Of a stretch of DNA of 64,000 nucleotides, positions 1-64,000 are shown in pieces. The stretch is from the NCBI GenBank assembly GCA_000708835.1, contig DF237060.1, forward strand, positions 129,787 through 193,786. Reading direction: 5' to 3'. The notes below the pieces were generated by a model. It had not been told where the DNA came from, did not search any database, and saw only the letters and a program-made list of their open reading frames with translations. The translations under genes were made by a program, and so were the position numbers. How positions within the stretch are numbered: the stretch's first letter is position 1; each line of letters begins with the position of its first letter. Source of the stretch: Klebsormidium nitens. Its lineage: Eukaryota > Plantae > Klebsormidiophyceae.

Positions 1-1237
1 TTCGGTGGTCTTTTGAGGATGCCACAGAGTCGTTGAAATAGCTGGAAACGCAAGGAAATGGCACTCAAGTAACATTGAAGCAGCTTAGAACCGCACAATG
101 TTGGTTTGTGCAGTGATCTCCAAGACGTCAGTGCTGACACCTGTCACGGATCGGATATCGGCCTTCCGTCATATACTCTTCCGTATTTTCAACCTCGATC
201 CGAGAGCGGACTTCTCTCTCTTCCGCCGTTAGCTGGGGACCTTCGGACCGTCCGTCTCCGGCATGGAACAAGGCTGAGGTTCAATTGCTCGATTCTTGGC
301 AGCCTGAGGCTGCGCCAGCCTGCGCGACGGCCGGTCGGGCGGTTTCGGCGCGAGTCTAGGTCGTCCCAATCGTCGGCGCGCAGAGTTTCTTACATTCGGC
401 GGGGCCGAGTCCGTAGGACTTTGATCGCGCGACCTGGCTTCTGGTTAAATCGAACTCGCGGGACGCCTTGTAACCATCGACGCGCTGACGTACGCGTCTG
501 AAAGGTTTCAGGGTTTTGCAAAGATTCACAAGAATGCTAAAGGATGTGACAGTCCTAGTCAGCATAGCAGTCCTCTCTTGAATGACATTCGGAACGGGAC
601 AGGAGGACGGGCCTTGCTCAAGCGAGCGAACTGTACGTCATCAATGCTGGCACATGCAGCCGTCAAAGCGTCGCATGGGGAACATCGAAACTCTCGAAGT
701 CGGGACAAAAGTGAACGCTGCCCCTAACTAATCAAAGCTTTAAGCTCTTTCTGATCTTCTGAAGCACCTTCACCTCCGAGACCAACACAAGTAGTGGCAG
801 AGGTTGTTAATTGGCTGCGTGACGTCTCTCTGTGTGAAGAGTCCACTGGTGTAGAAATGAGCTCACACCGAACCGCCTTAACTAAGAAACGCATCTCATG
901 CACACAGTAATCTAGAGCCTTGCAACGTGTTGGCTGCAATCGAGGAGGGTTTTGGTATGTCTAAGCTGCTATCTGCAGAATCATTGCCGTATCAGATCTG
1001 CCAAAAAAAATAGTTGCCGTGACAGATTGAGGACGGGTCAGTTCAACTTTCAATAAGCTCCTGAAATAGGCGCAGGCTGTGAGCTCTGAATCACAGCCAT
1101 TTGCTGAGTCCTTTGACGCGACTCCAAGCCGTCTGCTCTGGAGCATTCCTGCAAGCGGTTGGGTTGAGGAGGAAGAAGAATTGGGCCGGGGCGATTTGGG
1201 CAGTGGCGAGCGCCGTGATCGATGCAGCAGCGCATGA

Positions 1238-4200
1238 ATGGAAAGAAAAAAGAAACGCAAGGTCCCTTGGGGCTCGGGTATCGACTTAGAGAATTTTGGC
1301 AGCCTCCCCAACACCTCAGCATCAGCGTTTGAAGGAAGGGGCGCGTCCTCCTTTTCGCTTCGACCACGGCTCAGAGAGGAGATCGGGAGCTCCGTCCCAC
1401 AAGACCAGGACAGAGAACAGGAGAGAAGTCACGAGCAGATCTCGAGTGCTGAGCAAGGAACATCCTCAGCAGCACCCATGAGCACAGCACCTCGGGGCAG
1501 TGAAACAGAGGCGGAAAGACTTGCTGCCGCAATCTGGAAGCGAGAGCATCGGACGGGGATAGCAGGCTCAGTTTTGACGGCCATCCAGTTTGCCAAGAGA
1601 TGCATGTCCAGCCTTATCTTCGACCACAAGCAGTGAGTAATGAGGGAATATGTTCTTTTGTCCACACTTGACTGTGGTTATCCCTCAACCGTTTTCTAAG
1701 AATAAACTGTCAATGGTAGACAGCTTTAAACTGTTATCCATCTTCCAAGGTGCGTTTGCTCTTTGCAGTGTGCAACGTGGTATGCGGCAAAGGACACTGC
1801 CTTCAATTGGTCGTCTAACACATGTGTGCCTACCAGATCTGCTCTCTTTTGAGTTGTGACATGATGTGATCATTCGTCCTTGCAGTGAAAAGCAAACGAC
1901 AACCTTTGGCAGAAGCTGCGCCGAAACAGTAACTTCCCTCAAAGTAGCCGAGGACGCTACCCTCAACTCCAGGAAGGTTGGGTCTGTAAATGGGGTTCAA
2001 GGCTCAGGCAAGAGCACAATGGTAAGTAGAAAGGTAACAAATCTCTTTCGAGATGTCTCAGACCCTCACATTGAAAGCAGTGTATTACGTCCACATGGCT
2101 CACAGTCCAAGCTAAAATGGATTGAGAAAGCTTGCTAGTGCAACCCTCTGACCGAGAGCGTCTAATGTTGCCATAGTCAATTCTCAACAGCTTATTAGGC
2201 TCAAAAGCGGCAGCGAATGTGGCATGGGCCGAGGTTCCTTAGTAAACTTGAGCTCGAGGATCTGTTGCCCCTTGGTCTAAATCAGGTGTCCGAGCATGCA
2301 ACTCATTCTGCTCCTTTGGTGATGACAATCTGGATCGAGTCCGGCAAGACAATCTGCCTTCCTACTTCCTCCTCGTGTCCTTTAGAGAGGAGCTGCATAG
2401 GACTTCCTGAAGATTACCTCTCAAAACTTGAGGTGCTCTTAAGTCTCAGACGTGTTCTCTTTGCTTGCAGATGACCAATCTCAGCAGCTGCGAAGATGAA
2501 GAGAGCGTTCCTCAGACCGATGCTGAGGCTGCACATAGCCCCGAGCCGCAGCTGACCATTCGGATCAGTCAAGAGGAGTCCAAGGAGCGATTCCCAAGGA
2601 TCGAAAGCTTTGTGGTGAACAGCTACATAGAAACCTTCGACTTGGGAGATGGGAAGACCTGGGAGAAGGCAGTGGTACTTGAACAGAACGATCTGACGAC
2701 TGGCCAATACACAGTGAGTTGGTAATAACCCGCTGGATGGATGACCAACATAGGACATCTTTCAAAACCGGAATATTCAATCATTGTGACCTGGACCTGG
2801 TACTTCATCTGGACCTGTGAGACGTGAGATCAGCCCTCTAACGCGACGTATCTGCAGTGGATTCTGCCTGGCTTGGAATGATGCTACTCTTTCAGTGTTT
2901 GAATGTAAACCATTCTAGCATGATTAGTGAGCTCAACGCGCTTGGTTACACGAATGCAACAGCCGTTCCCCTTCAAAAGCCTCGAAAGTTACATTGTGTG
3001 TAATTTCGTGAAGCAAAGGTTTGGGGCCTTTGACAACTCACGTCCTTCGCTCGTGCCCTTTCAGATTCGTTATCTAGACGAGGAGAACAAGACAAACCCG
3101 AGCGACCGTACCCAAGTTCGCCTTTGTGTTGATCCACCCAAGCTCCAAAACGGATACTTGCTCGCGAGGCCTTCGTACAGGGTGGCTACGGTAAGTTCAA
3201 GAGAGCATCAGCCGCCGTTACTACGAAATCTTCGCTAGCTCCCAGTTAGTCGGACATCACTTCTCGCCTGTTAAGTCGCCTGGTATAAATGGCTCGTTTC
3301 TGTGCGACTTTTCAAATTTTGGCTGCATAGTCATACTGGGCTTTTGCATCGAGAGCAAATACGGGCTGCTTTTCAGGACGAACGCCCTACGTATAACTGG
3401 TCCAAGGCATCAAGCATCCGAAGCATCCTGTTCCAAGGCTCAAGACATTCAAGTTTCATTCAAGAGGTCATGCCAACAGTGCTTTGTGGAACTGCTCTTT
3501 GATACCCACTCCTAGGTGGCCGTTTCCCGTCGATTTCTGCTTTCATGTTGGAGTAAAGCTCTGCTTTGAGGTCCAGCCGAGATCCTAACCAAGGCTGTCA
3601 CATACTGGTTTGATGCGTTTTCTGATTGCTGCAAAGGACACAAGCCTTTCCTCTCTCTATAGGTAGCGGAAGCAGAGGAGTACTTCGGTAACAAGGAACG
3701 AGAGATGGAGTCCTTTGGAGAGGGCATTCACGCCCTGGGAAACTTCGGAGATTCAAGTCTCGTGCCACTGGAAAAGACCTACACGATGGGAGAGACCAAG
3801 GTGGTGTTGAGGGGATTCAGCAAACGCTTGGTAGCCTATTATATCCATCAGCTCATGGAGGAGAAGTGGATGAACTCAGACGACTACGATACTTCTCAAC
3901 GCGAATTCTCAGCAGCAGAGCTCAAGCGCATCAAGGCCAACGGGGTGGTTGGTCGCAGAATCATTGGCGTTCCGGAGGCCACTCCCATCGAGGACATTCC
4001 GTATGAGACGATATGCTGCTTTCAAGAGCAGGAGAAGGCCATTGGAAAGGCAGGTCGCAATTGGAAAGGCAGGTCGCTTGTTAGAGTTGATATTTTGATA
4101 TTTACTATCAATAAGTTGTGCGCCTAAATGGTGACTTTGGTCAGTTCAGATGCTTTTGCCATTTTTGTTGTAGAGATTTGCCCTTGACACAATTGCAATC

Positions 4201-7200
4201 ATTAGTTAAGGCTGCTCTTTTATATTCTATTTGCTGAAGTGATCAACGAGCGTACTTGTCGAGGCGACTGCGGTTGAAAAGGTTTTGTCAAAATTAATCC
4301 GACTGGGCAGACCCTGTCGAGTCACTGAATATAAGGGAGTACAGCTTCTTTCAATGATTGGATCCAATCATCGGTTGTCATTCTACTGGCTTTCCTATTG
4401 GATAACGAGTTTGACGTAATCCTAACAACGCTGACGACGAACTTGTTGCGGCGCTCCGAGCCATTCATCGCGCAAATGATATTCCGAATCCTTGTATTCC
4501 ATCAGATCCACGAGTACTCCTTCAGCCACGAGGGCCGATCAGAGGACGAGAAGAACTTTCTGTTCCGCAAACTGTGCAAGGAGGTGAAGCTGCTCACCAC
4601 GCAACGTCTCGAAGCGGACTGCATCTTCAATGACCTTTGCGTCCCGCTCTGGCACTCCGTGACGGAAAGCCAGCCGGACTCTTCGTTACCGGGGGTGGTT
4701 ATGATCGACAACCCGGGCGATAACTTTGTATCGGGAACGCACGAACTGGTAAGCTTGCTACGCACATCATTTTAGGAATTGGAGACTGGCAAAAGACTGA
4801 GATCGGTCTGCTTCTTCCTAAGTGTCTACTGTATATGTGGTTGCTATTCCCTACAAAGTTTACCGCAGATCAGACTTGAGACTGCCTTTTGATCAGTGAA
4901 CGTGCACCGGCGGAAAAGCGAAGCTCGCTTCATTAGTCTATGCTACAGATTTGTGTAGAAGCGACTTCCCAATTTTTTGCTCTAATCGAATTTTTCAACC
5001 CCTCCATCATAGATCAAGCCGCAGCCAGATTGCGGTGTTATCACGATCACTGCAACCGCAGGGCGTCACGGTGAAGAGAAGCACGAGGTAAGAAACGACT
5101 CGCCAATACTTCGGGGATCTCCTGCTCGTCATTGATTATGGCCGCTTGGTCTCCCTTAAGTAGAGCTGAGCCCGTCTCCGGAAAAAAGCCGTCTGATGCG
5201 TCGGGTTTGCAATGGTCTGACTTCTACATCTGTACAGTCTCTCACTAGAGGAGTCCGAGTTAGCAGGACTTGTAATGATCAACATGTAGACGTTAGATTG
5301 TTAGGTGGCCCTCTCCCCGACCATTATAGGAGCAGCAACTTGTCATGCGTTAATTCAAGGGCAATATGTCAGCACCGGGTGATGCTTCAAGGCGTTCCCC
5401 TTATTCCCCGTGAAGCCTAAGCTGGAATCTGATCTTCTTGACTGGCTCTCTTTGTTGAAGGGCGCTTACAAGCAGGCCACAGAGCTGCTTTTCCGAGGGG
5501 AGCTCAAACACCATCGTCAGTCTCCAAACGGACGCATCGACTTCGACCTAGCTCCAGAGGCGGAAGTGGCCTTGGTTTTCAACGCTGACAAAGAGTGGGA
5601 CAACGTTCGGTCTCAAGGGATTTGCATTGGCGTTTTTGAAGAATGGTAAAGCTTTGATCTTTCCTTCTAGCAACAATCGCTTGATTCCGTAGAATGTTTT
5701 GGAGTAGTCATCGCCTCGCCTGACTTCTTGGTCTTTGTTGTAAAATCGCGATGCAGATTTCAGAAAATCAGAATAGATTTCTTGGCTGGCTCCTCTAATT
5801 TTGGTCATGTTGGAGTACTAACGTTTGAATCCACTTTATTGCCTTTCTGCTGCATACGTTGTCGGTTGCGTTCTATCCTACCAAATCACGCTTCTGGAAA
5901 TTTACCACATGGGATTGCCTCTGTAAAATCTGTGCGGCTTGTTTCACGTCTCACAGGTATGCGGCGTGCCAGGAGACGGGGAAGAAACTTGGTCCCGAAA
6001 CTCAGCTAGGCAAAGAGTACCTGAAGGTCCGGAATCGAGTCGATGCGCTCAAGAAGACGCGAACCTCCGAGCTACGGGACTTCGCCGTCAAATACCTGCA
6101 GCGGGAACTTGGGATACCGAGGGACCTTGCTCGACAGCTGGTCAAGAAACGGATGGAGGAGGCCTTCCAAATGTACGCTGTATGCCTGCGCTACGGCCGT
6201 AAGAGGGACCACTACGACGGCCACGGATCCCCGGGGGTGAGTCAAGCGGTCATTTGATGATGTGGGGATCCTTACCCAACTTGCTCACGATCTCTAATTC
6301 TCTCAAAAGTGCATGTAGCTCTGTCTTCTCGACACCCATCACTCCAACGGAGGACCCTCAACTCCAACTCCAGCTCGAGTGCATACTAACTCTCCCTGTT
6401 ACTGGTGTGTTTATTCAGCTCTTACGTTTCATCCGGAAAATTCTGGCCCCTCAACTCATTGCGAGGCTACATCGTGGTGCTATTCGTTGAAACAAGTCGC
6501 GAGTGTTTGCTGGGTTCTGGCCTCGAACTTCCGGATCAAAGTCGTAATGAACGAAAGCGCCCTACTCGACTATGTTCCAAAACGCCATATCCATTCATCC
6601 GTTCCAGGAGCCGCGCATGGCACCGGAGGACGTCGGAATGGACGCGCTGACGAACTTCATAAAAAAGCCACCCCTCAGCCATCGGCCCTTGAAACCCGTG
6701 ATCGTCGAGGCTTCGGCGCTGCTATCTCAAGGACAAGCAGTCCTGGAAGGGGAGCTTGGGGTGTTCCGGCTGCAGTACGGCGGCCGGTCGGACGCCGACG
6801 TCCGCCAGGCCCTCGACGGACCAGTGCAAGCGGCTCTGAACAGCTTCACGGAGGAGATGGCCCTAGTGTCCATTCTCGAAAATCATGCCAAGAGGGAGAT
6901 GCGGGAGAATTTGGAGGCTCGAGGGAAGAGGTGCACCAAGGAAGTGGCAGCGGAGCAGGTAAGGGCTGCTTTTCACAAGGGAACGGTGTTGGTTGGCACG
7001 AGGTTGAAAACTCAGCGATTTACGTCAGAATTCCTGATCTGAATACTGGCTTGGGCATGTCAGCTGACAGCTTTGAAGCTTTCAAGATTGCATGTATGCA
7101 AGACTCGAGCTGTTACGGGTTTCGAACTACGGGCCACATGCCTTGTAGTCGATTCCTCCTGCATAGGGATTCAAGCAAGAGCAAGTTGATCTGCGGATTG

Positions 7201-10200
7201 TTTATCCCTGAGCAAACGATGTCGTCACTTCTTAATAGACTTCGTTCCTGAGTGGCAGAAGAAGAATTATATGCAGTGGGCAGGAGGGTGGGCCCTTCTC
7301 CGTTGAATGGAAGCCTTCTTAATTGGGCCAAAGCGCCTCTGCATAGCACTGCAAGCCTAACAGATTCCCCCCTTGCTTTGGGACAGATTCTTTCGAAGCT
7401 GGTCGACCCCGAGGTTTTGGAGTCTGACCCCACTCTAAAAGCAAGGGTCGGCAAAAAAGCCCTGAGCGACTTCCCACCCCAGATCCTGGCCGCGCACAAA
7501 GAGCAGCTCACTGATCTGCTGACAGACGGAGATTTTGAGGGGGAGTCGGGGGTCTATTCTGCGCTGGACCTTTTCCTACATCCGATCTTTGGAGTCCCCG
7601 AGCGGGTGGGCCTCAACGACATAGCCATACCCACCAGCTTGGTGACCACGTCATTAGGCCTCACCCAAAGGGACATTCCCGAGGGTGCGACCGAGCTCGG
7701 CGGCACCCTCCACGAGATACAGCGGGCGTATCGGCGGGTGGAGCGTACGATTCTTGAACAGCTAGATCTGGTAAAGGATCAACTACTGGACGATGTGTAC
7801 AAGAGAGCGAAGCAGCTGGTTGAGGTGAGGATACATATCTATCATTGGATAATTAGAAGGAAAAAAGTAATCTACCAGCAATTATATGTCTCTTCCTTCG
7901 GACAATTTTTGTCGAATTTCGAGTTTTCTCTCATGGGCTTCTTTTGATCTCATGCTGCATTTGATTCTGTCGGGTTTTATGTTTCAAAACCATGAAAAGC
8001 CCTGAAAGAACCAGATTTTTACTGGGCACTAAACATCTCAAGACAATATCTCGTGTTTCTTGTTAGCACTTGATAATACCTGCATCGAAGCATACATATC
8101 AAGTAAAAGATTGTTTCTGCATAGCGCTTGGTCTTACAAGAATCGGACTGTCGCAAGCTTGAAGCTTGCGCTTGAACGATTGCGCGTCCATGAGCTGACT
8201 TATTAACGTGTCGTCCTTCTGAGCTCTTACCTTTCTTGAGGAACGCCATCAACTTTAATATTAACGTGTACAAGATGACCGGTAGCGCTTGGAAAACATT
8301 TACGTTGCAAAATGTGACAGGGAAGTTTGACTAGGGCGCTAGGTTCGCATCACTGTTTCCGTCCTCACAAAATGAAGGATGTGCCATTTTTTGGTCGCTA
8401 CTGACAGGTACTCGAGATCTGCCAGCGTAGCGAGCCGGAAAGTCAATTCGAAGTCAGCCGTAGCAGGCACGTGGACTCCTACCGTTGCTTCAACGCCCTC
8501 AGTTACAAATCGTTTCAGGAAAAGCATGGTCTATCCGAGGTCCGATGCGTTTGGATTGTTTATCAAAAATATGAGGATTCATTCCTTATCTAATTAGTTC
8601 GCCAACCTGCAGGCTGAGATGCTCGTCCTTGACGTTCACGCGAGCGGCATCCTTCGTTCGCAGACCGTCCCCGACCTGGATGCAACGTGTTACATGGCGT
8701 CACTCTTCGATCACCGCAGCTTGGGGGTGAAGACCTTCTGGCTAAGGTTACACTTAGCAGTCTCCACGAGCGGCTCGTTTCTGAGTCGCCTTCGCGCCGT
8801 CGAACAGCACCTTCCAAACCTGGTGAAGGGCGTCATCAGGGGAGTCGAGCATCAGCTTGGCAAGGACTGCCGCGCCTGGGAACAAGCAGCCCGAAGGAAG
8901 GTTGAGGCTGCTGTAAATTCCGCCTGCGCCAACCTGCGTTCCAGCAGCAGGCAGCTGCCCCGGTCCGACGAGGACTGCGCCAAACAGTTTCCGAGGGTGC
9001 TCCGGGCGATCAATGTGCACTGCGCGCTGCGCAGCTGCGAGCCAGTCCTGCAACGCTTGAAAAACCTGTTGCCCTCTATGGCCGGAGGTGACGCGCATAA
9101 CCCCCTCACATTTCTGGAACTGAGTCCCGAGGACTTGGTGAGCTCAGTGCAGTCGATTGAGCGTGATGTCGCTCTCCTCACAGAACCGGATCCGGCCCAG
9201 TCGATCCTAGACGACATCCGCCTCTTGGAAGCATGCAAGCGCGCGGTTGCTGGCGGTCCAGGGAGGGCCCCGAAGTTCAGCGAAGCTCTCAGCGCGGCCG
9301 AAACTGGAAACCCGTCTAGCTGGTTTGACGGAACTCACGAGGGGATTCCCATGTCCGATCCGGAGTGCGTAGCGCGGGTGAAGCTCTACTCCTTAGCCTT
9401 CGAGGATGACCAGCTGCGAAGGGCCATTAACATCCTGAAGCTGGTGGTTAGAAAGCGGTTTTATGACAAGTGGGTGGAGCAAAACAAGCCGAAGGAGGGC
9501 TTTGTGGTCACCACAGTCCCAGGCCAAGGAGGTTATGCAGCTACTGGCGATCCAAGGAAGACGGAGGTCGTGTTCCAGGCGAGGCTTGTCGCCCTTGCGG
9601 TGAGAAAATGCCGTTTCGTTGGTTCGTTCTATCATGCCTCTTGCTTGACTCGGATCGTGCGCGTGCCTTCCTGCAAAGCTCTTTCTAATTGAGCACTTGC
9701 AACAATTCTTTGCGCGCTTCGTGGTTCGTGCACGCATCATTGCGCGCTTCTAAGTGCAGTTCCCACGAGAGTCCCTGGGTATTCGACAATCAACGGGCTT
9801 TAGTCCTCAAATGCAATTTCTAAGTAAGCTCCTGCTGCTTTGGGGTTCCAAAAGTTGGCACTGTTCCTTGTGATACTTGACTTGGTCGCCTAACTTCTTC
9901 CGTCCAACTCTTGTTAGATGGACACAGATTGGAACTAGGTAATTGTTTCATCCGTATCCTAACGGATCATTACCACAAAAAGACTTCCGTTTCGACTCTC
10001 TACAGTGCTGGAAAGAAGCCGAAGGCGTTGAGAGGGAGCGCGCAGAGCACCTGGGCAAGAAAGTTTACCCGCTACTGGAGAAGCAAATGGAACGGGTAGC
10101 AGGTGAGATTCTCATCTGCGATACACTGCATCCGAAGGCCGGCATCTGGAAAGTGTGTTTTACCTTCTACGAATTTCAATTCATGTCTTGAAAAGCTTTC

Positions 10201-13200
10201 CTGAGTATGAAGAGGGGAAGCATTTTCAACTTATAAGGTCGGTTTTGGGTATAATCCTTGTCGACATCAACAACTGACACGCCGTTAGAATCCAATTAAT
10301 CACGACCTCTACTGATTTCCTCGCGGCTGGCTCGGTTAACCATAAACTCTGGCCATACTCTAGTCCCTAAGCTTTGAACAGAAGACTTCTGCCGTCAACT
10401 TAGAAGGTGCCGTTTCAAAGGTCACGATTCCAGTAGGTGTCCTCATCATCAATCGATTACGGTGAAGGATGCTTCCGTCATAAGCTGTCTTTTTTTCTGA
10501 ACTACGGAGCCATTTCGTGGCTTCACTGCAGAGAAGAGGGGCTGGAGCTTGGAAGATGTGGGCTGGATCGAGGAGTCACACGTGCAATTGTGGTTGCGAG
10601 AGTACCTGGGTGTTCATGAGAACCTGGACGTGGCGTGGACCAAGATCTTCAAGGACCGGGTGAGAGATGAGTCCTCTTATACACGCTTGCGGACAAGCTA
10701 GCCCAGGGCTCGCCGCGGCGACCGGTTTTCAGAAAGGAGACAAGGCAACGTTTGGTGGCGCTTTTACACCATCTGTACCAGGATATCGGTCCTCAGTTTA
10801 CGATGTGGTTGGGTCGTACCCCTGTGCTTCAGACGCTGTCGTCAGTTCGAGTACTGGAACGGGTCAACATCAATGAAAGATGTTTTTTTCCTGTCACAAT
10901 TTGTCTAGGTGCCGGAGGGAGTGCGGTTCGAGCCATCCGAGTCGAAAAAGAGGACTGCCTACGGATTGCCTAAAAGCAGGGGCGCATCGGGTGCCAGCTC
11001 CAGTGCTAGCTCTGAGCATCTTGTTTGCGGCAAGTACGCAGCCGATTCGGACCCGAAAAGTGAGCACCGTTTTCTTTGCGTCTCAGCATGACTCTGCTCT
11101 AGCACGCAGTAGAAGCTCGCAAGAACACCCTATCTGACCAGGTCCCTGGATAAAAGTGCCCTGGCTTAATTGGCTCAGTTCGTTGTCGATCCCTTCAAAG
11201 GGTCATAAAATCCCTTAGATGACGCCATCTCAATTGGTGTTCGAGCTGCTGACGTCATCTGATGTTGATGGGTCCGCTCCTTGCTGAATACAGCTTGGAA
11301 GAGGGAGGCTTGCGAGGACTTCAAAACGGACCTGCTTGTAAAGCATGGAGCAACTACCAGGAGAGGTGAGGCTTCTGATATAGAGCAGCTCATCTTGTCA
11401 ATTATGGTTATGCAAGATTCGAGTGCGAAACAGAGCGGAGAACCCTGAGAGGTCGCATGCAGTCTCCTTCATTCCTTCAAGGGGCTCCAAAACTTTTTGC
11501 GCTGTTTTAGACGGAGAAGCTCTTACAGACTGATCAAAAAGCCTCAATTCTTCCTCGAAAGACCGGGGTGCGGACCTTTCAATCTTGACATATCACGAAT
11601 TGTTTCTTGACCCCGCGGACGAGCCACCCTGCGCAAGGTAGACTGACTCACAAGCACACAAGCAAACCCAGTTGGGCTGTGTACGAGGCTTGAGGTCAGC
11701 GACTAAGTTTGCCTACATTGAACCGCAGCGATGACTTGCTTTTACAGAAAACGGACATTATTACATCCAATTGCCAACAAGACAAGGGCAGCTGTCCAGT
11801 CTCAAAGCGGTGAGCCTCAATCTTTGACAAGAGATTCTGTCTTTCAGTTGCGATCGTAATGTCAACAGGGGCGTTCAACGACTGCAGGGTCCTTTTTGAG
11901 AAGATGGTCCGAGTTTGCATCCCATCGTTTTGGGTCCTAGATTTTGCGACTTCAACTGCATTTACTAAGATTGCCTTCATGTTTCGAATTTTTGGTTGCT
12001 GCTGGATTTATTTGCTTTGCAATTGCTAAAGACCGAGTAAGAATTCTCTGGGTCTGAGGCATCTTGACTGTCATTCCTTAAATCGAGTATGTCAACATCG
12101 AGACGGTATTTATGTCATGAGGCCATCCGATTGCAGGCTCTTCAGGAGGCTGAACGGCGAGAGAAGGCTGGAGCTGTCTCGGTAAGAGTAATTCTTTTTC
12201 AACGAAGCAGCACAGTCAAGCCTGGCAGGTTCATTGCTGGGCATGGGAGATCATTCTTGAAATGTTTGACTTCCGAAGTCACCTTCTCGATGATACTTTT
12301 CTTTTTCTCCGGTTTCGTCACTCAATCCCTGCCCTTAAGTCAATCATGAACCAGTCGCTCGACGTTCCTTAATGCTAAGTCTGTGAGACGGCTTGCTGAA
12401 TGCATTCCAGGGGCTCTACTTCGAGTTCATTCTACTGAGCACAGTTTGATTCAGAACAAACGATGTAAGCTGCTATTTCTGCGTCGAACTAATCTGGCTC
12501 GACGGGTATGCTTTCTATGCTCAGGGCCAGCAATGCACTGTTTGCTTGGCGCGCTTTGCGTCGGAAAAGCTGTACCAGCACCCCCACTTCAACGTTCCCA
12601 TCTGCGAGAGCTGCTTGGGGGCCTTCTGGAAAACGGAGAGTGGTCAGGAGGCGGCCTCGAAGTTTCAGTGCGAAGACGTAAGAGTCATGGCCACCATTAA
12701 CATCTGGCAAAGCCGTCAAATTTTTGTTTGCAATGCCTCAAAAGTCAAGCCAGCTAGAAGTGCAGACGAGATCTTGTGCATACGTTAGGCTTGGTTACAA
12801 GACCATCTCTCCTCGCTTGAAACATAGAAGCCTGGAGTAATTCTCATGAAGAAGAACGGTATAAGCTGCGGGCTTGCTGTTTGCTTCCCGGATTTACATT
12901 GTCAAGCCCTCAAAGACGCCTTGTTTTTGAAGATGTTGCAGAAGGATGGCATTGGGGACTTCTGTTCCTGGTGCGGCGCTGATGGCAGGTGCCCAGCGAA
13001 GGACACGGAGAGACACCAGGCATGCAACAAGTGCAGCAAGGCCTATTGCAACGGCTGCCTGATGCGGCTGTTCGGAAAATTCATTAAGAAGGACATCGTA
13101 CCCCGGGAGTGGCACTGCCCGGCGTGCTTGCGGGACGAAGGCAGCACCAGGATTGATTACTGGGTGAAGAAGGGCAGCTCACTGAGGGTCGCTCCCAAGC

Positions 13201-13205
13201 CTTAA
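1238..13205 (+). CDS. Large multi-exon gene: putative nuclear dynamin-like (NUGGC/SLIP-GC-like) P-loop GTPase with Tudor/Agenet-like insert and C-terminal ADD zinc finger
   Basis: Hand-spliced, phase-consistent exons: 1238-1632, 1973-2021, 2471-2713, 3065-3190, 3663-4049 (GC donor), 4506-4748, 5013-5087, 5392(or 5416)-5645, 5957-6236, 6608-6958, 7387-7824, 8613-9599, 10006-10102, 10532-10659, 10909-11059, 11294-11365, 11562-11637, 12032-12181, 12455-12464, 12525-12677, 12942-13205. Sum 4929 nt, ~1,640 aa. Starts MERKKKRKV (SV40-like NLS). G1 KVGSVNGVQGSGKSTM (1992-2018); G3-like VVMIDNPG (4707-4718); ADD Cys pattern at 12534-13127. Possible extra exon in 2022-2470; exons between 11.3 and 12.5 kb are less certain. 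Confidence 0.7.
2591..3172 (+). other. Tudor/Agenet-like domain (split over two exons) inside the GTPase fold of the 1238-13205 gene
   Basis: Spliced translation FPRIESFVVNSYIETFDLGDGKTWEKAVVLEQNDLTTGQYT|IRYLDEENKTNPSDRTQVRLCVDPPKLQNGYLLARP follows the Agenet/Tudor pattern (E..DG..W..A.V....g.Y.I.Y.D....e.v......RP). Recognised by eye, no HMM run. Confidence 0.55.
12534..13127 (+). other. ADD (ATRX-DNMT3-DNMT3L) domain: GATA-like finger plus PHD finger
   Basis: CTVC...LYQHPHFNVPICESC...|KDGIGDFCSWCG...ACNKCSKAYCNGCLMRLFG...EWHCPAC reproduces the ATRX ADD spacing (CTAC...YRHP.L.V.IC..C...DG.DE.C.WC....CD.C..AFC..C..R..G...W.C..C). Confidence 0.85.
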
Positions 13206-14566
13206 GGGTAATGGTCGCAGGTCGGGGCTTTAGCCGCTGCTGCACCGATCGTTTGGATCGTGGGGGAAAATAACGGGAGCTTGCTTGAAGGAACAACAGG
13301 CTAGAGAAAGGAGCTCTTGGCGAAGAGCTTTATCTGAAAGGAAAGGAGCTCGAACTGATATTCTTCAGCAGATGCCAGTAGGGGCGACCGGATAACCTCT
13401 GTTAGGATTGGAGGGCAAGAACGTTTTTGGGGCGAGGGTTTTCAATTAGCTGTTTTTAGGTTATGCTTTTAGAATAAGTGATCACAGAGATACGCTTGTA
13501 GTTGATTTGGTTCAGCTTACGTCTTTTCCTTTAGTCTTGTGTCACGAGCTCTTAGCCCGATTTAAGACAGGCTGGCCGAGCGGGCCCACCAGACGGCATC
13601 TTCGCGGCCGGTCGTTTCGACCGGCCAAGCAATATGGGTAGCCCACTAAAGTTGGTAGCTATAGCAGGCAGATTTGTAGATGTATTTTGAGTCGTTGTGG
13701 GCTGATTGCTGTGAAAGCCCCTAATCAACGAACTCCCGTTTGTGACAGAGCTTTTGGGTCGGCCCTCAGCTTGGTATCCCAAATAGATCTAGTTGCTAGA
13801 GCAGACGTGCAACTGTATATGCTGTAAACTCTGATATCATTGTGGGCTGGTTGCTGTGGAAGGCCCCTGTCCACGAAGCTCCGGTACTTGAATGAGTCTG
13901 ACCTTTCGGGCCAATCGTTTGCGTCAAACCATATGAAAAGTTTTAGGACTCATTGTCAACGACGTTCACTCAGTGACTCGACGAGCACAGAAATTTGCCG
14001 GCGCAGCGGCAAGGTCCTTCTTCGTGTCTTTGCACGCGTGAGTCTTTGTTTGTGTATACGTCGGCGTCTGCACCTAGCTTCGGTGCGGATCCGTTTTGAT
14101 CTCATCATGCTTAAGTACCGGCAGCAAGAGACTTTTTGACGCTCCCGACGGTGAACCGTTATGTGTCGGACAGTACGTGTAGGCTAAAGTTTGCAACATC
14201 TCATTGGATCAATAAAAGCTATAGCTGTATCGCACTGCACCGTCATGATCCTTTACAATCTCCTGCGACATTCATTGGGCCTCCGAGGACATTTGTGAAG
14301 GTGCCGGCTTCATTTGCATATATGCACGAGCGCAGTCGCGCCGGGGCGTGCCATGATGTGTCATGCGTTAGTGGTGCTCGTTCGGTCTTATTTGCAAAGC
14401 GAATTTGGACAGGCAAATTGAATGTAATTCCGCCGGACCTACAGACCGATCGGATCACCGGCATCGATTGAGGTACATCATCTAGCATTCGGGCGGGTGC
14501 ATGTAGGGGCTGAATTCACCATTCTACAAAGCTAGCGCTATGCACAACGGTTGCACCCGCCCACTT

Positions 14567-15450
14567 TCAAAAGATATCAGAGTTGCAACATAGGTTCACG
14601 GCATACGGCACCGTTGTGAACAGCTCTGCAATAAGCTCCAGATCTTTCGTCAGAAAGCGCCACAGCTCTTCGGGGCTAATCCTATGCGCCCGCAAATCCC
14701 GGTCCGTTCCTGCCAAGACCGCCTGCCTTTGTTCCAACCTCTTACGTAGCTTTGTCAGGGGGTTCTTCACCCCCTCCAAATCAAGGAGGGTCTGATGCAC
14801 GGGATGCTCCTGGGATCGTTTTAAAACCCGTTCAGAGCCTCAGATTTTGCTTCAGCCGTTCTGATTGATTGCGCTGGGACAAAGGCGACCTCCGTCCCCG
14901 AGCAGAACTCCGATGGCTTGTCTCCGAATGCAACGCGGAGGGAAAGCTAAAGAACGGAGGCTCTTCTAACTCGGTAAATGCAGCTACCGGAGTAGGGGGC
15001 TTCGAAACACCGGGTGGTGGCGGAGGGGGCTCCGAAGGGCCGGGTTGTGGCACCGTGGGGGCGGGATGGGGAACTAGAGGTGGCAGTCGGAGGTCACTGA
15101 TTGTCCGGAGGGGCCCCGGCCGGGGGGGTGCTCAAGGGGGTCGAGGGGGGCGCTAGGGGCGGGACACGGACCCGAGGAAGGGCGATCCGTGGCCGGAAGC
15201 GGCTAGGGGGGGAGGGGCCGGGACGAACGTGGGGCTGGGCAGGAGGGATGCGAGCATGCGGTCGCGGGGAAATATGGAAAGGCGGCCGCGGCCGCCGATT
15301 CGGCCGACCAGGGGCGGGGGGTGTGTCCGGCGGTCGGGGAGCGGAGGGCCCGGTTCTGCCCCTGCGGGCAAGTCCCCGGGCCGAACTTCCTCAGCTTTGG
15401 ACTCGTCGGCGCCCGCCTTTTGCAGCTGAACTTGGATGAACGTCAGCGCG
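14567..15450 (-). other. Coding-like Pro-rich/helical gene fragment abutting the 3' end of the pseudogene copy
   Basis: GC-rich ORFs 14832-15053 (PQPGPSEPPPPPPGVSKPP...) and 14567-14800 (TLLDLEGVKNPLTKLRKRLEQRQAVLAG...), the latter preceded by a CAG acceptor. No match to the intact paralog; identity unknown. Confidence 0.3.
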
Positions 15451-15451
15451 G

Positions 15452-18400
15452 GGGGCTCGTCGCTGCATCCCTCTCCCTCCGGTAACTCTCCACAAACTGC
15501 CGCTCGTCGTGGGCACGTGCCTCAGCCTGCCCGGTTGCCTCCTTCCGTGCAGTCTGGGCGCCGCATTCCTCCTCTGCTTTTCTGTTCTTGGAGGCGCCGC
15601 TCGAGCGCCCGGGCGGCCGCGAGGCCCTCCTCGGTTGCTCGACGGACTTCCGTCTTGGCCTGGAAACCGGAAAAGGTCGGCGGTAAGAATCTCCATCATT
15701 TGATGCCTCACTTTGCCTTGCGAGTTTCATGAGTCGGATCAAGGCAAGAAAGTAACGTCCAAGGAGACAATCGAGCTTTGCTTGGGCTCTGGAGTCCCCG
15801 TTACGAGCGCTCAGGCGATGGGAACGTTCTTGCACAGCCTCCTGGTCGCGAGCTCCCTACTTTCGTCGTATGGAAAATGACAAGCCCGGCCCTACCAACA
15901 CAACCGTATTTCCGCTAGGCAGCAACCGCCTTTCAAAGAGCCAAGCAAGAAAGCGGACGAAAAGACCTACAAGAGCGCTAGTTGTTCGTAGGAGCTCGCG
16001 GACTGTGACCTGGGCCTGGCGAGAAAAAGAAAAGATAGGACGAAATGAAGAAATAACTCTCCCTTGAGAAACCGTTGGCATTAGAAGGAGAAAAGGTAGC
16101 GTCCAAAGCGCACCTCTTCGTCCGCCTTGACCAGCAGTCCCCGCACGCGCTGCATCTCCCCCTCCAACTCTGCTACTCTGACCGCGCCACCGTTTCCGTT
16201 CCGCTCGCAGTGCTTCCGCCTCCCCCCCCTTCCGTCGGAGTTCCGTCTCGCGGAAGCCCACTAGCGCCTCAAGCTCTGCTAGCTTTCCGGCGGCTCGCAG
16301 CCGCTCTTCCTGAGCGGCCGCTGCCGCCCGAAACAGGGCCTTTTGGTGGTCTACTTCCAGGGCGTGCAGGGCCTTCTGAGCTGACGTCACGTGCTGGTGT
16401 GCCAGGTGGCACTCGGCGGCCTTGCTCTGGAGCTGTTCTTGCAGACTGCGGGAAAGGAGGGCCTGAGGTCGGGAACGCAATGCACCAACTACCGTACAGG
16501 ACATCTGGTTCCTCAAGTCCATTGTAGCTGGTTCATAGGTACGAGGTTCAACCAAACGCACGCACAGATTTAGAGAGGCTGTGGGCTTCTGTTTGTTGGG
16601 ACTGCCTACTTATACTTCTTCTAAGTGACGCACCGTCCGTGACAAGTTCCGACGGCCTCGTGCTCTCGCTCATGTTCCTATCAGCCACCATCTTTTTGCA
16701 TGCTGTATAACAAGACATTCTTTTGTCGCAATCTGATTGAGCCGACGTCCTGGCAGCGATCATCTATGATTCTACCAAAAATAGATACGTTTGAATTCAA
16801 CGGCGATCCTTATCCTCAATTTCACCCTCCTCGGAGCGCTATTATTAGCTTCTGAAAACAAGCCCTACTGTACACTACCCAAGCTACATAATCACACATA
16901 ATAAAGCAAGAGTCCTACTCGCGCTCCTTACCGGCTAACTTCCGCGTCCAGCTCCGCCCCCTCTGCGCGCGCCTTCTTGAGCTTCTGCCCCAGAATCCGC
17001 TGCGCCGCGATCGCGCTCTTCTTCGCCTGCGCCTCCACGCGCAGTGCTGCCTCCAGCCGCTCGCCGGCGGCTTAAAAGCCTAAACCCTCCCCCCGCGCGG
17101 CCGCCAGCTTTGTCTCCAGCCGCATAGGTATACTCTTTCCCTAAGCCACTGGCTTCTTCCAGAGCCGCGAAGTGCGTGCGCGCGCGCCCCCGTCCTCGGC
17201 CGCCGCGTTCTCCAGCAGCGGGGCGCTCTCGAGGACGGAGTGTGAATGGGCGCCCCCGATCACGAGGACCCGGTGACCGTCGAACACGGCCTGAACGCCC
17301 ACCTCTGCGGGAAGGAATCCAGCGAACTGCCACGTGGCAGCACTTTTTCCCGTCTCGTAACTCTCCGGATTCCAACCGATACTCGCGCTTTTCCTCTTGG
17401 TTTGCTCGCGGTTTCCGAGCGGTCCGCCTTTTCCGGACGCCTGTCGTCCTCATACGCGATGGCCCACTGAACTTCGTCGCTCCCGCAACCCCCCCCGGTG
17501 CGCTCAAACTCGCCCGCACTCTTGCCACGCCTTTCGTCGTCCCGCTCTCGTGCCAACATTCAGATCGATCTCTCGCAGCTCTCGCCGCGACGCCTCCAGC
17601 TCCCCGACCAGCGCCACGTGGTCGGCTGCTGACGTCATCGGGGCTCTTTGGAGCCAGATGAAGCCGTCGATGTCGAGCGTGTACACGTCACCAGGTAGTC
17701 GGCTCCGTTGAAGGCCGCCGTAAATGAGCACCTGACGCCCGATGGCAGTGGACACGTGGCCTCGCCTGGTGGCCGGTATGTCCCCAACGGGGTCGACTCT
17801 CCCTCCGCCATACCATGGGTTTCAGATCCTGTAGTACAACAAGAGATTCTAATTGAGATTGGAAAGAGGAAGAGGGATTCAAAACACTTTAATCCCACCA
17901 AGTAAATGCAGACGTCTCTGACGACGATCGCACTAAAGCTCCCTCATGAAGCTGGGTAAGGAAGATACCAGCAGAGCACCTCCACTTCACCAAGCTGCTC
18001 TTGCACCGGCGTCCAGGAGCTTGCTTCCACTCCCGTGATTCACTTCAAGAAGACCCCCAATAACGCTGACAGCGCACAGAACAGTGAGTCCTCTCGCAAA
18101 GTGCCAGCTTGCATCGGTTCCGCAACTTACTAGGACACGAAAACAATTTCGCACTGACCAGCACATACAGGTCGCTCAGATGCGCCTGCCCGTCGTAAGT
18201 CCCGTGCACCAACACCAGGTCCCAAAGGCTTCAGGATTTCGAGCGTTAGCAACTCATGAATATAGCGCTTAGGGTATTATCTCAACTTACCAGCGCATAG
18301 AGGTCACCCAGATGCGTCTGCCCGTTGTACCCCCCGTGCGGATCACTAGGTCTCCGAGCGCCTCCATCACGTGGACCCTCCGTGCCCGGGGGGGATCCCC

Positions 18401-21400
18401 GGCCACCACCGGCTGGCTCCACTCCCAGCGGTCCAATTCAGCACCCACCCACCCACCCACCCACCCAATTCAGCACCCACCCACCCACCCAATTCAGCTC
18501 GTTCAGCAGGCCGGAACCGGAACGGTACCCGCCAAAAAGGGCCACGTCGCGGCCGGAGGGCAGCAGGCAGCAGGAGGCGTGGGAGAGGGGGCCGGGGCGA
18601 GCGCCCATGCCGAGGTCGGGCTGTGACCAGTGGAAAGTGCCTGAAGGGCGAAAAGTTGTTTAAATTTAGTGCAGAAGTATGAAGGGTGTAAAGTATGCAA
18701 ACGATGGGCGATCCATCTGGCTCAGTGACTAACCCCACTCTTATCTCTGACACGCAATAATCGGACAATCCAGATGCGACTGAGAAAAGTAGACAAGATG
18801 TACGCAGGCCAAACCATGCCAGAATCAATCAAACCAAGGACAACGAGCCGGAGACAGCTTCGTGCGAAGGAGGTGCTGAGAATCTGTGGGATTAGACGAA
18901 TAGAAGTGGTGCTTCTAACACCCTATTGCCATGAACAAGACCAATTGCCCACTTGACGAAAAGCACTAGAAGATCGTGCAGGCGCTGAAAAACATCTTAC
19001 CGATCGTGCAATTAATCCTTCAATCCTGCTTTGTTAAGAGTAAGTATGCCGGCGAGCTTCGTGTAGAAAAAAGCAGACCTCCAGTACGCGGCCAGGCTGG
19101 TCTGCATCGCACCTTGTCTGGGTAATACTCTGTTGACCATTTTGTTGGAGGATTTCGTAATCTGAAGGGCAGATGGTCGCCGCTTGTCAGTGGGGAAGAG
19201 AGTAGGCCTGCTTTTCTTACCTCCGTCGTCGCTCACATTCAAGACGTGTAAGTCCGCCAGCTCCTCGCTCCCATCGAAGCCCCCAAAGACGGGCTGCATC
19301 CGCCGCCCGGGGATGGCGCACGCGCAATGGTCGTTGCGCGCCAGTGGGGCTTCCGACGATTCTGACATCTCCTCCGTCCAGGCTTAATATTCTGTGTTCA
19401 AAAGACGGTGACATGAGATGCTCAGTTGAAAGACGGTGAGGATGGATGCTCAGGTGAAATCTCCTTGAATCACCTCTGTAGTACTCATCTTTTACGGCCA
19501 TGACAAAATCGTCAAAGTGGGGATTATTCGATTCGCATTGCGATACTCGTATAGTCCCTGCGGCCAAACACTCACAGCTTCCGACCCAGGCAAGCACAGA
19601 CAGTCGCAACAAGGAGTCTGACTCCACCCTAGGTCACGCTTGCTCTATAGCAATAGAAGGAAAGAACTGGCACAAAATGGTTGCCACGTCATCCTGACAG
19701 GCACTTGCGATTGTGCGGGTAAGCCGCGACCTACCGTCCAGCATCCCACTGCTCCGGGAACAGGAAATCGCGCGCTCGCAAGATCTGCTGACGCGAGCAG
19801 TGTGCGCCTCTCCGCCTGGTACTCCTCCAGCCAGGACAGAGCCTCGTGCTCTGCGCCGTCTCGGCAGCAGACAGGTTGGCTTGCAACTCGTGCATCCGCT
19901 TGGAGAAGCGATCGGAGGAGTCCTCGAGCTGAAGACGAACGCCCTCATCTGAAGAGTAGAAAGAATCAAATCTGTTGCAGCAGAAACCTTTCGAATCCTC
20001 CTTTTGGCAGACGCAAAAAGCACGCGCGGTCATGAGCATTGATCGTATGTGACGACAGCGAGTATGGGCAGCATGGGTCCTCCCAGAACAGAAGAAAGCA
20101 CTAACGGATTGCCAAAAGTGTCCGGTTTCAGTGGAAGGCATGTGCGTACATCAGTCAATGAGGCAACTGAACAAGGAGCAGTCCGTTATGACTGTCATGA
20201 GCGTCATGAAATTGAACGTGTCACTCCTGAATGTCAAGTACTAGGTTCTTCGATGTCATCCATCAAAAAAACTCTGGAGTGCAAGCCGTTTGCACTCGAA
20301 TCAGCATGAACTTTCAGAGACTTACTGAACCCTGTTGTCTTTCTATTGTATGCCACAGCATATGCGTGCACGGTGCGTCTAGACTCACTTGTCATCGACT
20401 TCCACTCCACAAACGCCCTCCTCAAAGCACTGCGCCGGACCCGCTGCAACCCCCTGCTGACGAAAGCGCGGTGCCGCTTCCTTCCGACACACAAGCTACT
20501 CCACGCTCTCAGCAGCGTCTGCTTTCTCCTCAGGAACATTCTGTCCTTGAATGCTCTGACCGTTTCGCAAAGGCAACCCAACCCCACCTCTGAATTTGAG
20601 CCGCCCTCTTCTTCTGAATCTCCCGGCAACAAGCCCGCAGTACGCGCTTCCGCTCGACCAACTCGCACCAGCCCCACAACATAAGTCCTCGATCCCGGGC
20701 CTGCCATGTTTTCCTGCTTTCAGCCCCTTTCGCAGCTCCTCCCTTCTCCATATCACCAACAACTTCCCCAACAGCTTCCTTTTCTCGCTGCTCTAGCTGT
20801 CTCCCTCCACCCCCCAATGCGTTCAGCATAACCTGCGCATCCACTGCTGCCTGGGCCCGGTCTAAGAGCCTCTGCTTAAGGACAGAGGCCTTGCACAGCA
20901 AGGAATTATTCTGCGCCTCCCTCTGCAGTAGCTCCCGGGACCAATTGCTGCTCACGCTCTGCCAGGGCCTTCTGCTCTAGCGAAGCCAGCTCCGCAGCGT
21001 CCAGCTGGCGCTTCAGGGCTTGGTTCCTCCGCTCGAGGTCCAGCAAGGCTGAGTTCTTGTGCCATTCCCATTGGGAGCCTGGGACCTGCACAGAAAGATA
21101 AGCTAAGTTGCCTCTCTGATGGAATTGATTGATCCTCCCTGTCTACGGATGTTGGTGATGAACTTGAAAGCCTTGAAGCTAAGTCAGAGAGGATGACGAG
21201 GTGTCACGTTTCTAAGTTTGCTCTTCAAAAAAGGCTTTCAGAGAGTCTTGACCTGAAAGCATGCCCCTCGGTGATCAGCTTCCCTTCACAGGTCAACCTT
21301 CTTGCGGACCTCATAATTGGCGCGGTTTTGAATTCCAAAAAGAGGGCCACCTATTGGCTCAAAAGAGCTGTCGAAGTTACCAACCACCACAGGACCTGGC

Positions 21401-22419
21401 GTTCCCCAAGCAATGTCGTGAAAGGTGGTTCTTCGGAACACCCAAGGGGTGCAACGTAAAAACCAGAACGGCCAAGGAATCCAGCAACTGTCACAGTTCA
21501 GTCACATAATGAACGGAAAGTAACAACACTTGGTGTGGACAAGTGTGTCTTTTCCTGGACAGCTGACTGCTTGGAGCAGAAAGTTTCAGCAAGAAGAAAA
21601 GTTCATTCCCAGCAGCATACCTTGATCCGCCAGACGCCCTCAATTTCAAATGCGCCGTCTGCTCCATCAATAGCAGAGGGGCCCCTAATTGATGCTGACA
21701 ATTCCTCAAGGTCGATCTTCTCCTTTTCTGGCCCGCTCCCCTTTCGAATACTTGCAGCTTTGGCGTTTGAGCTGCTTCTGCCAACCGATCTTGGAGCGAT
21801 TTGTTCCTGGCCTCTAGATCCGGAAATGTGCCATTCTTCTGGTACTCCCATTTTGAGGCTGAAGCCCCTGATAAAGAGCAGAGAAGAAGAACTTTTTTAT
21901 CTCGAACCTTTCAGTCTGCTTCTAGAAAAGTCATGTCAGGGCCCACTTCAAGGACTGACCACCTTGGACCTTCAAGGGTACTCAAGCTTCAACATCTGAC
22001 AGTTCTTGATTCATTCCATCTTTCCAAATCACCCCATACGATTGCCAACCACCACGACATCACTGCTACTCCAAGCCTAATCAGAGCTCAATTCCTATTG
22101 TAATGAAGGTGCTACTTGTGCTGATTTCCACCTGGCTATCCAACTATCGATTAGACACGTCGACAAACCATGGAGCCAGCTTGCACCAGTCCTAATTAGC
22201 TGGACTGCTCCAAGAAAAGGAGAACTTATCACAAAAAGTCCCCTTCTCAATTGAGCAACTTCCACACGCGCGCGACCTTCATGAGAAAGTGGAAGGAACC
22301 TGCCACATGCTACAGTGGTGAGGATTGTCAACCTCCAGATGCATTGCATAAGCTTTTGGTCTACCGCCTTGGCCCAAAACGCTCACCTGTCTGGGGCTGC
22401 CAGTAGCTCCGAGCTCCAT
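15452..22419 (-). pseudogene. Decayed inverted duplicate of the Sfi1-Kelch-coiled-coil gene at 31.8-40.6 kb
   Basis: Exon-by-exon and intron similarity to 31.7-39.65 kb (MELGATGSPRQ first exon 22419-22387; EAPLARNDHCACAIPGRR ~19.3 kb; VRRATEEG exon ~15.6 kb). Lesions: 1-nt deletion in exon 2 giving TAG, frameshifts at ~20.9 and ~20.8 kb, ~0.5-kb deletion in the Sfi1 exon, loss of the first Kelch exon, (CACC)n insertion in a Kelch exon. Confidence 0.85.
18434..18497 (+). repeat. (CACC)n microsatellite with duplicated CAATTCAG-CACCC unit inside the pseudogene Kelch exon
   Basis: caattcag-cacc(cacc)n-caattcag-cacc(cacc)n-caattcag; the intact paralog (36.62-36.64 kb, opposite strand) has only cagttccagcacccacagctc. 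Confidence 0.9.
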
Positions 22420-23139
22420 TGTTTGCCCACCGAAGGACCTTCCGGGGATTTTACAGCGCTGCACAGGACGCTGCACAGTCAACGTTCTGCCACGAAAGGT
22501 CAAACCCCATCATCGAAAGAGAAGCCTGCACAGGCGGAAGTGAGAGCACAATTTGGCCCTCTCAGGAGTCTGATACCTAACTCGGGCCCGGGCCCCCGGG
22601 GTGCGCATGACGTCACTAGCATGCAGTACCGGTAACTTATAAGTTACAGTTCTGTTCGCGCACGGGAGGTCGACAGGAGCCGTCACACCAGGCAAACGTC
22701 AGCCGACGGGATTGCCACCCGGTCGACTCAATCGAGGTGCGTCGGCCGAAAAGCCGACAGAATCAAGGTGTTTTTGGGGTGTTTGGCTAAAACAAGCCGA
22801 CCGGTTCAAAAGTCCAGCCGACCGACCGCAGAACAACTCGGCCTGGGGCGGACATACGGTAAAAACTCCGTGTCGAACGCTGGTGAACAAACACTTACAC
22901 GTTTATGAGTTGAAAAATTAGCGGCGACATTACCGGGAGCCCCTACAAATTCCGGTAGACTGTCCACCGTGGATACCTACCGTAGTAGGCTAGTACACAT
23001 TGCTGCATTCTCAGTGCTCACACGCATCTGCATAATGCACTCTGCTTCTTTCATGGCACTCTCTTCGTTACCAATGATACCAACGACCATGCCTCTCGGT
23101 GCATGAGAGACAGAGTTTGCTCACCACAATCTCTGCTCA

Positions 23140-24315
23140 GTGGTTGGCAATCGAAGCACGAGGCAAGATGTCCAGCGGAGGCACAACCCCGGCGCCCTCG
23201 CCAGCACCCGCTGGCAAGCATTCTACCTGCACCCGCTGCTCTTCTTCCACACACATTGCTGGGTTTGGTTCGCCATCTACTTGTTCACCATTCTGGCGGT
23301 TATGGGGGTGTGCTGCTGGAAGTACTGTATGCATGCCTGCTGTAAGAATATGCTCAAAGTACCCATTGAAAACTTCCACAAGCTGTACTTTTGGACCATT
23401 CAATACCACTGCACGTCCCGCTTCTGCTTTCAAGCGCAGCTGCCCTTCGCAGAGATTTTTTTGGAGTGGTGCGAGAGCAGGGCCAAATATCATGTGAAGG
23501 GGATTCCTGTACCAGAGATCACCATCCAAGTGGTTAGCAGCGCACACTGGCTGTCTCTAGCGGGGCTAGCCTCTACTGCTGCAGTCCTAACCATTTTGCA
23601 GAAGCTGGATGGAGACCATGGGGATTACAAGATTGCCAACAGGAATACAATAATCACCTTCTTTCTAGGCCTTTTGGCAATGACTGCCATGGTTCTGGTC
23701 GGCGTGGTTGACTGCGCGAATCGCTTAGAGGCGGCCGCGGTCCAATGGGTGATAACCACAGCGCTTCATGCGCTGAGCCCGGTGGAGCTTGCCTTTGGAG
23801 TTGCAAACGGCATCAGGCTGCACACATTCCAGCAGGCGCTGCAAGGCAAGGGGCCAGATGCTACGGAGCAGTGGGGGGATATGAAAGGCTCTGGGCACGA
23901 AGATGGCACTCCTTGCTACACTCAGATATTCACCCAAGGAGTTGACCCGCTGTCCGGCGTTGCTGCATTGTATCCCGGGGATCTGCCTCTGAAAGCACTT
24001 GCCACAGGGCTGATAATGGTGCTTTCCTCGGTTGGCATCTACTACACAGATGCGAAAACTGATATAACAACTGCTGTTATCGGTGTAATGGTGTTGTATC
24101 TTGGGACAGCTGCGCTATGCATTCAGTACGTCCTCAACCTGAGGCTGGCAGCCATCAAGTTGACAAGAGCTGCTGAGAGGGCCTACAATGCAGCAGGGAT
24201 TGCTTACTGGGTACCTCGCTGGCCAGCATTTAGGGGACCAGGAAATGGTGATGGTTATGAACCAGATAGACTGAGGAACATTCTGAAGCGACAAGCAACT
24301 CAGGAAAGTCAATGA
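23140..24315 (+). CDS. Orphan single-exon ORF, 391 aa, predicted multi-pass membrane protein
   Basis: Long stop-free ORF with about five hydrophobic stretches (WVWFAIYLFTILAVMGVCCW; WLSLAGLASTAAVLTIL; IITFFLGLLAMTAMVLVGVV; LATGLIMVLSSVGIYY; VIGVMVLYLGTAALCIQYVL). No family recognised; start codon uncertain. Confidence 0.5.
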   Translation: MVGNRSTRQDVQRRHNPGALASTRWQAFYLHPLLFFHTHCWVWFAIYLFTILAVMGVCCWKYCMHACCKNMLKVPIENFHKLYFWTIQYHCTSRFCFQAQLPFAEIFLEWCESRAKYHVKGIPVPEITIQVVSSAHWLSLAGLASTAAVLTILQKLDGDHGDYKIANRNTIITFFLGLLAMTAMVLVGVVDCANRLEAAAVQWVITTALHALSPVELAFGVANGIRLHTFQQALQGKGPDATEQWGDMKGSGHEDGTPCYTQIFTQGVDPLSGVAALYPGDLPLKALATGLIMVLSSVGIYYTDAKTDITTAVIGVMVLYLGTAALCIQYVLNLRLAAIKLTRAAERAYNAAGIAYWVPRWPAFRGPGNGDGYEPDRLRNILKRQATQESQ

Positions 24316-24532
24316 GGCAACCCTCAGTTTCACGCTAGCAGGTCAACTGACCTTTAAAGAGTTTGCACAAGATTACTTTCCATCCCGGTGGAAAGTACTG
24401 ATTTGGCCGATACAGGAGCTGATACTTCCTTTCAAACATGAGCCTGCGGAACATCCACCAACCAATACTATACCAGAATTTAGCTACAAGCCTGAGGAAA
24501 CCTTACAAAGACTTGAGAGCTCTATTAGAGCA

Positions 24533-25535
24533 ATGGCCACCCTTTCCAGGTTGCCCCATGGGAGCAATCTAATGATCAATGAGGTCAGATGTGGTGAACG
24601 GAAGGTGCTCATCAGCAACACTGGAGTCTTTGACTCACAGCAATTCAGTGATCGCCTTGGAGTGGCAGTCGTCCAGGATCTTCTGGCTTTGGCTCACAAG
24701 GTTCAGCGCACGACCAGAATACCTGAGGAATATTCCGTCAATTGGTGGCAAGCACAGGTGTCCATGGAAGAATTCATTGGTACAGTGACCAAGTACAGAA
24801 GCTTGGCCAACAACCCCTCTTATGCCCCCGGAATTATTGCTACTCTAGGGGGCAATGGTGCATTCAGGCCGCATCGACTGCTAGCATCTCAGCATCCCAG
24901 GAGGTTCGGAAGTCCGAATCCAGGTGAGCAATCAATCCGCAAAGCCAATGATTATCAGTGCTCTAGCTATCCTCAGGCAGTTAGCAATCCACAATCAGAG
25001 CCTTACACACATTGTAAGGAGATTTATAATCTCAATCATTGCTGGTCGGCTGTTCAGTGCTTTGCATGTCTGTGCGCCTCGTTGTTTGGCATGGACCATA
25101 CTCTCTCGAGCCCAAGTCCCTTGCAAAAGTTTCGCCATATCACCAAGGCTTTGGAAGAATACATGTTCTCCGTTAGGAATCAATCGTCAATTAGGTCTGC
25201 CAGGATGGACCTTTGTTGAGAATGCATGTATTAAAAATATGCCATACGCTTTCTGTGATGTGCGAAAGGATCTCTTGGAGCTTTTTTACACCGTGTTGGC
25301 CCTGTTGAGCGGCACCAGATATCCTCTCTCGCTCTCCTATAGGAACTTCTTATGTGGTCTACCAATCGGTGATTTTGGTACCTTGTTGTGTCACCGAAAT
25401 ACCGAAAGCCTATGCATCGGAATAAAGCCATTTTCCCCTACTCTGACAATTGTCCTACATGCAGTGCCGGCAGCCAACGGTGACGGTGCCGGAGACAATG
25501 CAGGGCAAGCGCAGGCCAATGGTGAAGCGGTTTGA
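24533..25535 (+). CDS. Orphan coding region (228-aa ORF 24533-25219 overlapping 203-aa ORF 24924-25535); may be one spliced or frameshifted gene
   Basis: Two overlapping ORFs; a strong donor CCAG|GTGAGC at 24924 suggests splicing. No family recognised. Confidence 0.35.
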
Positions 25536-26187
25536 GCAGTGGTGCATGGGGCCTTGAACCTTGTTTGGACTTTCTGCTTTTTGGAGTTTCTTCCCTTGAT
25601 TATTGGAGCTCTGTATTGGACCTGTTCGACATCGCACTGCCAAGGCAAATTCGCTAAGTAGAGCCGGTCGAAGCACGGAGTCAAAGCTAGAAGCAAGCTG
25701 ATTTCCTCAATTTTTGAACCATGATTTGCAGCTTTAGGCCAGACTCATGGTAGCGCGCAGCCAGTGGTGCATTTTTGCCTCTATCTTATACATTTTCAGC
25801 TAGATACAAACATAGCTAAGCCTGTGAAGCATAATTGGTTGCTGATCTGGTACACTTCATGCACAGTCGTCAAACGAGCAGGGCAACACCATATGGCCGA
25901 AGCTTGCGGCATATATAGTGTGATACTTTAGTGTGATGCAACAGTCGTTAAGAAGCTTCCACTTCATGTCACTGCAATCTTGAAACCATGCAAAAGGTTG
26001 ATGCGAACTGGACGGACGAATATACATGTTCTGACCTGGGCCCGGGGTACCGTACCTCTATTGGTACTGCACATGTACTATTATTGAGCTGTCGATTATA
26101 TTCAGCTGCTGTGTCAAGTTACATAAACATAATCGTCGCGCCAGCCGTTTATACAAGCAGAATACCAATTGTTTTGAGATTGACTAG

Positions 26188-29100
26188 CTATCCAGACGCT
26201 AGTCTGACTACAGGTTCTCTCCCACGAGACTGCATGAGAAAGTAATAAAGAACCGCTGCAGTCGTAAAGCCAACAACCCAAGCATTATTATAAACCGTCC
26301 TCCAAATAGGCGGTATGCTTGCCACGAACCCCGCCGCTTGCAGGAACCCTGGCACATTGGGCAACACCCCCACGGCAAGCGCAGTCAATGCGGCCGTATT
26401 ATACCCCCCCCGATACCAATACTCGCTGTCTGGTCCATACGTATACAAGGCATCAACGTTCAGTTTTCGTCTCCGCAAAATAAAGTAGTCTGTGATTACT
26501 ATCCCCCCGACAGGCCCCAAAAGGGCGGAGTAGCCGATGAGCCACGTGAAAATGAAGCCCTGCGTGCTCGAAATGAGGCGCCAGGGGGCTAAAACGAAGC
26601 CTAAGACGGCAGTGAGGAGCCCCCCCGCGCGGAAGCTGAAGCGCGTGGGGTCCAAGTTGACGAGGGCGTTCGCTGGCGCCACGACATTAGCCCTGCAGGA
26701 TAGACGTCTTTGTGAGATGCGCCGTAATAGGAGGGACTCTGGGCTGGGAACAAGATTCACAAGTCACCTTGAGTAGTCGACGGATGGAAGACGACCGTAC
26801 AATCAGACGTCCGGAATGAGCAGCGGCTGTTTGGAACGGGTCCTGATGGACGGGCCTCGATTCTGGTTTCAAAGGCCGTTATCAACACGGCATGGACAAT
26901 TGTTAGCACTATGGGTCTTTATTCTTCGTTGAGAGGTTTGCCGAGTCGCAACTCGTAAGGTTCTCAAGAAATAGAGGTAGATCGTTGAAACGAAGAGGTT
27001 CCTGGAAGCGAGAACGACATCAAGGTCTCTCGACCTGAGGGCAATTTAACATCTGATCGACCAGATTATCAAAAGGTCGTGCAATGACGTGGCAAGGCCC
27101 AAAACGTAATTAAGAGATATCACGTGTCAAAAAGCGAGCTTTGATGTTTCCTGAGAACCAAGAAAGTAGGTCCTTAACTACAAAAGTAAACATCAAACGA
27201 ACTTGCGTAAGCCAGGAGCCAGGCCGACAAATTATATCACCTAGAAGAAAACAATTGCGCGCTCCAACTCTCAAGCAGTCGAATCGTTTCTCACAAGCCA
27301 GCGGACGCTCTGAAGTCGAAATCCTTTCTGATGTTTGCAATTCCGTTGGGTCAGAATCAGGCCTAACCGTTCGGTTGTCGGTTCGCTCGACCTATGCTGC
27401 ATGCAGCCTCCCTTTCAGACTTCCTCAGTCCCATTCTTATGCAGGGTTTGTCAGCATGGGCCGCACAACTGTTGCAGACACTTGGAGCGCAATCCGAAAC
27501 TCCAAGTTGATTACGCAAAATTGTCGAAATGCTCACGCAATGTTCGTGGTCAGCGTCGCGAGCGTGAGCCCCAGCAGCGACAGCGCGATCGGAAGAACGC
27601 CCTCAATCCGTCCGAGGAGCGCGATTGGGTCCGAGATCGCCTCCCCAAAGATGACGACAGTCGCTGACGTCACGGCCAGGCCGACGAACGTGAACGCCGC
27701 CATGAAGAGCGGCAGGCCGATGGCTTGCCCCGTCAGCTGGTCCCGCTGACTGTGGGCGTACCTGGAAGGCGGGAGTAACGTCAGCGTACACGTCAGCATC
27801 CAGTAGGCAGAGAGTTAAGAGGACGAGCGGGCCTTAGCTCGCCGTCAGGATAGCGCGCGAGTGAGTCGTCGGTTGGTTCAGCCGCTTCGAGAAGGAGACT
27901 CCCAGCTAAAGGAGTTGTTTCACCTGGAAACCTCGGCGGCATGCTGAAGAAAAGGAAAGCGCTGTGCAGCGCAAAAGCGCTGTCGATGAGCGGAGACAAG
28001 AAGACGTGGACAGCTTCACTGAATGACACGGCTACGTACTCAGGAACGAAAAGACTGTAGGCAGTTGCAGGGTAATCGCAGAGGTTCTGCTAGATCTCGC
28101 TGAGAGTTGGCGAAATGAACCACCTCCGAGATCATAGTCCCTCATTACAAGCAAATCCTCCGTCCTCTGGCAGGTGTTCCAGAAGATCAGGTGGAAGAAG
28201 ACGGGAATGAAAGGAAAGAAAATAACGAAGGCACACAAGCGAATTCGTCGGTTGCTTGGAGATTGGCCGCTTCGCTCCACTTGGCTGCGGGGTGTAGAGA
28301 CGCACCTGGTGAAGTCGGGGATGTTCAGACTCAGCGTCGCCCAGAAGCCCACATTGGCCGTCAGGGACGGGAAGAAGGCAGACCAGAACTGGCCCTCTTT
28401 CGGCCCCCCCGGAACGAACTGAGACGGCGTCGAAAGCATGGAACCGAAACCCCCTGCCTGAGTGTAGGCCCATGCGAGAAGCGCGGCGCACATGAGAATA
28501 AGTACCGGGGCCGAGTACTTCTCGAGGTCGCGGATGGACTCAATTCCATTCCAGATGATCGCCACCTGCGTGAGGAGCGAGGCAAGCGTTTTGGTGCGAA
28601 TCGAACGAAAGATTAAGCAGAAAGCTTCAGCGTCAGTCATGTTAGGAAGGCAAGAACGCTTGACATTGTGTCTTAGAAGCCTGAGCTGGGGGCGATCGGA
28701 CGGCTTCAGGAGCCACTCCCTAAGCCACTTCAAAAGCTGAGGCCTATGATCCATCCTCAAACGGTTGCGACAGGCTTAAATCGTTCAACTTACTTCATGT
28801 GCGGAACCACTATGGGCTGGCTCGAATGACATGATCGCAAGTTAGCCTCCTTTTGTGGCCTAGCTTATAAGACTAGATCTCACTTTTTCAAAAATAAACA
28901 AAAGAGTTATTCGTTGAAGCTAAGAACGAGCGTACTTTCGACAAATGTACCTCTTTACTCGAATCCGCTACGTAGATAGGCTCTACGCTCCTCAAAACAA
29001 ATGCCGTTCCTCTGTGTTCACACACACAACTTTGTTCGACAAAACCGGTGGAAGGAGACCCACAAGTTCTTTGAGACTCCCCTCGGCTCGACCTCCCGGA

Positions 29101-31045
29101 TTACTTTTCAGTGTATGTCAGTCTGGGTCATCAATTCGAGAGGGATAACAGCCTAGGGGTTCTTAGTTGGTTCGAGCAAAGTCGCCATTCGCCTTTCACG
29201 GGTCTGGAACGAGTTGCTGCCCATTCCGCCCGAGTGGACAGAAGAGCCTTTTTAAGAAGCGATTGACCTTCTTCCCGACCCTTTGCTCCGTCCTCGTGCC
29301 CAACTCGAGGAGGCCGCCGATCTTCCTCACTCGACTCAAAGGTTCTCAGAAGCACGTGAAGCTCTCGGGTCTTGGCCCCCAACAAATCGCAGCAAAAATT
29401 TTATCTCCATCAGACGCAACCCCAGTCTGAACTCGGATTCATGAACGGTAAGAAGCTGACTCAGGAAGGAGAAACAGAACCGTCCACCAACCTGGAGGCT
29501 CCAGAAGACGAAGAAGGACGCGAGTTCAGGCACCGACGTTCCTAGCCAGGGGGTAGGAGGCTGGGCCAATTTACCCCCCAGGCAGGCGTTGGCCAGGGTA
29601 TAGATAGCCTGTCCCCCCACCCAGGACTGAATTCCGAACCAACCGCAGGCAACAAGGGCGCGGAGAAGGGAGGGGATGTTGGTGCCGAGAATTCCGAAGC
29701 TGGCGCGGCTTAGAACGGGGAAGGGGATCCCATACTTGGTTCCAGGGTGGCCTGCGCAGAGGAATGCAATTAATGCAGTGAACAATAAGCTCAGCAAAGA
29801 ACAGGTTTCAGTGCTGAGACAGGCGGGGTTTGTAAGGGGATTAGGGTGGGTACGCGGTGTGGAGCGCATGAATCTTTGGTTTGTGTTTTCAGTCAGGTTG
29901 AGGTTTGTTGTTTGATGAGCTTCAGTTCACAAGCGCGGGGTAGGGGTGACAGGATGGTCGTGAGCATGATTTTGACGACTTACTGTTTCTGACATCCGCA
30001 GATTTGTGAACAAAACTGGCTGGACAACCGTGATTTTGTGAAAATGTCGCGGCCGAAAGTGGGAAGGGACAGCGCAACCAAACTCACAAAGTCTCAGGGG
30101 TTGGTTCTGCATAAAAAGACTTGACTCCTCACAAGCAGCCCTCTCTGATGAATAATTCCAATGTAGAGCACTTTGGTTGCAGGCCTCTGCATTAATGACG
30201 ACCACACTGTAGTGTGATGACAAGCCACCCTTGATGTTCTGACATCTCCATTAGTTTTCGTAACACTCAAGTTGACTTCAGAACTGGGCATCGATTCATT
30301 CTCACCATTGAGTATCATTGGCAGCAGGACCAATAAGTTGCCACAAAAGACCGTCACTACCCCCTGCCACCAGGACATCCCCATTTCAACTAGCGACCCC
30401 GCCAGATAATAGGTCGGCACCTGTATGAAGAGGGCCAAGAATTTGATTCAGAAAGTAGTTCAAGACTTTCACAAGCAAAGAGAGGGCGCAGACTGCCTGA
30501 TTGTGGAGGGCGCTTGGTGCGTGCAGTGCTTGCGCATCAATCTATTGGTGGCTGAGTTTGGAGGCTTCAACAAATCTTGCATTTTTACGTCAGCTCCAAC
30601 GAGATAAAGGGACTCGAACAGGCCAGCTGACACAATGAGAAAAGATTCTCCGAGGCACATTGCAGTCGTGTGAGTAAAAATTCCGCACCGCAACCACCAG
30701 GCCGATCCAAAGTGAGGTCAGGTCCCAAATTGAGAAGATTCGCCCCTCAGGCATCGTCGGTTGGAAGTCCTCATTGATCAGAGAGGGGTGCGGGTTCTTG
30801 GGGAGTGAGGGCTCTATGGGCTCAAGGAGGGCGGCTGTGAAAGTTGGGGCAGAAGAGTCAGGTGGAAGGGGGCTCTCGTCTTTTGCGACTGCTCTGACGG
30901 CGTGCGTTGTTTTACGAAGTTTTCTTGGCCGTTGCTTGTAGGGCAAGGATGGAGACTGTGGGGGTAGTGGAGACCGCTTCAGAGAGAAAGCAGATGTAGC
31001 TGAGTGAGAGCTCTTTGAAAAGCAGCAGTGGCGCTGATGTAGCAT
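26188..31045 (-). CDS. NCS1: Nucleobase:cation symporter-1 (NCS1/PLUTO-like purine/uracil/allantoin permease), probably plastid-targeted
   Basis: Exons 31045(or 31183)-30689, 30420-30306, 29751-29492, 28565-28306, 27761-27537, 26692-26188. Hallmarks: [95 protein letters not shown]. Ser/Arg/Pro-rich N-terminus resembles a transit peptide. Confidence 0.93.
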
Positions 31046-31837
31046 TGTGCCGGGCTGCAGATTGGATCTGGTGATGCGACTAATAAACGCAGAATGCTGT
31101 GCCAGCGACTCGCGTCCGCCTGACAGGTGACCGATCCTTGGCGTACAAGTCCCATGTTTGATCTTCAAGAGTTGCGATCCCATCTTTTCAGAGATCAACG
31201 CTCGCGAAGTTGCAAGATCGCTTCGAACTCAAGAGAGGCCTGATTAGTCAGATTCTTTGCGCCGCCGGAGGAGCTGGGCTGGCCAGCATTCCCCTTCGTT
31301 GAAGCTCGGATCACCAAAAGCAGCTGCCAGCCAGGGCTAAGCTGCATTGGAGGAAGGAGATCACCTTGGAGAAGGAGCTACCTAGCACGTCAAATGCAGC
31401 GAGCATATGTAGCGCTTTCAGAACATGAAGCCGTCGTTCTCAGAGTCATAGCACCATGCAATGGCAGTGCTGGTCAGCTCAATGTGGTGATCAGGACGAG
31501 GGTTAGCGTGACGGGTTTGTAGCCCTCGTCGTACAGCCCGTATTTGGATCTCGAGGGGGCACCGGAGCCATCTTTCGAGATCTACTACAGTCATACTTGG
31601 TCGCTGCGATATGGCTATTATGAAGCCCCCCCTAGAGTCCAAAACGGACCCTAACCTCGACTTAATTAACGAATTCATAACCCACATTCTCTCAATTAGG
31701 GTTCCGTTTGCCCGCTCTCACTTCTTGAAAGTTCACGTTCCACCTTCTCTTTTGCATATTGGGGTTTGACCATTTTTGGCGGAACCTCCCTTGTGCAGCA
31801 CTGTAAGATCCCCGGAAGCCCCTTAGGAGGGGCAGCA
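31046..31837. promoter_or_regulatory. Probable bidirectional promoter/5' UTR region between NCS1 (-) and the Sfi1-Kelch gene (+)
   Basis: Position only: head-to-head starts under 0.8 kb apart. No core motifs identified. Confidence 0.3.
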
Positions 31838-34800
31838 ATGGAGCTCGGGGCTATCGGCAGTCCCAGACAGGTGAGCGGTTTGGGCAAAGGCGGTAGACCA
31901 GAAACTTATGCAATGCATCTGGAGATGGACAATTCTCACCACTCAGGCAGTTGACAGGTTCCTTCTACTTTCTCTTAGAAAGGTTGAGCGTCATGTGGAT
32001 AATTCATATAAGAAGGGGTCCCTTGTGTTCTCCTTTTCTCAAAGCAGTCCACTAAGTAGCGGTGCCACCATGGTTTGTCAGGGTGTCTGATTGATTGTTG
32101 CATAGCCAGGTGGGAATGAGAGCACGTACATCACAATAAAGATCGAGCATCTCATTAGACATAAGTAGCAGTGAGTGGTGGTGGTTGAGGATTGTGTGGG
32201 GTGATTTAAAGATGGAATGAATCAAGAACTGTTGACTGGTGAAGCTTGAGTACCCTTGAAAGTTCAGGGAGGTCAGGCCCTGACAAGACCTTTTCTAAAA
32301 GCAGACTGGAAAGGCACGAGTTAAAGAGTTCTTTCTTCTCCTCTTTTATTTATCAGGGGTTTCAGTCTTCCAAGTGGGAGTATCAGAAGAATAGCACAAT
32401 CCTGGAGCTAGAGGCCAGGAACAGGGCGCTCCAAGATCGGTTAGCAGAAGCAGCTCAAGCCCCAAAGCCGCCAGTATTGGAAGGGGCAGCGGGCCAGAAT
32501 ATCAAGGACAGAGTCAACCTTGAGGAGTTATTGGCATCGATCAGGGGCCCCTCACAATTGATGGAGCAGACGGTGCAGTTGAAACCGAGGGGGGGAAGCG
32601 GGATCAAGGTATGATGCTCCAGATGAGCCTTTCAAATTTGCTGAAACTCGCTGCTTTAAGCAGTGAGACATCTAGGAAAAGCCACACTTGTCCACATCAG
32701 CTGTTGTTTCTTTCTGTTTCCTTGAGTGTCTGACCTTTGACAGTTGCTGGATCTCTCGCCGGTTCCGCTTGAAATTTTCGACAAAAGAGAACCATGTTTC
32801 AGAGTCTTAGAGGACGCTAGGTCCCTGTGGTTTTTTGTAATTTTGACAGCTCTTACAAGCGGATAAGTGGCCCTCTTTTGGAGTTTAAACCTGCCAATCA
32901 TGAAGTCCGCAAGAAGGTTGACCTGTGAAGGGAACGAAGTTCCGTATGAAAAAGCAGGTCATCCCAGGGGCATGCTCGATTCTGGTCAAGAACCTGAACG
33001 CTTATTTTGAGAGCATCCTCAGAAATATGACATCTCATCAAGCTCATTTGAAAAAGCTTTATAGGTTTCAAAGTCATCAACACGTATGAAGACAGGGAGG
33101 ATCAATCGATTCCATCGCACAGGCAAGATATGTTATCCGATTGTGCAGATCCCAGGCTCCCAGTGGGAATGGCACAAGAACTCAGCCTTATTGGAACTAG
33201 AGCGGAGGAACCAAGCCCTGAGGCGCCAGCTGGACGCTGCAGAGCTCGCCTCTCTAGAGCAGAAGGCCCTGGCAGAGCGGGAGCGGCAGTTGTTCCAGGA
33301 GCTGCTGCAGAGGGAAGCGCAAAACGATGCCGTGCTGCGCAAGGCCTCTGCGGTTAAGCAGAGGCTTTTAGATCGGGCCCAGGCAGCAGTGGATGCGCAA
33401 GTCATGCTGAACGCGCTGGGGGGGTGGAGGGAGGCAACTAGAGCAGCGAGAAAAAAGAAGCTGTTGGGGAGGTTGTTGGTGATTTGGAGAAAGGAAGAGC
33501 TGCGAAAGGGGCTCAGAGCATTTCGAGAAGGCTTGGAGGTGCTGAGGGCGAAAGCTGAGAAAATGGCAGCGGCTGAGACGTTTAGGAGGGTGACTCTGGA
33601 ACGAAGAGCGGCCTTTTCTTGGGGCGTTTTGATTGGGCGCTCGAGATGGAGGAAGGAGGTTATGGAGCGGGTTAGGGAGTCGAGATTGAGGTTGACCGGG
33701 ACCTTTGTGTTTGCCGGCTGGCGGGAGACGTGTTGGGACCGACAACGTAAGCGGCTGGCGGCGCAGAGAGCCGTTGCATGGCGTAGGAGGACTCTTTTGA
33801 GAACGGGCTGGGTCGCCTGGAGGGCTGAGCAAGACGCGAGCGCACAGAAAGCTGTTGAGGCGGAAGCTCTTTACTGCAAGCATATTCTGGAAAGGTGGAA
33901 CAGGGTGACTGCACTTTCCCGCCTACTGAAAAGCAGGACTGGTGAATTCGGTATTTGGCGGGCCAAGCACTGCCTTAAGGCATGGGGTCAAGCGGCACAA
34001 AGCGAGAGGCAGAGGAAGCAGCAGGTGAAGTCGATGCAGACAGCGTGGCAGGCCCGTGTTCAAGGGTGCGCTTTCCAAGGCTGGTTCGAGTTGGTCGAGC
34101 GGAAGCGCTTCCTGCGGACTTGCAGTCAGGAGATACAGAAGAAGATGGCGACTCGGATCCAGAGGTGGGGTTGGGATGTCGTCGTAAAGCTGCGAAGGGT
34201 TAAACTTTACAGAGAAAGAACGCTTTTGAGAAGGAAGCAGTCATTGCTGAGAGCGTGGAGTAGCTGGTGTTCGGGAAAATTGCGGCACCGCGCTTTGGTC
34301 AGTAGGGAATTGCAGCGAGGCCGGCGCAGTGCGTTGAGGAGGGCGATTGTGGCGTGGAAGTCGGTGACTGGTGAGTCCGAGACGCAAAGTGTGCGCCTAT
34401 AGGGCACGAAAGAGAGAGAACGAAGTCCGATGATGTCTGAAGTTTGAACGTTTATGCAGTGATCGGGAGCAAAAAACGTGCAATCTGAAACATACATGAT
34501 GACTATGTTGGGAAACATAGTACTCGACGACTGAAATGGTACACTTCGTGTTTTGGCAGTCACCAACAGCCCGCTCTTTGTCTACTCTTCAAAGACAAAG
34601 TAATAAAGAGCCAAAGTGACTGATCCATTTGATGGAACCACTTAGGCTGCCAAGCAGTCGGTGCTCTTTCTCGCTCTGAAGGAGGAGCATGCGGCAACAC
34701 TCGCTGCTGGTCACTTGGATTGACGCTCGTTATCCTGCGTACTTCCTGCTTCTGCCAGAAGGAGATTTTAAAAATCATTCTGCAACGCATTGACCTTTTA

Positions 34801-37800
34801 CTTTTTGTTTCCAGATGAGGGCGTACGTCTACAGCTTGAGGACTCTTCCGCTCGCTTCTCCGAGCGGATCCACGACTTGGAAGCCAAGCTGTCTGCTGCC
34901 AAGACGGCGCAGAGCGAGGCCCTGTCATGGTTGGAGGAGTACCAGGCGGAGAGGCGCACACTGCTGGCCTCAGCGGAGCTGGCGAACGCGCGGACGCCCG
35001 TCTGGAGCAGCGGAATGCTAGACGGTAGGTCCGCGGATGCCGGTTGACTGGTTGCGGGGCGCTCAAATCTGGGCGCTCAAATCTGACGGACCTGTTTTGA
35101 CAGACCGTAGCGGGTCGTACAACCGAACATCCATTGCTGGTGCCGAAATTAAGGGTCCGCATCTTTTTGGTCGACATCCTGCTAATGTAGTTGCATTCTC
35201 ACTTTGAATAGAGTTCGTCGTTCGATGTTGATGACCGTCCGGTGCTTGACCGTCTGAGACTACCTTCGTCGCGAACCGTAAAGCCTTTCTTTGACACCAA
35301 GGTTCAGATCCCTTGGCGGTGAATCATTCACAGGCCTAAAAGGCAAGGGAAGAGCGAGACAACAGGTTTTGTGTACAGATGTTTTCTTGCTTTGTGCAGC
35401 GGAGCTCCGCTGGCGAGCTGTGGGCTCTGCCGGCGGCCTCAGCCCTCGGTCCGGACACTCCGCTGCCGCGCTGTTCGAAGACCCGGACGAAGTCGGAGCA
35501 GCTCCGAGGGGGGTCGTCGTCTTTGGGGGCTGGAATGGCACGGAGTGGTTTAACGACGCGTACCTTTTCGACTCGGGTAAGTCGCACGATCGGAAGTGTC
35601 GGTCAGGATGACGTGGCAACCATTCTGTGCCGCTTTTGTCGTTTCACTGCTGTAGAGCAAGCGTTACTTAGGGTGGTGGCATACTCCTTGTCGCCACTGT
35701 CTTCGCTTGCCTGGGGCGTAAGCCGCGAGGGTGTGGCCGCCGGGACCATATGATAATCGCATGCGAACAGAGTAACTCCCACTTTGACGGTTTTGTTGCG
35801 GCCGTAAAAGATACTTTCCACAGAGGTGACTTCGTGCCATTGTATCTGAGCTTTTATTATCACCGTCTTTCGACCACAGAGAGTCAAGTCTGGACGGAGG
35901 TGGTGTCAGAACTTTCAGAAGCACCACTGGCGCGCAACGACCACTGCGCGTGCGCCATCCCCGGGAGGCGGATGCTCGTCTTTGGGGGCTTCGACGGGAG
36001 CGACGAGTTAGCGGACCTGCACGTTTTGACCGTGGACGAGGACGGAAGTAAGTGAACGTACCGCCCTTTCCTTTCCGCTTAGAAGTCGGCGGCCTGCCGC
36101 TTCCCGGAACCCTTTGCTTTGTCGCAACGGATGAGCACTTCAGCTCGCATGGGTGTCATAGGACGACGCTCTTGAATATGTCTGACGTACCTGCTGTTGG
36201 GACGACGTGAGTACAAAAAAGGGCGCTTTCTCTGGAGCTTCAGTAGCGCAAGGTTTCGCATTAGAGTCGCTGTGTCTGCGGTTGTCCGTGGTTGATGTCT
36301 GCCCGATGTCTGCCTGCCTAGGGGACTCTTTGATACATCCATTCCCGCTTCCACTGTTCGGGTTGGCTTACAAGCCTTTTTCACGCCGAAATGCAATATC
36401 GAAAGAAGTACAATCAGAAGATATCTCGGTTCTCGGCAATCTGCAAATCCTCAGCCCCTCCCCCGCGTCCCTCCAGGCACTTTCCACTGGTCTCAGCCCG
36501 ACCTCGGCATCGGCGCGCGCCCTGGCCCCCTCTCCCACGCCTCCTGCTGCCTGCTGCCGTCAGGCCGCCACGTGGCCCTTTTTGGCGGGTACCGTTCCGG
36601 TTCCGGCCTGCTGAACGAGCTGTGGGTGCTGGAACTGGACCGCTGGGAGTGGAGCCAGCCGGAGGTGGCGGGGGATCCCCCTCGGGCACGGAGGGGCCAC
36701 GTGATGGAGGTGCTCGGGGACCTGGTGGTGGTGCACGGGGGGTACGACGGGCAGGCGCATCTGAGCGACCTCTATGTGCTGGTAGGTGCGACATATTGGG
36801 CGGCATTTGTGTGCTGGTAACTTGCAAGACATGTGGGCGACTTTCGTGTGCTGGTAAGTGCGAATTATCTGGGCGACTTTTGTGTGCTGATAAGTGCGAG
36901 ATCATTGCGGCGACTTTCACGTGCTGGTAAGTTGCGAAAGCGCTTCGCAGGTCGCAGCTAACGAGAGGATTCATTGTTTTGTGCGTACGTTATCACGTTT
37001 CTGGGGTCCTCTTGAACGTGAGTACGGAAGCGGAAGTAAACTTTTGGACTCCGGTGCAAGAAGCCGCTTGGTAAAATGGAGGTGGTCTGTTGGTTCTCTT
37101 CTTCACCCAGCTTCAGTGAAGGAGCTTTAGTGCGATCCTCGTCAGAGGCGTCTGCGTTTTCTTGGTATGCCTCTTGTTGAGAGGAAACCAGACCTAAGTA
37201 GAGTTTCGTGTTTGTCCACAGGACCTGAATACCATGGTCTGGCGGAGAGTCGACCCCGTTGGGGACGTACCGGCCCCCAGGCGAGGCCACGTGTCCACTG
37301 CCATCGGGCGTCACGTGCTCATCCACGGCGGCTTCGACGGAGCCGACTACCTGGATGACGTGTACACGCTCGACATCGACGGCTTCATCTGGCTCCAAAG
37401 AGCTCCGATGACGTCAGCAGCCGACCACGTGGAACTAGTCGGGGAGCTGGGGGCGCCACATCGGGAGCTGCGAGAGATCGATCCAAACGTCGGCGCGAGG
37501 GCGGGAACGATGAAAGGCGTGGGAAGAGTGCGGGCAAGCGAAGTTGAAGGGGGCATCGCGGATGAGAACGACAGGCGCCCGGGAAATGCGGACCGCTCGG
37601 AAGCCGCAAAGCAAACCAAGAGGATAAGCTCGACTACCGGTCGGGATCCAGAGAAGTACGAGACGGGAAAAGGTGCCGCTACGTTGCAATTCAATGGCGC
37701 CCCGAAACGGGAACCTTTTCCGGAGGGACGGGCGTTCCATCAGGCCGTGTTCGACGGTCACCGGGTCGTCGTGATCGGCGGCGCCCATTCACACTCCGTC

Positions 37801-40604
37801 CTTGAGAGCGTCCTGCTGCTCGAGAACACAGCCGCCGAGGACGGACGCGCGCTCGCGCGCGTGCACTTCTCGGCTTTAGAAGAAGCTAACGACTTGAGGA
37901 ACGAGTGTATGCGGCTGGAGAGGGAGCTCGCGGCCGCGCGGGCGGAGGGTTCGGGGTTTAGGGCCGCGGGCGAGCGGCTGGCGGCGGCGCTGCGCGTGGA
38001 GGCGCAGGCAAAGAAGGGCGCAATCGCGGCGCAGCGGATCTTGGGGCAGAAGCTCAAGAAGGCGCGCGCGGAGGGGGCCGAGCTGGACGCGGAAGTCAGC
38101 AGGTAAGAAGTGCGCGATACATTCTTGCTTTGAGAAGTGCACTTACATTAACTTTGTTATTCTGGTAAGGCTCATTTGCAGAAGCTGAAGAAGTAGAGCT
38201 CCGAGGGGGGCGAGAATCAGAGAAATCTCGCCGTTTGACGGTGTATTTTTGTCAATTATTGCGGGTGGACGCTGCCAGGACGTACGTATAAGGCTGTCGC
38301 GAAAACACAGTTTGCTACAGAGCATGCATATGATGGTAGATGGTCGCAGAATGGCGGAAAATGGAACACGAGCCCGTTTGAGGCGGAAACACGGCACAAA
38401 TAGTTCGTCACGTAGAAGAAGTTCAATAGAGAAACGTCGGGACCCGTGAAAGAGCCCACAGCTTCTGAAGTCTGACTACATTTGCTTGAAATTACTAGGA
38501 TGGAATAAAGGGCTCATATTTATACACTCGTGGTTCCTGGATGCGCTCAAAGTGTCACACCCTCCTTCCATGCAGTCTCCAAGAACAGCTCCAGAGCAAG
38601 GCCGCCGAGTGCCACCTCGCACACCAGCACGTGACGTCAGCCCAGAAGGCCCTGCACGCATCCGAAGCAGACCACCAAAAGGCCCTGTTCCAGGCGGCAG
38701 CGGCCGCGCAGGAAGAGCGGCTACGAGCCGCCGGAAAGATAGCAGAGCTTGAGGCGCTGGTGGGCTTCCACGAGACGGAGTTCCGGCGGAAGGCGGAGGA
38801 GGCGGAAGCGCTGCGAGCGGACCGGAACGGTGGGGCGGTCAGAGTGGCGGAGTTGGAGGGGGAGGTGCAGCGCGTGCGGGGATTGCTGGCAAAGGCGGAC
38901 GAAGAGGTGCGCTTTGGGCGCTTCCTATTCTCCTCCTTATGCCAACGGTTTTTCAACGAAAGACTTGTTTCTTCGTTGTCGTGTCGTCCTCTTTTGTCTT
39001 CTTCTCGCTAGGTCCAGGTCACGTTTCGTGAGCTCCTACGGAGAACTCGCGCTCTTGTAGCGCGTTTCGTCCGCTTTCCTTGCTCTGCTCGCTAAAAGGT
39101 GGTTGCTGCCTACCAGAAAAGCGGTTGTTTGATAGGCTTGTCGTCTTCCGTAGGCCGGGTCGAAAGTAGAGAGCTCGCGACCAGGAGGCTGTACAAGAAC
39201 GTCCCCATCGCATGAGCGCTTAAAATGGAGACTCCAGAGCCCTAGCAAAGCTGGCTGGTCTCCTTGAACATTGCTTTCAGCCTTGATGCGACACATAAAC
39301 CCCTCGATGCAAATTGAGGTTTTCAAATGATGGAGAGCCTTACTACCGACCTTTCCGCTTCCCAGGCTGAACTGAAGGTCCGTCGAGCAACCGAAGAGGG
39401 CCTCGCGGCCGCCCGGGCGCTCGAGCGGCGCCTCCAAGAGCAGGAAGCAGAGGCGGAACGCGTCGCGCAGACCGCCCGGGAAGAGGCAACCGGGCAGGCC
39501 GAGGCACGTGCACAGTCTAGTTTGCAGATTGAGCAGTTGCGGGCGGAGCGACTGGGGGAGCGCGTGAGGACCTTGGAGAAGGAGAGAGTCGACGAGCGGC
39601 GATTTGTGGAGAGTTACCGGAGGGAGCGGGATGCAGCGGAGGCGGCCCGTCGGGAGGTGAGTTTAGGACAATGCTTTAAGGTTCGATTCTTCATAGCGCG
39701 CTATGGTCCCCTTTGGATTCGCTCATTGCAGTTTTGTCTTGTTTCCTCCGGCCTCGCTTTGACTGTGCTCTTGTAACTGGACTCCAACGTTTGGACTGGC
39801 GTCTCTTAGGCAGCCAACAATCACGCATGTAGATCTTGAAGACTTTTGTATGACGAACCAAAAGTGACGGTGGATCGGCCGAAGACGCACGCGAGACGAT
39901 TAGATCCTCTCTAGGCTCCTGGAGCTTTGCGGGCAGCGCTACGCTCGTACCTAAAATTCCCCTCACCACAAAGCCCTCGGTGAATCTAAATTACGGAACA
40001 TTACATGAAGCTGCGTAAGTTTGGCGTAAAGAACCGCGGGATCGCTGTGAAGGAATGAGCATAGCGGTCGATCGAATTTGAATGCAAGTTGCGATCCAGT
40101 CATGTTCTCCATTCACCTCTTGAGGGGTTGACGTCGTTGGCGGTATTACCTCAAAGAGCCTTAAACAGCCACACGGAACCAAGGCTTTTTGACCAATCAC
40201 AACGTTGCCCACAGGCGGAAGCGATGCGCGCGGAAGCTCTGGAGTACACGCGGGCGATGGAGAGCCGATGTCGGGAGGAGCTGGCAAGAATGGAGGTGAG
40301 GCTGACGTACTTGACTATGGCGTGTCAAGATGACGTCTGTCGCCAGGTCGCCCGAAACGCCTAATCTTCGAGCAGGCTGATGCCGCTCGCTGTGGAGTGA
40401 CTATGATCCTGAGATGCGCAAACCAATTGGGAATCTTTTACATAGATTTGCTGATCTGACGACGTACAGTCGATTGTACTGTCTTTGCTACAATTGTGCT
40501 ACTTCGTCACTCTTTTGGACGCGCAGGAAACGCGAGGTCCGATGTTACAGAAAGGGAATGATGAGTCAGAATCTCGCACAAGCGGCAACAAGCCTCGGAG
40601 TTAG
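31838..40604 (+). CDS. Coiled-coil + Sfi1-like (centrin-binding) repeats + six-blade Kelch propeller + C-terminal coiled-coil protein, ~1,350 aa
   Basis: Phase-consistent exons: 31838-31870, 32357-32608, 33149-34370, 34815-35024, 35400-35576, 35880-36047, 36477-36781, 37222-38102, 38576-38906, 39012-39056, 39366-39656, 40215-40295, tentative last exon 40527-40604. Kelch motifs: PRSGH..VVVFGGWNG, ARNDH..LVFGGFDG, LSHAS..ALFGGY, RARRGH..VVHGGYDG, APRRGH..LIHGGFDG, and after an insertion EGRAFH..VVIGG. Trp-periodic repeats such as AVAWRRRTLLRTGWVAWR fit Ax7LLx3(F/L/W)x2W. Confidence 0.8.
36776..36935 (+). repeat. Intronic tandem array of five 35-37-bp units, each copying the exon-end/5' splice site
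   Basis: GTGCTG|GTAGGT (36782, true donor), |GTAACT (36817), |GTAAGT (36854), |ATAAGT (36890), |GTAAGT (36927). Confidence 0.85.
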
Positions 40605-42127
40605 CCGCAATACACGGACGATGTCCTGACTGGAGACTCTCGTGTGCCATGTGCAGGAGAAGGTCAGGGCTGCAGGGTTGGCCCGGTGGCAAGCAGACGC
40701 AGAAGTAGGAACGGAGGATAAAGAAAGGGGCGGCGAGGCGCGGCATCAAGTAGAGGTGCTGTTAGAGGCATCGCTTGGGGGGTGATCATGGAAGCATCTC
40801 TGAGGTCTGGCTCTGACACTGGAACTTGACGCCGCTCTTCCCTGGCTGTTTCCTGGCCTTTCAAGCCTCTGCTTCGTTCTACCGTGCATAGCCCACGACA
40901 ATATTGGCAATCAATCTGGCTCTATGGGAGGATTGGTCAAATCTGTTTCTTGAACACCTGTAAGCCTCAGGACGGCGGCGATCAAGTAGTGTCGTTTGTC
41001 GTTCGTGCGATGTCTGCCTCCAGTACTCTAGATCAGGCAGCCAACTGTTCGCTAGGTTCTCTATATAGCACCCAACTATTCGCTAGGTCCTCTTCGTTCT
41101 GTGTACGATTTGTGGAAAAACATGCACATTCGCCCACATTCCCGGCCCCATGTCATCTTATACTTCTGCTTCAGGATCCTCATGTAGCCTAACGTAGTTA
41201 ATCTCAGCCAAAGGTACATTGGCCAGATCGAGGATTCCACGCGAACGCAATTGCATTCGTTGGTGGCGCAACAAGACAACTGACATGTGCAACAAGAGGC
41301 CAGCTGGCAGCTGCGTGCAAATCAAGCAAGCGCTGTACAATTGGCCCCCTAGCTCCCAACCCTGAACTACGTTATGCTAGCTCGTGCTTATATGAGTGAC
41401 TGGCATATCCAACCGTACATCGTGGTAAACAATTGTCACCATTGCCATGCAAGAACTGTTTGCTCTGCGAGCTGGCACCAAATCTGAAGAGCTGCAAAAG
41501 CTCTTCAGAGTCTCGAGTACCTAGGTAGACTTTCGTTGTGGGCCTTGCATGTGATATAGCGTATAGGCGACCTGTGCATGAAATTGGGACCGAATTGAAT
41601 GAAGCATGGTACCGCTTGGGGCTTTTTGATAGATCCTGGTATGTACCGTTCAGTTTGACCGACGTATAGCCTATAGCATTACATGCTGTGTAGTGTGCAG
41701 AGTTGAGCAAGGCAGCGCTGGCAACCTAGCACTAGGCAGCATATGGGAACGTCATGGCGCCTTTGAGCTTTGAGGGTTTGCCAGGCGTCTCGACTCTCAG
41801 CGCGAAAGGAAGGCATTCCCTTTTTGGCCCCTTGCTTGTGTGTGCGGCCCTCTTGTCTAATCCTTCGAGGCATTGCAATTTGAAAGTGATTCCATCAAGA
41901 GAGTTCAAAAGCTGTTGATGAACTTCGTAAGTTGCCTAGCTTTGAAACCTCAGCGTTTGAATTTCAAGAAAGGGCATAGGGCTGACTGTTTGACTACCAC
42001 CTTGCGAGAAGGAGAAAGTCAGCACCAGTGATACATTTGGTGCGGGCGGAGCAGCTGATGAAAGCTGACTGATTCCATGTTGCCGTTGGGGTAGGTGGAG
42101 ACAGTGCGCAAGTGGAAGAACACAAGA

Positions 42128-45100
42128 ATGGCGTTTCTGAATTGGTTCTTCAAGAAGCCACCAGAGGGACTCGTTCAAGTCTCTGATAGGGTTTATGGTG
42201 AGTCTCTCAGGTTGCTTCATTGCTTTGTGAGAGCATTCACTTGTATCTCCAAATCGGCTTGGAAACCACCACCTGCTGCACAACAGATTGAAAGGGCTTG
42301 GTTTAGACGTGTGCTGGCGCTTAGAGGTAAAACCCTGAAACGTGCTGCTTGCTGCTTATAGTTTAGTCGATATCGCCCCCATCGCTCGACACTACTGAGG
42401 ATACAATGCCACACTGCACATGTCCACTAGCTCTGCTCTTGCTTTCATTGCGTCAGATCTCAGAACTTGACAGAGGCGTTGCAAAGGATTGAAATCGATG
42501 CCCGCTGATATTAGCTTCATTCCGACAAGACAACCAAAGCTTTCTGAGCTGCTTTCCTCGCTTGTCAGTGCTGGTAGGTTTGACCCTTGCTTTTGGGTGA
42601 TTTGAATCAAGCTGCGGAGGATTCGTCGCTGGGCATGTTTCTGAAGTGCAAGCGCCGAATGAAGATGCCGGCATATATTCTGGAGTGCCTCTGACTCCAA
42701 TTCACTCTCTCATTTCGAAGCAGTCGGTTGTGGGGCATGTATATGCCTGCACCACAGCACTGCTGACTCGCTGTAGTTGCACGGCCGTTGCTCCGCACTT
42801 GATTTGCAACAATCTACAGGTCGGTACACTCATGTGCGGAAGTCCGGACTCTCATAAGTTTGCATCTGGCAAGTTCTTTCTGACCGCTTGGATTCAAAGG
42901 TTGACCACTTTGGGTACTCAACCTGGTCACTTCAATGCTGGACACTCTGAATCTCTTGCAGTATGCTGCAAGTTCACCCTGACATTTGTCTTGAACAGAG
43001 TAACTGGTACTTCGAAACCTCAGCCTTATCGAGAGCCTCTCATTTCCCCCCAGTCTTCAACTCGGTGTTCTCCCTGGACCCCCTCGAGGAGCAGGCCTAC
43101 ACGCGCTACATCGAGGACACCGCCAAGAAGCTGCGCGGCACTTTCCCAGAAAGCGCGTTCATGGTCTTCAACTTCAAGAAGGACGAGCGCAAGAGCCGGT
43201 TCACAGAGCTGCTGGGGCAACTAGACATGACGGTCATGGACTACCCGTTCCACTACGAGGGCTGCCCTCTCCTCAGCATGGAGATGATCCACCACTTTGT
43301 GACAACGTCCGACAACTGGCTGAGCGTCGACGTGAACAAGAACCAGATCCTGCTGCACTGCGATTACGGGGGGTGGCCGCTGCTAGTGTTCATCATCTCG
43401 TGCTTTCTCATCTTCCGACACGAGCAGACGGGGGAGACCAAGACACTAGACTTGGTCCAGAGAGAGGCGCCTCGGGGGCTGCTGCAAGAAGTGTCGGCGA
43501 TCAATTACAGCGCTTCGCAGGTCCGCTATCTGCAGTACATTTCCAGGCGGAATGTGAAGGCAGATGAGTGGCCGCCAAATGACAAGATTCTGGTGCTGGA
43601 CTGTTTGATCATGCGCACGGTGCCGAGCTTCAATGCGGACGGGGGGTGCCGGCCAGTGGTGCGCCTCTATGGAAGGGACCCCCATGGGAGCAGCCAGGCG
43701 ACCGAGCAGATCTTTTCAATGGGCAAGAAGAGCCGCTCGACCAAGGCGTACAGCAAGGTCGGTTATCATACTAGCTCGTTTTGCTGGTCGAAGAAAACTT
43801 GTCTGACAGTCACCTTGCAGTTGGAGCCGCATGCGAAAGACCTGTTGTAACACCACTCATGGTACGTTGTTTCCAAGGCTGAACCATGACTACCTCGAGG
43901 GAAATACACCGACCTCCTTCTTAATGTGGAGCGTCCTTATCCGGTGTCACTCCCAAGGATGTTTGAGAGTTGCCAGGTTTCGGGTCAGACTTGTCTCGAA
44001 AGTTGCACACCTGTATACTGAAGAGACCTTTGTCTGCTGCTACAAACCTCGTCTCTATCGAACTGATTCAAAGTCTTCTCAAAAATGACAACATAAAGTC
44101 GTTTCCGAAGTTTCAAATCTTTGATAATTGGCCCTTGAACAATTTCAAAGTGAAGCAATGGACAGGGATGCGTGCACCTTCGTGCAGAGCTGAGAAAACG
44201 CCGTGCCCTTAGAAGCTTCGTCTTATTCACATCTCGTCAGCACCTGTACATACCTCTCCTGGGGAGATCTGAGCAGGCATCATTTTCCAAACTTCGCACG
44301 GTTGCCAGGTAGCCAGGGTCCCTGTTCCTTACCCCTCTTCTTGGAAAGACATTCTCTCGAACCATGGAACGGTTTCGTCTTACTGCCATGAAGCATTCTC
44401 TCTCTAAAGAAAGCGCTTCATACCGTTTCTCTCTGCAGCGGGACACTGACGTCATCAAGATCGACATCCAGTGTGCGGTGCACGGCGATGTCGTGATGGA
44501 GTGCATCCATCTGGACCTGGAGTCTGACCGCGAGAAGGAGGAGCTCATGTTCCGGATCGTCTTCAACACGGCCTTCGTGCGGTCCAACCTGCTGATGCTG
44601 TCGCGGGATGACATCGACATTCCGTGGAACACCAAGGAGCGCTTTGAGAAGGAGTTCAGGGCTGAGGTATGCTGCTGCGGTTAGATCCACAAAACCGAGG
44701 ATAGGGTTGATCGGGGTCAGACTGTTTTGTACGAACAGGCTCTCAACATCTCAGCGAAGGGGCACTTTCACGATGGAGTTCAATGCGGAGATAGGACCTC
44801 TGCTTCTTGGGTAATGCAGGTTTAGGGCAGGCTTTAGAAGGGTGTTTGCAAGGGCCGCCTCAGGAAGTGCCTGATTGAGCAGTGCGTAGATCGTTAGAAG
44901 CAGGCAATCACCTCAGCTGGAAGTGTAGAAAGTATGCGACAGTGCGTGCGTCTGAAAAGCGCCACCAGGTCACAATCTATCCTTTCATTGGCTAGATCGT
45001 CCAAGCCCCAAGCCTTGTTGCGGCGGTACATAGACTGGCAATGAAGGACACAGCTATCTCCTCTTTCAGGGGTTCAGTTGTTCTTTCAGGCGCAGTTGTT

Positions 45101-48100
45101 TGTCGTTACATGGCAGTGAAACGGAGGAAATGACCAGGTGGGAGGGAAAGTGGATTACAACGGAGGGGGAAGCCTTGACTAGTGCAAACTCCTTTCACAG
45201 ATCCTGTCTTTCCCTGCAAAAGCAGTTCTGACACGCCACAATCAAGACGGACAAAACCAAGAGCTATAAATAAGCAATTACATTATGTGACTGTCTCTAT
45301 TCAATGTCAAGAGACCCATACACGTGCCCCTTGCAGGCCCTGTTCGGCAACCCCGAGACGTTCCAGTACCACGAGCCCGTGCACCGCTCGTCCATGTTCG
45401 GTGACCGCGACGACGAGTCGGTCAGCTCGGACCTCGTCCCGACCTCCCCCCCTTCCACCTCCGACTCCCCGCGCCGCGCCTTCGCGCGGGTCCACTCCGC
45501 AGAGACCCTCTCCGAGTACGAAAACGGCGTCAGCAAGTTCACGATCTACGGCTCCTCCCCCGACCTCGCCTCACAGGGCCTTTCTCCAATGTCGTCAAAC
45601 GCCAGCCAGGGTTTCTCGCAGCCGTCGCCCCCGGGTTCCGCGCGCCAGAGCACCTCCGGCCAAAAGCTGTCGAGTCCGCTGCCCCCGCTCGCCCCGCACC
45701 CGAGACCCCCTCCGCCGCCCCCCCTGAAATTGGGAGGCCCCCCTCCGCCTCCCCCCCCTCCGCGACCAATTTCGAGCTCAGCGCCCCCACCCCCTCCGCC
45801 CCCACCCCGACCACCGTCCGCCTCCGCGCCTCCCCCCCTCCCCCTCCGCCTCTNNNNNNNNNNNNNNNNNNNNCCGACCACCGTCCGCCTCCGCCGCCTC
45901 CCCCCCTCCCCCTCCGCCTCTTCTCCGGGGTCCTCCACACCCCCACCTCCCCACCCCGCCCCTCCGCTCCTGGCGGCCCCCCGCACCTCCGCCTCCACCC
46001 CCCCGCCTCCTGGAGCAGCCCGTGGGGGTCCGCCGCCCCCTCCCTGCCCCCCCCTGGAAGAGCAAGTGGCGGTCCGCCTCTGCCGCCTCCCCCCCGAGGC
46101 AGAGGAGGTGGGCCCCCACCGCCGCCCCCGCCCCCCGGGGGGTCGAGGAGGACCGCCACCACCGCCGCCACCACCGGGGGGACGAGGAGGCCCGCCTCCA
46201 CCCCCTCCTCCACCAGGTAAACCTGACGTTCAAGTAGACCCCTGCTGATTGGATCAAAGCGCCATCCAACCCGCTTTGTGAGGGTTGCAGCATTCGCAGG
46301 CAGGCTTCCCTTTCTTGGCTTTAAATTTGAGTCTTGGCCTGCTTAGTCCTCAGGGGCATGTTTGGAGGACTTGGTTCGTGTACCTCGACCAGTGTGAATC
46401 TAGCAAGCACCACGTGACGCTAGTGTGCTCGGGTCTTGCAGGCGGTCGAGGCGGCCCACCTCCTCCTCCGCCACCACCCGGTAAGAAACGTGTGCACTCT
46501 TCGTGCGCGTTGTTCGTCTTTGTCTGCTTCCGACCTTGACTTCATGAGAATTGTTCGGCCTGCAGGGAGGTTCTTACTGCTTGCACTCCCACCGTTCACG
46601 AGGCGCCTCTTTTCTTGTACGCTTTTCCAAGCCTAAGAGTAGCATACGAACAAGACGCGATTCTCTGTGCAGGCGGCAGAGGCGGCCCGCGCCCTCCTCC
46701 CCCACCCCCCGGCGGCAGAGGCGGCCCCCGGGCCCCCCCTCCACCGGGCGGCAGAGGTCGGGGCGCTCCCCCACCCCCTCCAGGGGGTGCACTCCGCCCT
46801 CCCATGGTTCGCCCTGTCGTGCCAGAAAAGCCCGCGAAGCCCCTGAAACCCCTCCACTGGCAGAAGATCGTGCGGCCGATGGAGGGATCCCTCTGGGCTG
46901 CCGCGCAGGAAGACGAGCAGCGGCCGGAGATCGACGTGGACGAACTGCAGTCGCTGTTTGCGATGGCGGCGCCGGCTAAGCCCGCGGCGGCGGCCGAGCG
47001 GAAGGGGGTGGAGGCCAAGCCGCAGAGGGTCAATCTCGTGAGTTGGGAGCTGCAACGAGAGGGCAAACATCTTGCGTTCGCAAGAACTCGTGTATCTAGC
47101 TTGGCTGTCTCAGAGTGGTCCAAATCGGGACTGAGGGACTTGTCATTTCTTTGGGCGTTGGTCATTTGATTATTTCAAATAGACTCTTGTACCGGACCAC
47201 TGAGGCTCAAAGTTAGAGCCGTCTCAGCAAGTCAGCTGCTTCCCTGATCAATTTGTTTCTGTGCAGATTGACTTGCGGAGGGCGAACAATTGCGAGATCA
47301 TGCTTACGAAAGTCAAGATGCCGCTGCCCGAAATGCTCGTAAGTGGCTGGCGTCTTTGAAAAGGAATCCCACACGCTTCCGCAGACCCACTTCTTTGTGA
47401 TCGTGCAAGCCGCCGTTGAAAGTGTTCATTTCGTTGCAACCGACTCTTCCATGCTTCTCACGGTCTGCTGCAGAAACTACTGCATCTGATGCTGTCGAAC
47501 AACCACGTCAGGAGCAAAATCGACGAGCATTTGCAAGGATCATTTCGTCCTCATGATTTGACCCTATTTGTCCTCCTACTCTGCAATAGACATGCTTCAT
47601 TCCTGAGTGTCTGACGCAACAGTTGCTGAGATATGCGTCAACTGAGCCTGTTGACACTCATTGCTACAGGCTGCCATCCTAAGGCTGGACGACAAGTCGC
47701 TGGATACGGACACGGTCGAGAACCTGATCAAGTTCTGCCCCACCAAGGAGGAAGCGGACACGCTCAGGGCTTATGACGGGGACAAAAGCCTGCTGGGGAA
47801 GTGCGAACAGGTAGGGCCCCTTCTGTGTGACCACCAGCAAACAAATCAAATCATTCATGGCGTTGTATAAGCCACGGAAGCGGCCAGCCAAATCTTCCGT
47901 GAGCTCGGGAGTCTAGCGCATCGTCGGGGGCCTTTCTGCCTTTGGCTGCGCCCGTCCTTCAGCGGCCGTGACAGTCACGTTTGTTTATGAAGCTTCCCTT
48001 AGCGGTACTCAATCAGATACCTTTCTCAGGGTTTCGTTCGACCAAATGGTTGAGCTTTTACACGTACTTTCTTCAAATTGAGCAGGTTACAGAGTCATCT

Positions 48101-51100
48101 TTCGAGAGAACAGGGAAGGCGAAGCAGTAGGGAGAATTCCGATTTGCCGCTCAAGACTTGCGACGCTGACACTGCTCCCTCGATTTGCGCAGTTCTTTTT
48201 GGAGCTCATGAGCGTGCCCCGTATCGAAGCCAAGCTGCGCGTTTTCAGCTTCAAGATTGAGTTCAACGCCCAGGTGGAGGAGCTCAAGAAGACGCTCACG
48301 CTCATCATCAGCGCAGCAAAGGAGGTGGGTTTCCCGCAGAAGAGGCCAAGCCTTGATGAAACCGGTCTGAGTATGCCGTTGTCGTACGTTCTCAAGTTTG
48401 CCCTGGGATGCACCTGTTGTCTGTCATCAAGTGGTTGGAATCAAGCGATTTTGTGGCGTGGAATGTGATCCATAGTCGAATTGTATCTCGCTGCTGGCAC
48501 TTTCTCGACCTTTTCGGGCGTGGCAGACCTGACTTTTTCTTTAGAAAGCATTAGCACCCAAAGGCCGCTTTTCCGTAAGCACTTGGCAAACTCGGCTCGA
48601 CCCATCCCCTCAGAAAGCTTGGCCGTCTTCGTTTCACTCTATATTATTTACGAGGAAGGAGCTTGTCCTCCCCGTATACCGACAATCCGATCGTCCTCTA
48701 CTTACTCAAACCCGCTCCTCGCTGCATGCAGGTCCGTGAATCGGAGACGCTGAAGCATTTTCGCTCTTATTAGTGCAGGGGAAAGGGGTATTTTGGTCTT
48801 TTACCCGAAAATGTCTTCCGTCCTCGAGTTTGCTCATCTCTCTCCCACACCTGCAGGTCCGCGAGTCGGAGACGCTGACGCGCGTGATGCGTCAGGTGCT
48901 GGAGCTGGGGAACATCATCAACCAGGGGACGGCGCGCGGGGGCGCCAAGGCGTTCAAGCTGGACAGCTTGTCCAAGCTGGGGGACGTGCGGGCCGTCAAC
49001 AACAAGATGACGCTCATGCACTACCTGGGGAAGGTGCGCCGCTGGCCCCCACCATCGAATGCTGTCTGCTTTCGCTCTGCTGTTGCTTCAATCACGTTTG
49101 CGTTTCAAAGCTTGTGTTGGCATTTTCTTTTCAGAAAGATAGCAGTAAGTCGCTGCATCATTCGGAGACATCCTCATATTGTGCTCCACCTGTGACTTCC
49201 ACATCTATTTCGCACGGCAATTGGATGACCCCCACCTAGTTGCCCTGCTGCAATGTCGATGCAGATTACAGCTATGCGGAAAGTGCTTGAGTGCTGATGT
49301 TCGAAGTTTTTTAGTGGCTGAACTAGCTGTCGTTCCAATCAGTCTCAAACTGAAATTCGTTTACAAGTCGTCTGGGCTTGGTCAGGTACCCGTGCCAAAA
49401 GTTTGTCAACACTGTGAAAGTTGTTTCTTGTCGCACGACGATCTCTGTAGAAACAGGCGCTTCCTTGTCTGCCTTCCGCAGACCTTGCAAAAGATGCCCG
49501 ACCTGGCGGAGTTCTACAAGGAGCTGTATCCTTTTGACAACTTTCTGTCTTACCAACATCCACACACGGAGTACTCCTAACATCATCAGAACCAAACACG
49601 GAAAGTTGTCCAATATTGAAACACGCAAAACAATGACTCGATCTTTTCCTCGTAACAGACTTTGCAAAAGATGCCCGACCTGGCCGAGTTCTACAAGGAG
49701 CTGTCCCACCTGGAGCCTGCGTCCAAGGTGCAGCTGAAAGCGCTTCTGGACGAGCGGCAAGCCGTGCTCAAGGGCCTCGAGAAAGTGGAGGCGGAGCTGG
49801 CGGCCGCTGAGAATGACGGGCCCGCCAGCGAGGCGTTCTCAAAGGTAGGCTTCCGGCTGAAAATTGGCATACCTTTGTTTGTTTGGTGCTGGTTTCGACA
49901 TGCTGTGCTGATTACTGTGCCAGAAGTTGCAGATTTGATGCTGGACGACGAACAATTGCGAAAGTATATGAGTCCCGCACGTTGGGTCTGATCCACTCAG
50001 ACCGGCACAGCTGGCGTAGAATGCACTTTAACGAGCAGTCGCGGAGTGTCGGGTCGAAGTGAACCACCTGTTGGGGGGTCTGACTGCCATTTGGTCACAA
50101 AAGCTTCAGGAGCGTGAAGAGTGTGTGAGGAGTGCATAGTGTTCAAGAAAGACCGTGCTTCAAGTGTTGGAGGTCGCTCTTCTCGCAGGTTTTGCGGGAG
50201 TTCTATGACGGAGCCAAGGGGGAGGAAGAGAAGCTGAACGAGCTCTACAGGGAGATGGTATGTGGCAGGGTCCCGCCAGTCTCACAATGCATGCTGCCCG
50301 TATGCGACCCGTATCCTTTGTTTGGAAGCTCTCCCCCTGAAAGCGTTCGTTGGTGCCATGCATTCCCCAAGATGTAGCTTCTCGCTTTGCGTTCTAGCTC
50401 CTCGAGCGGTCAATATGCTTTTGCTCTGCCTTGTCCGTGCGCACTGTTGAAACTGTCGTGAAGAGGTCAGGGCTAATCAAAGCAGGAGTGCAAAACAGCC
50501 TCTGTGAATTCTTTGCAGGATAAGACGGCAGACTTGGTTGTTAGGTACTTTGGGGAGGACCCGACGAGAAAGCCGTTCGAAGATGGTAAGCCACAAACAA
50601 TTGCGCATAGAAAGATGTGAAAGGAGACTCATCATTGACGCAGTCCGGAACGTAGGTGTCTTCTAAGTAATGCATGTACCAAGCGCTGTCTACCGAGTTA
50701 TGTCTACTGCTCTCTTTCATCACGCCCTTTTATGGGCACAGGACTCTGTAAAGCGCAACTGTGAATGTTAAGAAGGGCTGCAAATCATTGGGTAACAATC
50801 TGCGGGGGGTTTAGACATGTCAGCTGAAGAGGGCATAAGTGGGTTGTAGAATCTCTGCATCAATCTCGAAAACGGCTGGCAAACATGGATGTCAGAATTA
50901 TATTATCCCTCGTGCAGTGTGCAAGGTGCTGGTCGACTTCATGAACAACTACCAGAAGGCCGTGGAGGACAACAAGGCTCAGGAAGAGGCGGAGAAGAAG
51001 AAGAAAGAAAAGGAGGAAAAGGAGCGGGCGGAGAAGGAGCGGCATGGGAAGAACAAGGCCGACGTGCCACCGTCACCAAGTAAGCTTGCGACTCGCTAAG

Positions 51101-52536
51101 CTCGCCACTCGCCTCTCGCCACTTGTGGGCAGTTGGGTGCGGAGGATTTCCCGGTTAACAGGAGCAGTTATTGACAAATCTGGTCTTGAGGAATGCGGAG
51201 CAGCCCCATGCGAAGCTGAGGGATAATGCAAAGTCGTGCAATACTTGGAAGTGTTTTGTAGCGCGGAGCACCAGATTTGAGTTTGGATGGACGGTACAGA
51301 CGTGCCGCTCAGGTGGAGGGGTTTGTTATTCTCTTGGGGGTTTGTCCTACATTGAAGTCAGCGTCTCACATGCGTAAAGTTGCACAGACGCTTCGCTTTG
51401 CTCCGCTTGGGTTTACTTCGATACACTGCTTGCATTAGATAATAGTCTGACTGACCAGTCTTGTTTCTCTTGTTTTTGCAGATAAGCCAACTCTGACCTT
51501 CAAAAGCTCCTCTCCCCCGGCCCTCACGGGCAGCCCTTCCCGGCGGCGCACCGCAGGCGACGAGCCCCTCGACGAGCCCGCCGCGAGCGAAGCCCCCAAG
51601 GTCCCGCGCTTCTTGCAAAACATGAAGAACCTCGACCGCGGCAGCAAGCCGTTCAAAATGCTCGATGTCGACGTGTCACAACTAGGGCGCGGGCGCGCCG
51701 CGCTGCGCAAGAGCTCGGACGAGGGCAAACCGGCGGCCGCGAGCGAAGCGGAGAAGCTGAAGAAGAAGGTTGGATTTGGGAGCACGTTTGCGGTGCGAGG
51801 CGAGGCGGATCCGCGCAACGGGGCGGAAAAGAAGGGGGAAGATCAGCCGAAGGAGGAGACGAGTGGGGCTGGGAAAAGCGGGACGAACAGTACTTCGGAG
51901 GGCACGGAAAAAGAAGGAGAGAGCGCGGGGCGTACTGTTGGAACGGGAGAGCCGCCTGTGGAGTCGGTACCGCGGCCGGAGAAACCGAAGTCGCGGCGGA
52001 CGAGCTTCCCGTCCGGGAATAAGCCGACGCAGAACGACGGTACGGTTTTGGGCACCGAGGGGCCCGGCGAAGCGAACGGGAAGACGGAGAACGGGCGGCT
52101 GGAGGAACTAGACCTGGGGACGCCGATGAAGGATCTGATGGTGCGCGTGCGGCGGAAGAGCGGGGAGTTCGTGCGGGACGGGGAGGGATCCCCCTCATCA
52201 CCGCAGGGGCTGGCCGAGCGGCGGAAAGTGTCGACGCCCAAGTCGCTTGACTTTCGGGAGCGGCTTGCGGTGCGGCGCGCGGGGTTGTCGAGCCCCCGGG
52301 AGACCGCGAGCCCCAGTCCGAGCTCGGATCGGGTCCGTAGAACGTCCGGAAGCCCCGGCAGCGTCAGGAGTTCGGACAGTCCGCTGGGGAAGGCTATGGA
52401 CGGCGCCGAGACAGAAGAGGAAACGCGGAATGGGGAGACGGAAGAGGGGCAACGGAACGGAGAGACGGAACAGGGAAGCGGAGCGAAGCTACTGCAGAAC
52501 ACGACGCTGGAAACAGGCGATGATAAGACTAAATGA
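42128..52536 (+). CDS. Class II plant formin (PTEN-like + C2 + FH1 + FH2) with long Ser/Glu-rich C-terminal tail
   Basis: Exons 42128-42197, 43054-43757, 44439-44666, 45337-46216, 46442-46480, 46673-47037, 47267-47338, 47670-47810, 48193-48324, 48857-49033, 49659-49844, 50189-50257, 50519-50585, 50918-51079, 51482-52536. Motifs: MAFLNWFFKKPPEGLVQVSDRVY, LLHCDYGGWPLL, VIKIDIQCAVHGDVVMECIHLD, poly-Pro FH1, LKPLHWQK, IDLRRANNCEIMLTKVK, QVLELGNIINQGTARG.AKAFKLDSL.KL, YFGEDP. Confidence 0.95.
45854..45873. other. Assembly gap (20 N) in the poly-C FH1 exon of the formin
   Basis: Run of n in the sequence; the poly-Pro frame shifts in flanking C homopolymers. Confidence 0.99.
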
Positions 52537-54461
52537 TGTTTGCGTCGTGTGAGATTTCGTCGGAAGGGTTAGAGAACAGCTAGTGTCCGGCAGCTGGCAT
52601 ACTAGTAGCGACTATGTGCAGCATGCTGCCGCGCAGAGACTTCCTGCAATGAGCGCACAGATTTGTACCTCCAATCAACGGCCGAGACGTTGGCGTTTCG
52701 ATGGGAAGAGGCGGGAGGATGGATGCGAGAGGCGCTCGCGAACTTGAGTGGGAAATGGTATGGAGGCAGGACGACTCCTAGCTTTCAGGGAAGGTAACAG
52801 GTACGCGGCTACAGTATTCCAGTCCTTTCGAGTGTGTTGATCGAGTGAGTGGCTCAAGGGTATGTCAGGCAACGGACTTGAAGCTTCTTGCGCTGCTGGC
52901 GGACTACAGATCAGAGTATTATTGTCTATGGACTTTGCCCTTGAAGTCCGCGCGACTCAAAGGCGATCTTAGTCGTCCCTTTTTGCTGCGCGAATGCTGC
53001 AGAAGGCTTACATGCTCCAAGGATTTCTCGTGAAGTCAATTTGAAAATGAAACCACTCTGGCGCTTTGGGCATGCAGCAGGCGTCCTGTGATAGAATGCC
53101 AGACAGTTCTATGTCACTGTGATAGAGCGCCTCTCGATTGAGTCCCCACGAGTGGCGATTAACCCAGTTGACATATCAAAGCTGGGCTGCTTTTCAGCGG
53201 TCCCGCATGCACTGTTTGAGGCAGAGCTGCGACAGGCATCGCTCTCATGCCTCGAAGTGTTCAAGCACAAGCAAACTCTGCTGATTCGTTTGTGCCAACA
53301 GTGCAAACATATGGTCACTAAATGGATGGCCGGTATCCAATCTCGAAAGTAAGCCATCACCAAATTTTACGTCGCTTCTTGCAGGAACACAACGAGAACC
53401 GAGCGTGATGATGGCATCCCCTTGCTTGTACATTGATCTGCGGTCAAGGAACTCTTAAAAACAAGCAGTTTTTGTCTTGAGGCGCTTCTCAACACGAATG
53501 TAATACTGTCGTTGCCAAAACGGTGCCTTCTAAAGCATGTATGTCCGGTCAATCAGCACACTCAGAAGCTCGGTTACTAGGCTGTGGCAGAAGTAAACAG
53601 CCAAGTGCGGATACACGATGTCTGCCTGCTTTTGTTTGCCATGCGAAGTCTTGTTTACATCTTTTAGTATCACATGGGTGCACCTCGGTGGAGACAATCC
53701 GCCCTCGGAAGATAGGGTGCATGGTTCATATATTTTGGTCGTAGTTCCATCATCATTGCTTCGCTCATAAAACCTACATGATATGAATACTTTGATCACA
53801 TTGAGAGGCATGAAAAATACGTATGTTGATGCGATTGAAAACTTAATTCCATGCAGCAAGGTTTTGTCAGACTGGATGGTGTCATGCCGTATTTATGTCC
53901 GGTTGAGTTACTAGTTACTGTTAAGTCACTGTGTAACTAGAGTGAGGACATAAATGCAGAAATTTAATATTGCAGGAGGTTGCACCTAGTCTAGGGACAG
54001 GACATGACCACTAGGGAAAGAATGAAGCTTCATGCTTCATTCTTTCTTCTGTTCATTCAGAGGCTTTGCAAGGGTGTTCTACGGTGGTCCCTGAGAGCTT
54101 TGCAATGGCCTGAAGGAAGTCTCATGCAACGGTGTAATGGCGGCATAATGTGAGTCATGTGCTTTGGTCACACTCATGGTCCTTCTGTGAAGCGTGGACG
54201 TGGCGCAGGATATTCACAGAAGAAAGAATCAAGGGACATGTTGGGTGTAGGCCGGAGGTGGGGATCAGAGACTGCGTAGCGTTACGCAAGGTTGCTCTAG
54301 TGAAGAGCTGTTTTAGTGCGGCGGCCTGTGAGGCAGCCTGGGGAGCAGCCTGTGAGGCTGGGGCGCAGGGGTAGACTGCGTGTTTAGGGCAGGGGTGGCA
54401 GTGTTCCACCGTTGTCAGATCGGGGCAAGGGCACTGGGCCTTAGTCGCTGAGGTGCACCAG

Positions 54462-54960
54462 GAAGGCAGGGCGCTCGGTCTTGATCTAAGGCTAGGGGCG
54501 CTCTCGCTGATAGGTATTAGGGGGGGCTGCGTGCGTTGTAAAGCCTCCGGGCTAAATCCTGGCGGCGGGAGACCGTGCCTGCCGGGGCCCAGCACTGAGC
54601 TCGATTATTCGAGAAGTGTTGGTCGCCACGTAAGCCTTGTGGAGTTCCCCCTTTGCTTTGGCCTGGTAGCATAGCTGTTGGCAACGGTAGTGCGAGCAGT
54701 GCTCTGTAGCCAGCGAGTCGCAGTAGGAGGCAGGCCACTCGGCCTTATCTAAGGCTAGGGGTGGTCTCGCTGATCGGTATTTTGTGGGGGGCTGCACACG
54801 CGTAAAGGGTTTCGGCCCATCGCTCAGCGGCGGGAGACCGTGCCTGCTGGGCACCAGTGCTGAGCTTGATTATTCAAGAAGCACTGGTTGCGTGTGTTAA
54901 GCCTTACGGAGTTCCCCCGTTGCCGTGACCTAGAAGCACAGCTTGCGGTGACAGTAGTGC
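54462..54960. repeat. Two diverged tandem copies of a ~265-bp unit
   Basis: Anchors ctaaggctagggg (54486/54749), gcggcgggagaccgtgcctgc (54562/54827), ggagttcccc (54641/54908). Confidence 0.85.
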
Positions 54961-55506
54961 ATGGATCGTGAGGACTTTAGGGCTTTCAGCGTGTTTCTGC
55001 AGAGGTGGGAGGCGTTCGCAGCTGAGTGGGTTGGTTTGCCTCGGGAGAAGCTGTGGGTGAACTTCCTGGCAAACAACCAGGAGGCAGCTGAGCAGTTTGG
55101 GTTTGAAGTAAACCCTGCTGACCATTGGCCGCTGTCACAGAGTGGGTGCCTCACGGATTGCGTCATCTGTGACGCCTCGGAGGAAGACGAGGCGTTCGCA
55201 GAGTTTGAAGTCGCAGACCGGGTGGACACAGCGCGAGTGGGGAACGCAGGGCAGAGGCAAGAGTTTCCCTGTCACTGGTGCCGGACAGAGCGCGCGCGGG
55301 AGAGTCGGGAGCAGAGCCTGGCGGAAGAAAGCGGGGCACAGCTGAGATCACCGTTCACGGGAGGGGCCATTGGAGACCTAGACTGAAGCTGGCGGGCGAG
55401 AGTGTGGGCACGCAGCTTCTGGACCTGCCCCACACAAGTACGACCAAAAACAACAGTTGCAAAGAGTAGGGATTCAATCATTGAACCCTTTCCGAACATT
55501 TCGCAG

Positions 55507-55656
55507 GTTGCCGATGCGCGCATTGTCCGAGACCCAAGGACCCAGGAGTCGCGCGGCTTCGGCTTCATCACCATGGCCACGCGTGAAGACGCTGACGCTG
55601 TTGTCAGGAGGGTCAACGGCAAAGCCTTTGAGGGACGGCTGCTCACTGTTGAGAAG
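55507..55656 (+). pseudogene. Isolated exon encoding the C-terminal half of a Tra2/SR45a-type RRM
   Basis: cgcag|VADARIVRDPRTQESRGFGFITMATREDADAVVRRVNGKAFEGRLLTVEK|gtacgc; RNP1 RGFGFI; phase 0-0. I could not find the RNP2 exon upstream or an RS tail downstream in the window. Confidence 0.7.
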
Positions 55657-56580
55657 GTACGCTGGTCAAAATCGTCATGCTTGCAATGGAGTGATTCGCC
55701 ATCCATTCATTTCCTTTCATGGCATTTTTTTCCATTCCCTATGGCTCTCTGCCCCTATGATTTTGGTGCTCTTTGATCTTTGCTGGAGATTAACGCGCTT
55801 CTCCGGCCATTTGAGAAGCATCTCTGGTACAATTGAGAATCAAATGTGTGGAGCTGCAAGCCTTGAAGCCTGTGATCTAAAAAATGGCTCGGAAATAGAA
55901 CCGTGGGAAGAGTTCTCGGTTGCCTTATAGCAGTCTGTTCGCGTAAGCAGAGCTCGTTTGAAGTCGGAACGTCCCAACTTTGTAGAGTGCATCCTGCGCC
56001 ATCTGCGAAGATGACAGTGTTGGCTTTATGTCATGCTGACGCAGACGAGAGGGCCATTGTGATTCAAGCCACCCAGCCTTCGAAGATCCACATGAATATG
56101 AAGCATTTGACTTCAAACCGAGAATTTCAGTATTGACTTTACTTTTCATAAGCAGTTGGTCGCGTCCTCGTTGTTATCCGCATCTTTCGCAGTCCGCTTT
56201 CTGCTTTGCGTTCTGCCTCTGTCTGACTTCGTCGCCTCCCCCCCGATTGCTATCTGAGTTTCGTCAAGGATCTACTTGGATCCTGCAGTTTCCAAGCTCA
56301 AAATGGCCCCTTTTACAAGCCTCCCCCAAGGGAGCGGCCCCCCCTCGTCCCATCCCCTCTGCGCCATCGTTTTCACTGCTAGAGGCGATTGCAGAGAAGG
56401 CGTCGGTGGGTGCACAGCATCGTTGGGTGGCGCTGTGGCACGTGTGCAGGCGACTTAGGTGGTTGGTTCTCATCGGAGAGGATCCGCCGGAGGACGTGGT
56501 GAGCGAGGAACGGGAGGCCTGGGTTCGGTGGCCTGGTTGCAGGGTGAGCGCGGTAGGGTTTAGGAAGAGGGGCTCCGCCT

Positions 56581-59500
56581 ATGCCAGTGGAGACTAGGTC
56601 CCAGCTAGCGGCGCGTTATCGGGAAGTGTTGGAAGCAGTCTCGCAGAGTACGGAAGGGGCGAACGGGGAGAGTGAGGGCTCAGGCGGGGAGGAGCAAGGC
56701 GCGGAAGCGGCGCAGGCAAGCCAGGGGGGCTGGTGGGAGGAGGAAGAGGCGGAGATGGCGTCGGGTGCGGGCCTGGAGGGGCGTCAGAGGTTTTCTGGCA
56801 AAAGGGGTGAGGGACTCACCTTGAAGCAGTTTGAGGTGATGGTCAAGGGAAGCCTGCAGGATCGTTTCAAAAAGCTGCAGAAGGACGTGGGAAACCCGGT
56901 GGAAGGGGTCGAGTTCAACGGGAGATATTGCATCTATCTCGGGGAGTTTCTCGACAACCCCGCGAAGCTGGCGCACGAGCGGGAGTATGAGGAGCATTGC
57001 AAAGAGCTGGACCCGGTGGGGGCGCTGTTGACTTCGCTCAAGCGCCACTTCGAGGATCGTAAGGAGGGCAAGGTGCAGGAATGGGTGCAGTTCCGGCGTG
57101 AGCCCGGGGAGGAGCTCCCGTCGCTGCTGTTTAGGCTGAAGGGTTTGGCGGAGGACTTGGACAAGCAAGACGCAGACCAGGAGCTTGTCACCAAGTTCGT
57201 GACCAGCTTGGACAGGCGGTTTGCTGAGCAGGCCAGCTCGCAGGCGATGGCTGCGACCAAGGAGCCGGGGGGTGCTTATACGCTAGACGAGGCGTACGAA
57301 GCGGCGCTGAGGGTCCAGTCCATCAACTCTCGGCTGCGAATCGCGCGCGAGCTTGCTCCGAAGGCGGTGGAAGCGACCAGGGCGCAGTGGGGGCGGAAGC
57401 CGGCGGTGGCAGCGCACGCAGCGGTGGTACCTGCGGCACCGCAGCTGGGAGCAGCAGCACCGGCGGCAGAGGGAGGATCGGGGGCATGTCACAACTGCGG
57501 TGAGGTGGGACACTACCGCAACGGGTGTCCGCACCCGCGGCGTAACAGCTCGGGGAGGGGCCAAGCAGCAGGAGGGAGGGGAGGCGGCGGCCGCGGCCCC
57601 CGTGCTTGTTTTGTGTGCGGGGAAACCACTCATCTCGCTGCGCAGTGTGCTAAGCGGGCGGCGCCGGCTGTGGCAGCAACGGCACCTAGCGCAGGGGGAG
57701 GCATCGACGCAGAGGAGTTCAAGGCCTTCCAGGAGTGGCGGGCCATGTCTCAGGCGGCGCTGGCGGTACGGGCGGAGATCGAGGAGGAGGATGATGACTG
57801 CGGGTGGGATGAGCTAGAGTACGGGCTGGGGGCCGTGGCGCTTCCCTTGCCCCAACGGAGCGGGCCCGCAGTGGCGATGGCGGCAGCAGGCACGCGGGCC
57901 GGCGCGGAGAAGGCAAGAGCAACGAGAGCGGCGCGGGGTAAGCCGGCAACGGGGGGGGGTGTCTTGTCTCCACCGCAGCGTGCAGGGAAGGCCACGGTGG
58001 AGGCTGTGGGGACGGTTCAAATTGCTCAGCCGGTGGACCTCGCTGCGGTGGAGTCGCTCAAAGCGCGCAGGGACAAGGCGGCCGCCAAGGAGCGGCTCGC
58101 CAGGCTGCCAGACCACGGCCGCCACGTGGCGCCACAAGGCCTCAACCGTCTGCCCAAGGGGTTTGCGGTCCAGGGGGGTGCAGCGCCGGGAAGAGCAGCG
58201 GAGGGGCTGGGCAGAGTGGCCGGCGCGGCAGGATTCTCTGCGGCAAAAGGAAGCTCGGAGGCGGAAGTAGTGCAACAGGCTGGGACCACGAGCGGGGGGT
58301 GGACAGGGCCCGTTCAGGAGCCGGGGCCAGCACTCAAGGGGGTGGTGACGGTGGAGCTGGGCGCCCTCCTTGCCTTGGCAGAACGGGCAGGGCTTGACTT
58401 GGCCGCAGTCATTGAGATGACAGCGCCAGGTGGGGCACGCTCGGTCCCGCGAATCGGAGGGACAAGTGGGGCTGCGGGGGTTGCGGTCGCTGTGCTGTCC
58501 CCCATTGCAGAAAAAGCACGTCGCGCACGGAAAGCAAGCCTGGCGGAGCGCAGTGAGGGGCTAGCAGGGCAGGCCCCACAGACCGTGAGCTGGGCGCAGG
58601 TCGTGGGAGAGAAGGGTAGGCAGCGGGCCAGCCTCCCGAAGGATCAGCCAGAGAGCTCGCGCATGGCGGAAGAGAGGGCGAGAGGAGGCCGTGTGGCGGC
58701 AGACGCGCAGGTGGCGCGCGAGCTGGCAAGAGCAGAGGAAGAAGGAGCGCGGAGGGCAAGGGAGGAGCAGGCGGTTGCCACCAGTCGTGATGCGGAGCTT
58801 GCTATGGAGCTGGTTGCGCGAGAGGCGCAGGAGCGGGGGGTGGACCGGGAGGAGGTGCTGGCGGCACAAGAAATGGGCCCGGGTCCAGTGGTGCAGGAGA
58901 GAGCGACGGCGGAGGCCCCGGTGCTGGGAAAGGGGAAGCAGCGGGAGGGATCCCCCGCTGGTCTGAAAGAGGACCTGGAGCGTGGGTTGGCGTGGGAGCG
59001 GAAGCTGGGATCGGGACAGTGGCGGGGAGCTGAGCAGGTGGCTGATGTAACTCTTCAGGCAACTGAGGAGACGGGCGCCAAGCAGCTGGTGGACGCTGCC
59101 TACGCCCACACCAAGGCAATGGCCTGTTTCGCAGAGGGGCAGCCCATGGTCAGTCCGGAGCAGAGGGGGACAGTCGAGAAGAGTCCCGACTGGGTGGATA
59201 ATGCGCAGCGGGCGGTTCAGGTGGTGACCCCGCGCGGGTTGGTGGCGCCACACAGGGTCCTCATAGACGGCGGCAACTTTTACTCCATGGCGGGAGCAAA
59301 GCTAAAGGCGCAACTGGGGCTGCGCCAAAAGGACATGGACGCGGTGGGGCATCGCGTCCACACTGCAACCGGGAGGATTGAGGCGCTGCAGGGGGGGCTA
59401 ACCAAGAGGCCGGTGCCGATTGTCCTTAATGCGGGGACGCCGGAGGAGCTAACCCTCTACGAGAGGCTCGCCATCACCGACTCCACCGGGTATGACCTGC

Positions 59501-59706
59501 TCGTGGGCACGAGGGCTGCCTACCCTCCTGGCCTGTCGGTGGACAGGTGGCAGGAGAAGGCAGTGTACAGGGCTGATTGGGAGGGGGCAGGGCAGAAGCT
59601 GGGTGTTCTGCCCATGCGTCTGCACCGGACCCGCGCGGCGTCCACAGCAAGAGCAGGCCAGCGCAGCCAGGCAAGTGCAGCGCTGGCGTGCTGCCTCACA
59701 AGGTGA
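56581..59706 (+). CDS. gag: ORF1: Gag (capsid, two CCHC zinc knuckles) fused to retropepsin-like protease, 1041 aa
   Basis: Retrotrans_gag-like QFRREPGEELPSLLFRL; CHNCGEVGHYRNGC (57487-57528); CFVCGETTHLAAQC (57607-57648); protease-like VLIDGGNFYSM (D at 59266) and YDLLVGT near the C-terminus. Confidence 0.9.
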   Translation: MPVETRSQLAARYREVLEAVSQSTEGANGESEGSGGEEQGAEAAQASQGGWWEEEEAEMASGAGLEGRQRFSGKRGEGLTLKQFEVMVKGSLQDRFKKLQKDVGNPVEGVEFNGRYCIYLGEFLDNPAKLAHEREYEEHCKELDPVGALLTSLKRHFEDRKEGKVQEWVQFRREPGEELPSLLFRLKGLAEDLDKQDADQELVTKFVTSLDRRFAEQASSQAMAATKEPGGAYTLDEAYEAALRVQSINSRLRIARELAPKAVEATRAQWGRKPAVAAHAAVVPAAPQLGAAAPAAEGGSGACHNCGEVGHYRNGCPHPRRNSSGRGQAAGGRGGGGRGPRACFVCGETTHLAAQCAKRAAPAVAATAPSAGGGIDAEEFKAFQEWRAMSQAALAVRAEIEEEDDDCGWDELEYGLGAVALPLPQRSGPAVAMAAAGTRAGAEKARATRAARGKPATGGGVLSPPQRAGKATVEAVGTVQIAQPVDLAAVESLKARRDKAAAKERLARLPDHGRHVAPQGLNRLPKGFAVQGGAAPGRAAEGLGRVAGAAGFSAAKGSSEAEVVQQAGTTSGGWTGPVQEPGPALKGVVTVELGALLALAERAGLDLAAVIEMTAPGGARSVPRIGGTSGAAGVAVAVLSPIAEKARRARKASLAERSEGLAGQAPQTVSWAQVVGEKGRQRASLPKDQPESSRMAEERARGGRVAADAQVARELARAEEEGARRAREEQAVATSRDAELAMELVAREAQERGVDREEVLAAQEMGPGPVVQERATAEAPVLGKGKQREGSPAGLKEDLERGLAWERKLGSGQWRGAEQVADVTLQATEETGAKQLVDAAYAHTKAMACFAEGQPMVSPEQRGTVEKSPDWVDNAQRAVQVVTPRGLVAPHRVLIDGGNFYSMAGAKLKAQLGLRQKDMDAVGHRVHTATGRIEALQGGLTKRPVPIVLNAGTPEELTLYERLAITDSTGYDLLVGTRAAYPPGLSVDRWQEKAVYRADWEGAGQKLGVLPMRLHRTRAASTARAGQRSQASAALACCLTR

Positions 59707-59740
59707 CAGGCCCCGGGGGACCTGGGGCCGGGGGTGACGG

Positions 59741-62700
59741 ATGGTCACCCAAAGGGGGGTTCCAGGGGCCCCCAGAACAGGGGTGGGGGGCAAGGAGGGT
59801 CGCAGTGAGAGGGTAGAGCGTTGGGAGAGACGGCGGTGGCCAAGAGGGCCAGGAGTCGACGTGGTGCAGGAGGCACGTCACGCAGTGCGCGCAGCGGTGC
59901 AGCAACCAATGGGGAAGGTCGGCCTACCGCAGCGGGTGCGCATCCCACAGCTGGAGGGATGTGCACCGTTGGATTGGCGAGTGGTGGGACCACTACCAAC
60001 AGACCGGCCGCTAAGGGTCGTTGAGTTGTTTGCGGGGGTTGGAGCCGTCACGCAGGCGGTGGTCAGGCTTGGTTACTCTGTTGGGGAGGTCATTGCGTGT
60101 GAACGCAGGGGGGCGGCAAGGGTCGTGCACAGGCACCAGGTGCTGCAGCTGGCCAAGGAGTTCCCCGCTCGGATCTCAGCGCGAGCCTCGGCGCAAATGC
60201 ATCATCACCTGCCCCAGGACATCCAGCTTGTCACGGAAACCCATCTGCGAGAGCTGGAGCCAGTAGACTTGGTGGTGGCAGGGTGGCCGTGCCAGGGTAA
60301 CAGCGCCGCGGGTACGGGGCAGGGGCTTGACGACGGTCGCTCAGGATTGTTGACAGAGTTGCTGCGGGTGTTGGCGTGCATGCAACGCCTGCACAAGGGC
60401 TGGGGGCAGCCTCTTGGGTATATAGTGGAGCACGTAGCCGCTGGGTTTGACAAGCGGCCAAAGGTGCGGGAACACTACGAGGCGGCGCGCGGGTTGCTGG
60501 GGCCAGAACTCGTAGTAGACGCCGCCCAGGTCGGGTCGCGAGCGCACCGTCTGCGTGCCTGGTGGACAAACCTCGAGGGGCCTGCGTTGCTGCGCGCAGC
60601 GCTGGCACAACAGGTTCGTCACCCTGGACTGTTTGTGCACCAGGTCTTGGGGCCTGGGAGGAAGGCCAAGCCGCCGTCAGGACAGGGGACGGCGCCATGG
60701 GCAAAAGTGGAGAAGGTGGGGGAACCGCGTCGTGCCCTAAACACTTTCGTCAGCTACCCCGGATCATACGCGTTCTCCCGCGGGGGCGGGGCCGTTATCC
60801 GGTGTGAGGCTCCCACCGGTGCCGTCAGCTTTGGGGAGCCAACGGCCGACGAGAGAGAACTAGCCATGGGTTTTCCTCGTGGATTCACCGCCGCGCCTGG
60901 GACGTCGGAGGGCGTGCGCAGAGAGCTCCTAGGCCAGGCAATGGATCTCAATACCCTGCTGTGGCTGCTAGCAGCTTGCAAGGAAGGAGCCGCGCTGCGT
61001 TTGAACCGGCTGGGAGGGGGTAGAGGCACGGGGCAGCAGGTCCCCAAACTGCGCGCTGGCGGCGGAGCGGGAGGTGGCGCTGGCGGCGGAGTTGAAGCTG
61101 GCGCTGGCGGGAGCGCTGGAGCGGTCGGTGGAGCTGCGGTGGCGCGCGCTGGCGGCAGAGCTAGCGCCGGAGGGAGCGCCGGAGCTGGAGGGGCGCGCGC
61201 TGGAGGTGGCGGTGGCCCTGGCGGCGGAGCTGCAGGTGCTGGCACCAGAGCTGGAGTGGCGCCTGCTGCCGGCGTTGGAGCTGGCGCTGGAGCCTCGCGC
61301 TCTGGTGCCGGCAGGGTGTGTGCCGCTGCGGGGGGGGCGCAGCCAGGAGCGGCAGGGCCGGGAGTGGGCGCGAAGACAGGGGTGTGCAGTGGAAGCGCAG
61401 CTCCCTCAGTGAACGGAGGGGCAGGAGTGCTGGAGGCAGGGGTTGGAGAAGCAGGGGCTGAGCCGCCACGAGGGAGTAAGATGAAGCAAGGCTGGGTCGT
61501 GGGGTCGCAACTGAAAGATGAGGAAAAAGAGTATGCCGCGGGGGTGGTGGAGAAGAATCGCGATGTGTTCGCGTTCAGTCTGGAGGAGATTGGGCAGTTC
61601 AAGCTGTTTGAAGTCCAGTTGGATTTAAAAACGGATCAACCAATCTTTGAGCGTCGGCGGAAGCACAGCGCGCGGGAGTGGGAGTTGGTTGACGAGAGGT
61701 GCCGGGAGTTGGAGACAGCGGGCATAATCGAGGAGTGCGACTCAGACTTCGCGGGTAATTCGGTGGTGGCGGCCAAGAAGGATCCGGACGGGAACTGGAA
61801 GTTGGCACGGTTTTGCACAGACCTGCGGAGGGTGAACGAGCAGACGGCGCAGGACCGCTACCCAATGCCGTTGCCAGAGGAGGTGTTGGAGGGGCTGGGC
61901 CACGCCAAGTTCTACTCCACCATCGACATACGCGGGGCGTTTCACCAGCTGGTGGTGAGGAAGGAAGATCGCAGGAAGCTGGCGTTCTGGTCCAGCAGTA
62001 AGCTTTACTGCTGGAAGCGGTGCCCTTTTGGAGCGCGCAACGCCAGCGCCTGGTTCCAGCGCGCGATAGACCGGACGCTCAGGGGGTTCGAGGGGTTTGC
62101 GCGCAACTTCATCGACGACCTGCTGATAGAGGGAGGGGAGACACTGGAGGAGCACATGGAGCTGGTTCAGCGCGTGTTCGATCGGCTGCGCGAGGTGGGG
62201 CTCAAGTGTCACCCGGAGAAGTGTTGCTTCGGGGCAGACTCGGTGGAGTACTTGGGGATGTGGCTGCACCCGGGGGTGGTGTCGCCACAGGTGGCAAAGG
62301 TGGCTGCCATCGCCTCCTTGCCACGGCCAACTGATGTGACGTCGGTGAAGGCATTCTCAGGGGTGGTGAACTACTACCGCCAGTTCATCCCCGACTGCAG
62401 CCGCCTGCAAGCCCCGTTGAACGCCCTAACCAAGAAGGGGGCCCCTTGGTGTTGGGGGGAGGAGCAGGAGCAGGCGTTTGTGGCCCTGAAGGGGGCACTG
62501 CAGGGGGGCCAGGTGTTGGTGTTGCCGCGGAGGGGGCGGCCGTTTAAGGTGCGCTGCGACTTGAGCAAGAAGGGCGTGGGCGGGGTCCTGTTGCAGCAAG
62601 ATGAGGAGGGGGTCGAGCGGGTGGTGGCATACGGAAGCCGCAGCTGCAACCAAGCAGAGTCGCGTTACAGCAGCTTCGAGGGAGAGCTGCTAGCTGCGGT

Positions 62701-64000
62701 CTACTTTGTGCGGCTCTGGCGCCAGTACCTGTATGGGGAGAGGTTTCAGCTGGAGAGCGACCACCAGCCGTTGCAGTGGATCCTCACCAACTCCAAGCTT
62801 ACTGGGAAGCTGGCGCGGTGGGCGCTCATGCTAAGTGAGTTCGATTTTGAAGTCAAGCACAAGCCGGGGGTTGACAACGAAATGGACTGTCTCAGCAGGT
62901 TCCCCCGGCAGAGCACGGTGGACAGTGCGGGGGTGCGCCAGGAAGCCGACCTGGAGGCAGCAGGCATGCTGGCATGGTCAGCTGCGGCGTGCTTGTCCTG
63001 GCAGCCAGGAGAGCAGCAGGTCGGGGAGGCGGCGCGGAGGCCAGGCACGGAGGTGCAGGCACCGGTGGATGTCTGGGAGGACTCGGGGCTCCTGGCGCTG
63101 TTGCAAGGGAGGGGCCCAGCGGTCGGAGGCAGCCCCCAAGAGCGTGACCGGCGGCGTCACAGGGCTCAGGGCTACGAGTGGCGGGGGGATCATCTGGTCA
63201 GGCGGCTGGTGAGTGGGGAGGCACGCGTGGTGCCCAGGCCTGAGGCGCGGGCGCGGCTAGTCCGAGATGTCCACGAGCGCGCGGGGCACCTGGGGGTGCG
63301 CAAGACCCTGTCTCTTCTGCGGCCGCACTACTGGTGGGTGGGGCTGGCGACGGAGGTGGAGCGTGCGGTGCGCGGGTGTGAGGCGTGTGATCGTGTGCGC
63401 GCCACGTTCAACGCCAAGCACCCCGCGCTTCAGCCCCTCCCCATTAAGGGGTTGTTCTACCGGTGGGGGCTTGATTTTGCAGGGCCTCTCCCCAAGACAG
63501 CCAAGGGCAGCCAGTATGTGCTGGTGCTCGTCGAGCATTTCAGCAAGACTGTGGTGCTGGCGCCCACGGGTGACAAGGAGCCGGCCCCGGTGGCAGAGGA
63601 CTTCACGCGGGAGGTGTTGACGCGCTACGGAGCGTGTGCAGAGGTGGTCACAGACAGGGGGGGGGAGTTTGGCGCTGAATTCCAAGCTTGTCTGGATGCG
63701 GCGCTGATTGATCACCGCTCCACTTCCGCTCATCACCCGCAGGCGAACGGGCTCAGTGAGCGGATTGTTCAGGTGGTGAAGCGAGCGCTGCGTAAATGGT
63801 GCCTCGGTCACCCAGCGGATGAGTGGAACCTGTACCTGCCATGGGTGTCCATGGGGTACAATTTCAGCATGCAGCGATCCCTGGCAGGCTTCTCCCCCTA
63901 CCAGCTGCTGCATGGACGGGAGCCTGTGGTGCCTGGAGCCATCAAGGTGCGGGTGGAGGAGCCCCTCAATTTGGATGACGAGGCGCGGTTTGTGACAGTT
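59741..64000 (+). CDS. pol: ORF2 (frame +2, open to window end): C5-DNA methyltransferase - Gly/Ala linker - RT - RNase H - integrase
   Basis: My translation from ATG 59741 has no stop to 64000. RT: FCTDLRRVN, RCPFGARNA, FIDD (62108-62119), YLG. RNase H: VRCDLSKKGVGGVL, YSSFEGELLAAV, SDHQPLQW. Integrase: HERAGHLG...CEAC, WGLDFAGPL, VVTDRGGEF, HPQANGLSER. Confidence 0.95.
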   Translation, partial: MVTQRGVPGAPRTGVGGKEGRSERVERWERRRWPRGPGVDVVQEARHAVRAAVQQPMGKVGLPQRVRIPQLEGCAPLDWRVVGPLPTDRPLRVVELFAGVGAVTQAVVRLGYSVGEVIACERRGAARVVHRHQVLQLAKEFPARISARASAQMHHHLPQDIQLVTETHLRELEPVDLVVAGWPCQGNSAAGTGQGLDDGRSGLLTELLRVLACMQRLHKGWGQPLGYIVEHVAAGFDKRPKVREHYEAARGLLGPELVVDAAQVGSRAHRLRAWWTNLEGPALLRAALAQQVRHPGLFVHQVLGPGRKAKPPSGQGTAPWAKVEKVGEPRRALNTFVSYPGSYAFSRGGGAVIRCEAPTGAVSFGEPTADERELAMGFPRGFTAAPGTSEGVRRELLGQAMDLNTLLWLLAACKEGAALRLNRLGGGRGTGQQVPKLRAGGGAGGGAGGGVEAGAGGSAGAVGGAAVARAGGRASAGGSAGAGGARAGGGGGPGGGAAGAGTRAGVAPAAGVGAGAGASRSGAGRVCAAAGGAQPGAAGPGVGAKTGVCSGSAAPSVNGGAGVLEAGVGEAGAEPPRGSKMKQGWVVGSQLKDEEKEYAAGVVEKNRDVFAFSLEEIGQFKLFEVQLDLKTDQPIFERRRKHSAREWELVDERCRELETAGIIEECDSDFAGNSVVAAKKDPDGNWKLARFCTDLRRVNEQTAQDRYPMPLPEEVLEGLGHAKFYSTIDIRGAFHQLVVRKEDRRKLAFWSSSKLYCWKRCPFGARNASAWFQRAIDRTLRGFEGFARNFIDDLLIEGGETLEEHMELVQRVFDRLREVGLKCHPEKCCFGADSVEYLGMWLHPGVVSPQVAKVAAIASLPRPTDVTSVKAFSGVVNYYRQFIPDCSRLQAPLNALTKKGAPWCWGEEQEQAFVALKGALQGGQVLVLPRRGRPFKVRCDLSKKGVGGVLLQQDEEGVERVVAYGSRSCNQAESRYSSFEGELLAAVYFVRLWRQYLYGERFQLESDHQPLQWILTNSKLTGKLARWALMLSEFDFEVKHKPGVDNEMDCLSRFPRQSTVDSAGVRQEADLEAAGMLAWSAAACLSWQPGEQQVGEAARRPGTEVQAPVDVWEDSGLLALLQGRGPAVGGSPQERDRRRHRAQGYEWRGDHLVRRLVSGEARVVPRPEARARLVRDVHERAGHLGVRKTLSLLRPHYWWVGLATEVERAVRGCEACDRVRATFNAKHPALQPLPIKGLFYRWGLDFAGPLPKTAKGSQYVLVLVEHFSKTVVLAPTGDKEPAPVAEDFTREVLTRYGACAEVVTDRGGEFGAEFQACLDAALIDHRSTSAHHPQANGLSERIVQVVKRALRKWCLGHPADEWNLYLPWVSMGYNFSMQRSLAGFSPYQLLHGREPVVPGAIKVRVEEPLNLDDEARFVTV
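60011..60970 (+). other. DNMT3-like C5 cytosine methyltransferase domain within ORF2
   Basis: Motif I LRVVELFAGVG (F at 60029); II IACE; IV VDLVVAGWPCQGNS (PC at 60287-60292); VI YIVEHV (60428); VIII SRAHRLRAWWTNL; IX ERELAMGFPRGFT; X RRELLGQAMDLNTL. The order and VIII-X wording parallel animal DNMT3 (AHRARYFWGNL, EMERVFGFP, RLLGRSW). Confidence 0.93.

Follow-up and report, generated by a model that had tools for sequence, protein, structure and literature searches.

A Klebsormidium nitens gene that probably joins a divergent P-loop module to an ATRX-type ADD finger

Gene structure and public annotation

The gene described here lies on the forward strand of contig DF237060.1 of Klebsormidium nitens, within a window of 64,000 nucleotides (the whole stretch of DNA that was analysed, from whose first letter the coordinates below are counted). 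Rebuilding the + strand frame gives 21 exons and 1,649 codons from the ATG at 1238 to the TAA at 13203–13205, which bears out an earlier note that had read 21 exons in a single frame starting MERKKKRKV. The features are as follows.

1238–13205, + strand: whole coding span of K. nitens KFL_001110220, from exon joins and identity to the GenBank model
1238–1632, + strand: exon 1, with the start codon, the basic NLS-like motif MERKKKRKV (1238–1264) and a Ser/Ala/Glu/Arg-rich N-terminal region
1886–2021, + strand: exon 2, with the Walker A / G1 P-loop GVQGSGKST (1992–2018); weak matches, to the P-loop only
2471–3190, + strand: exons 3 and 4 (2471–2713, 3065–3190), beta-rich, candidate Tudor/Agenet-like segment; no Pfam or PDB match
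3663–4748, + strand: exons 5 and 6, a largely helical insert and then VVMIDNPG (IDNPG 4704–4718), the Walker B / G3-like DxxG
5013–5645, + strand: exons 7 and 8 (5013–5087, 5461–5645), which the GenBank model omits or sets wrongly; from codon usage and strong frame-compatible splice sites
5957–11365, + strand: exons 9–17, about 880 residues without a detectable homolog (phmmer, Pfam, PDB), including the 329-aa exon 8613–9599
11562–11641, + strand: alternative coding-like exon whose acceptor is good and whose donor is weak; in-frame TAG, 11639–11641
11748–12181, + strand: linker exons 11748–11809 and 12137–12181, leading from the gene body to the ADD exons; from splice scores and frame
12525–12677, + strand: ADD part 1, GATA-like C2C2 finger (CTVC ... 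YQHP ... CESC); from Pfam ADD_ATRX and alignment to the ATRX ADD
12942–13205, + strand: ADD part 2, PHD-like finger (CSWC, CNKC, CNGC, CPAC), C-terminal tail and stop codon

The locus is already in public annotation: KFL_001110220 corresponds to GAQ82446.1, labelled "hypothetical protein" in GenBank, and to UniProt A0A1Y1I0Z9, labelled "PHD-type domain-containing protein". The remark in the earlier note that the gene is broken into small unlabelled pieces and easy to miss was thus overstated. GAQ82446.1 is an Augustus prediction (PMC4052687) of 18 exons and 1,513 aa whose start and stop are identical to those of the 21-exon model. It seems to omit two coding exons and to set one more wrongly. 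Codon usage is coding-like in the exons common to both models (11748–11809 itself being neutral), and the extra or altered exons 5013–5087, 5461–5645 and 8408–8539, the last of which is not in the GenBank model, each have a coding score above all 4,000 of 4,000 stop-free intron windows. Exons 7 and 8 contain a strand-like DCGVITITATAG and a G4-like FNADKEWD (5578–5601). The N-terminal NLS expected from the earlier reading is present as an SV40-like basic motif in exon 1, where KKKRKV is identical to the core of the SV40 T-antigen NLS.

All junctions of the 21-exon chain are GT-AG apart from that between exons 5 and 6, which is possibly GC-AG; the donor there may be 4050 (GC), 4073 or 4080 and the acceptor 4506 or 4526, a choice that moves the protein by at most about 10 residues. 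At 4038–4075 the exon edge is repeated in tandem over 19 nt. Alternatives in the linker, between 11059 and 12525, give proteins of 1,634–1,680 aa. A literature search found no paper naming KFL_001110220 or its accessions, and the gene does not appear in the differential-expression tables of PMC9121098. An Rfam scan of the whole window gave no match. In a tblastn search with the protein, neither a second ADD nor a paralog was found in the window, and a copy of the window's DNMT3-like retroelement as the source of the ADD was rejected on this result.

Are the ADD exons part of the same gene?

Our assignment of the ADD exons to the upstream gene body rests on the Augustus model and on strong, frame-compatible splice sites. 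Both linker exons have compatible frames and splice scores above the 95th–99th percentile of background; 12137–12181 is coding-like (p about 0.01) and is absent from the GenBank model, which does have 11748–11809. Alternatively, the locus may hold two genes or give rise to two isoforms. In that case the NTPase protein would end in exon 11562–11637, at the TAG at 11639–11641, with the ADD fusion an annotation artefact or just one isoform among several, and the ADD exons would form a separate small protein of about 170 aa from an ATG at 12089. We judge both parts of this arrangement unlikely, although several observations agree with it. Exon 11562–11637 has an acceptor of 5.3, is coding-like (p = 0.016), and has a donor of only 0.7 with an immediate in-frame stop, and 11562–11641 may be the last exon either of an isoform that lacks the ADD or of a distinct gene upstream. 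The frame from ATG 12089 continues into 12181 and the ADD exons, 63 frame-compatible chains exist by chance in the linker interval, and the public model is itself a prediction (PMC4052687). On the other hand, 12089–12136 is not coding-like, and 12089–12181 scores 0 versus 5.6 for 12137–12181 alone; the ADD exon at 12525 has no in-frame ATG, so that an upstream exon is needed. In the chain 11294–11365, 11748–11809, 12137–12181, 12525 the donors score 10.8, 9.0 and 7.3, each beyond the 99th percentile for background GT. Two genes would leave only about 450 bp for a 3' end and a promoter. Augustus, moreover, joined the gene body and the ADD exons.

The C-terminal ADD finger

Family, PDB and structure queries were made with single exons and with the GenBank model GAQ82446.1. 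Searched against 177,635 PDB sequences, the C-terminal domain has the ATRX ADD chains 3ql9, 2jm1 and 2lbm as its top matches (E = 6.9e-5 to 9.3e-5), with domain residues 10–120 and both fingers in one alignment; the matches that follow the ATRX ADD constructs are at least 80-fold weaker, and no DNMT3 ADD chain is found at E ≤ 1. The best Pfam family for the GATA-finger exon is ADD_ATRX (E = 1.3e-4; 22.1 bits, below the gathering cut-off of 25.7), with ADD_DNMT3 clearly weaker (E = 0.082), and the PHD-like finger exon matches zf-4CXXC_R1 at 27.1 bits and also PHD_4. The cysteine pairs CTVC (12534–12545) and CESC (12603–12614) of the GATA finger, in which the Y-x-H-P motif is present, align to C171/C174 and C197/C200 of ATRX. 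Those of the PHD-like finger (CSWC 12963–12974, CNKC 13023–13034, CNGC 13047–13058, CPAC 13116–13127) align to C220/C223, C232/C235, C240/C243 and C265/C268. In all, 12 of the 12 zinc ligands are conserved, as are Y187, H189, P190, D212, D214, G215, W222, R246, G249 and W263. A single-sequence AlphaFold2 model of the ADD reached a pLDDT of 54.7, and a Foldseek search of the PDB with that low-confidence model found nothing at E ≤ 0.001. The PDB and Pfam matches and the zinc ligands support a genuine, complete ATRX-type ADD at the C-terminus, as had been claimed.

In the ATRX ADD, Y203 contacts K9me3, and the acidic loop 207–218, H189 and E252 bind the H3 tail (PMC12900699). These H3-binding residues are only partly conserved in K. 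nitens: H189, D212, D214 and E218 (as Asp) are retained, while Y203 is replaced by Ala (followed by Phe and Trp), D207 by Thr, D217 by Gly and E252 by Ile, and D208 is not conserved. Because H189 and the acidic-loop positions D212, D214 and E218 (Asp) are kept, reading of H3 unmodified at K4 is plausible, whereas reading of H3K9me3 is doubtful since Y203 aligns to Ala. With conservation this partial (Y203 to Ala, E252 to Ile), targeting to heterochromatin is unproven.

A divergent P-loop module

The two nucleotide-binding motifs of the earlier note, G1 GVQGSGKST and G3-like IDNPG, are both in place, fitting GxxxxGK[ST] and DxxG respectively, and neither is specific to dynamins. They stand 328 aa apart. 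A canonical G4 motif, (N/T)KxD, is absent, the sole candidate being FNADKEWD in exon 8, which matches NKxD or NxWD only if a 3-residue insertion is allowed. The flank of the P-loop gives weak but recurring matches to AAA_29, Ploopntkinase3, ABC nucleotide-binding domains, PtuA and EttA, all of ATPase or kinase types. Scans of the protein and of each exon with Pfam, NCBIfam, PADLOC and PHROGs gave nothing beyond such P-loop-level matches and the ADD/PHD matches, and no meaningful match to a PDB sequence was obtained with the N-terminal module, exon 6, exon 8 or the central region. We also compared the module with home-made families of E. coli CrfC/RdcA and phage P2 Old by hmmsearch and hhalign; neither family HMM produced a match in hmmsearch. 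The weak but repeated matches support a real and very divergent P-loop, for which no NTPase family reaches significance. The DxxG, and a Walker B Asp that no acidic residue follows, incline us towards a module of GTPase-like or kinase-GTPase class.

The earlier note had gone further, to a GTPase of the dynamin/NUGGC-like (TRAFAC) kind in which a Tudor/Agenet barrel lies between G1 and G3 and which two histone readers take to heterochromatin, an interpretation that we consider rather unlikely. The shapes of the motifs do recall this superfamily, including NUGGC/SLIP-GC and E. coli CrfC/RdcA (b4109): G1 GxxxxGKST is followed by MMTNL, the G3 strand fits hhhhDxPG with a PG before it and no Glu after the Walker B Asp, a strand and NADKEWD from exon 8 lie at the place expected for G4, and an insert between G2 and G3 precedes a large remainder that may be helical. 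There is also local likeness to CrfC/RdcA (LPGVVMIDNPGDNF versus YPGQLTLLDTPGPNE; PQLTIRIS versus LPTLIRH), and hhalign against that family puts G1 and G3 in register, CrfC itself having a G1–G3 distance of about 165 aa. That alignment, however, is not significant (P = 0.18, probability 0.3%), the K. nitens insert is about twice as long as that of CrfC/RdcA, and its G4 candidate NADKEWD departs from the NKFD/TKxD of the superfamily. Profile searches, by which the earlier note had proposed to judge the P-loop GTPase, matched no GTPase family (Dynamin_N, MMR_HSR1 or any other) with the protein or its exons, even at E ≤ 10. The Tudor-like alternation of residues in the beta-rich segment is seen by eye only. 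No Pfam Tudor, Agenet or chromo-barrel family falls on residues 215–300 or on exons 3–4, a PDB sequence search with the segment returned only chance matches to factor H and PCNA, and the single-sequence AlphaFold2 model of residues 130–560 has an unusably low pLDDT of 33.7 (about 30 across exons 3–4, too low to call a fold). The Tudor/Agenet insert is not upheld, nor should the protein be classed among the dynamins.

The character of the weak P-loop matches, which speaks against a dynamin, would suit an ABC-type (SMC/RecF/OLD/PtuA-like) ATPase head, working as an ATP-binding dimerisation switch and not as a GTPase; we regard this as improbable. The beta sheet of lobe I would then be formed by the supposed Tudor strands and lobe II by the helical insert; RSEDEK would be a degenerate signature motif, and the Walker B, lacking its catalytic Glu, would be IDNPG or else CIFND. 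Sub-threshold matches at the Walker A flank are all ABC-like or kinase-like and include PtuA (E = 0.039 over 100 residues), EttA (E = 0.055, reaching the Q-loop region), TupC (0.1), AAA_29 (0.12), AztA (0.18) and, also weakly, SufC. Module size and a beta-then-helical insert ahead of Walker B likewise resemble OLD, PtuA and RecF-like ATPases, the distance of about 320 aa between Walker A and Walker B being of the same order as in P2 Old (262 aa). Against the Old family, hhalign scores 25.0 (P = 0.022), better than against CrfC; it aligns Walker A, and also FSHEGRSEDEK with FGHGTQRS. Yet P = 0.022 for a single comparison is not significant (probability 2.2%), and the Walker B of Old falls on CIFND and not on IDNPG, so that the motif register is unstable. 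The module lacks LSGGQ, has no Walker B Glu in either candidate (VVMIDN, CIFNDL), is matched neither by the family HMM nor by ABC_tran, AAA_21, AAA_15 or SMC_N in Pfam, and has no Toprim or other partner domain of these ATPases. Neither the dynamin nor the ABC class is accepted as an assignment, since neither hhalign result (P = 0.18 and P = 0.022) is significant.

Search for relatives

The long stretch between the P-loop module and the ADD, noticed earlier, is present, and exons 9–17 have no Pfam or PDB match. Among 1.84 billion cluster representatives, a phmmer search with the 329-aa exon returned only itself and one spurious repeat protein. Word-indexed searches with the N-terminal region, against long and medium-length proteins, and with the C-terminal 214 aa gave self or nothing, and metagenome and viral scans were empty. 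A plasmid tblastn match (E = 0.1) was rejected as a chance 'SVNGVQGSG' in an AsmA-family protein. No homologs were found for any part other than the ADD, and by these searches the protein appears to be a single-species orphan.

Discussion

We propose, with a probability of about 0.6, that the locus is a single K. nitens gene, whose product would be a nuclear protein restricted to this lineage, about 1,650 residues long and carrying a divergent P-loop module and an ATRX-type ADD. From N- to C-terminus the protein would consist of an SV40-type basic NLS, the P-loop NTPase module, about 900 residues without relatives, and the complete ADD. In the NTPase module, a beta-rich and helical insert of about 320 residues would separate Walker A GVQGSGKST from VVMIDNPG. 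Judging from its sequence, the ADD may dock the protein onto histone H3 N-terminal tails. By analogy with ATRX, which couples its ADD to an ATPase, a module for nucleotide-dependent switching or assembly would in this way be carried to chromatin.

ATRX, an ADD protein with a SNF2 ATPase chromatin remodeller, is the closest point of comparison, since in both cases an ADD reader, aligned over its whole length with GATA-like and PHD-like fingers, is joined to an NTP-using module in a (here predicted) nuclear protein. The differences are considerable: the ADD is C-terminal in K. nitens and N-terminal in ATRX, insertions of 9 and 8 residues interrupt it, and the accompanying NTPase, a small P-loop module, shows no SNF2 helicase motifs or matches. 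DNMT3A, DNMT3B and DNMT3L have an ADD of the same domain class, but the K. nitens protein has no methyltransferase domain. In the MORC family, a nuclear GHKL ATPase is combined with a CW zinc-finger H3 reader and a coiled coil. The likeness to K. nitens, where one chain would combine an H3-reading zinc finger with a nuclear NTPase and a long helical region, is one of design only, with GHKL versus P-loop, CW versus ADD and no sequence relation. Drosophila dADD1 pairs its ADD with MADF domains and, to our knowledge, contains no NTPase. As a protein that is neither ATRX nor DNMT3, dADD1 shows that the ADD occurs in other architectures too (PMC4249797).

The finding is a lead and not a discovery, concerning a single-species orphan with an unclassified NTPase. 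It does correct the public gene model GAQ82446.1, in which two coding exons are seemingly absent and one more is mis-set. A far more speculative extension, to which we give little credence, is a Klebsormidium-specific family in which a divergent NTPase head is combined with varied readers (an ADD here, methyl-CpG-binding or Tudor-like domains elsewhere) and forms nucleotide-driven assemblies on silent chromatin. If true, such a reader-coupled NTPase family would be a system without counterpart in land plants or animals.

The ADD finger is known chiefly from ATRX and from proteins of the DNMT3 type, in which it links an enzyme to the state of the histone H3 tail. The K. nitens protein is large and ends in an ADD, and a P-loop is its only other recognisable feature. 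If the fusion is one mRNA, streptophyte algae would have put the ADD to new use in directing another kind of nucleotide-dependent machine to chromatin, which would bear on how heterochromatin tool-kits evolved before land plants.

Gene structure and annotation

A multi-exon eukaryotic gene, read from the sequence and its ORF segments, spans 1238-13205 on the plus strand. Exons were joined by hand at GT-AG sites and all frames were checked by script, giving a single open frame of 1,649 codons in 21 exons, from the ATG at 1238 to the TAA at 13203-13205, with an in-frame stop codon (1235-1237) directly 5' of the ATG. The landmarks picked out by the earlier note were all found in this joined frame:

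1238-1264, plus strand: MERKKKRKV
1992-2018, plus strand: GVQGSGKST (G1/Walker A)
4704-4718, plus strand: IDNPG (G3/Walker B-like)
12534-13127, plus strand: six CxxC pairs of the ADD

The true donor of exon 5 is ambiguous, because a perfect 19-nt tandem duplication at 4038-4075 (ATTGGAAAGGCAGGTCGCA) copies the exon edge together with a donor-like CAG/GTC. Just 3' of the stop codon lie two 41-nt copies (13692-13732 and 13837-13877), 80% identical and 145 nt apart.

When the largest exon (8613-9599, 329 aa) was searched with phmmer against 1.84 billion cluster representatives, it returned one real match, a 1,513-aa protein with 100% identity over the exon, and no relative. This protein is GAQ82446.1 of Klebsormidium nitens (KFL_001110220, scaffold DF237060.1; UniProt A0A1Y1I0Z9, "PHD-type domain-containing protein"). 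Mapped onto the DNA it occupies 18 exons, beginning and ending at the same codons as our 21-exon model, thus the NLS/P-loop end and the ADD end are already joined in the public annotation. The proposal that both ends belong to one gene is borne out at the level of annotation, and the gene is not, as had been thought, represented by small unlabelled pieces alone. The public annotation was made with Augustus and mapped transcript assemblies (PMC4052687), and its joining of the two ends counts as a prediction rather than as proof for this gene.

The public model is likely to be incomplete. Two coding exons seem to be skipped, and a third seems to have been given both a wrong acceptor and a wrong reading frame:

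5013-5087, plus strand: a shorter exon in another frame in the public model
5461-5645, plus strand: skipped by the public model
8408-8539, plus strand: skipped by the public model

When codon usage in the shared exons was set against intronic trinucleotide usage, all three came out as coding, at levels reached by none of 4,000 stop-free intron windows. Their splice sites are all frame-compatible, and the frame is kept.

Two annotated genes lie downstream of KFL_001110220 and convergent with it:

about 15153-17559, minus strand: 358 aa, no Pfam family on record
about 18367-20707, minus strand: 325 aa, no Pfam family on record

A GC-rich block at 14994-15500 (GC 0.71 in 15001-15500), opening with 1.9 copies of a 30-nt unit (14994-15051), adjoins the 3' end of a convergent minus-strand gene.

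Linkage of the ADD exons

The interval 11059-12525 admits 63 frame-compatible exon chains, and with so many, frame continuity alone is weak evidence for one gene. We put the probability that the NLS/P-loop body and the ADD exons form a single transcript at about 0.75. The ADD exon 12525-12677 lacks an in-frame ATG and has to be preceded by another exon, and the chain 11294-11365, 11748-11809, 12137-12181 leading to 12525 has donor scores of 10.8, 9.0 and 7.3, all higher than the 6.1 that marks the 99th percentile of background GT. Both 11294-11365 and 12137-12181 look like coding sequence (p about 0.01), while the stretch that a separate ADD gene would require, 12089-12136, does not. The segment 11562-11637 could close an isoform that lacks the ADD, or a gene of its own: it has coding-like codons, a good acceptor and a weak donor followed by an in-frame TAG (11639-11641). 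A literature search found no expression record for KFL_001110220.

The ADD domain

Judged by sequence, the C-terminal ADD is genuine and of the ATRX type. The top Pfam family for the GATA-finger exon is ADD_ATRX (E = 1.3e-4; 22.1 bits, slightly below the 25.7-bit cut-off), and the exon after it matches zf-4CXXC_R1 (27.1 bits) and PHD_4. Among all PDB sequences the top three matches are ATRX ADD constructs (3ql9, 2jm1 and 2lbm; E = 6.9e-5 to 9.3e-5), with both fingers in one alignment and the following match about 80-fold weaker. All 12 zinc ligands align. By tblastn the window holds no second ADD, nor anything else from which the domain could have been copied.

The roles of individual ATRX ADD residues, including Y203 as the cation-pi partner of K9me3, have been described (PMC12900699). 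The K. nitens domain keeps H189, D212, D214, E218 (as Asp), R246, W222 and W263 in ATRX numbering. Y203 aligns with an Ala followed directly by Phe and Trp, E252 with Ile and D217 with Gly, and the domain carries one insertion of 9 residues and one of 8. Given these kept and changed residues, binding of the unmodified H3 tail may reasonably be expected, but K9me3 reading may not.

The P-loop module

The earlier note was right about the NLS, the P-loop and the ADD, as seen in the KKKRKV-type start, GVQGSGKST and the ATRX alignment over both fingers; its dynamin and Tudor labels are not borne out. Searches of Pfam, NCBIfam, PADLOC and PHROGs with E allowed up to 10 matched no GTPase family, dynamin or other, and no PDB chain matches residues 120-620. 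Family matches were confined to the P-loop with its flanking residues and were without exception to ATPases or kinases: Ploopntkinase3 (E = 9e-4), AAA_29, AAA_30, the ABC proteins TupC and AztA, and PtuA (E = 0.039). In the PDB, the same P-loop region matches EttA (E = 0.055), SufC and a kinase of the gluconokinase type.

That the module is a GTPase is unproven. VVMIDNPG has the DxxG shape and lacks a Glu after the Asp, a PG stands ahead of its strand as in the E. coli dynamin-like protein CrfC/RdcA, and exon 8 supplies a strand and NADKEWD where G4 is expected. However, this G4 is non-canonical, and 328 residues separate G1 from G3, as against about 165 in CrfC. Family alignments of CrfC/RdcA and of phage P2 Old (ABC-type) were built, and the spliced model was compared with each, both complete and with its insert removed; hmmsearch gave no match for either family. 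With hhalign, CrfC aligns with G1 and G3 in register (P = 0.18, not significant), and Old aligns at Walker A and a signature-like stretch, placing Walker B on CIFND (P = 0.022, not significant). Since neither result is significant, we would class the module on present alignments as a divergent P-loop NTPase and withhold the dynamin label.

Residues about 215-300, for which a Tudor insert had been proposed, are beta-rich and by eye could form a barrel; a Tudor there finds support neither in Pfam nor among PDB sequences, the structure model is unusable over this stretch, and the label is unproven. If the head is of the ABC type, these strands would be its lobe-I sheet.

Relatives and proposed role

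No relative turned up among long or medium-length proteins for the N-terminal module, among short proteins for the last 214 residues, or among metagenome contigs, viral contigs and plasmids for any part besides the ADD. One plasmid match was dismissed as chance.

The most likely account is of a lineage-restricted nuclear protein whose ATRX-type ADD would tether a nucleotide-dependent module to H3 tails, a new architecture made in part from a known reader.

Follow-up and report, generated by a model that had tools for sequence, protein, structure and literature searches.

A DNMT3-like methyltransferase in the Pol polyprotein of a Ty3/gypsy-order retrotransposon at a scaffold end of Klebsormidium nitens

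Introduction

Some retrotransposons encode a cytosine methyltransferase of their own, and self-methylation of cDNA has been proposed as the role of these enzymes (PMC5890265). One such family, KnitGypsy-Dnmt3, carries an intronless Dnmt3-type domain in the Pol of a Gypsy element of the alga Klebsormidium nitens, with Ka/Ks below 0.2 (PMC5890265). A stretch of 64,000 nucleotides of K. nitens DNA, here called the window, ends in an open reading frame of this kind. A preliminary description had proposed that it belongs to an intact, young and possibly active retrotransposon with a DNMT3-like methyltransferase fused to reverse transcriptase (RT). The locus therefore raises the question of what this element is, how much of it is present, and whether the copy and its methyltransferase could still function.

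In this study, we analyzed the element by sequence, profile and predicted-fold comparisons, and by searches of sequencing runs. It proved to be a retrotransposon of Ty3/gypsy order whose Pol includes a DNMT3-like methyltransferase. Its type is already known, as the preliminary description had recognized, since KnitGypsy-Dnmt3 was described from the same genome (PMC5890265). The element is almost certainly a copy of this published family. Family identity, structure and a recent but rearranged copy together form the overall best explanation, which we consider very likely.

Results

Extent and organization of the element

The element begins near position 54010 and is cut by the assembly at 64000, which is the final base of scaffold DF237060.1. 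All features given below lie on the forward (+) strand, in the order 5' repeat region, ORF0, gag with two CCHC knuckles, protease, and a separate pol containing the methyltransferase (DNMT), a Gly/Ala linker, RT, RNase H and integrase. The scaffold stops within the integrase, and the 3' end of the element (the remainder of pol, a PHD finger if present, and the repeat at the 3' side) lies beyond the assembly. Because this end is unassembled, terminal repeats, target-site duplication and repeat dating are out of reach. A search for a primer-binding site with one plant tRNA-iMet pattern gave chance-level matches only. The G+C content of the element is 65%, and the CpG richness noted earlier reflects only this composition: CpG observed/expected is 0.80 in the element (range 0.79-0.83), compared with 0.87 for the host DNA in the window.

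5' region, ORF0 and an inserted host-gene fragment

The 5' terminal (repeat) region (54010-54960) starts where homology with a K. nitens sister copy, L006, begins, and its 5' limit can be placed only to within some tens of bases. Positions 54010-54656 correspond to L006 8958-9588 (69% identity) and 54725-54929 to L006 9391-9594 (92%), and 54016-54207 resembles the repeat region 3' of pol in a JGI relative, L002 (8351-8523, 71%). Within it are a perfect palindrome of 13 nt (about 54016-54049) and a tandem pair of ~265-nt units (54464-54693 and 54728-54960). The region is followed by ORF0 (54961-55386), which encodes 141 aa (MDREDF...), is conserved among copies of the element and is of no known family, with no Pfam match and no credible Atlas match. 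ORF0 is 62% identical across all 141 aa to L006 10001-10423, which likewise lies 5' of gag, and has two weaker matches 5' of gag in another K. nitens copy, L007 (43% and 38%).

Between ORF0 and gag lies a 946-bp fragment of a host gene for an RRM protein (55430-56375), with an RRM_1 match in the frame 55387-55773 (Pfam, E 4.6e-11). It consists of an exon at about 55505-55657 and the sequence downstream of this exon. In L006, the flanking positions 10469 and 10477 nearly adjoin; the fragment is absent from this sister copy and private to the window copy. DNA contigs of run X1 span both insert junctions with zero differences. In three RNA-type runs (X6, X10 and X18), the contigs align to the window only at 55505-56379, differ there by 3 substitutions and 2 indels, and then continue into unlike sequence; the inserted fragment is ~99.5% identical to its source. 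The element resumes with a conserved segment that extends to the gag ATG (56376-56580), is coding-like in another frame and has exon 2 as its counterpart in the gene model of the sister copy; positions 56376-56798 match L006 10477-10899 with 78% identity.

gag and protease

The gag-protease ORF (56581-59706) encodes 1041 aa from its ATG, in a frame open from 56557. It is part of the gene model KFL_001110320, whose protein (P0023) is 100% identical to the gag of the window copy, while the gags of the other K. nitens copies reached are 50-55% identical. The nucleocapsid part contains two CCHC zinc knuckles (57487-57648; Pfam zf-CCHC, E 1.2e-5), CHNCGEVGHYRNGC and CFVCGETTHLAAQC, both intact. The end of the ORF holds a retropepsin-like protease (59257-59508), which had no Pfam match in the window copy and was located by alignment with relatives P0006 and P0007, whose homologous stretch matches Asp_protease_2. 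Its active-site motif, VLIDGG, has DGG rather than D[ST]G, and YDLLVG comes after it. In the alignment, DGG occurs in all Klebsormidium-type copies with an intact motif except one (P0036, DGN), whereas relatives further removed carry DTG or DSG. An AALACCLT motif at the C-terminus, just before the stop, is common to sister copies.

The pol frame

The pol frame (59738-64000) has 1421 codons without a stop and runs off the window end; the pol ORF itself (59741-64000) starts at an ATG at 59741 and has 1420 codons before it is cut. It lies in the +1 frame with respect to gag, without overlap: 29 nt separate the gag stop (59704-59706) from the stop codon that bounds the pol frame on its 5' side (59735-59737), an arrangement that offers no obvious route for the translation of Pol in the window copy. 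Pfam domains were all found in this one frame: DNA_methylase PF00145 (aa 93-212), RVT_1 (aa 682-842), RT_RNaseH (aa 906-1035), Integrase_H2C2 (aa 1168-1222) and rve (aa 1242-1334). With all methyltransferase motifs present, these data bear out the claim of a complete C5 methyltransferase in frame 5' of RT, RNase H and integrase within an ORF of more than 4.2 kb.

The DNMT domain is joined to RT by a Gly/Ala-rich low-complexity linker (61016-61537) with G+C-rich short repeats at 61055-61290, and dN/dS in the linker is 0.3-0.4; from domain residue 368 onward, the model confidence (pLDDT) is below 50. RT (61781-62263; RVT_1, E 1.3e-23) is ~80% identical in amino acid sequence to other K. nitens copies and is followed by RNase H (62453-62842; RT_RNaseH, E 1e-32; RT_RNaseH_2, E 6.5e-28). 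The integrase (63239-64000), whose C-terminal part lies beyond the scaffold end, comprises an H2C2 zinc domain (63239-63403; E 5.3e-15) and a DDE core (63461-63739; rve, E 1.1e-7), where visual inspection gave a candidate D, D, E triad. In relatives, the integrase runs on ~170-200 aa further and ends in a PHD finger.

Age, expression and mobility

All 2470 codons of gag and pol (7.4 kb) are free of stops; at 1% neutral divergence the chance of this is ~8%. The insertion is judged young because of this open 7.4 kb and the ~99.5% identity of the host insert to its source, so that the earlier call of a young element was a fair inference. The window copy is thus probably a recent insertion, yet one rearranged by the host fragment. 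Its earlier description as intact is not supported, as the scaffold ends within the integrase and the copy is interrupted between ORF0 and gag relative to the sister copy.

The suggestion that it could be active found no support. The contigs of runs X6, X10 and X18 contained no gag, pol or DNMT transcripts and covered the host-like fragment only, and ~15 RNA-type runs contain only some 7% of the words, a share that matches the size of the host fragment. The copy thus appears transcriptionally silent in the runs examined, within the limit that contigs cannot exclude rare transcripts. KnitGypsy-Dnmt3 copies have been reported to be silent and CHG/CHH-methylated (PMC5890265).

There is accordingly a nearly even prospect that this copy is an immobile relic or a non-autonomous variant, whose ORFs are open only through recency and whose transposition is blocked by the host insert, by silencing or by a defective 3' part. 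The insert breaks a region that is uninterrupted and conserved in L006, and silence in the RNA-type runs and the methylation of silent family members fit such a state. So do the lack of a near-identical sister copy in protein searches (the best match was 78%, in the DNMT domain) and a low DNA-run depth of 5-10 at the locus. However, the gag and pol codons are uninterrupted, the catalytic Cys, Glu and Arg of the DNMT and both gag knuckles are intact, and the integrase D, D, E are apparently kept. In addition, rare transcripts may escape contigs, and the insert may sit in a dispensable leader.

The DNMT domain

The DNMT3-like C5 cytosine methyltransferase domain (59915-61015; PF00145, E 2e-8) has its motifs in canonical order: I (ELFAGVG, 60023-60049), IV (AGWPCQG, 60278-60304), VI (YIVEHV, 60419-60436), VIII (AHRLRAWWTNL, 60536-60574), IX-like (ERELAMGFP, 60851-60889) and X (LLGQAMDLN, 60926-60952). 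In phmmer searches against PDB it matched DNMT3A/B/C at E ~1e-12, and its profile matched DNMT3A/B/C (1e-23) ahead of DRM (6e-11) and HhaI (1e-7). An AlphaFold2 model (pLDDT 85.3) was used for Foldseek, in which the best 50 matches listed were all DNMT3A/B/C (E 1e-17, TM by target 0.77). By sequence, profile and predicted fold, the domain is nearest DNMT3A/B/C, in agreement with its earlier designation as DNMT3-like. It shares 61-78% amino acid identity with the other K. nitens copies reached, and the phylogeny placed it within a clade of K. nitens element DNMTs with 100/100 support, where its nearest relative is KFL_009030040 (78%). Its dN/dS against other copies is 0.11-0.17, similar to that of the integrase (0.12-0.17), and the domain is under purifying selection.

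We regard it as unlikely that the domain has been kept for a role other than ordinary DNA C5 methylation; in such a role it might bind DNA or chromatin, methylate RNA or RNA:DNA hybrids, or catalyze a much slower or more specific reaction. The stem branch of the Klebsormidium clade is long (1.31 changes per site), and motif VI is EHV in the Klebsormidium-type sequences retrieved that show the motif (with one EYV variant), whereas liverwort-type relatives have ENV. In mouse Dnmt3a, replacement of the motif VI Asn (N167A) made methylation 10-fold slower (PMC4802922). The preliminary description had also stated that de novo CG methylation was shown for such elements; this stands for SymbioDIRS-Dnmt3, the only one for which it was demonstrated, and not for KnitGypsy-Dnmt3, whose DNMT gave no methylation in yeast (PMC5890265). 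The negative yeast result would fit another role, but the authors call it inconclusive, and human DNMT3B was likewise negative in the same assay (PMC5890265). Against such a role, purifying selection has preserved the catalytic Cys (PCQ), motif VI Glu, motif VIII RxR and SAM-binding motif I, and the predicted model superposes on DNMT3A/B across the whole catalytic fold.

Discussion

We tentatively propose, as a possibility with less than an even chance, that the Pol-borne methyltransferase methylates the element's own DNA at CG sites. Pol would carry methyltransferase, RT and integrase jointly into the particle or pre-integration complex, where the methyltransferase would act at CG sites on new cDNA, or on the newly integrated copy. 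A C-terminal PHD finger, known from relatives and lying beyond the scaffold end here, may help choose chromatin. Catalytic activity of the DNMT, its substrate and a benefit to the element are presumed in this scheme. A host gene in place of a transposon, namely a domesticated fusion of Pol and DNMT, or a chimera created by the assembly is very improbable and has largely been refuted. In favor of such readings are the annotation of the locus as ordinary genes (KFL_001110320 and then a 1420-aa model) and its position at the end of a scaffold, where misjoins often arise. Against them, the locus combines gag, protease, RT, RNase H and integrase in the order of gypsy elements, and its 5' region and ORF0 recur in other dispersed copies, likewise at scaffold ends. 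DNA contigs also bridge the junctions with zero differences, and no expression was seen in the RNA-type run contigs.

The closest known system is KnitGypsy-Dnmt3 itself (de Mendoza et al. 2018, Nat Commun 9:1341, PMC5890265), which shares its host genome, that of K. nitens NIES-2285, with the window copy. Both have an intronless, non-rearranged Dnmt3-type domain in a gypsy-order Pol under purifying selection, and their DNMTs group together. Nothing categorical separates them; the window copy is a diverged sublineage with its private host insert and is cut by the assembly. SymbioDIRS-Dnmt3 and SymbioLINE-Dnmt of Symbiodinium are also retrotransposons that encode a C5 DNMT in their coding region, but they belong to other classes (DIRS with tyrosine recombinase, and LINE) and represent independent capture (PMC5890265).

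The catalytic domains of mammalian DNMT3A, DNMT3B and DNMT3C (e.g., PDB 2qrv, 6u8p and 8tci) are the best sequence, profile and fold matches of the window DNMT and share its motif order, including motif VIII AHR.R..W.NL. They differ from it in overall sequence (22-24% identity), in motif IV (PCN, PCQ in the window) and in motif VI (ENV, EHV in the window). In addition, the window DNMT has ~100 extra residues, in an N-terminal extension and a longer motif VIII-IX stretch, lacks PWWP and ADD, and sits in a retrotransposon polyprotein.

DNMT-gypsy-PHD elements were also found in liverworts, at the Marchantia polymorpha Mp_4g09160 locus and as matches in Riccia sorocarpa and Calypogeia fissa; no report of them was located in the literature searched. 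They share the order gag-PR-DNMT-RT-RH-IN and have a C-terminal PHD, as do L007 and L002. Their DNMT domains are ~40% identical to the window DNMT, but their motif VI is ENV and their protease motif is D[ST]G, and in Marchantia the DNMT shares the first ORF with gag-PR, with RT after one in-frame stop. Chromoviruses are Ty3/gypsy elements with a chromodomain at the integrase C-terminus. The reader in relatives of the window copy, whose own scaffold ends before it, is a PHD finger and not a chromodomain, but these relatives resemble chromoviruses in their gypsy order and in having a chromatin reader fused to the integrase C-terminus.

Structure of the gag and pol frames

The element locus corresponds to positions 174747-193786 of scaffold DF237060.1 (GCA_000708835.1). 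Its pol frame (59738-64000, plus strand; first ATG at 59741) comprises 1421 codons without a single stop and is still open at the end of the window. Pfam matches to DNA_methylase (PF00145, E 2e-8), RVT_1, RT_RNaseH, Integrase_H2C2 and rve all fall in this frame, as anticipated in the preliminary description, which had noted a C5-methyltransferase upstream of RT-RH-INT in an uninterrupted ORF of over 4.2 kb. Immediately 5' of pol is the gag frame (56557-59706, plus strand), with 1049 stop-free codons, two CCHC zinc knuckles and, at its end, a retropepsin-like segment. This protease has no Pfam match in the window copy and was identified by alignment to relatives only; together with the Pfam domains, it gives the gypsy-type order gag, PR, RT, RH, IN. 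A candidate D, D, E triad could be read by eye in the integrase core. The protease Asp is kept, but its motif (59257-59274) is DGG, as in all aligned Klebsormidium-type copies with an intact motif (DGN in one related protein, P0036), whereas more distant relatives have DTG or DSG.

In this copy, gag ends before pol begins: its stop (59704-59706) is directly followed by a G+C-rich hairpin (GGCCCC ... GGGGCC; segment 59707-59740), then by a pol-frame stop (59735-59737) and the pol ATG. The AALACCLT end of the gag ORF is conserved in several copies, which shows that the two-ORF layout is characteristic of the family and no defect of this one copy. Given the non-overlap, candidate routes to Pol translation are reinitiation, or readthrough combined with a frame shift.

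Window position 64000 is the final base of the scaffold and lies within the integrase, and pol is therefore truncated by the assembly and not by the window. Compared with its relatives, whose Pol ends in a PHD finger, the Pol of the window copy is short by ~170-200 residues, and the 3' repeat is also missing. All four K. nitens copies that were fetched (on scaffolds DF237852, DF237060, DF237746 and DF237790) are located at scaffold ends, which shows that the 2014 assembly breaks systematically inside these elements of 65-70% G+C. Estimates of family copy number and completeness drawn from this assembly are probably too low. High copy number as a cause of the breaks is unsupported, as the depth of a DNA run on the element is only 5-10, with no sign of many identical copies; poor coverage of such G+C-rich DNA is the likelier cause.

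5' end and terminal repeats

Homology to the sister copy on DF237746.1 starts at ~54010, at a 13-nt perfect palindrome. The palindrome, GAAAGAATGAAGC / GCTTCATTCTTTC at 54016-54049, marks the point at which conservation of the element begins on its 5' side and is kept in the sister copy, in the copy on DF237790 and in the 3' repeat block of the closest JGI relative (L002). Positions 54016-54207 match a repeat block downstream of pol in L002, as would be expected for a terminal direct repeat, and are followed by two tandem units of ~265 nt each. L002 and a Marchantia polymorpha locus (L004) display a split-direct-repeat layout; for the window copy, the assembly contains the 5' side alone. Scanning the window and the DF237790 copy for direct and inverted repeats revealed no second terminal repeat because the contigs end first. 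In a search for a primer-binding site with one plant tRNA-iMet pattern, matches were at chance level (5 found versus 4.75 expected), including one at 54664-54675 with two mismatches that the second tandem unit lacks.

Upstream of gag, ORF0 (54961-55386, plus strand) encodes 141 amino acids and is 62% identical to the equivalent ORF of the sister copy; its equivalent is weakly duplicated in the DF237790 copy. ORF0 matched no Pfam family, and its best Atlas score, 0.84, is below the useful range.

A recent insert from a host RRM gene

Between ORF0 and gag, the window copy carries 946 bp (55430-56375) that are absent from the sister copy and encode the C-terminal two thirds of an RRM (E 4.6e-11). 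Contigs of a DNA run (X1) show no differences from the window and bridge both insert junctions. Contigs from three RNA-type runs (X6, X10 and X18), compared over 55001-61000, cover only 55505-56379; they differ from the window by three substitutions and two indels and run into unrelated sequence at 55505, 55657 and 56379. These RNA contigs therefore come from an expressed host gene and not from the element, and the insert is real and host-derived. Its ~99.5% identity to the source gene, located elsewhere in the genome, indicates that it is recent. Among the RNA contigs, one form is spliced and ends at 55657 and another reads through to 56379; the source gene thus undergoes alternative splicing or intron retention at this point.

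We rejected the RRM as a part of the element, since it is private to the window copy and belongs to an expressed host gene. The annotated protein KFL_001110320 (54961-59706), to which the window gag ORF is 100% identical, joins ORF0, the RRM exon, a short conserved segment and gag via three introns. An exact look-up of the 1041-aa gag ORF returned no record; the annotated model starts further upstream and was recovered by similarity. No spliced contigs supporting its three introns were seen, and the RRM plus CCHC architecture found in databases is thus probably an annotation artefact.

Age and expression

About 3.5% of the possible substitutions in gag and pol create a stop. Accordingly, 7.4 kb would remain stop-free with a probability of 0.28 after 0.5% neutral divergence, of 0.08 after 1% and of 0.006 after 2%. 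Together with the near-identical host insert, this stop-free length supports a recent insertion, and the impression of youth in the preliminary description is a fair one. CpG richness is no sign of youth, as the observed/expected ratio of the element (0.80) does not exceed that of the host side (0.87). Repeat dating is impossible because DF237060.1 stops at window position 64000. Nor can the copy be called intact: the 946-bp insert interrupts its internal region relative to the sister copy, and the scaffold ends inside the integrase.

The suggestion that the copy could be active gained no support from the RNA-type contigs, which cover the host-like fragment and not gag, pol or DNMT. No transcript contig of these three was present among X6, X10 and X18, where contigs show presence and not absence. 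Only ~7% of the words of a 10-kb stretch are present in some 15 RNA-type runs, a share that corresponds in size to the host fragment. The CpG ratio, the low DNA depth and the non-overlapping gag and pol frames also weigh against current activity or cast doubt on it.

The methyltransferase domain

The methyltransferase is encoded upstream of RT in a single stop-free, intronless frame and has motifs I to X in canonical, non-permuted order. The catalytic Cys, the motif VI Glu, the motif VIII RxR and the SAM-binding motif I are all present, in keeping with the motifs named earlier. The sole deviation is in motif VI (60419-60436), which reads EHV instead of ENV. Among related proteins P0001-P0106, all Klebsormidium-type sequences in which the motif is visible (63-78% identity to the window) read EHV, save P0091 (EYV), and all liverwort-type or more distant ones read ENV. 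This is a clade-fixed Asn-to-His change adjoining the catalytic Glu.

Three independent lines, i.e., single sequence, profile and predicted fold, indicate that the enzyme is DNMT3-like, as proposed initially. A single-sequence search of PDB sequences ranked DNMT3A/B/C first (E ~1e-12), ahead of tobacco DRM (9e-5) and HhaI (6e-3). A profile built from 17 element DNMT domains gave the same order, with DNMT3A/B/C at ~1e-23, DRM at 6e-11, DNMT2 at 5e-10 and HhaI at 1e-7; DNMT1 was not among the matches listed. The AlphaFold2 model of the domain has a mean pLDDT of 85.3 and a pTM of 0.86, and the best 50 Foldseek matches listed for this model are all DNMT3A/B/C catalytic domains (E ~1e-17, TM by target ~0.77). 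Pfam detected no PWWP or ADD reader domains, as found in animal DNMT3, in the window pol. Protist and algal DNMT3s likewise have no companion domains (PMC12344493), so PWWP and ADD are not defining for the whole DNMT3 family.

A maximum-likelihood tree built from 40 element DNMT domains, with no host DNMT3 outgroup, places the window domain in a 16-row clade with 100/100 support; the nearest neighbor of the window domain is K. nitens KFL_009030040 (78% identity). Word-based protein searches with the window DNMT returned element-borne relatives only and no host DNMT3; the placement relative to the multi-exon host Dnmt3 of K. nitens and to plant or animal DNMT3 is based on the published tree (PMC5890265). 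The closest proteins to the window copy are only 61-78% identical in DNMT and 50-55% in gag, but ~80% in RT-RH-IN. Against the other three K. nitens copies and L002, DNMT dN/dS is 0.11-0.17; the range is similar for integrase (0.12-0.17) and higher for gag (0.13-0.24), and RT-RH has a lower value (0.06), all values being approximate because dS is saturated (>1.5). These ratios show that the domain is under purifying selection.

Possible function of the element-borne DNMT3

The DNMT domain lies between the protease and RT in the polyprotein. In the mechanism that we consider, the enzyme would travel together with RT and integrase and would methylate CG sites of newly made cDNA or of the newly inserted copy. 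We regard this as a tentative reading, with the odds somewhat against it. In K. nitens, CG methylation marks active gene bodies rather than silent transposons (PMC5890265). The de novo CG methylation attributed to this class of elements was observed in yeast with SymbioDIRS-Dnmt3 only, and the KnitGypsy-Dnmt3 domain, from the published K. nitens family, produced none (PMC5890265).

The main rival is that the DNMT domain has a reduced or changed reaction, which we judge unlikely, at perhaps one chance in a few. The near-invariant EHV of the Klebsormidium-type sequences (one EYV excepted) favors it, as do the 10-fold slower reaction of Dnmt3a N167A (PMC4802922) and the negative yeast assay, which the clade-wide His might explain. 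That negative result was considered inconclusive by its authors since human DNMT3B also failed in the same assay (PMC5890265).

Returning to self-methylation by an active enzyme, its fullest form is that the window copy is very recent, still mobilisable and tagged by 946 bp, that its EHV-type DNMT3 methylates its own cDNA or fresh insertion, and that the DNMT-gypsy-PHD lineage is shared with liverworts. We consider this whole combination improbable. If true, new insertions of precisely this lineage could be followed by means of the 946-bp tag, and the unproven idea of self-methylation would become testable in a streptophyte. A lineage shared with liverworts would mean that the capture is older than the K. 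nitens lineage or that the element moved horizontally. With its fully open gag and pol ORFs and unique host-DNA tag, the window copy could serve as a template for expression tests.

Comparison with known elements

The class to which the element was assigned in the preliminary description is indeed known, and so is the family: KnitGypsy-Dnmt3 was described from the same genome in 2018 as intronless, non-rearranged Dnmt3-type domains in a Gypsy Pol ORF (PMC5890265). In that study, Ka/Ks between copies was <0.2, silent copies carried CHG/CHH methylation, and the legend of Fig. 4c calls the terminal repeat structure DIRS-like. As a discovery, the locus adds nothing beyond this family. The portion of the supplementary text of PMC5890265 accessible to us contains no entries for kfl00111, kfl00903 or kfl00841, so on that portion the window gene model is not demonstrable in the authors' set. 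A 2025 survey also names streptophytes and dinoflagellates as groups in which some DNMT3s reside within retrotransposons (PMC12344493). A retrotransposon bearing the type of enzyme with which hosts silence it turns the usual arms race around, a rare situation.

The liverworts Marchantia polymorpha, Riccia sorocarpa and Calypogeia fissa harbor relatives whose DNMT domains share ~40% identity with the window domain. The Marchantia element (L004; chr4, AP019869.1, 10223128-10246964; local 6845-17657) has the same parts as the window element. Its gag-PR-DNMT ORF (local 9749-13834), which contains Mp_4g09160, is followed by one in-frame stop and by an RT-RH-IN-PHD ORF (local 13838-16972). Its repeats at 6845-7122 and 17268-17545 share 99% identity, and segment 17134-17246 is the same as 17545-17657, producing the split-direct-repeat layout. 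In the literature searched, we found no paper describing liverwort DNMT-gypsy elements, including the Marchantia locus.

A metagenome contig (ENA ERZ25067493 ctg159469_5x_c, 1-18357) holds 2.2 head-to-tail copies of a single-ORF version, PR-DNMT-RT-RH-IN-PHD, of 2358 aa, with a period of 8261-8262 nt and 100% identity between copies. It represents either a tandem array or the assembly of a circular form.

Element-type DNMT profile matches with ~33-43% identity to the window were obtained for proteins of C. fissa (P0077), R. sorocarpa (P0092) and, weakly, Sphagnum fallax (P0022), so that, judged from protein similarity, the lineage appears to be widespread among liverworts and may extend to a moss. 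The related liverwort elements suggest that DNMT3 capture is not specific to Klebsormidium. The two groups differ at two motifs: the liverwort relatives have ENV in motif VI and a D[ST]G protease, whereas the Klebsormidium clade has EHV and DGG.
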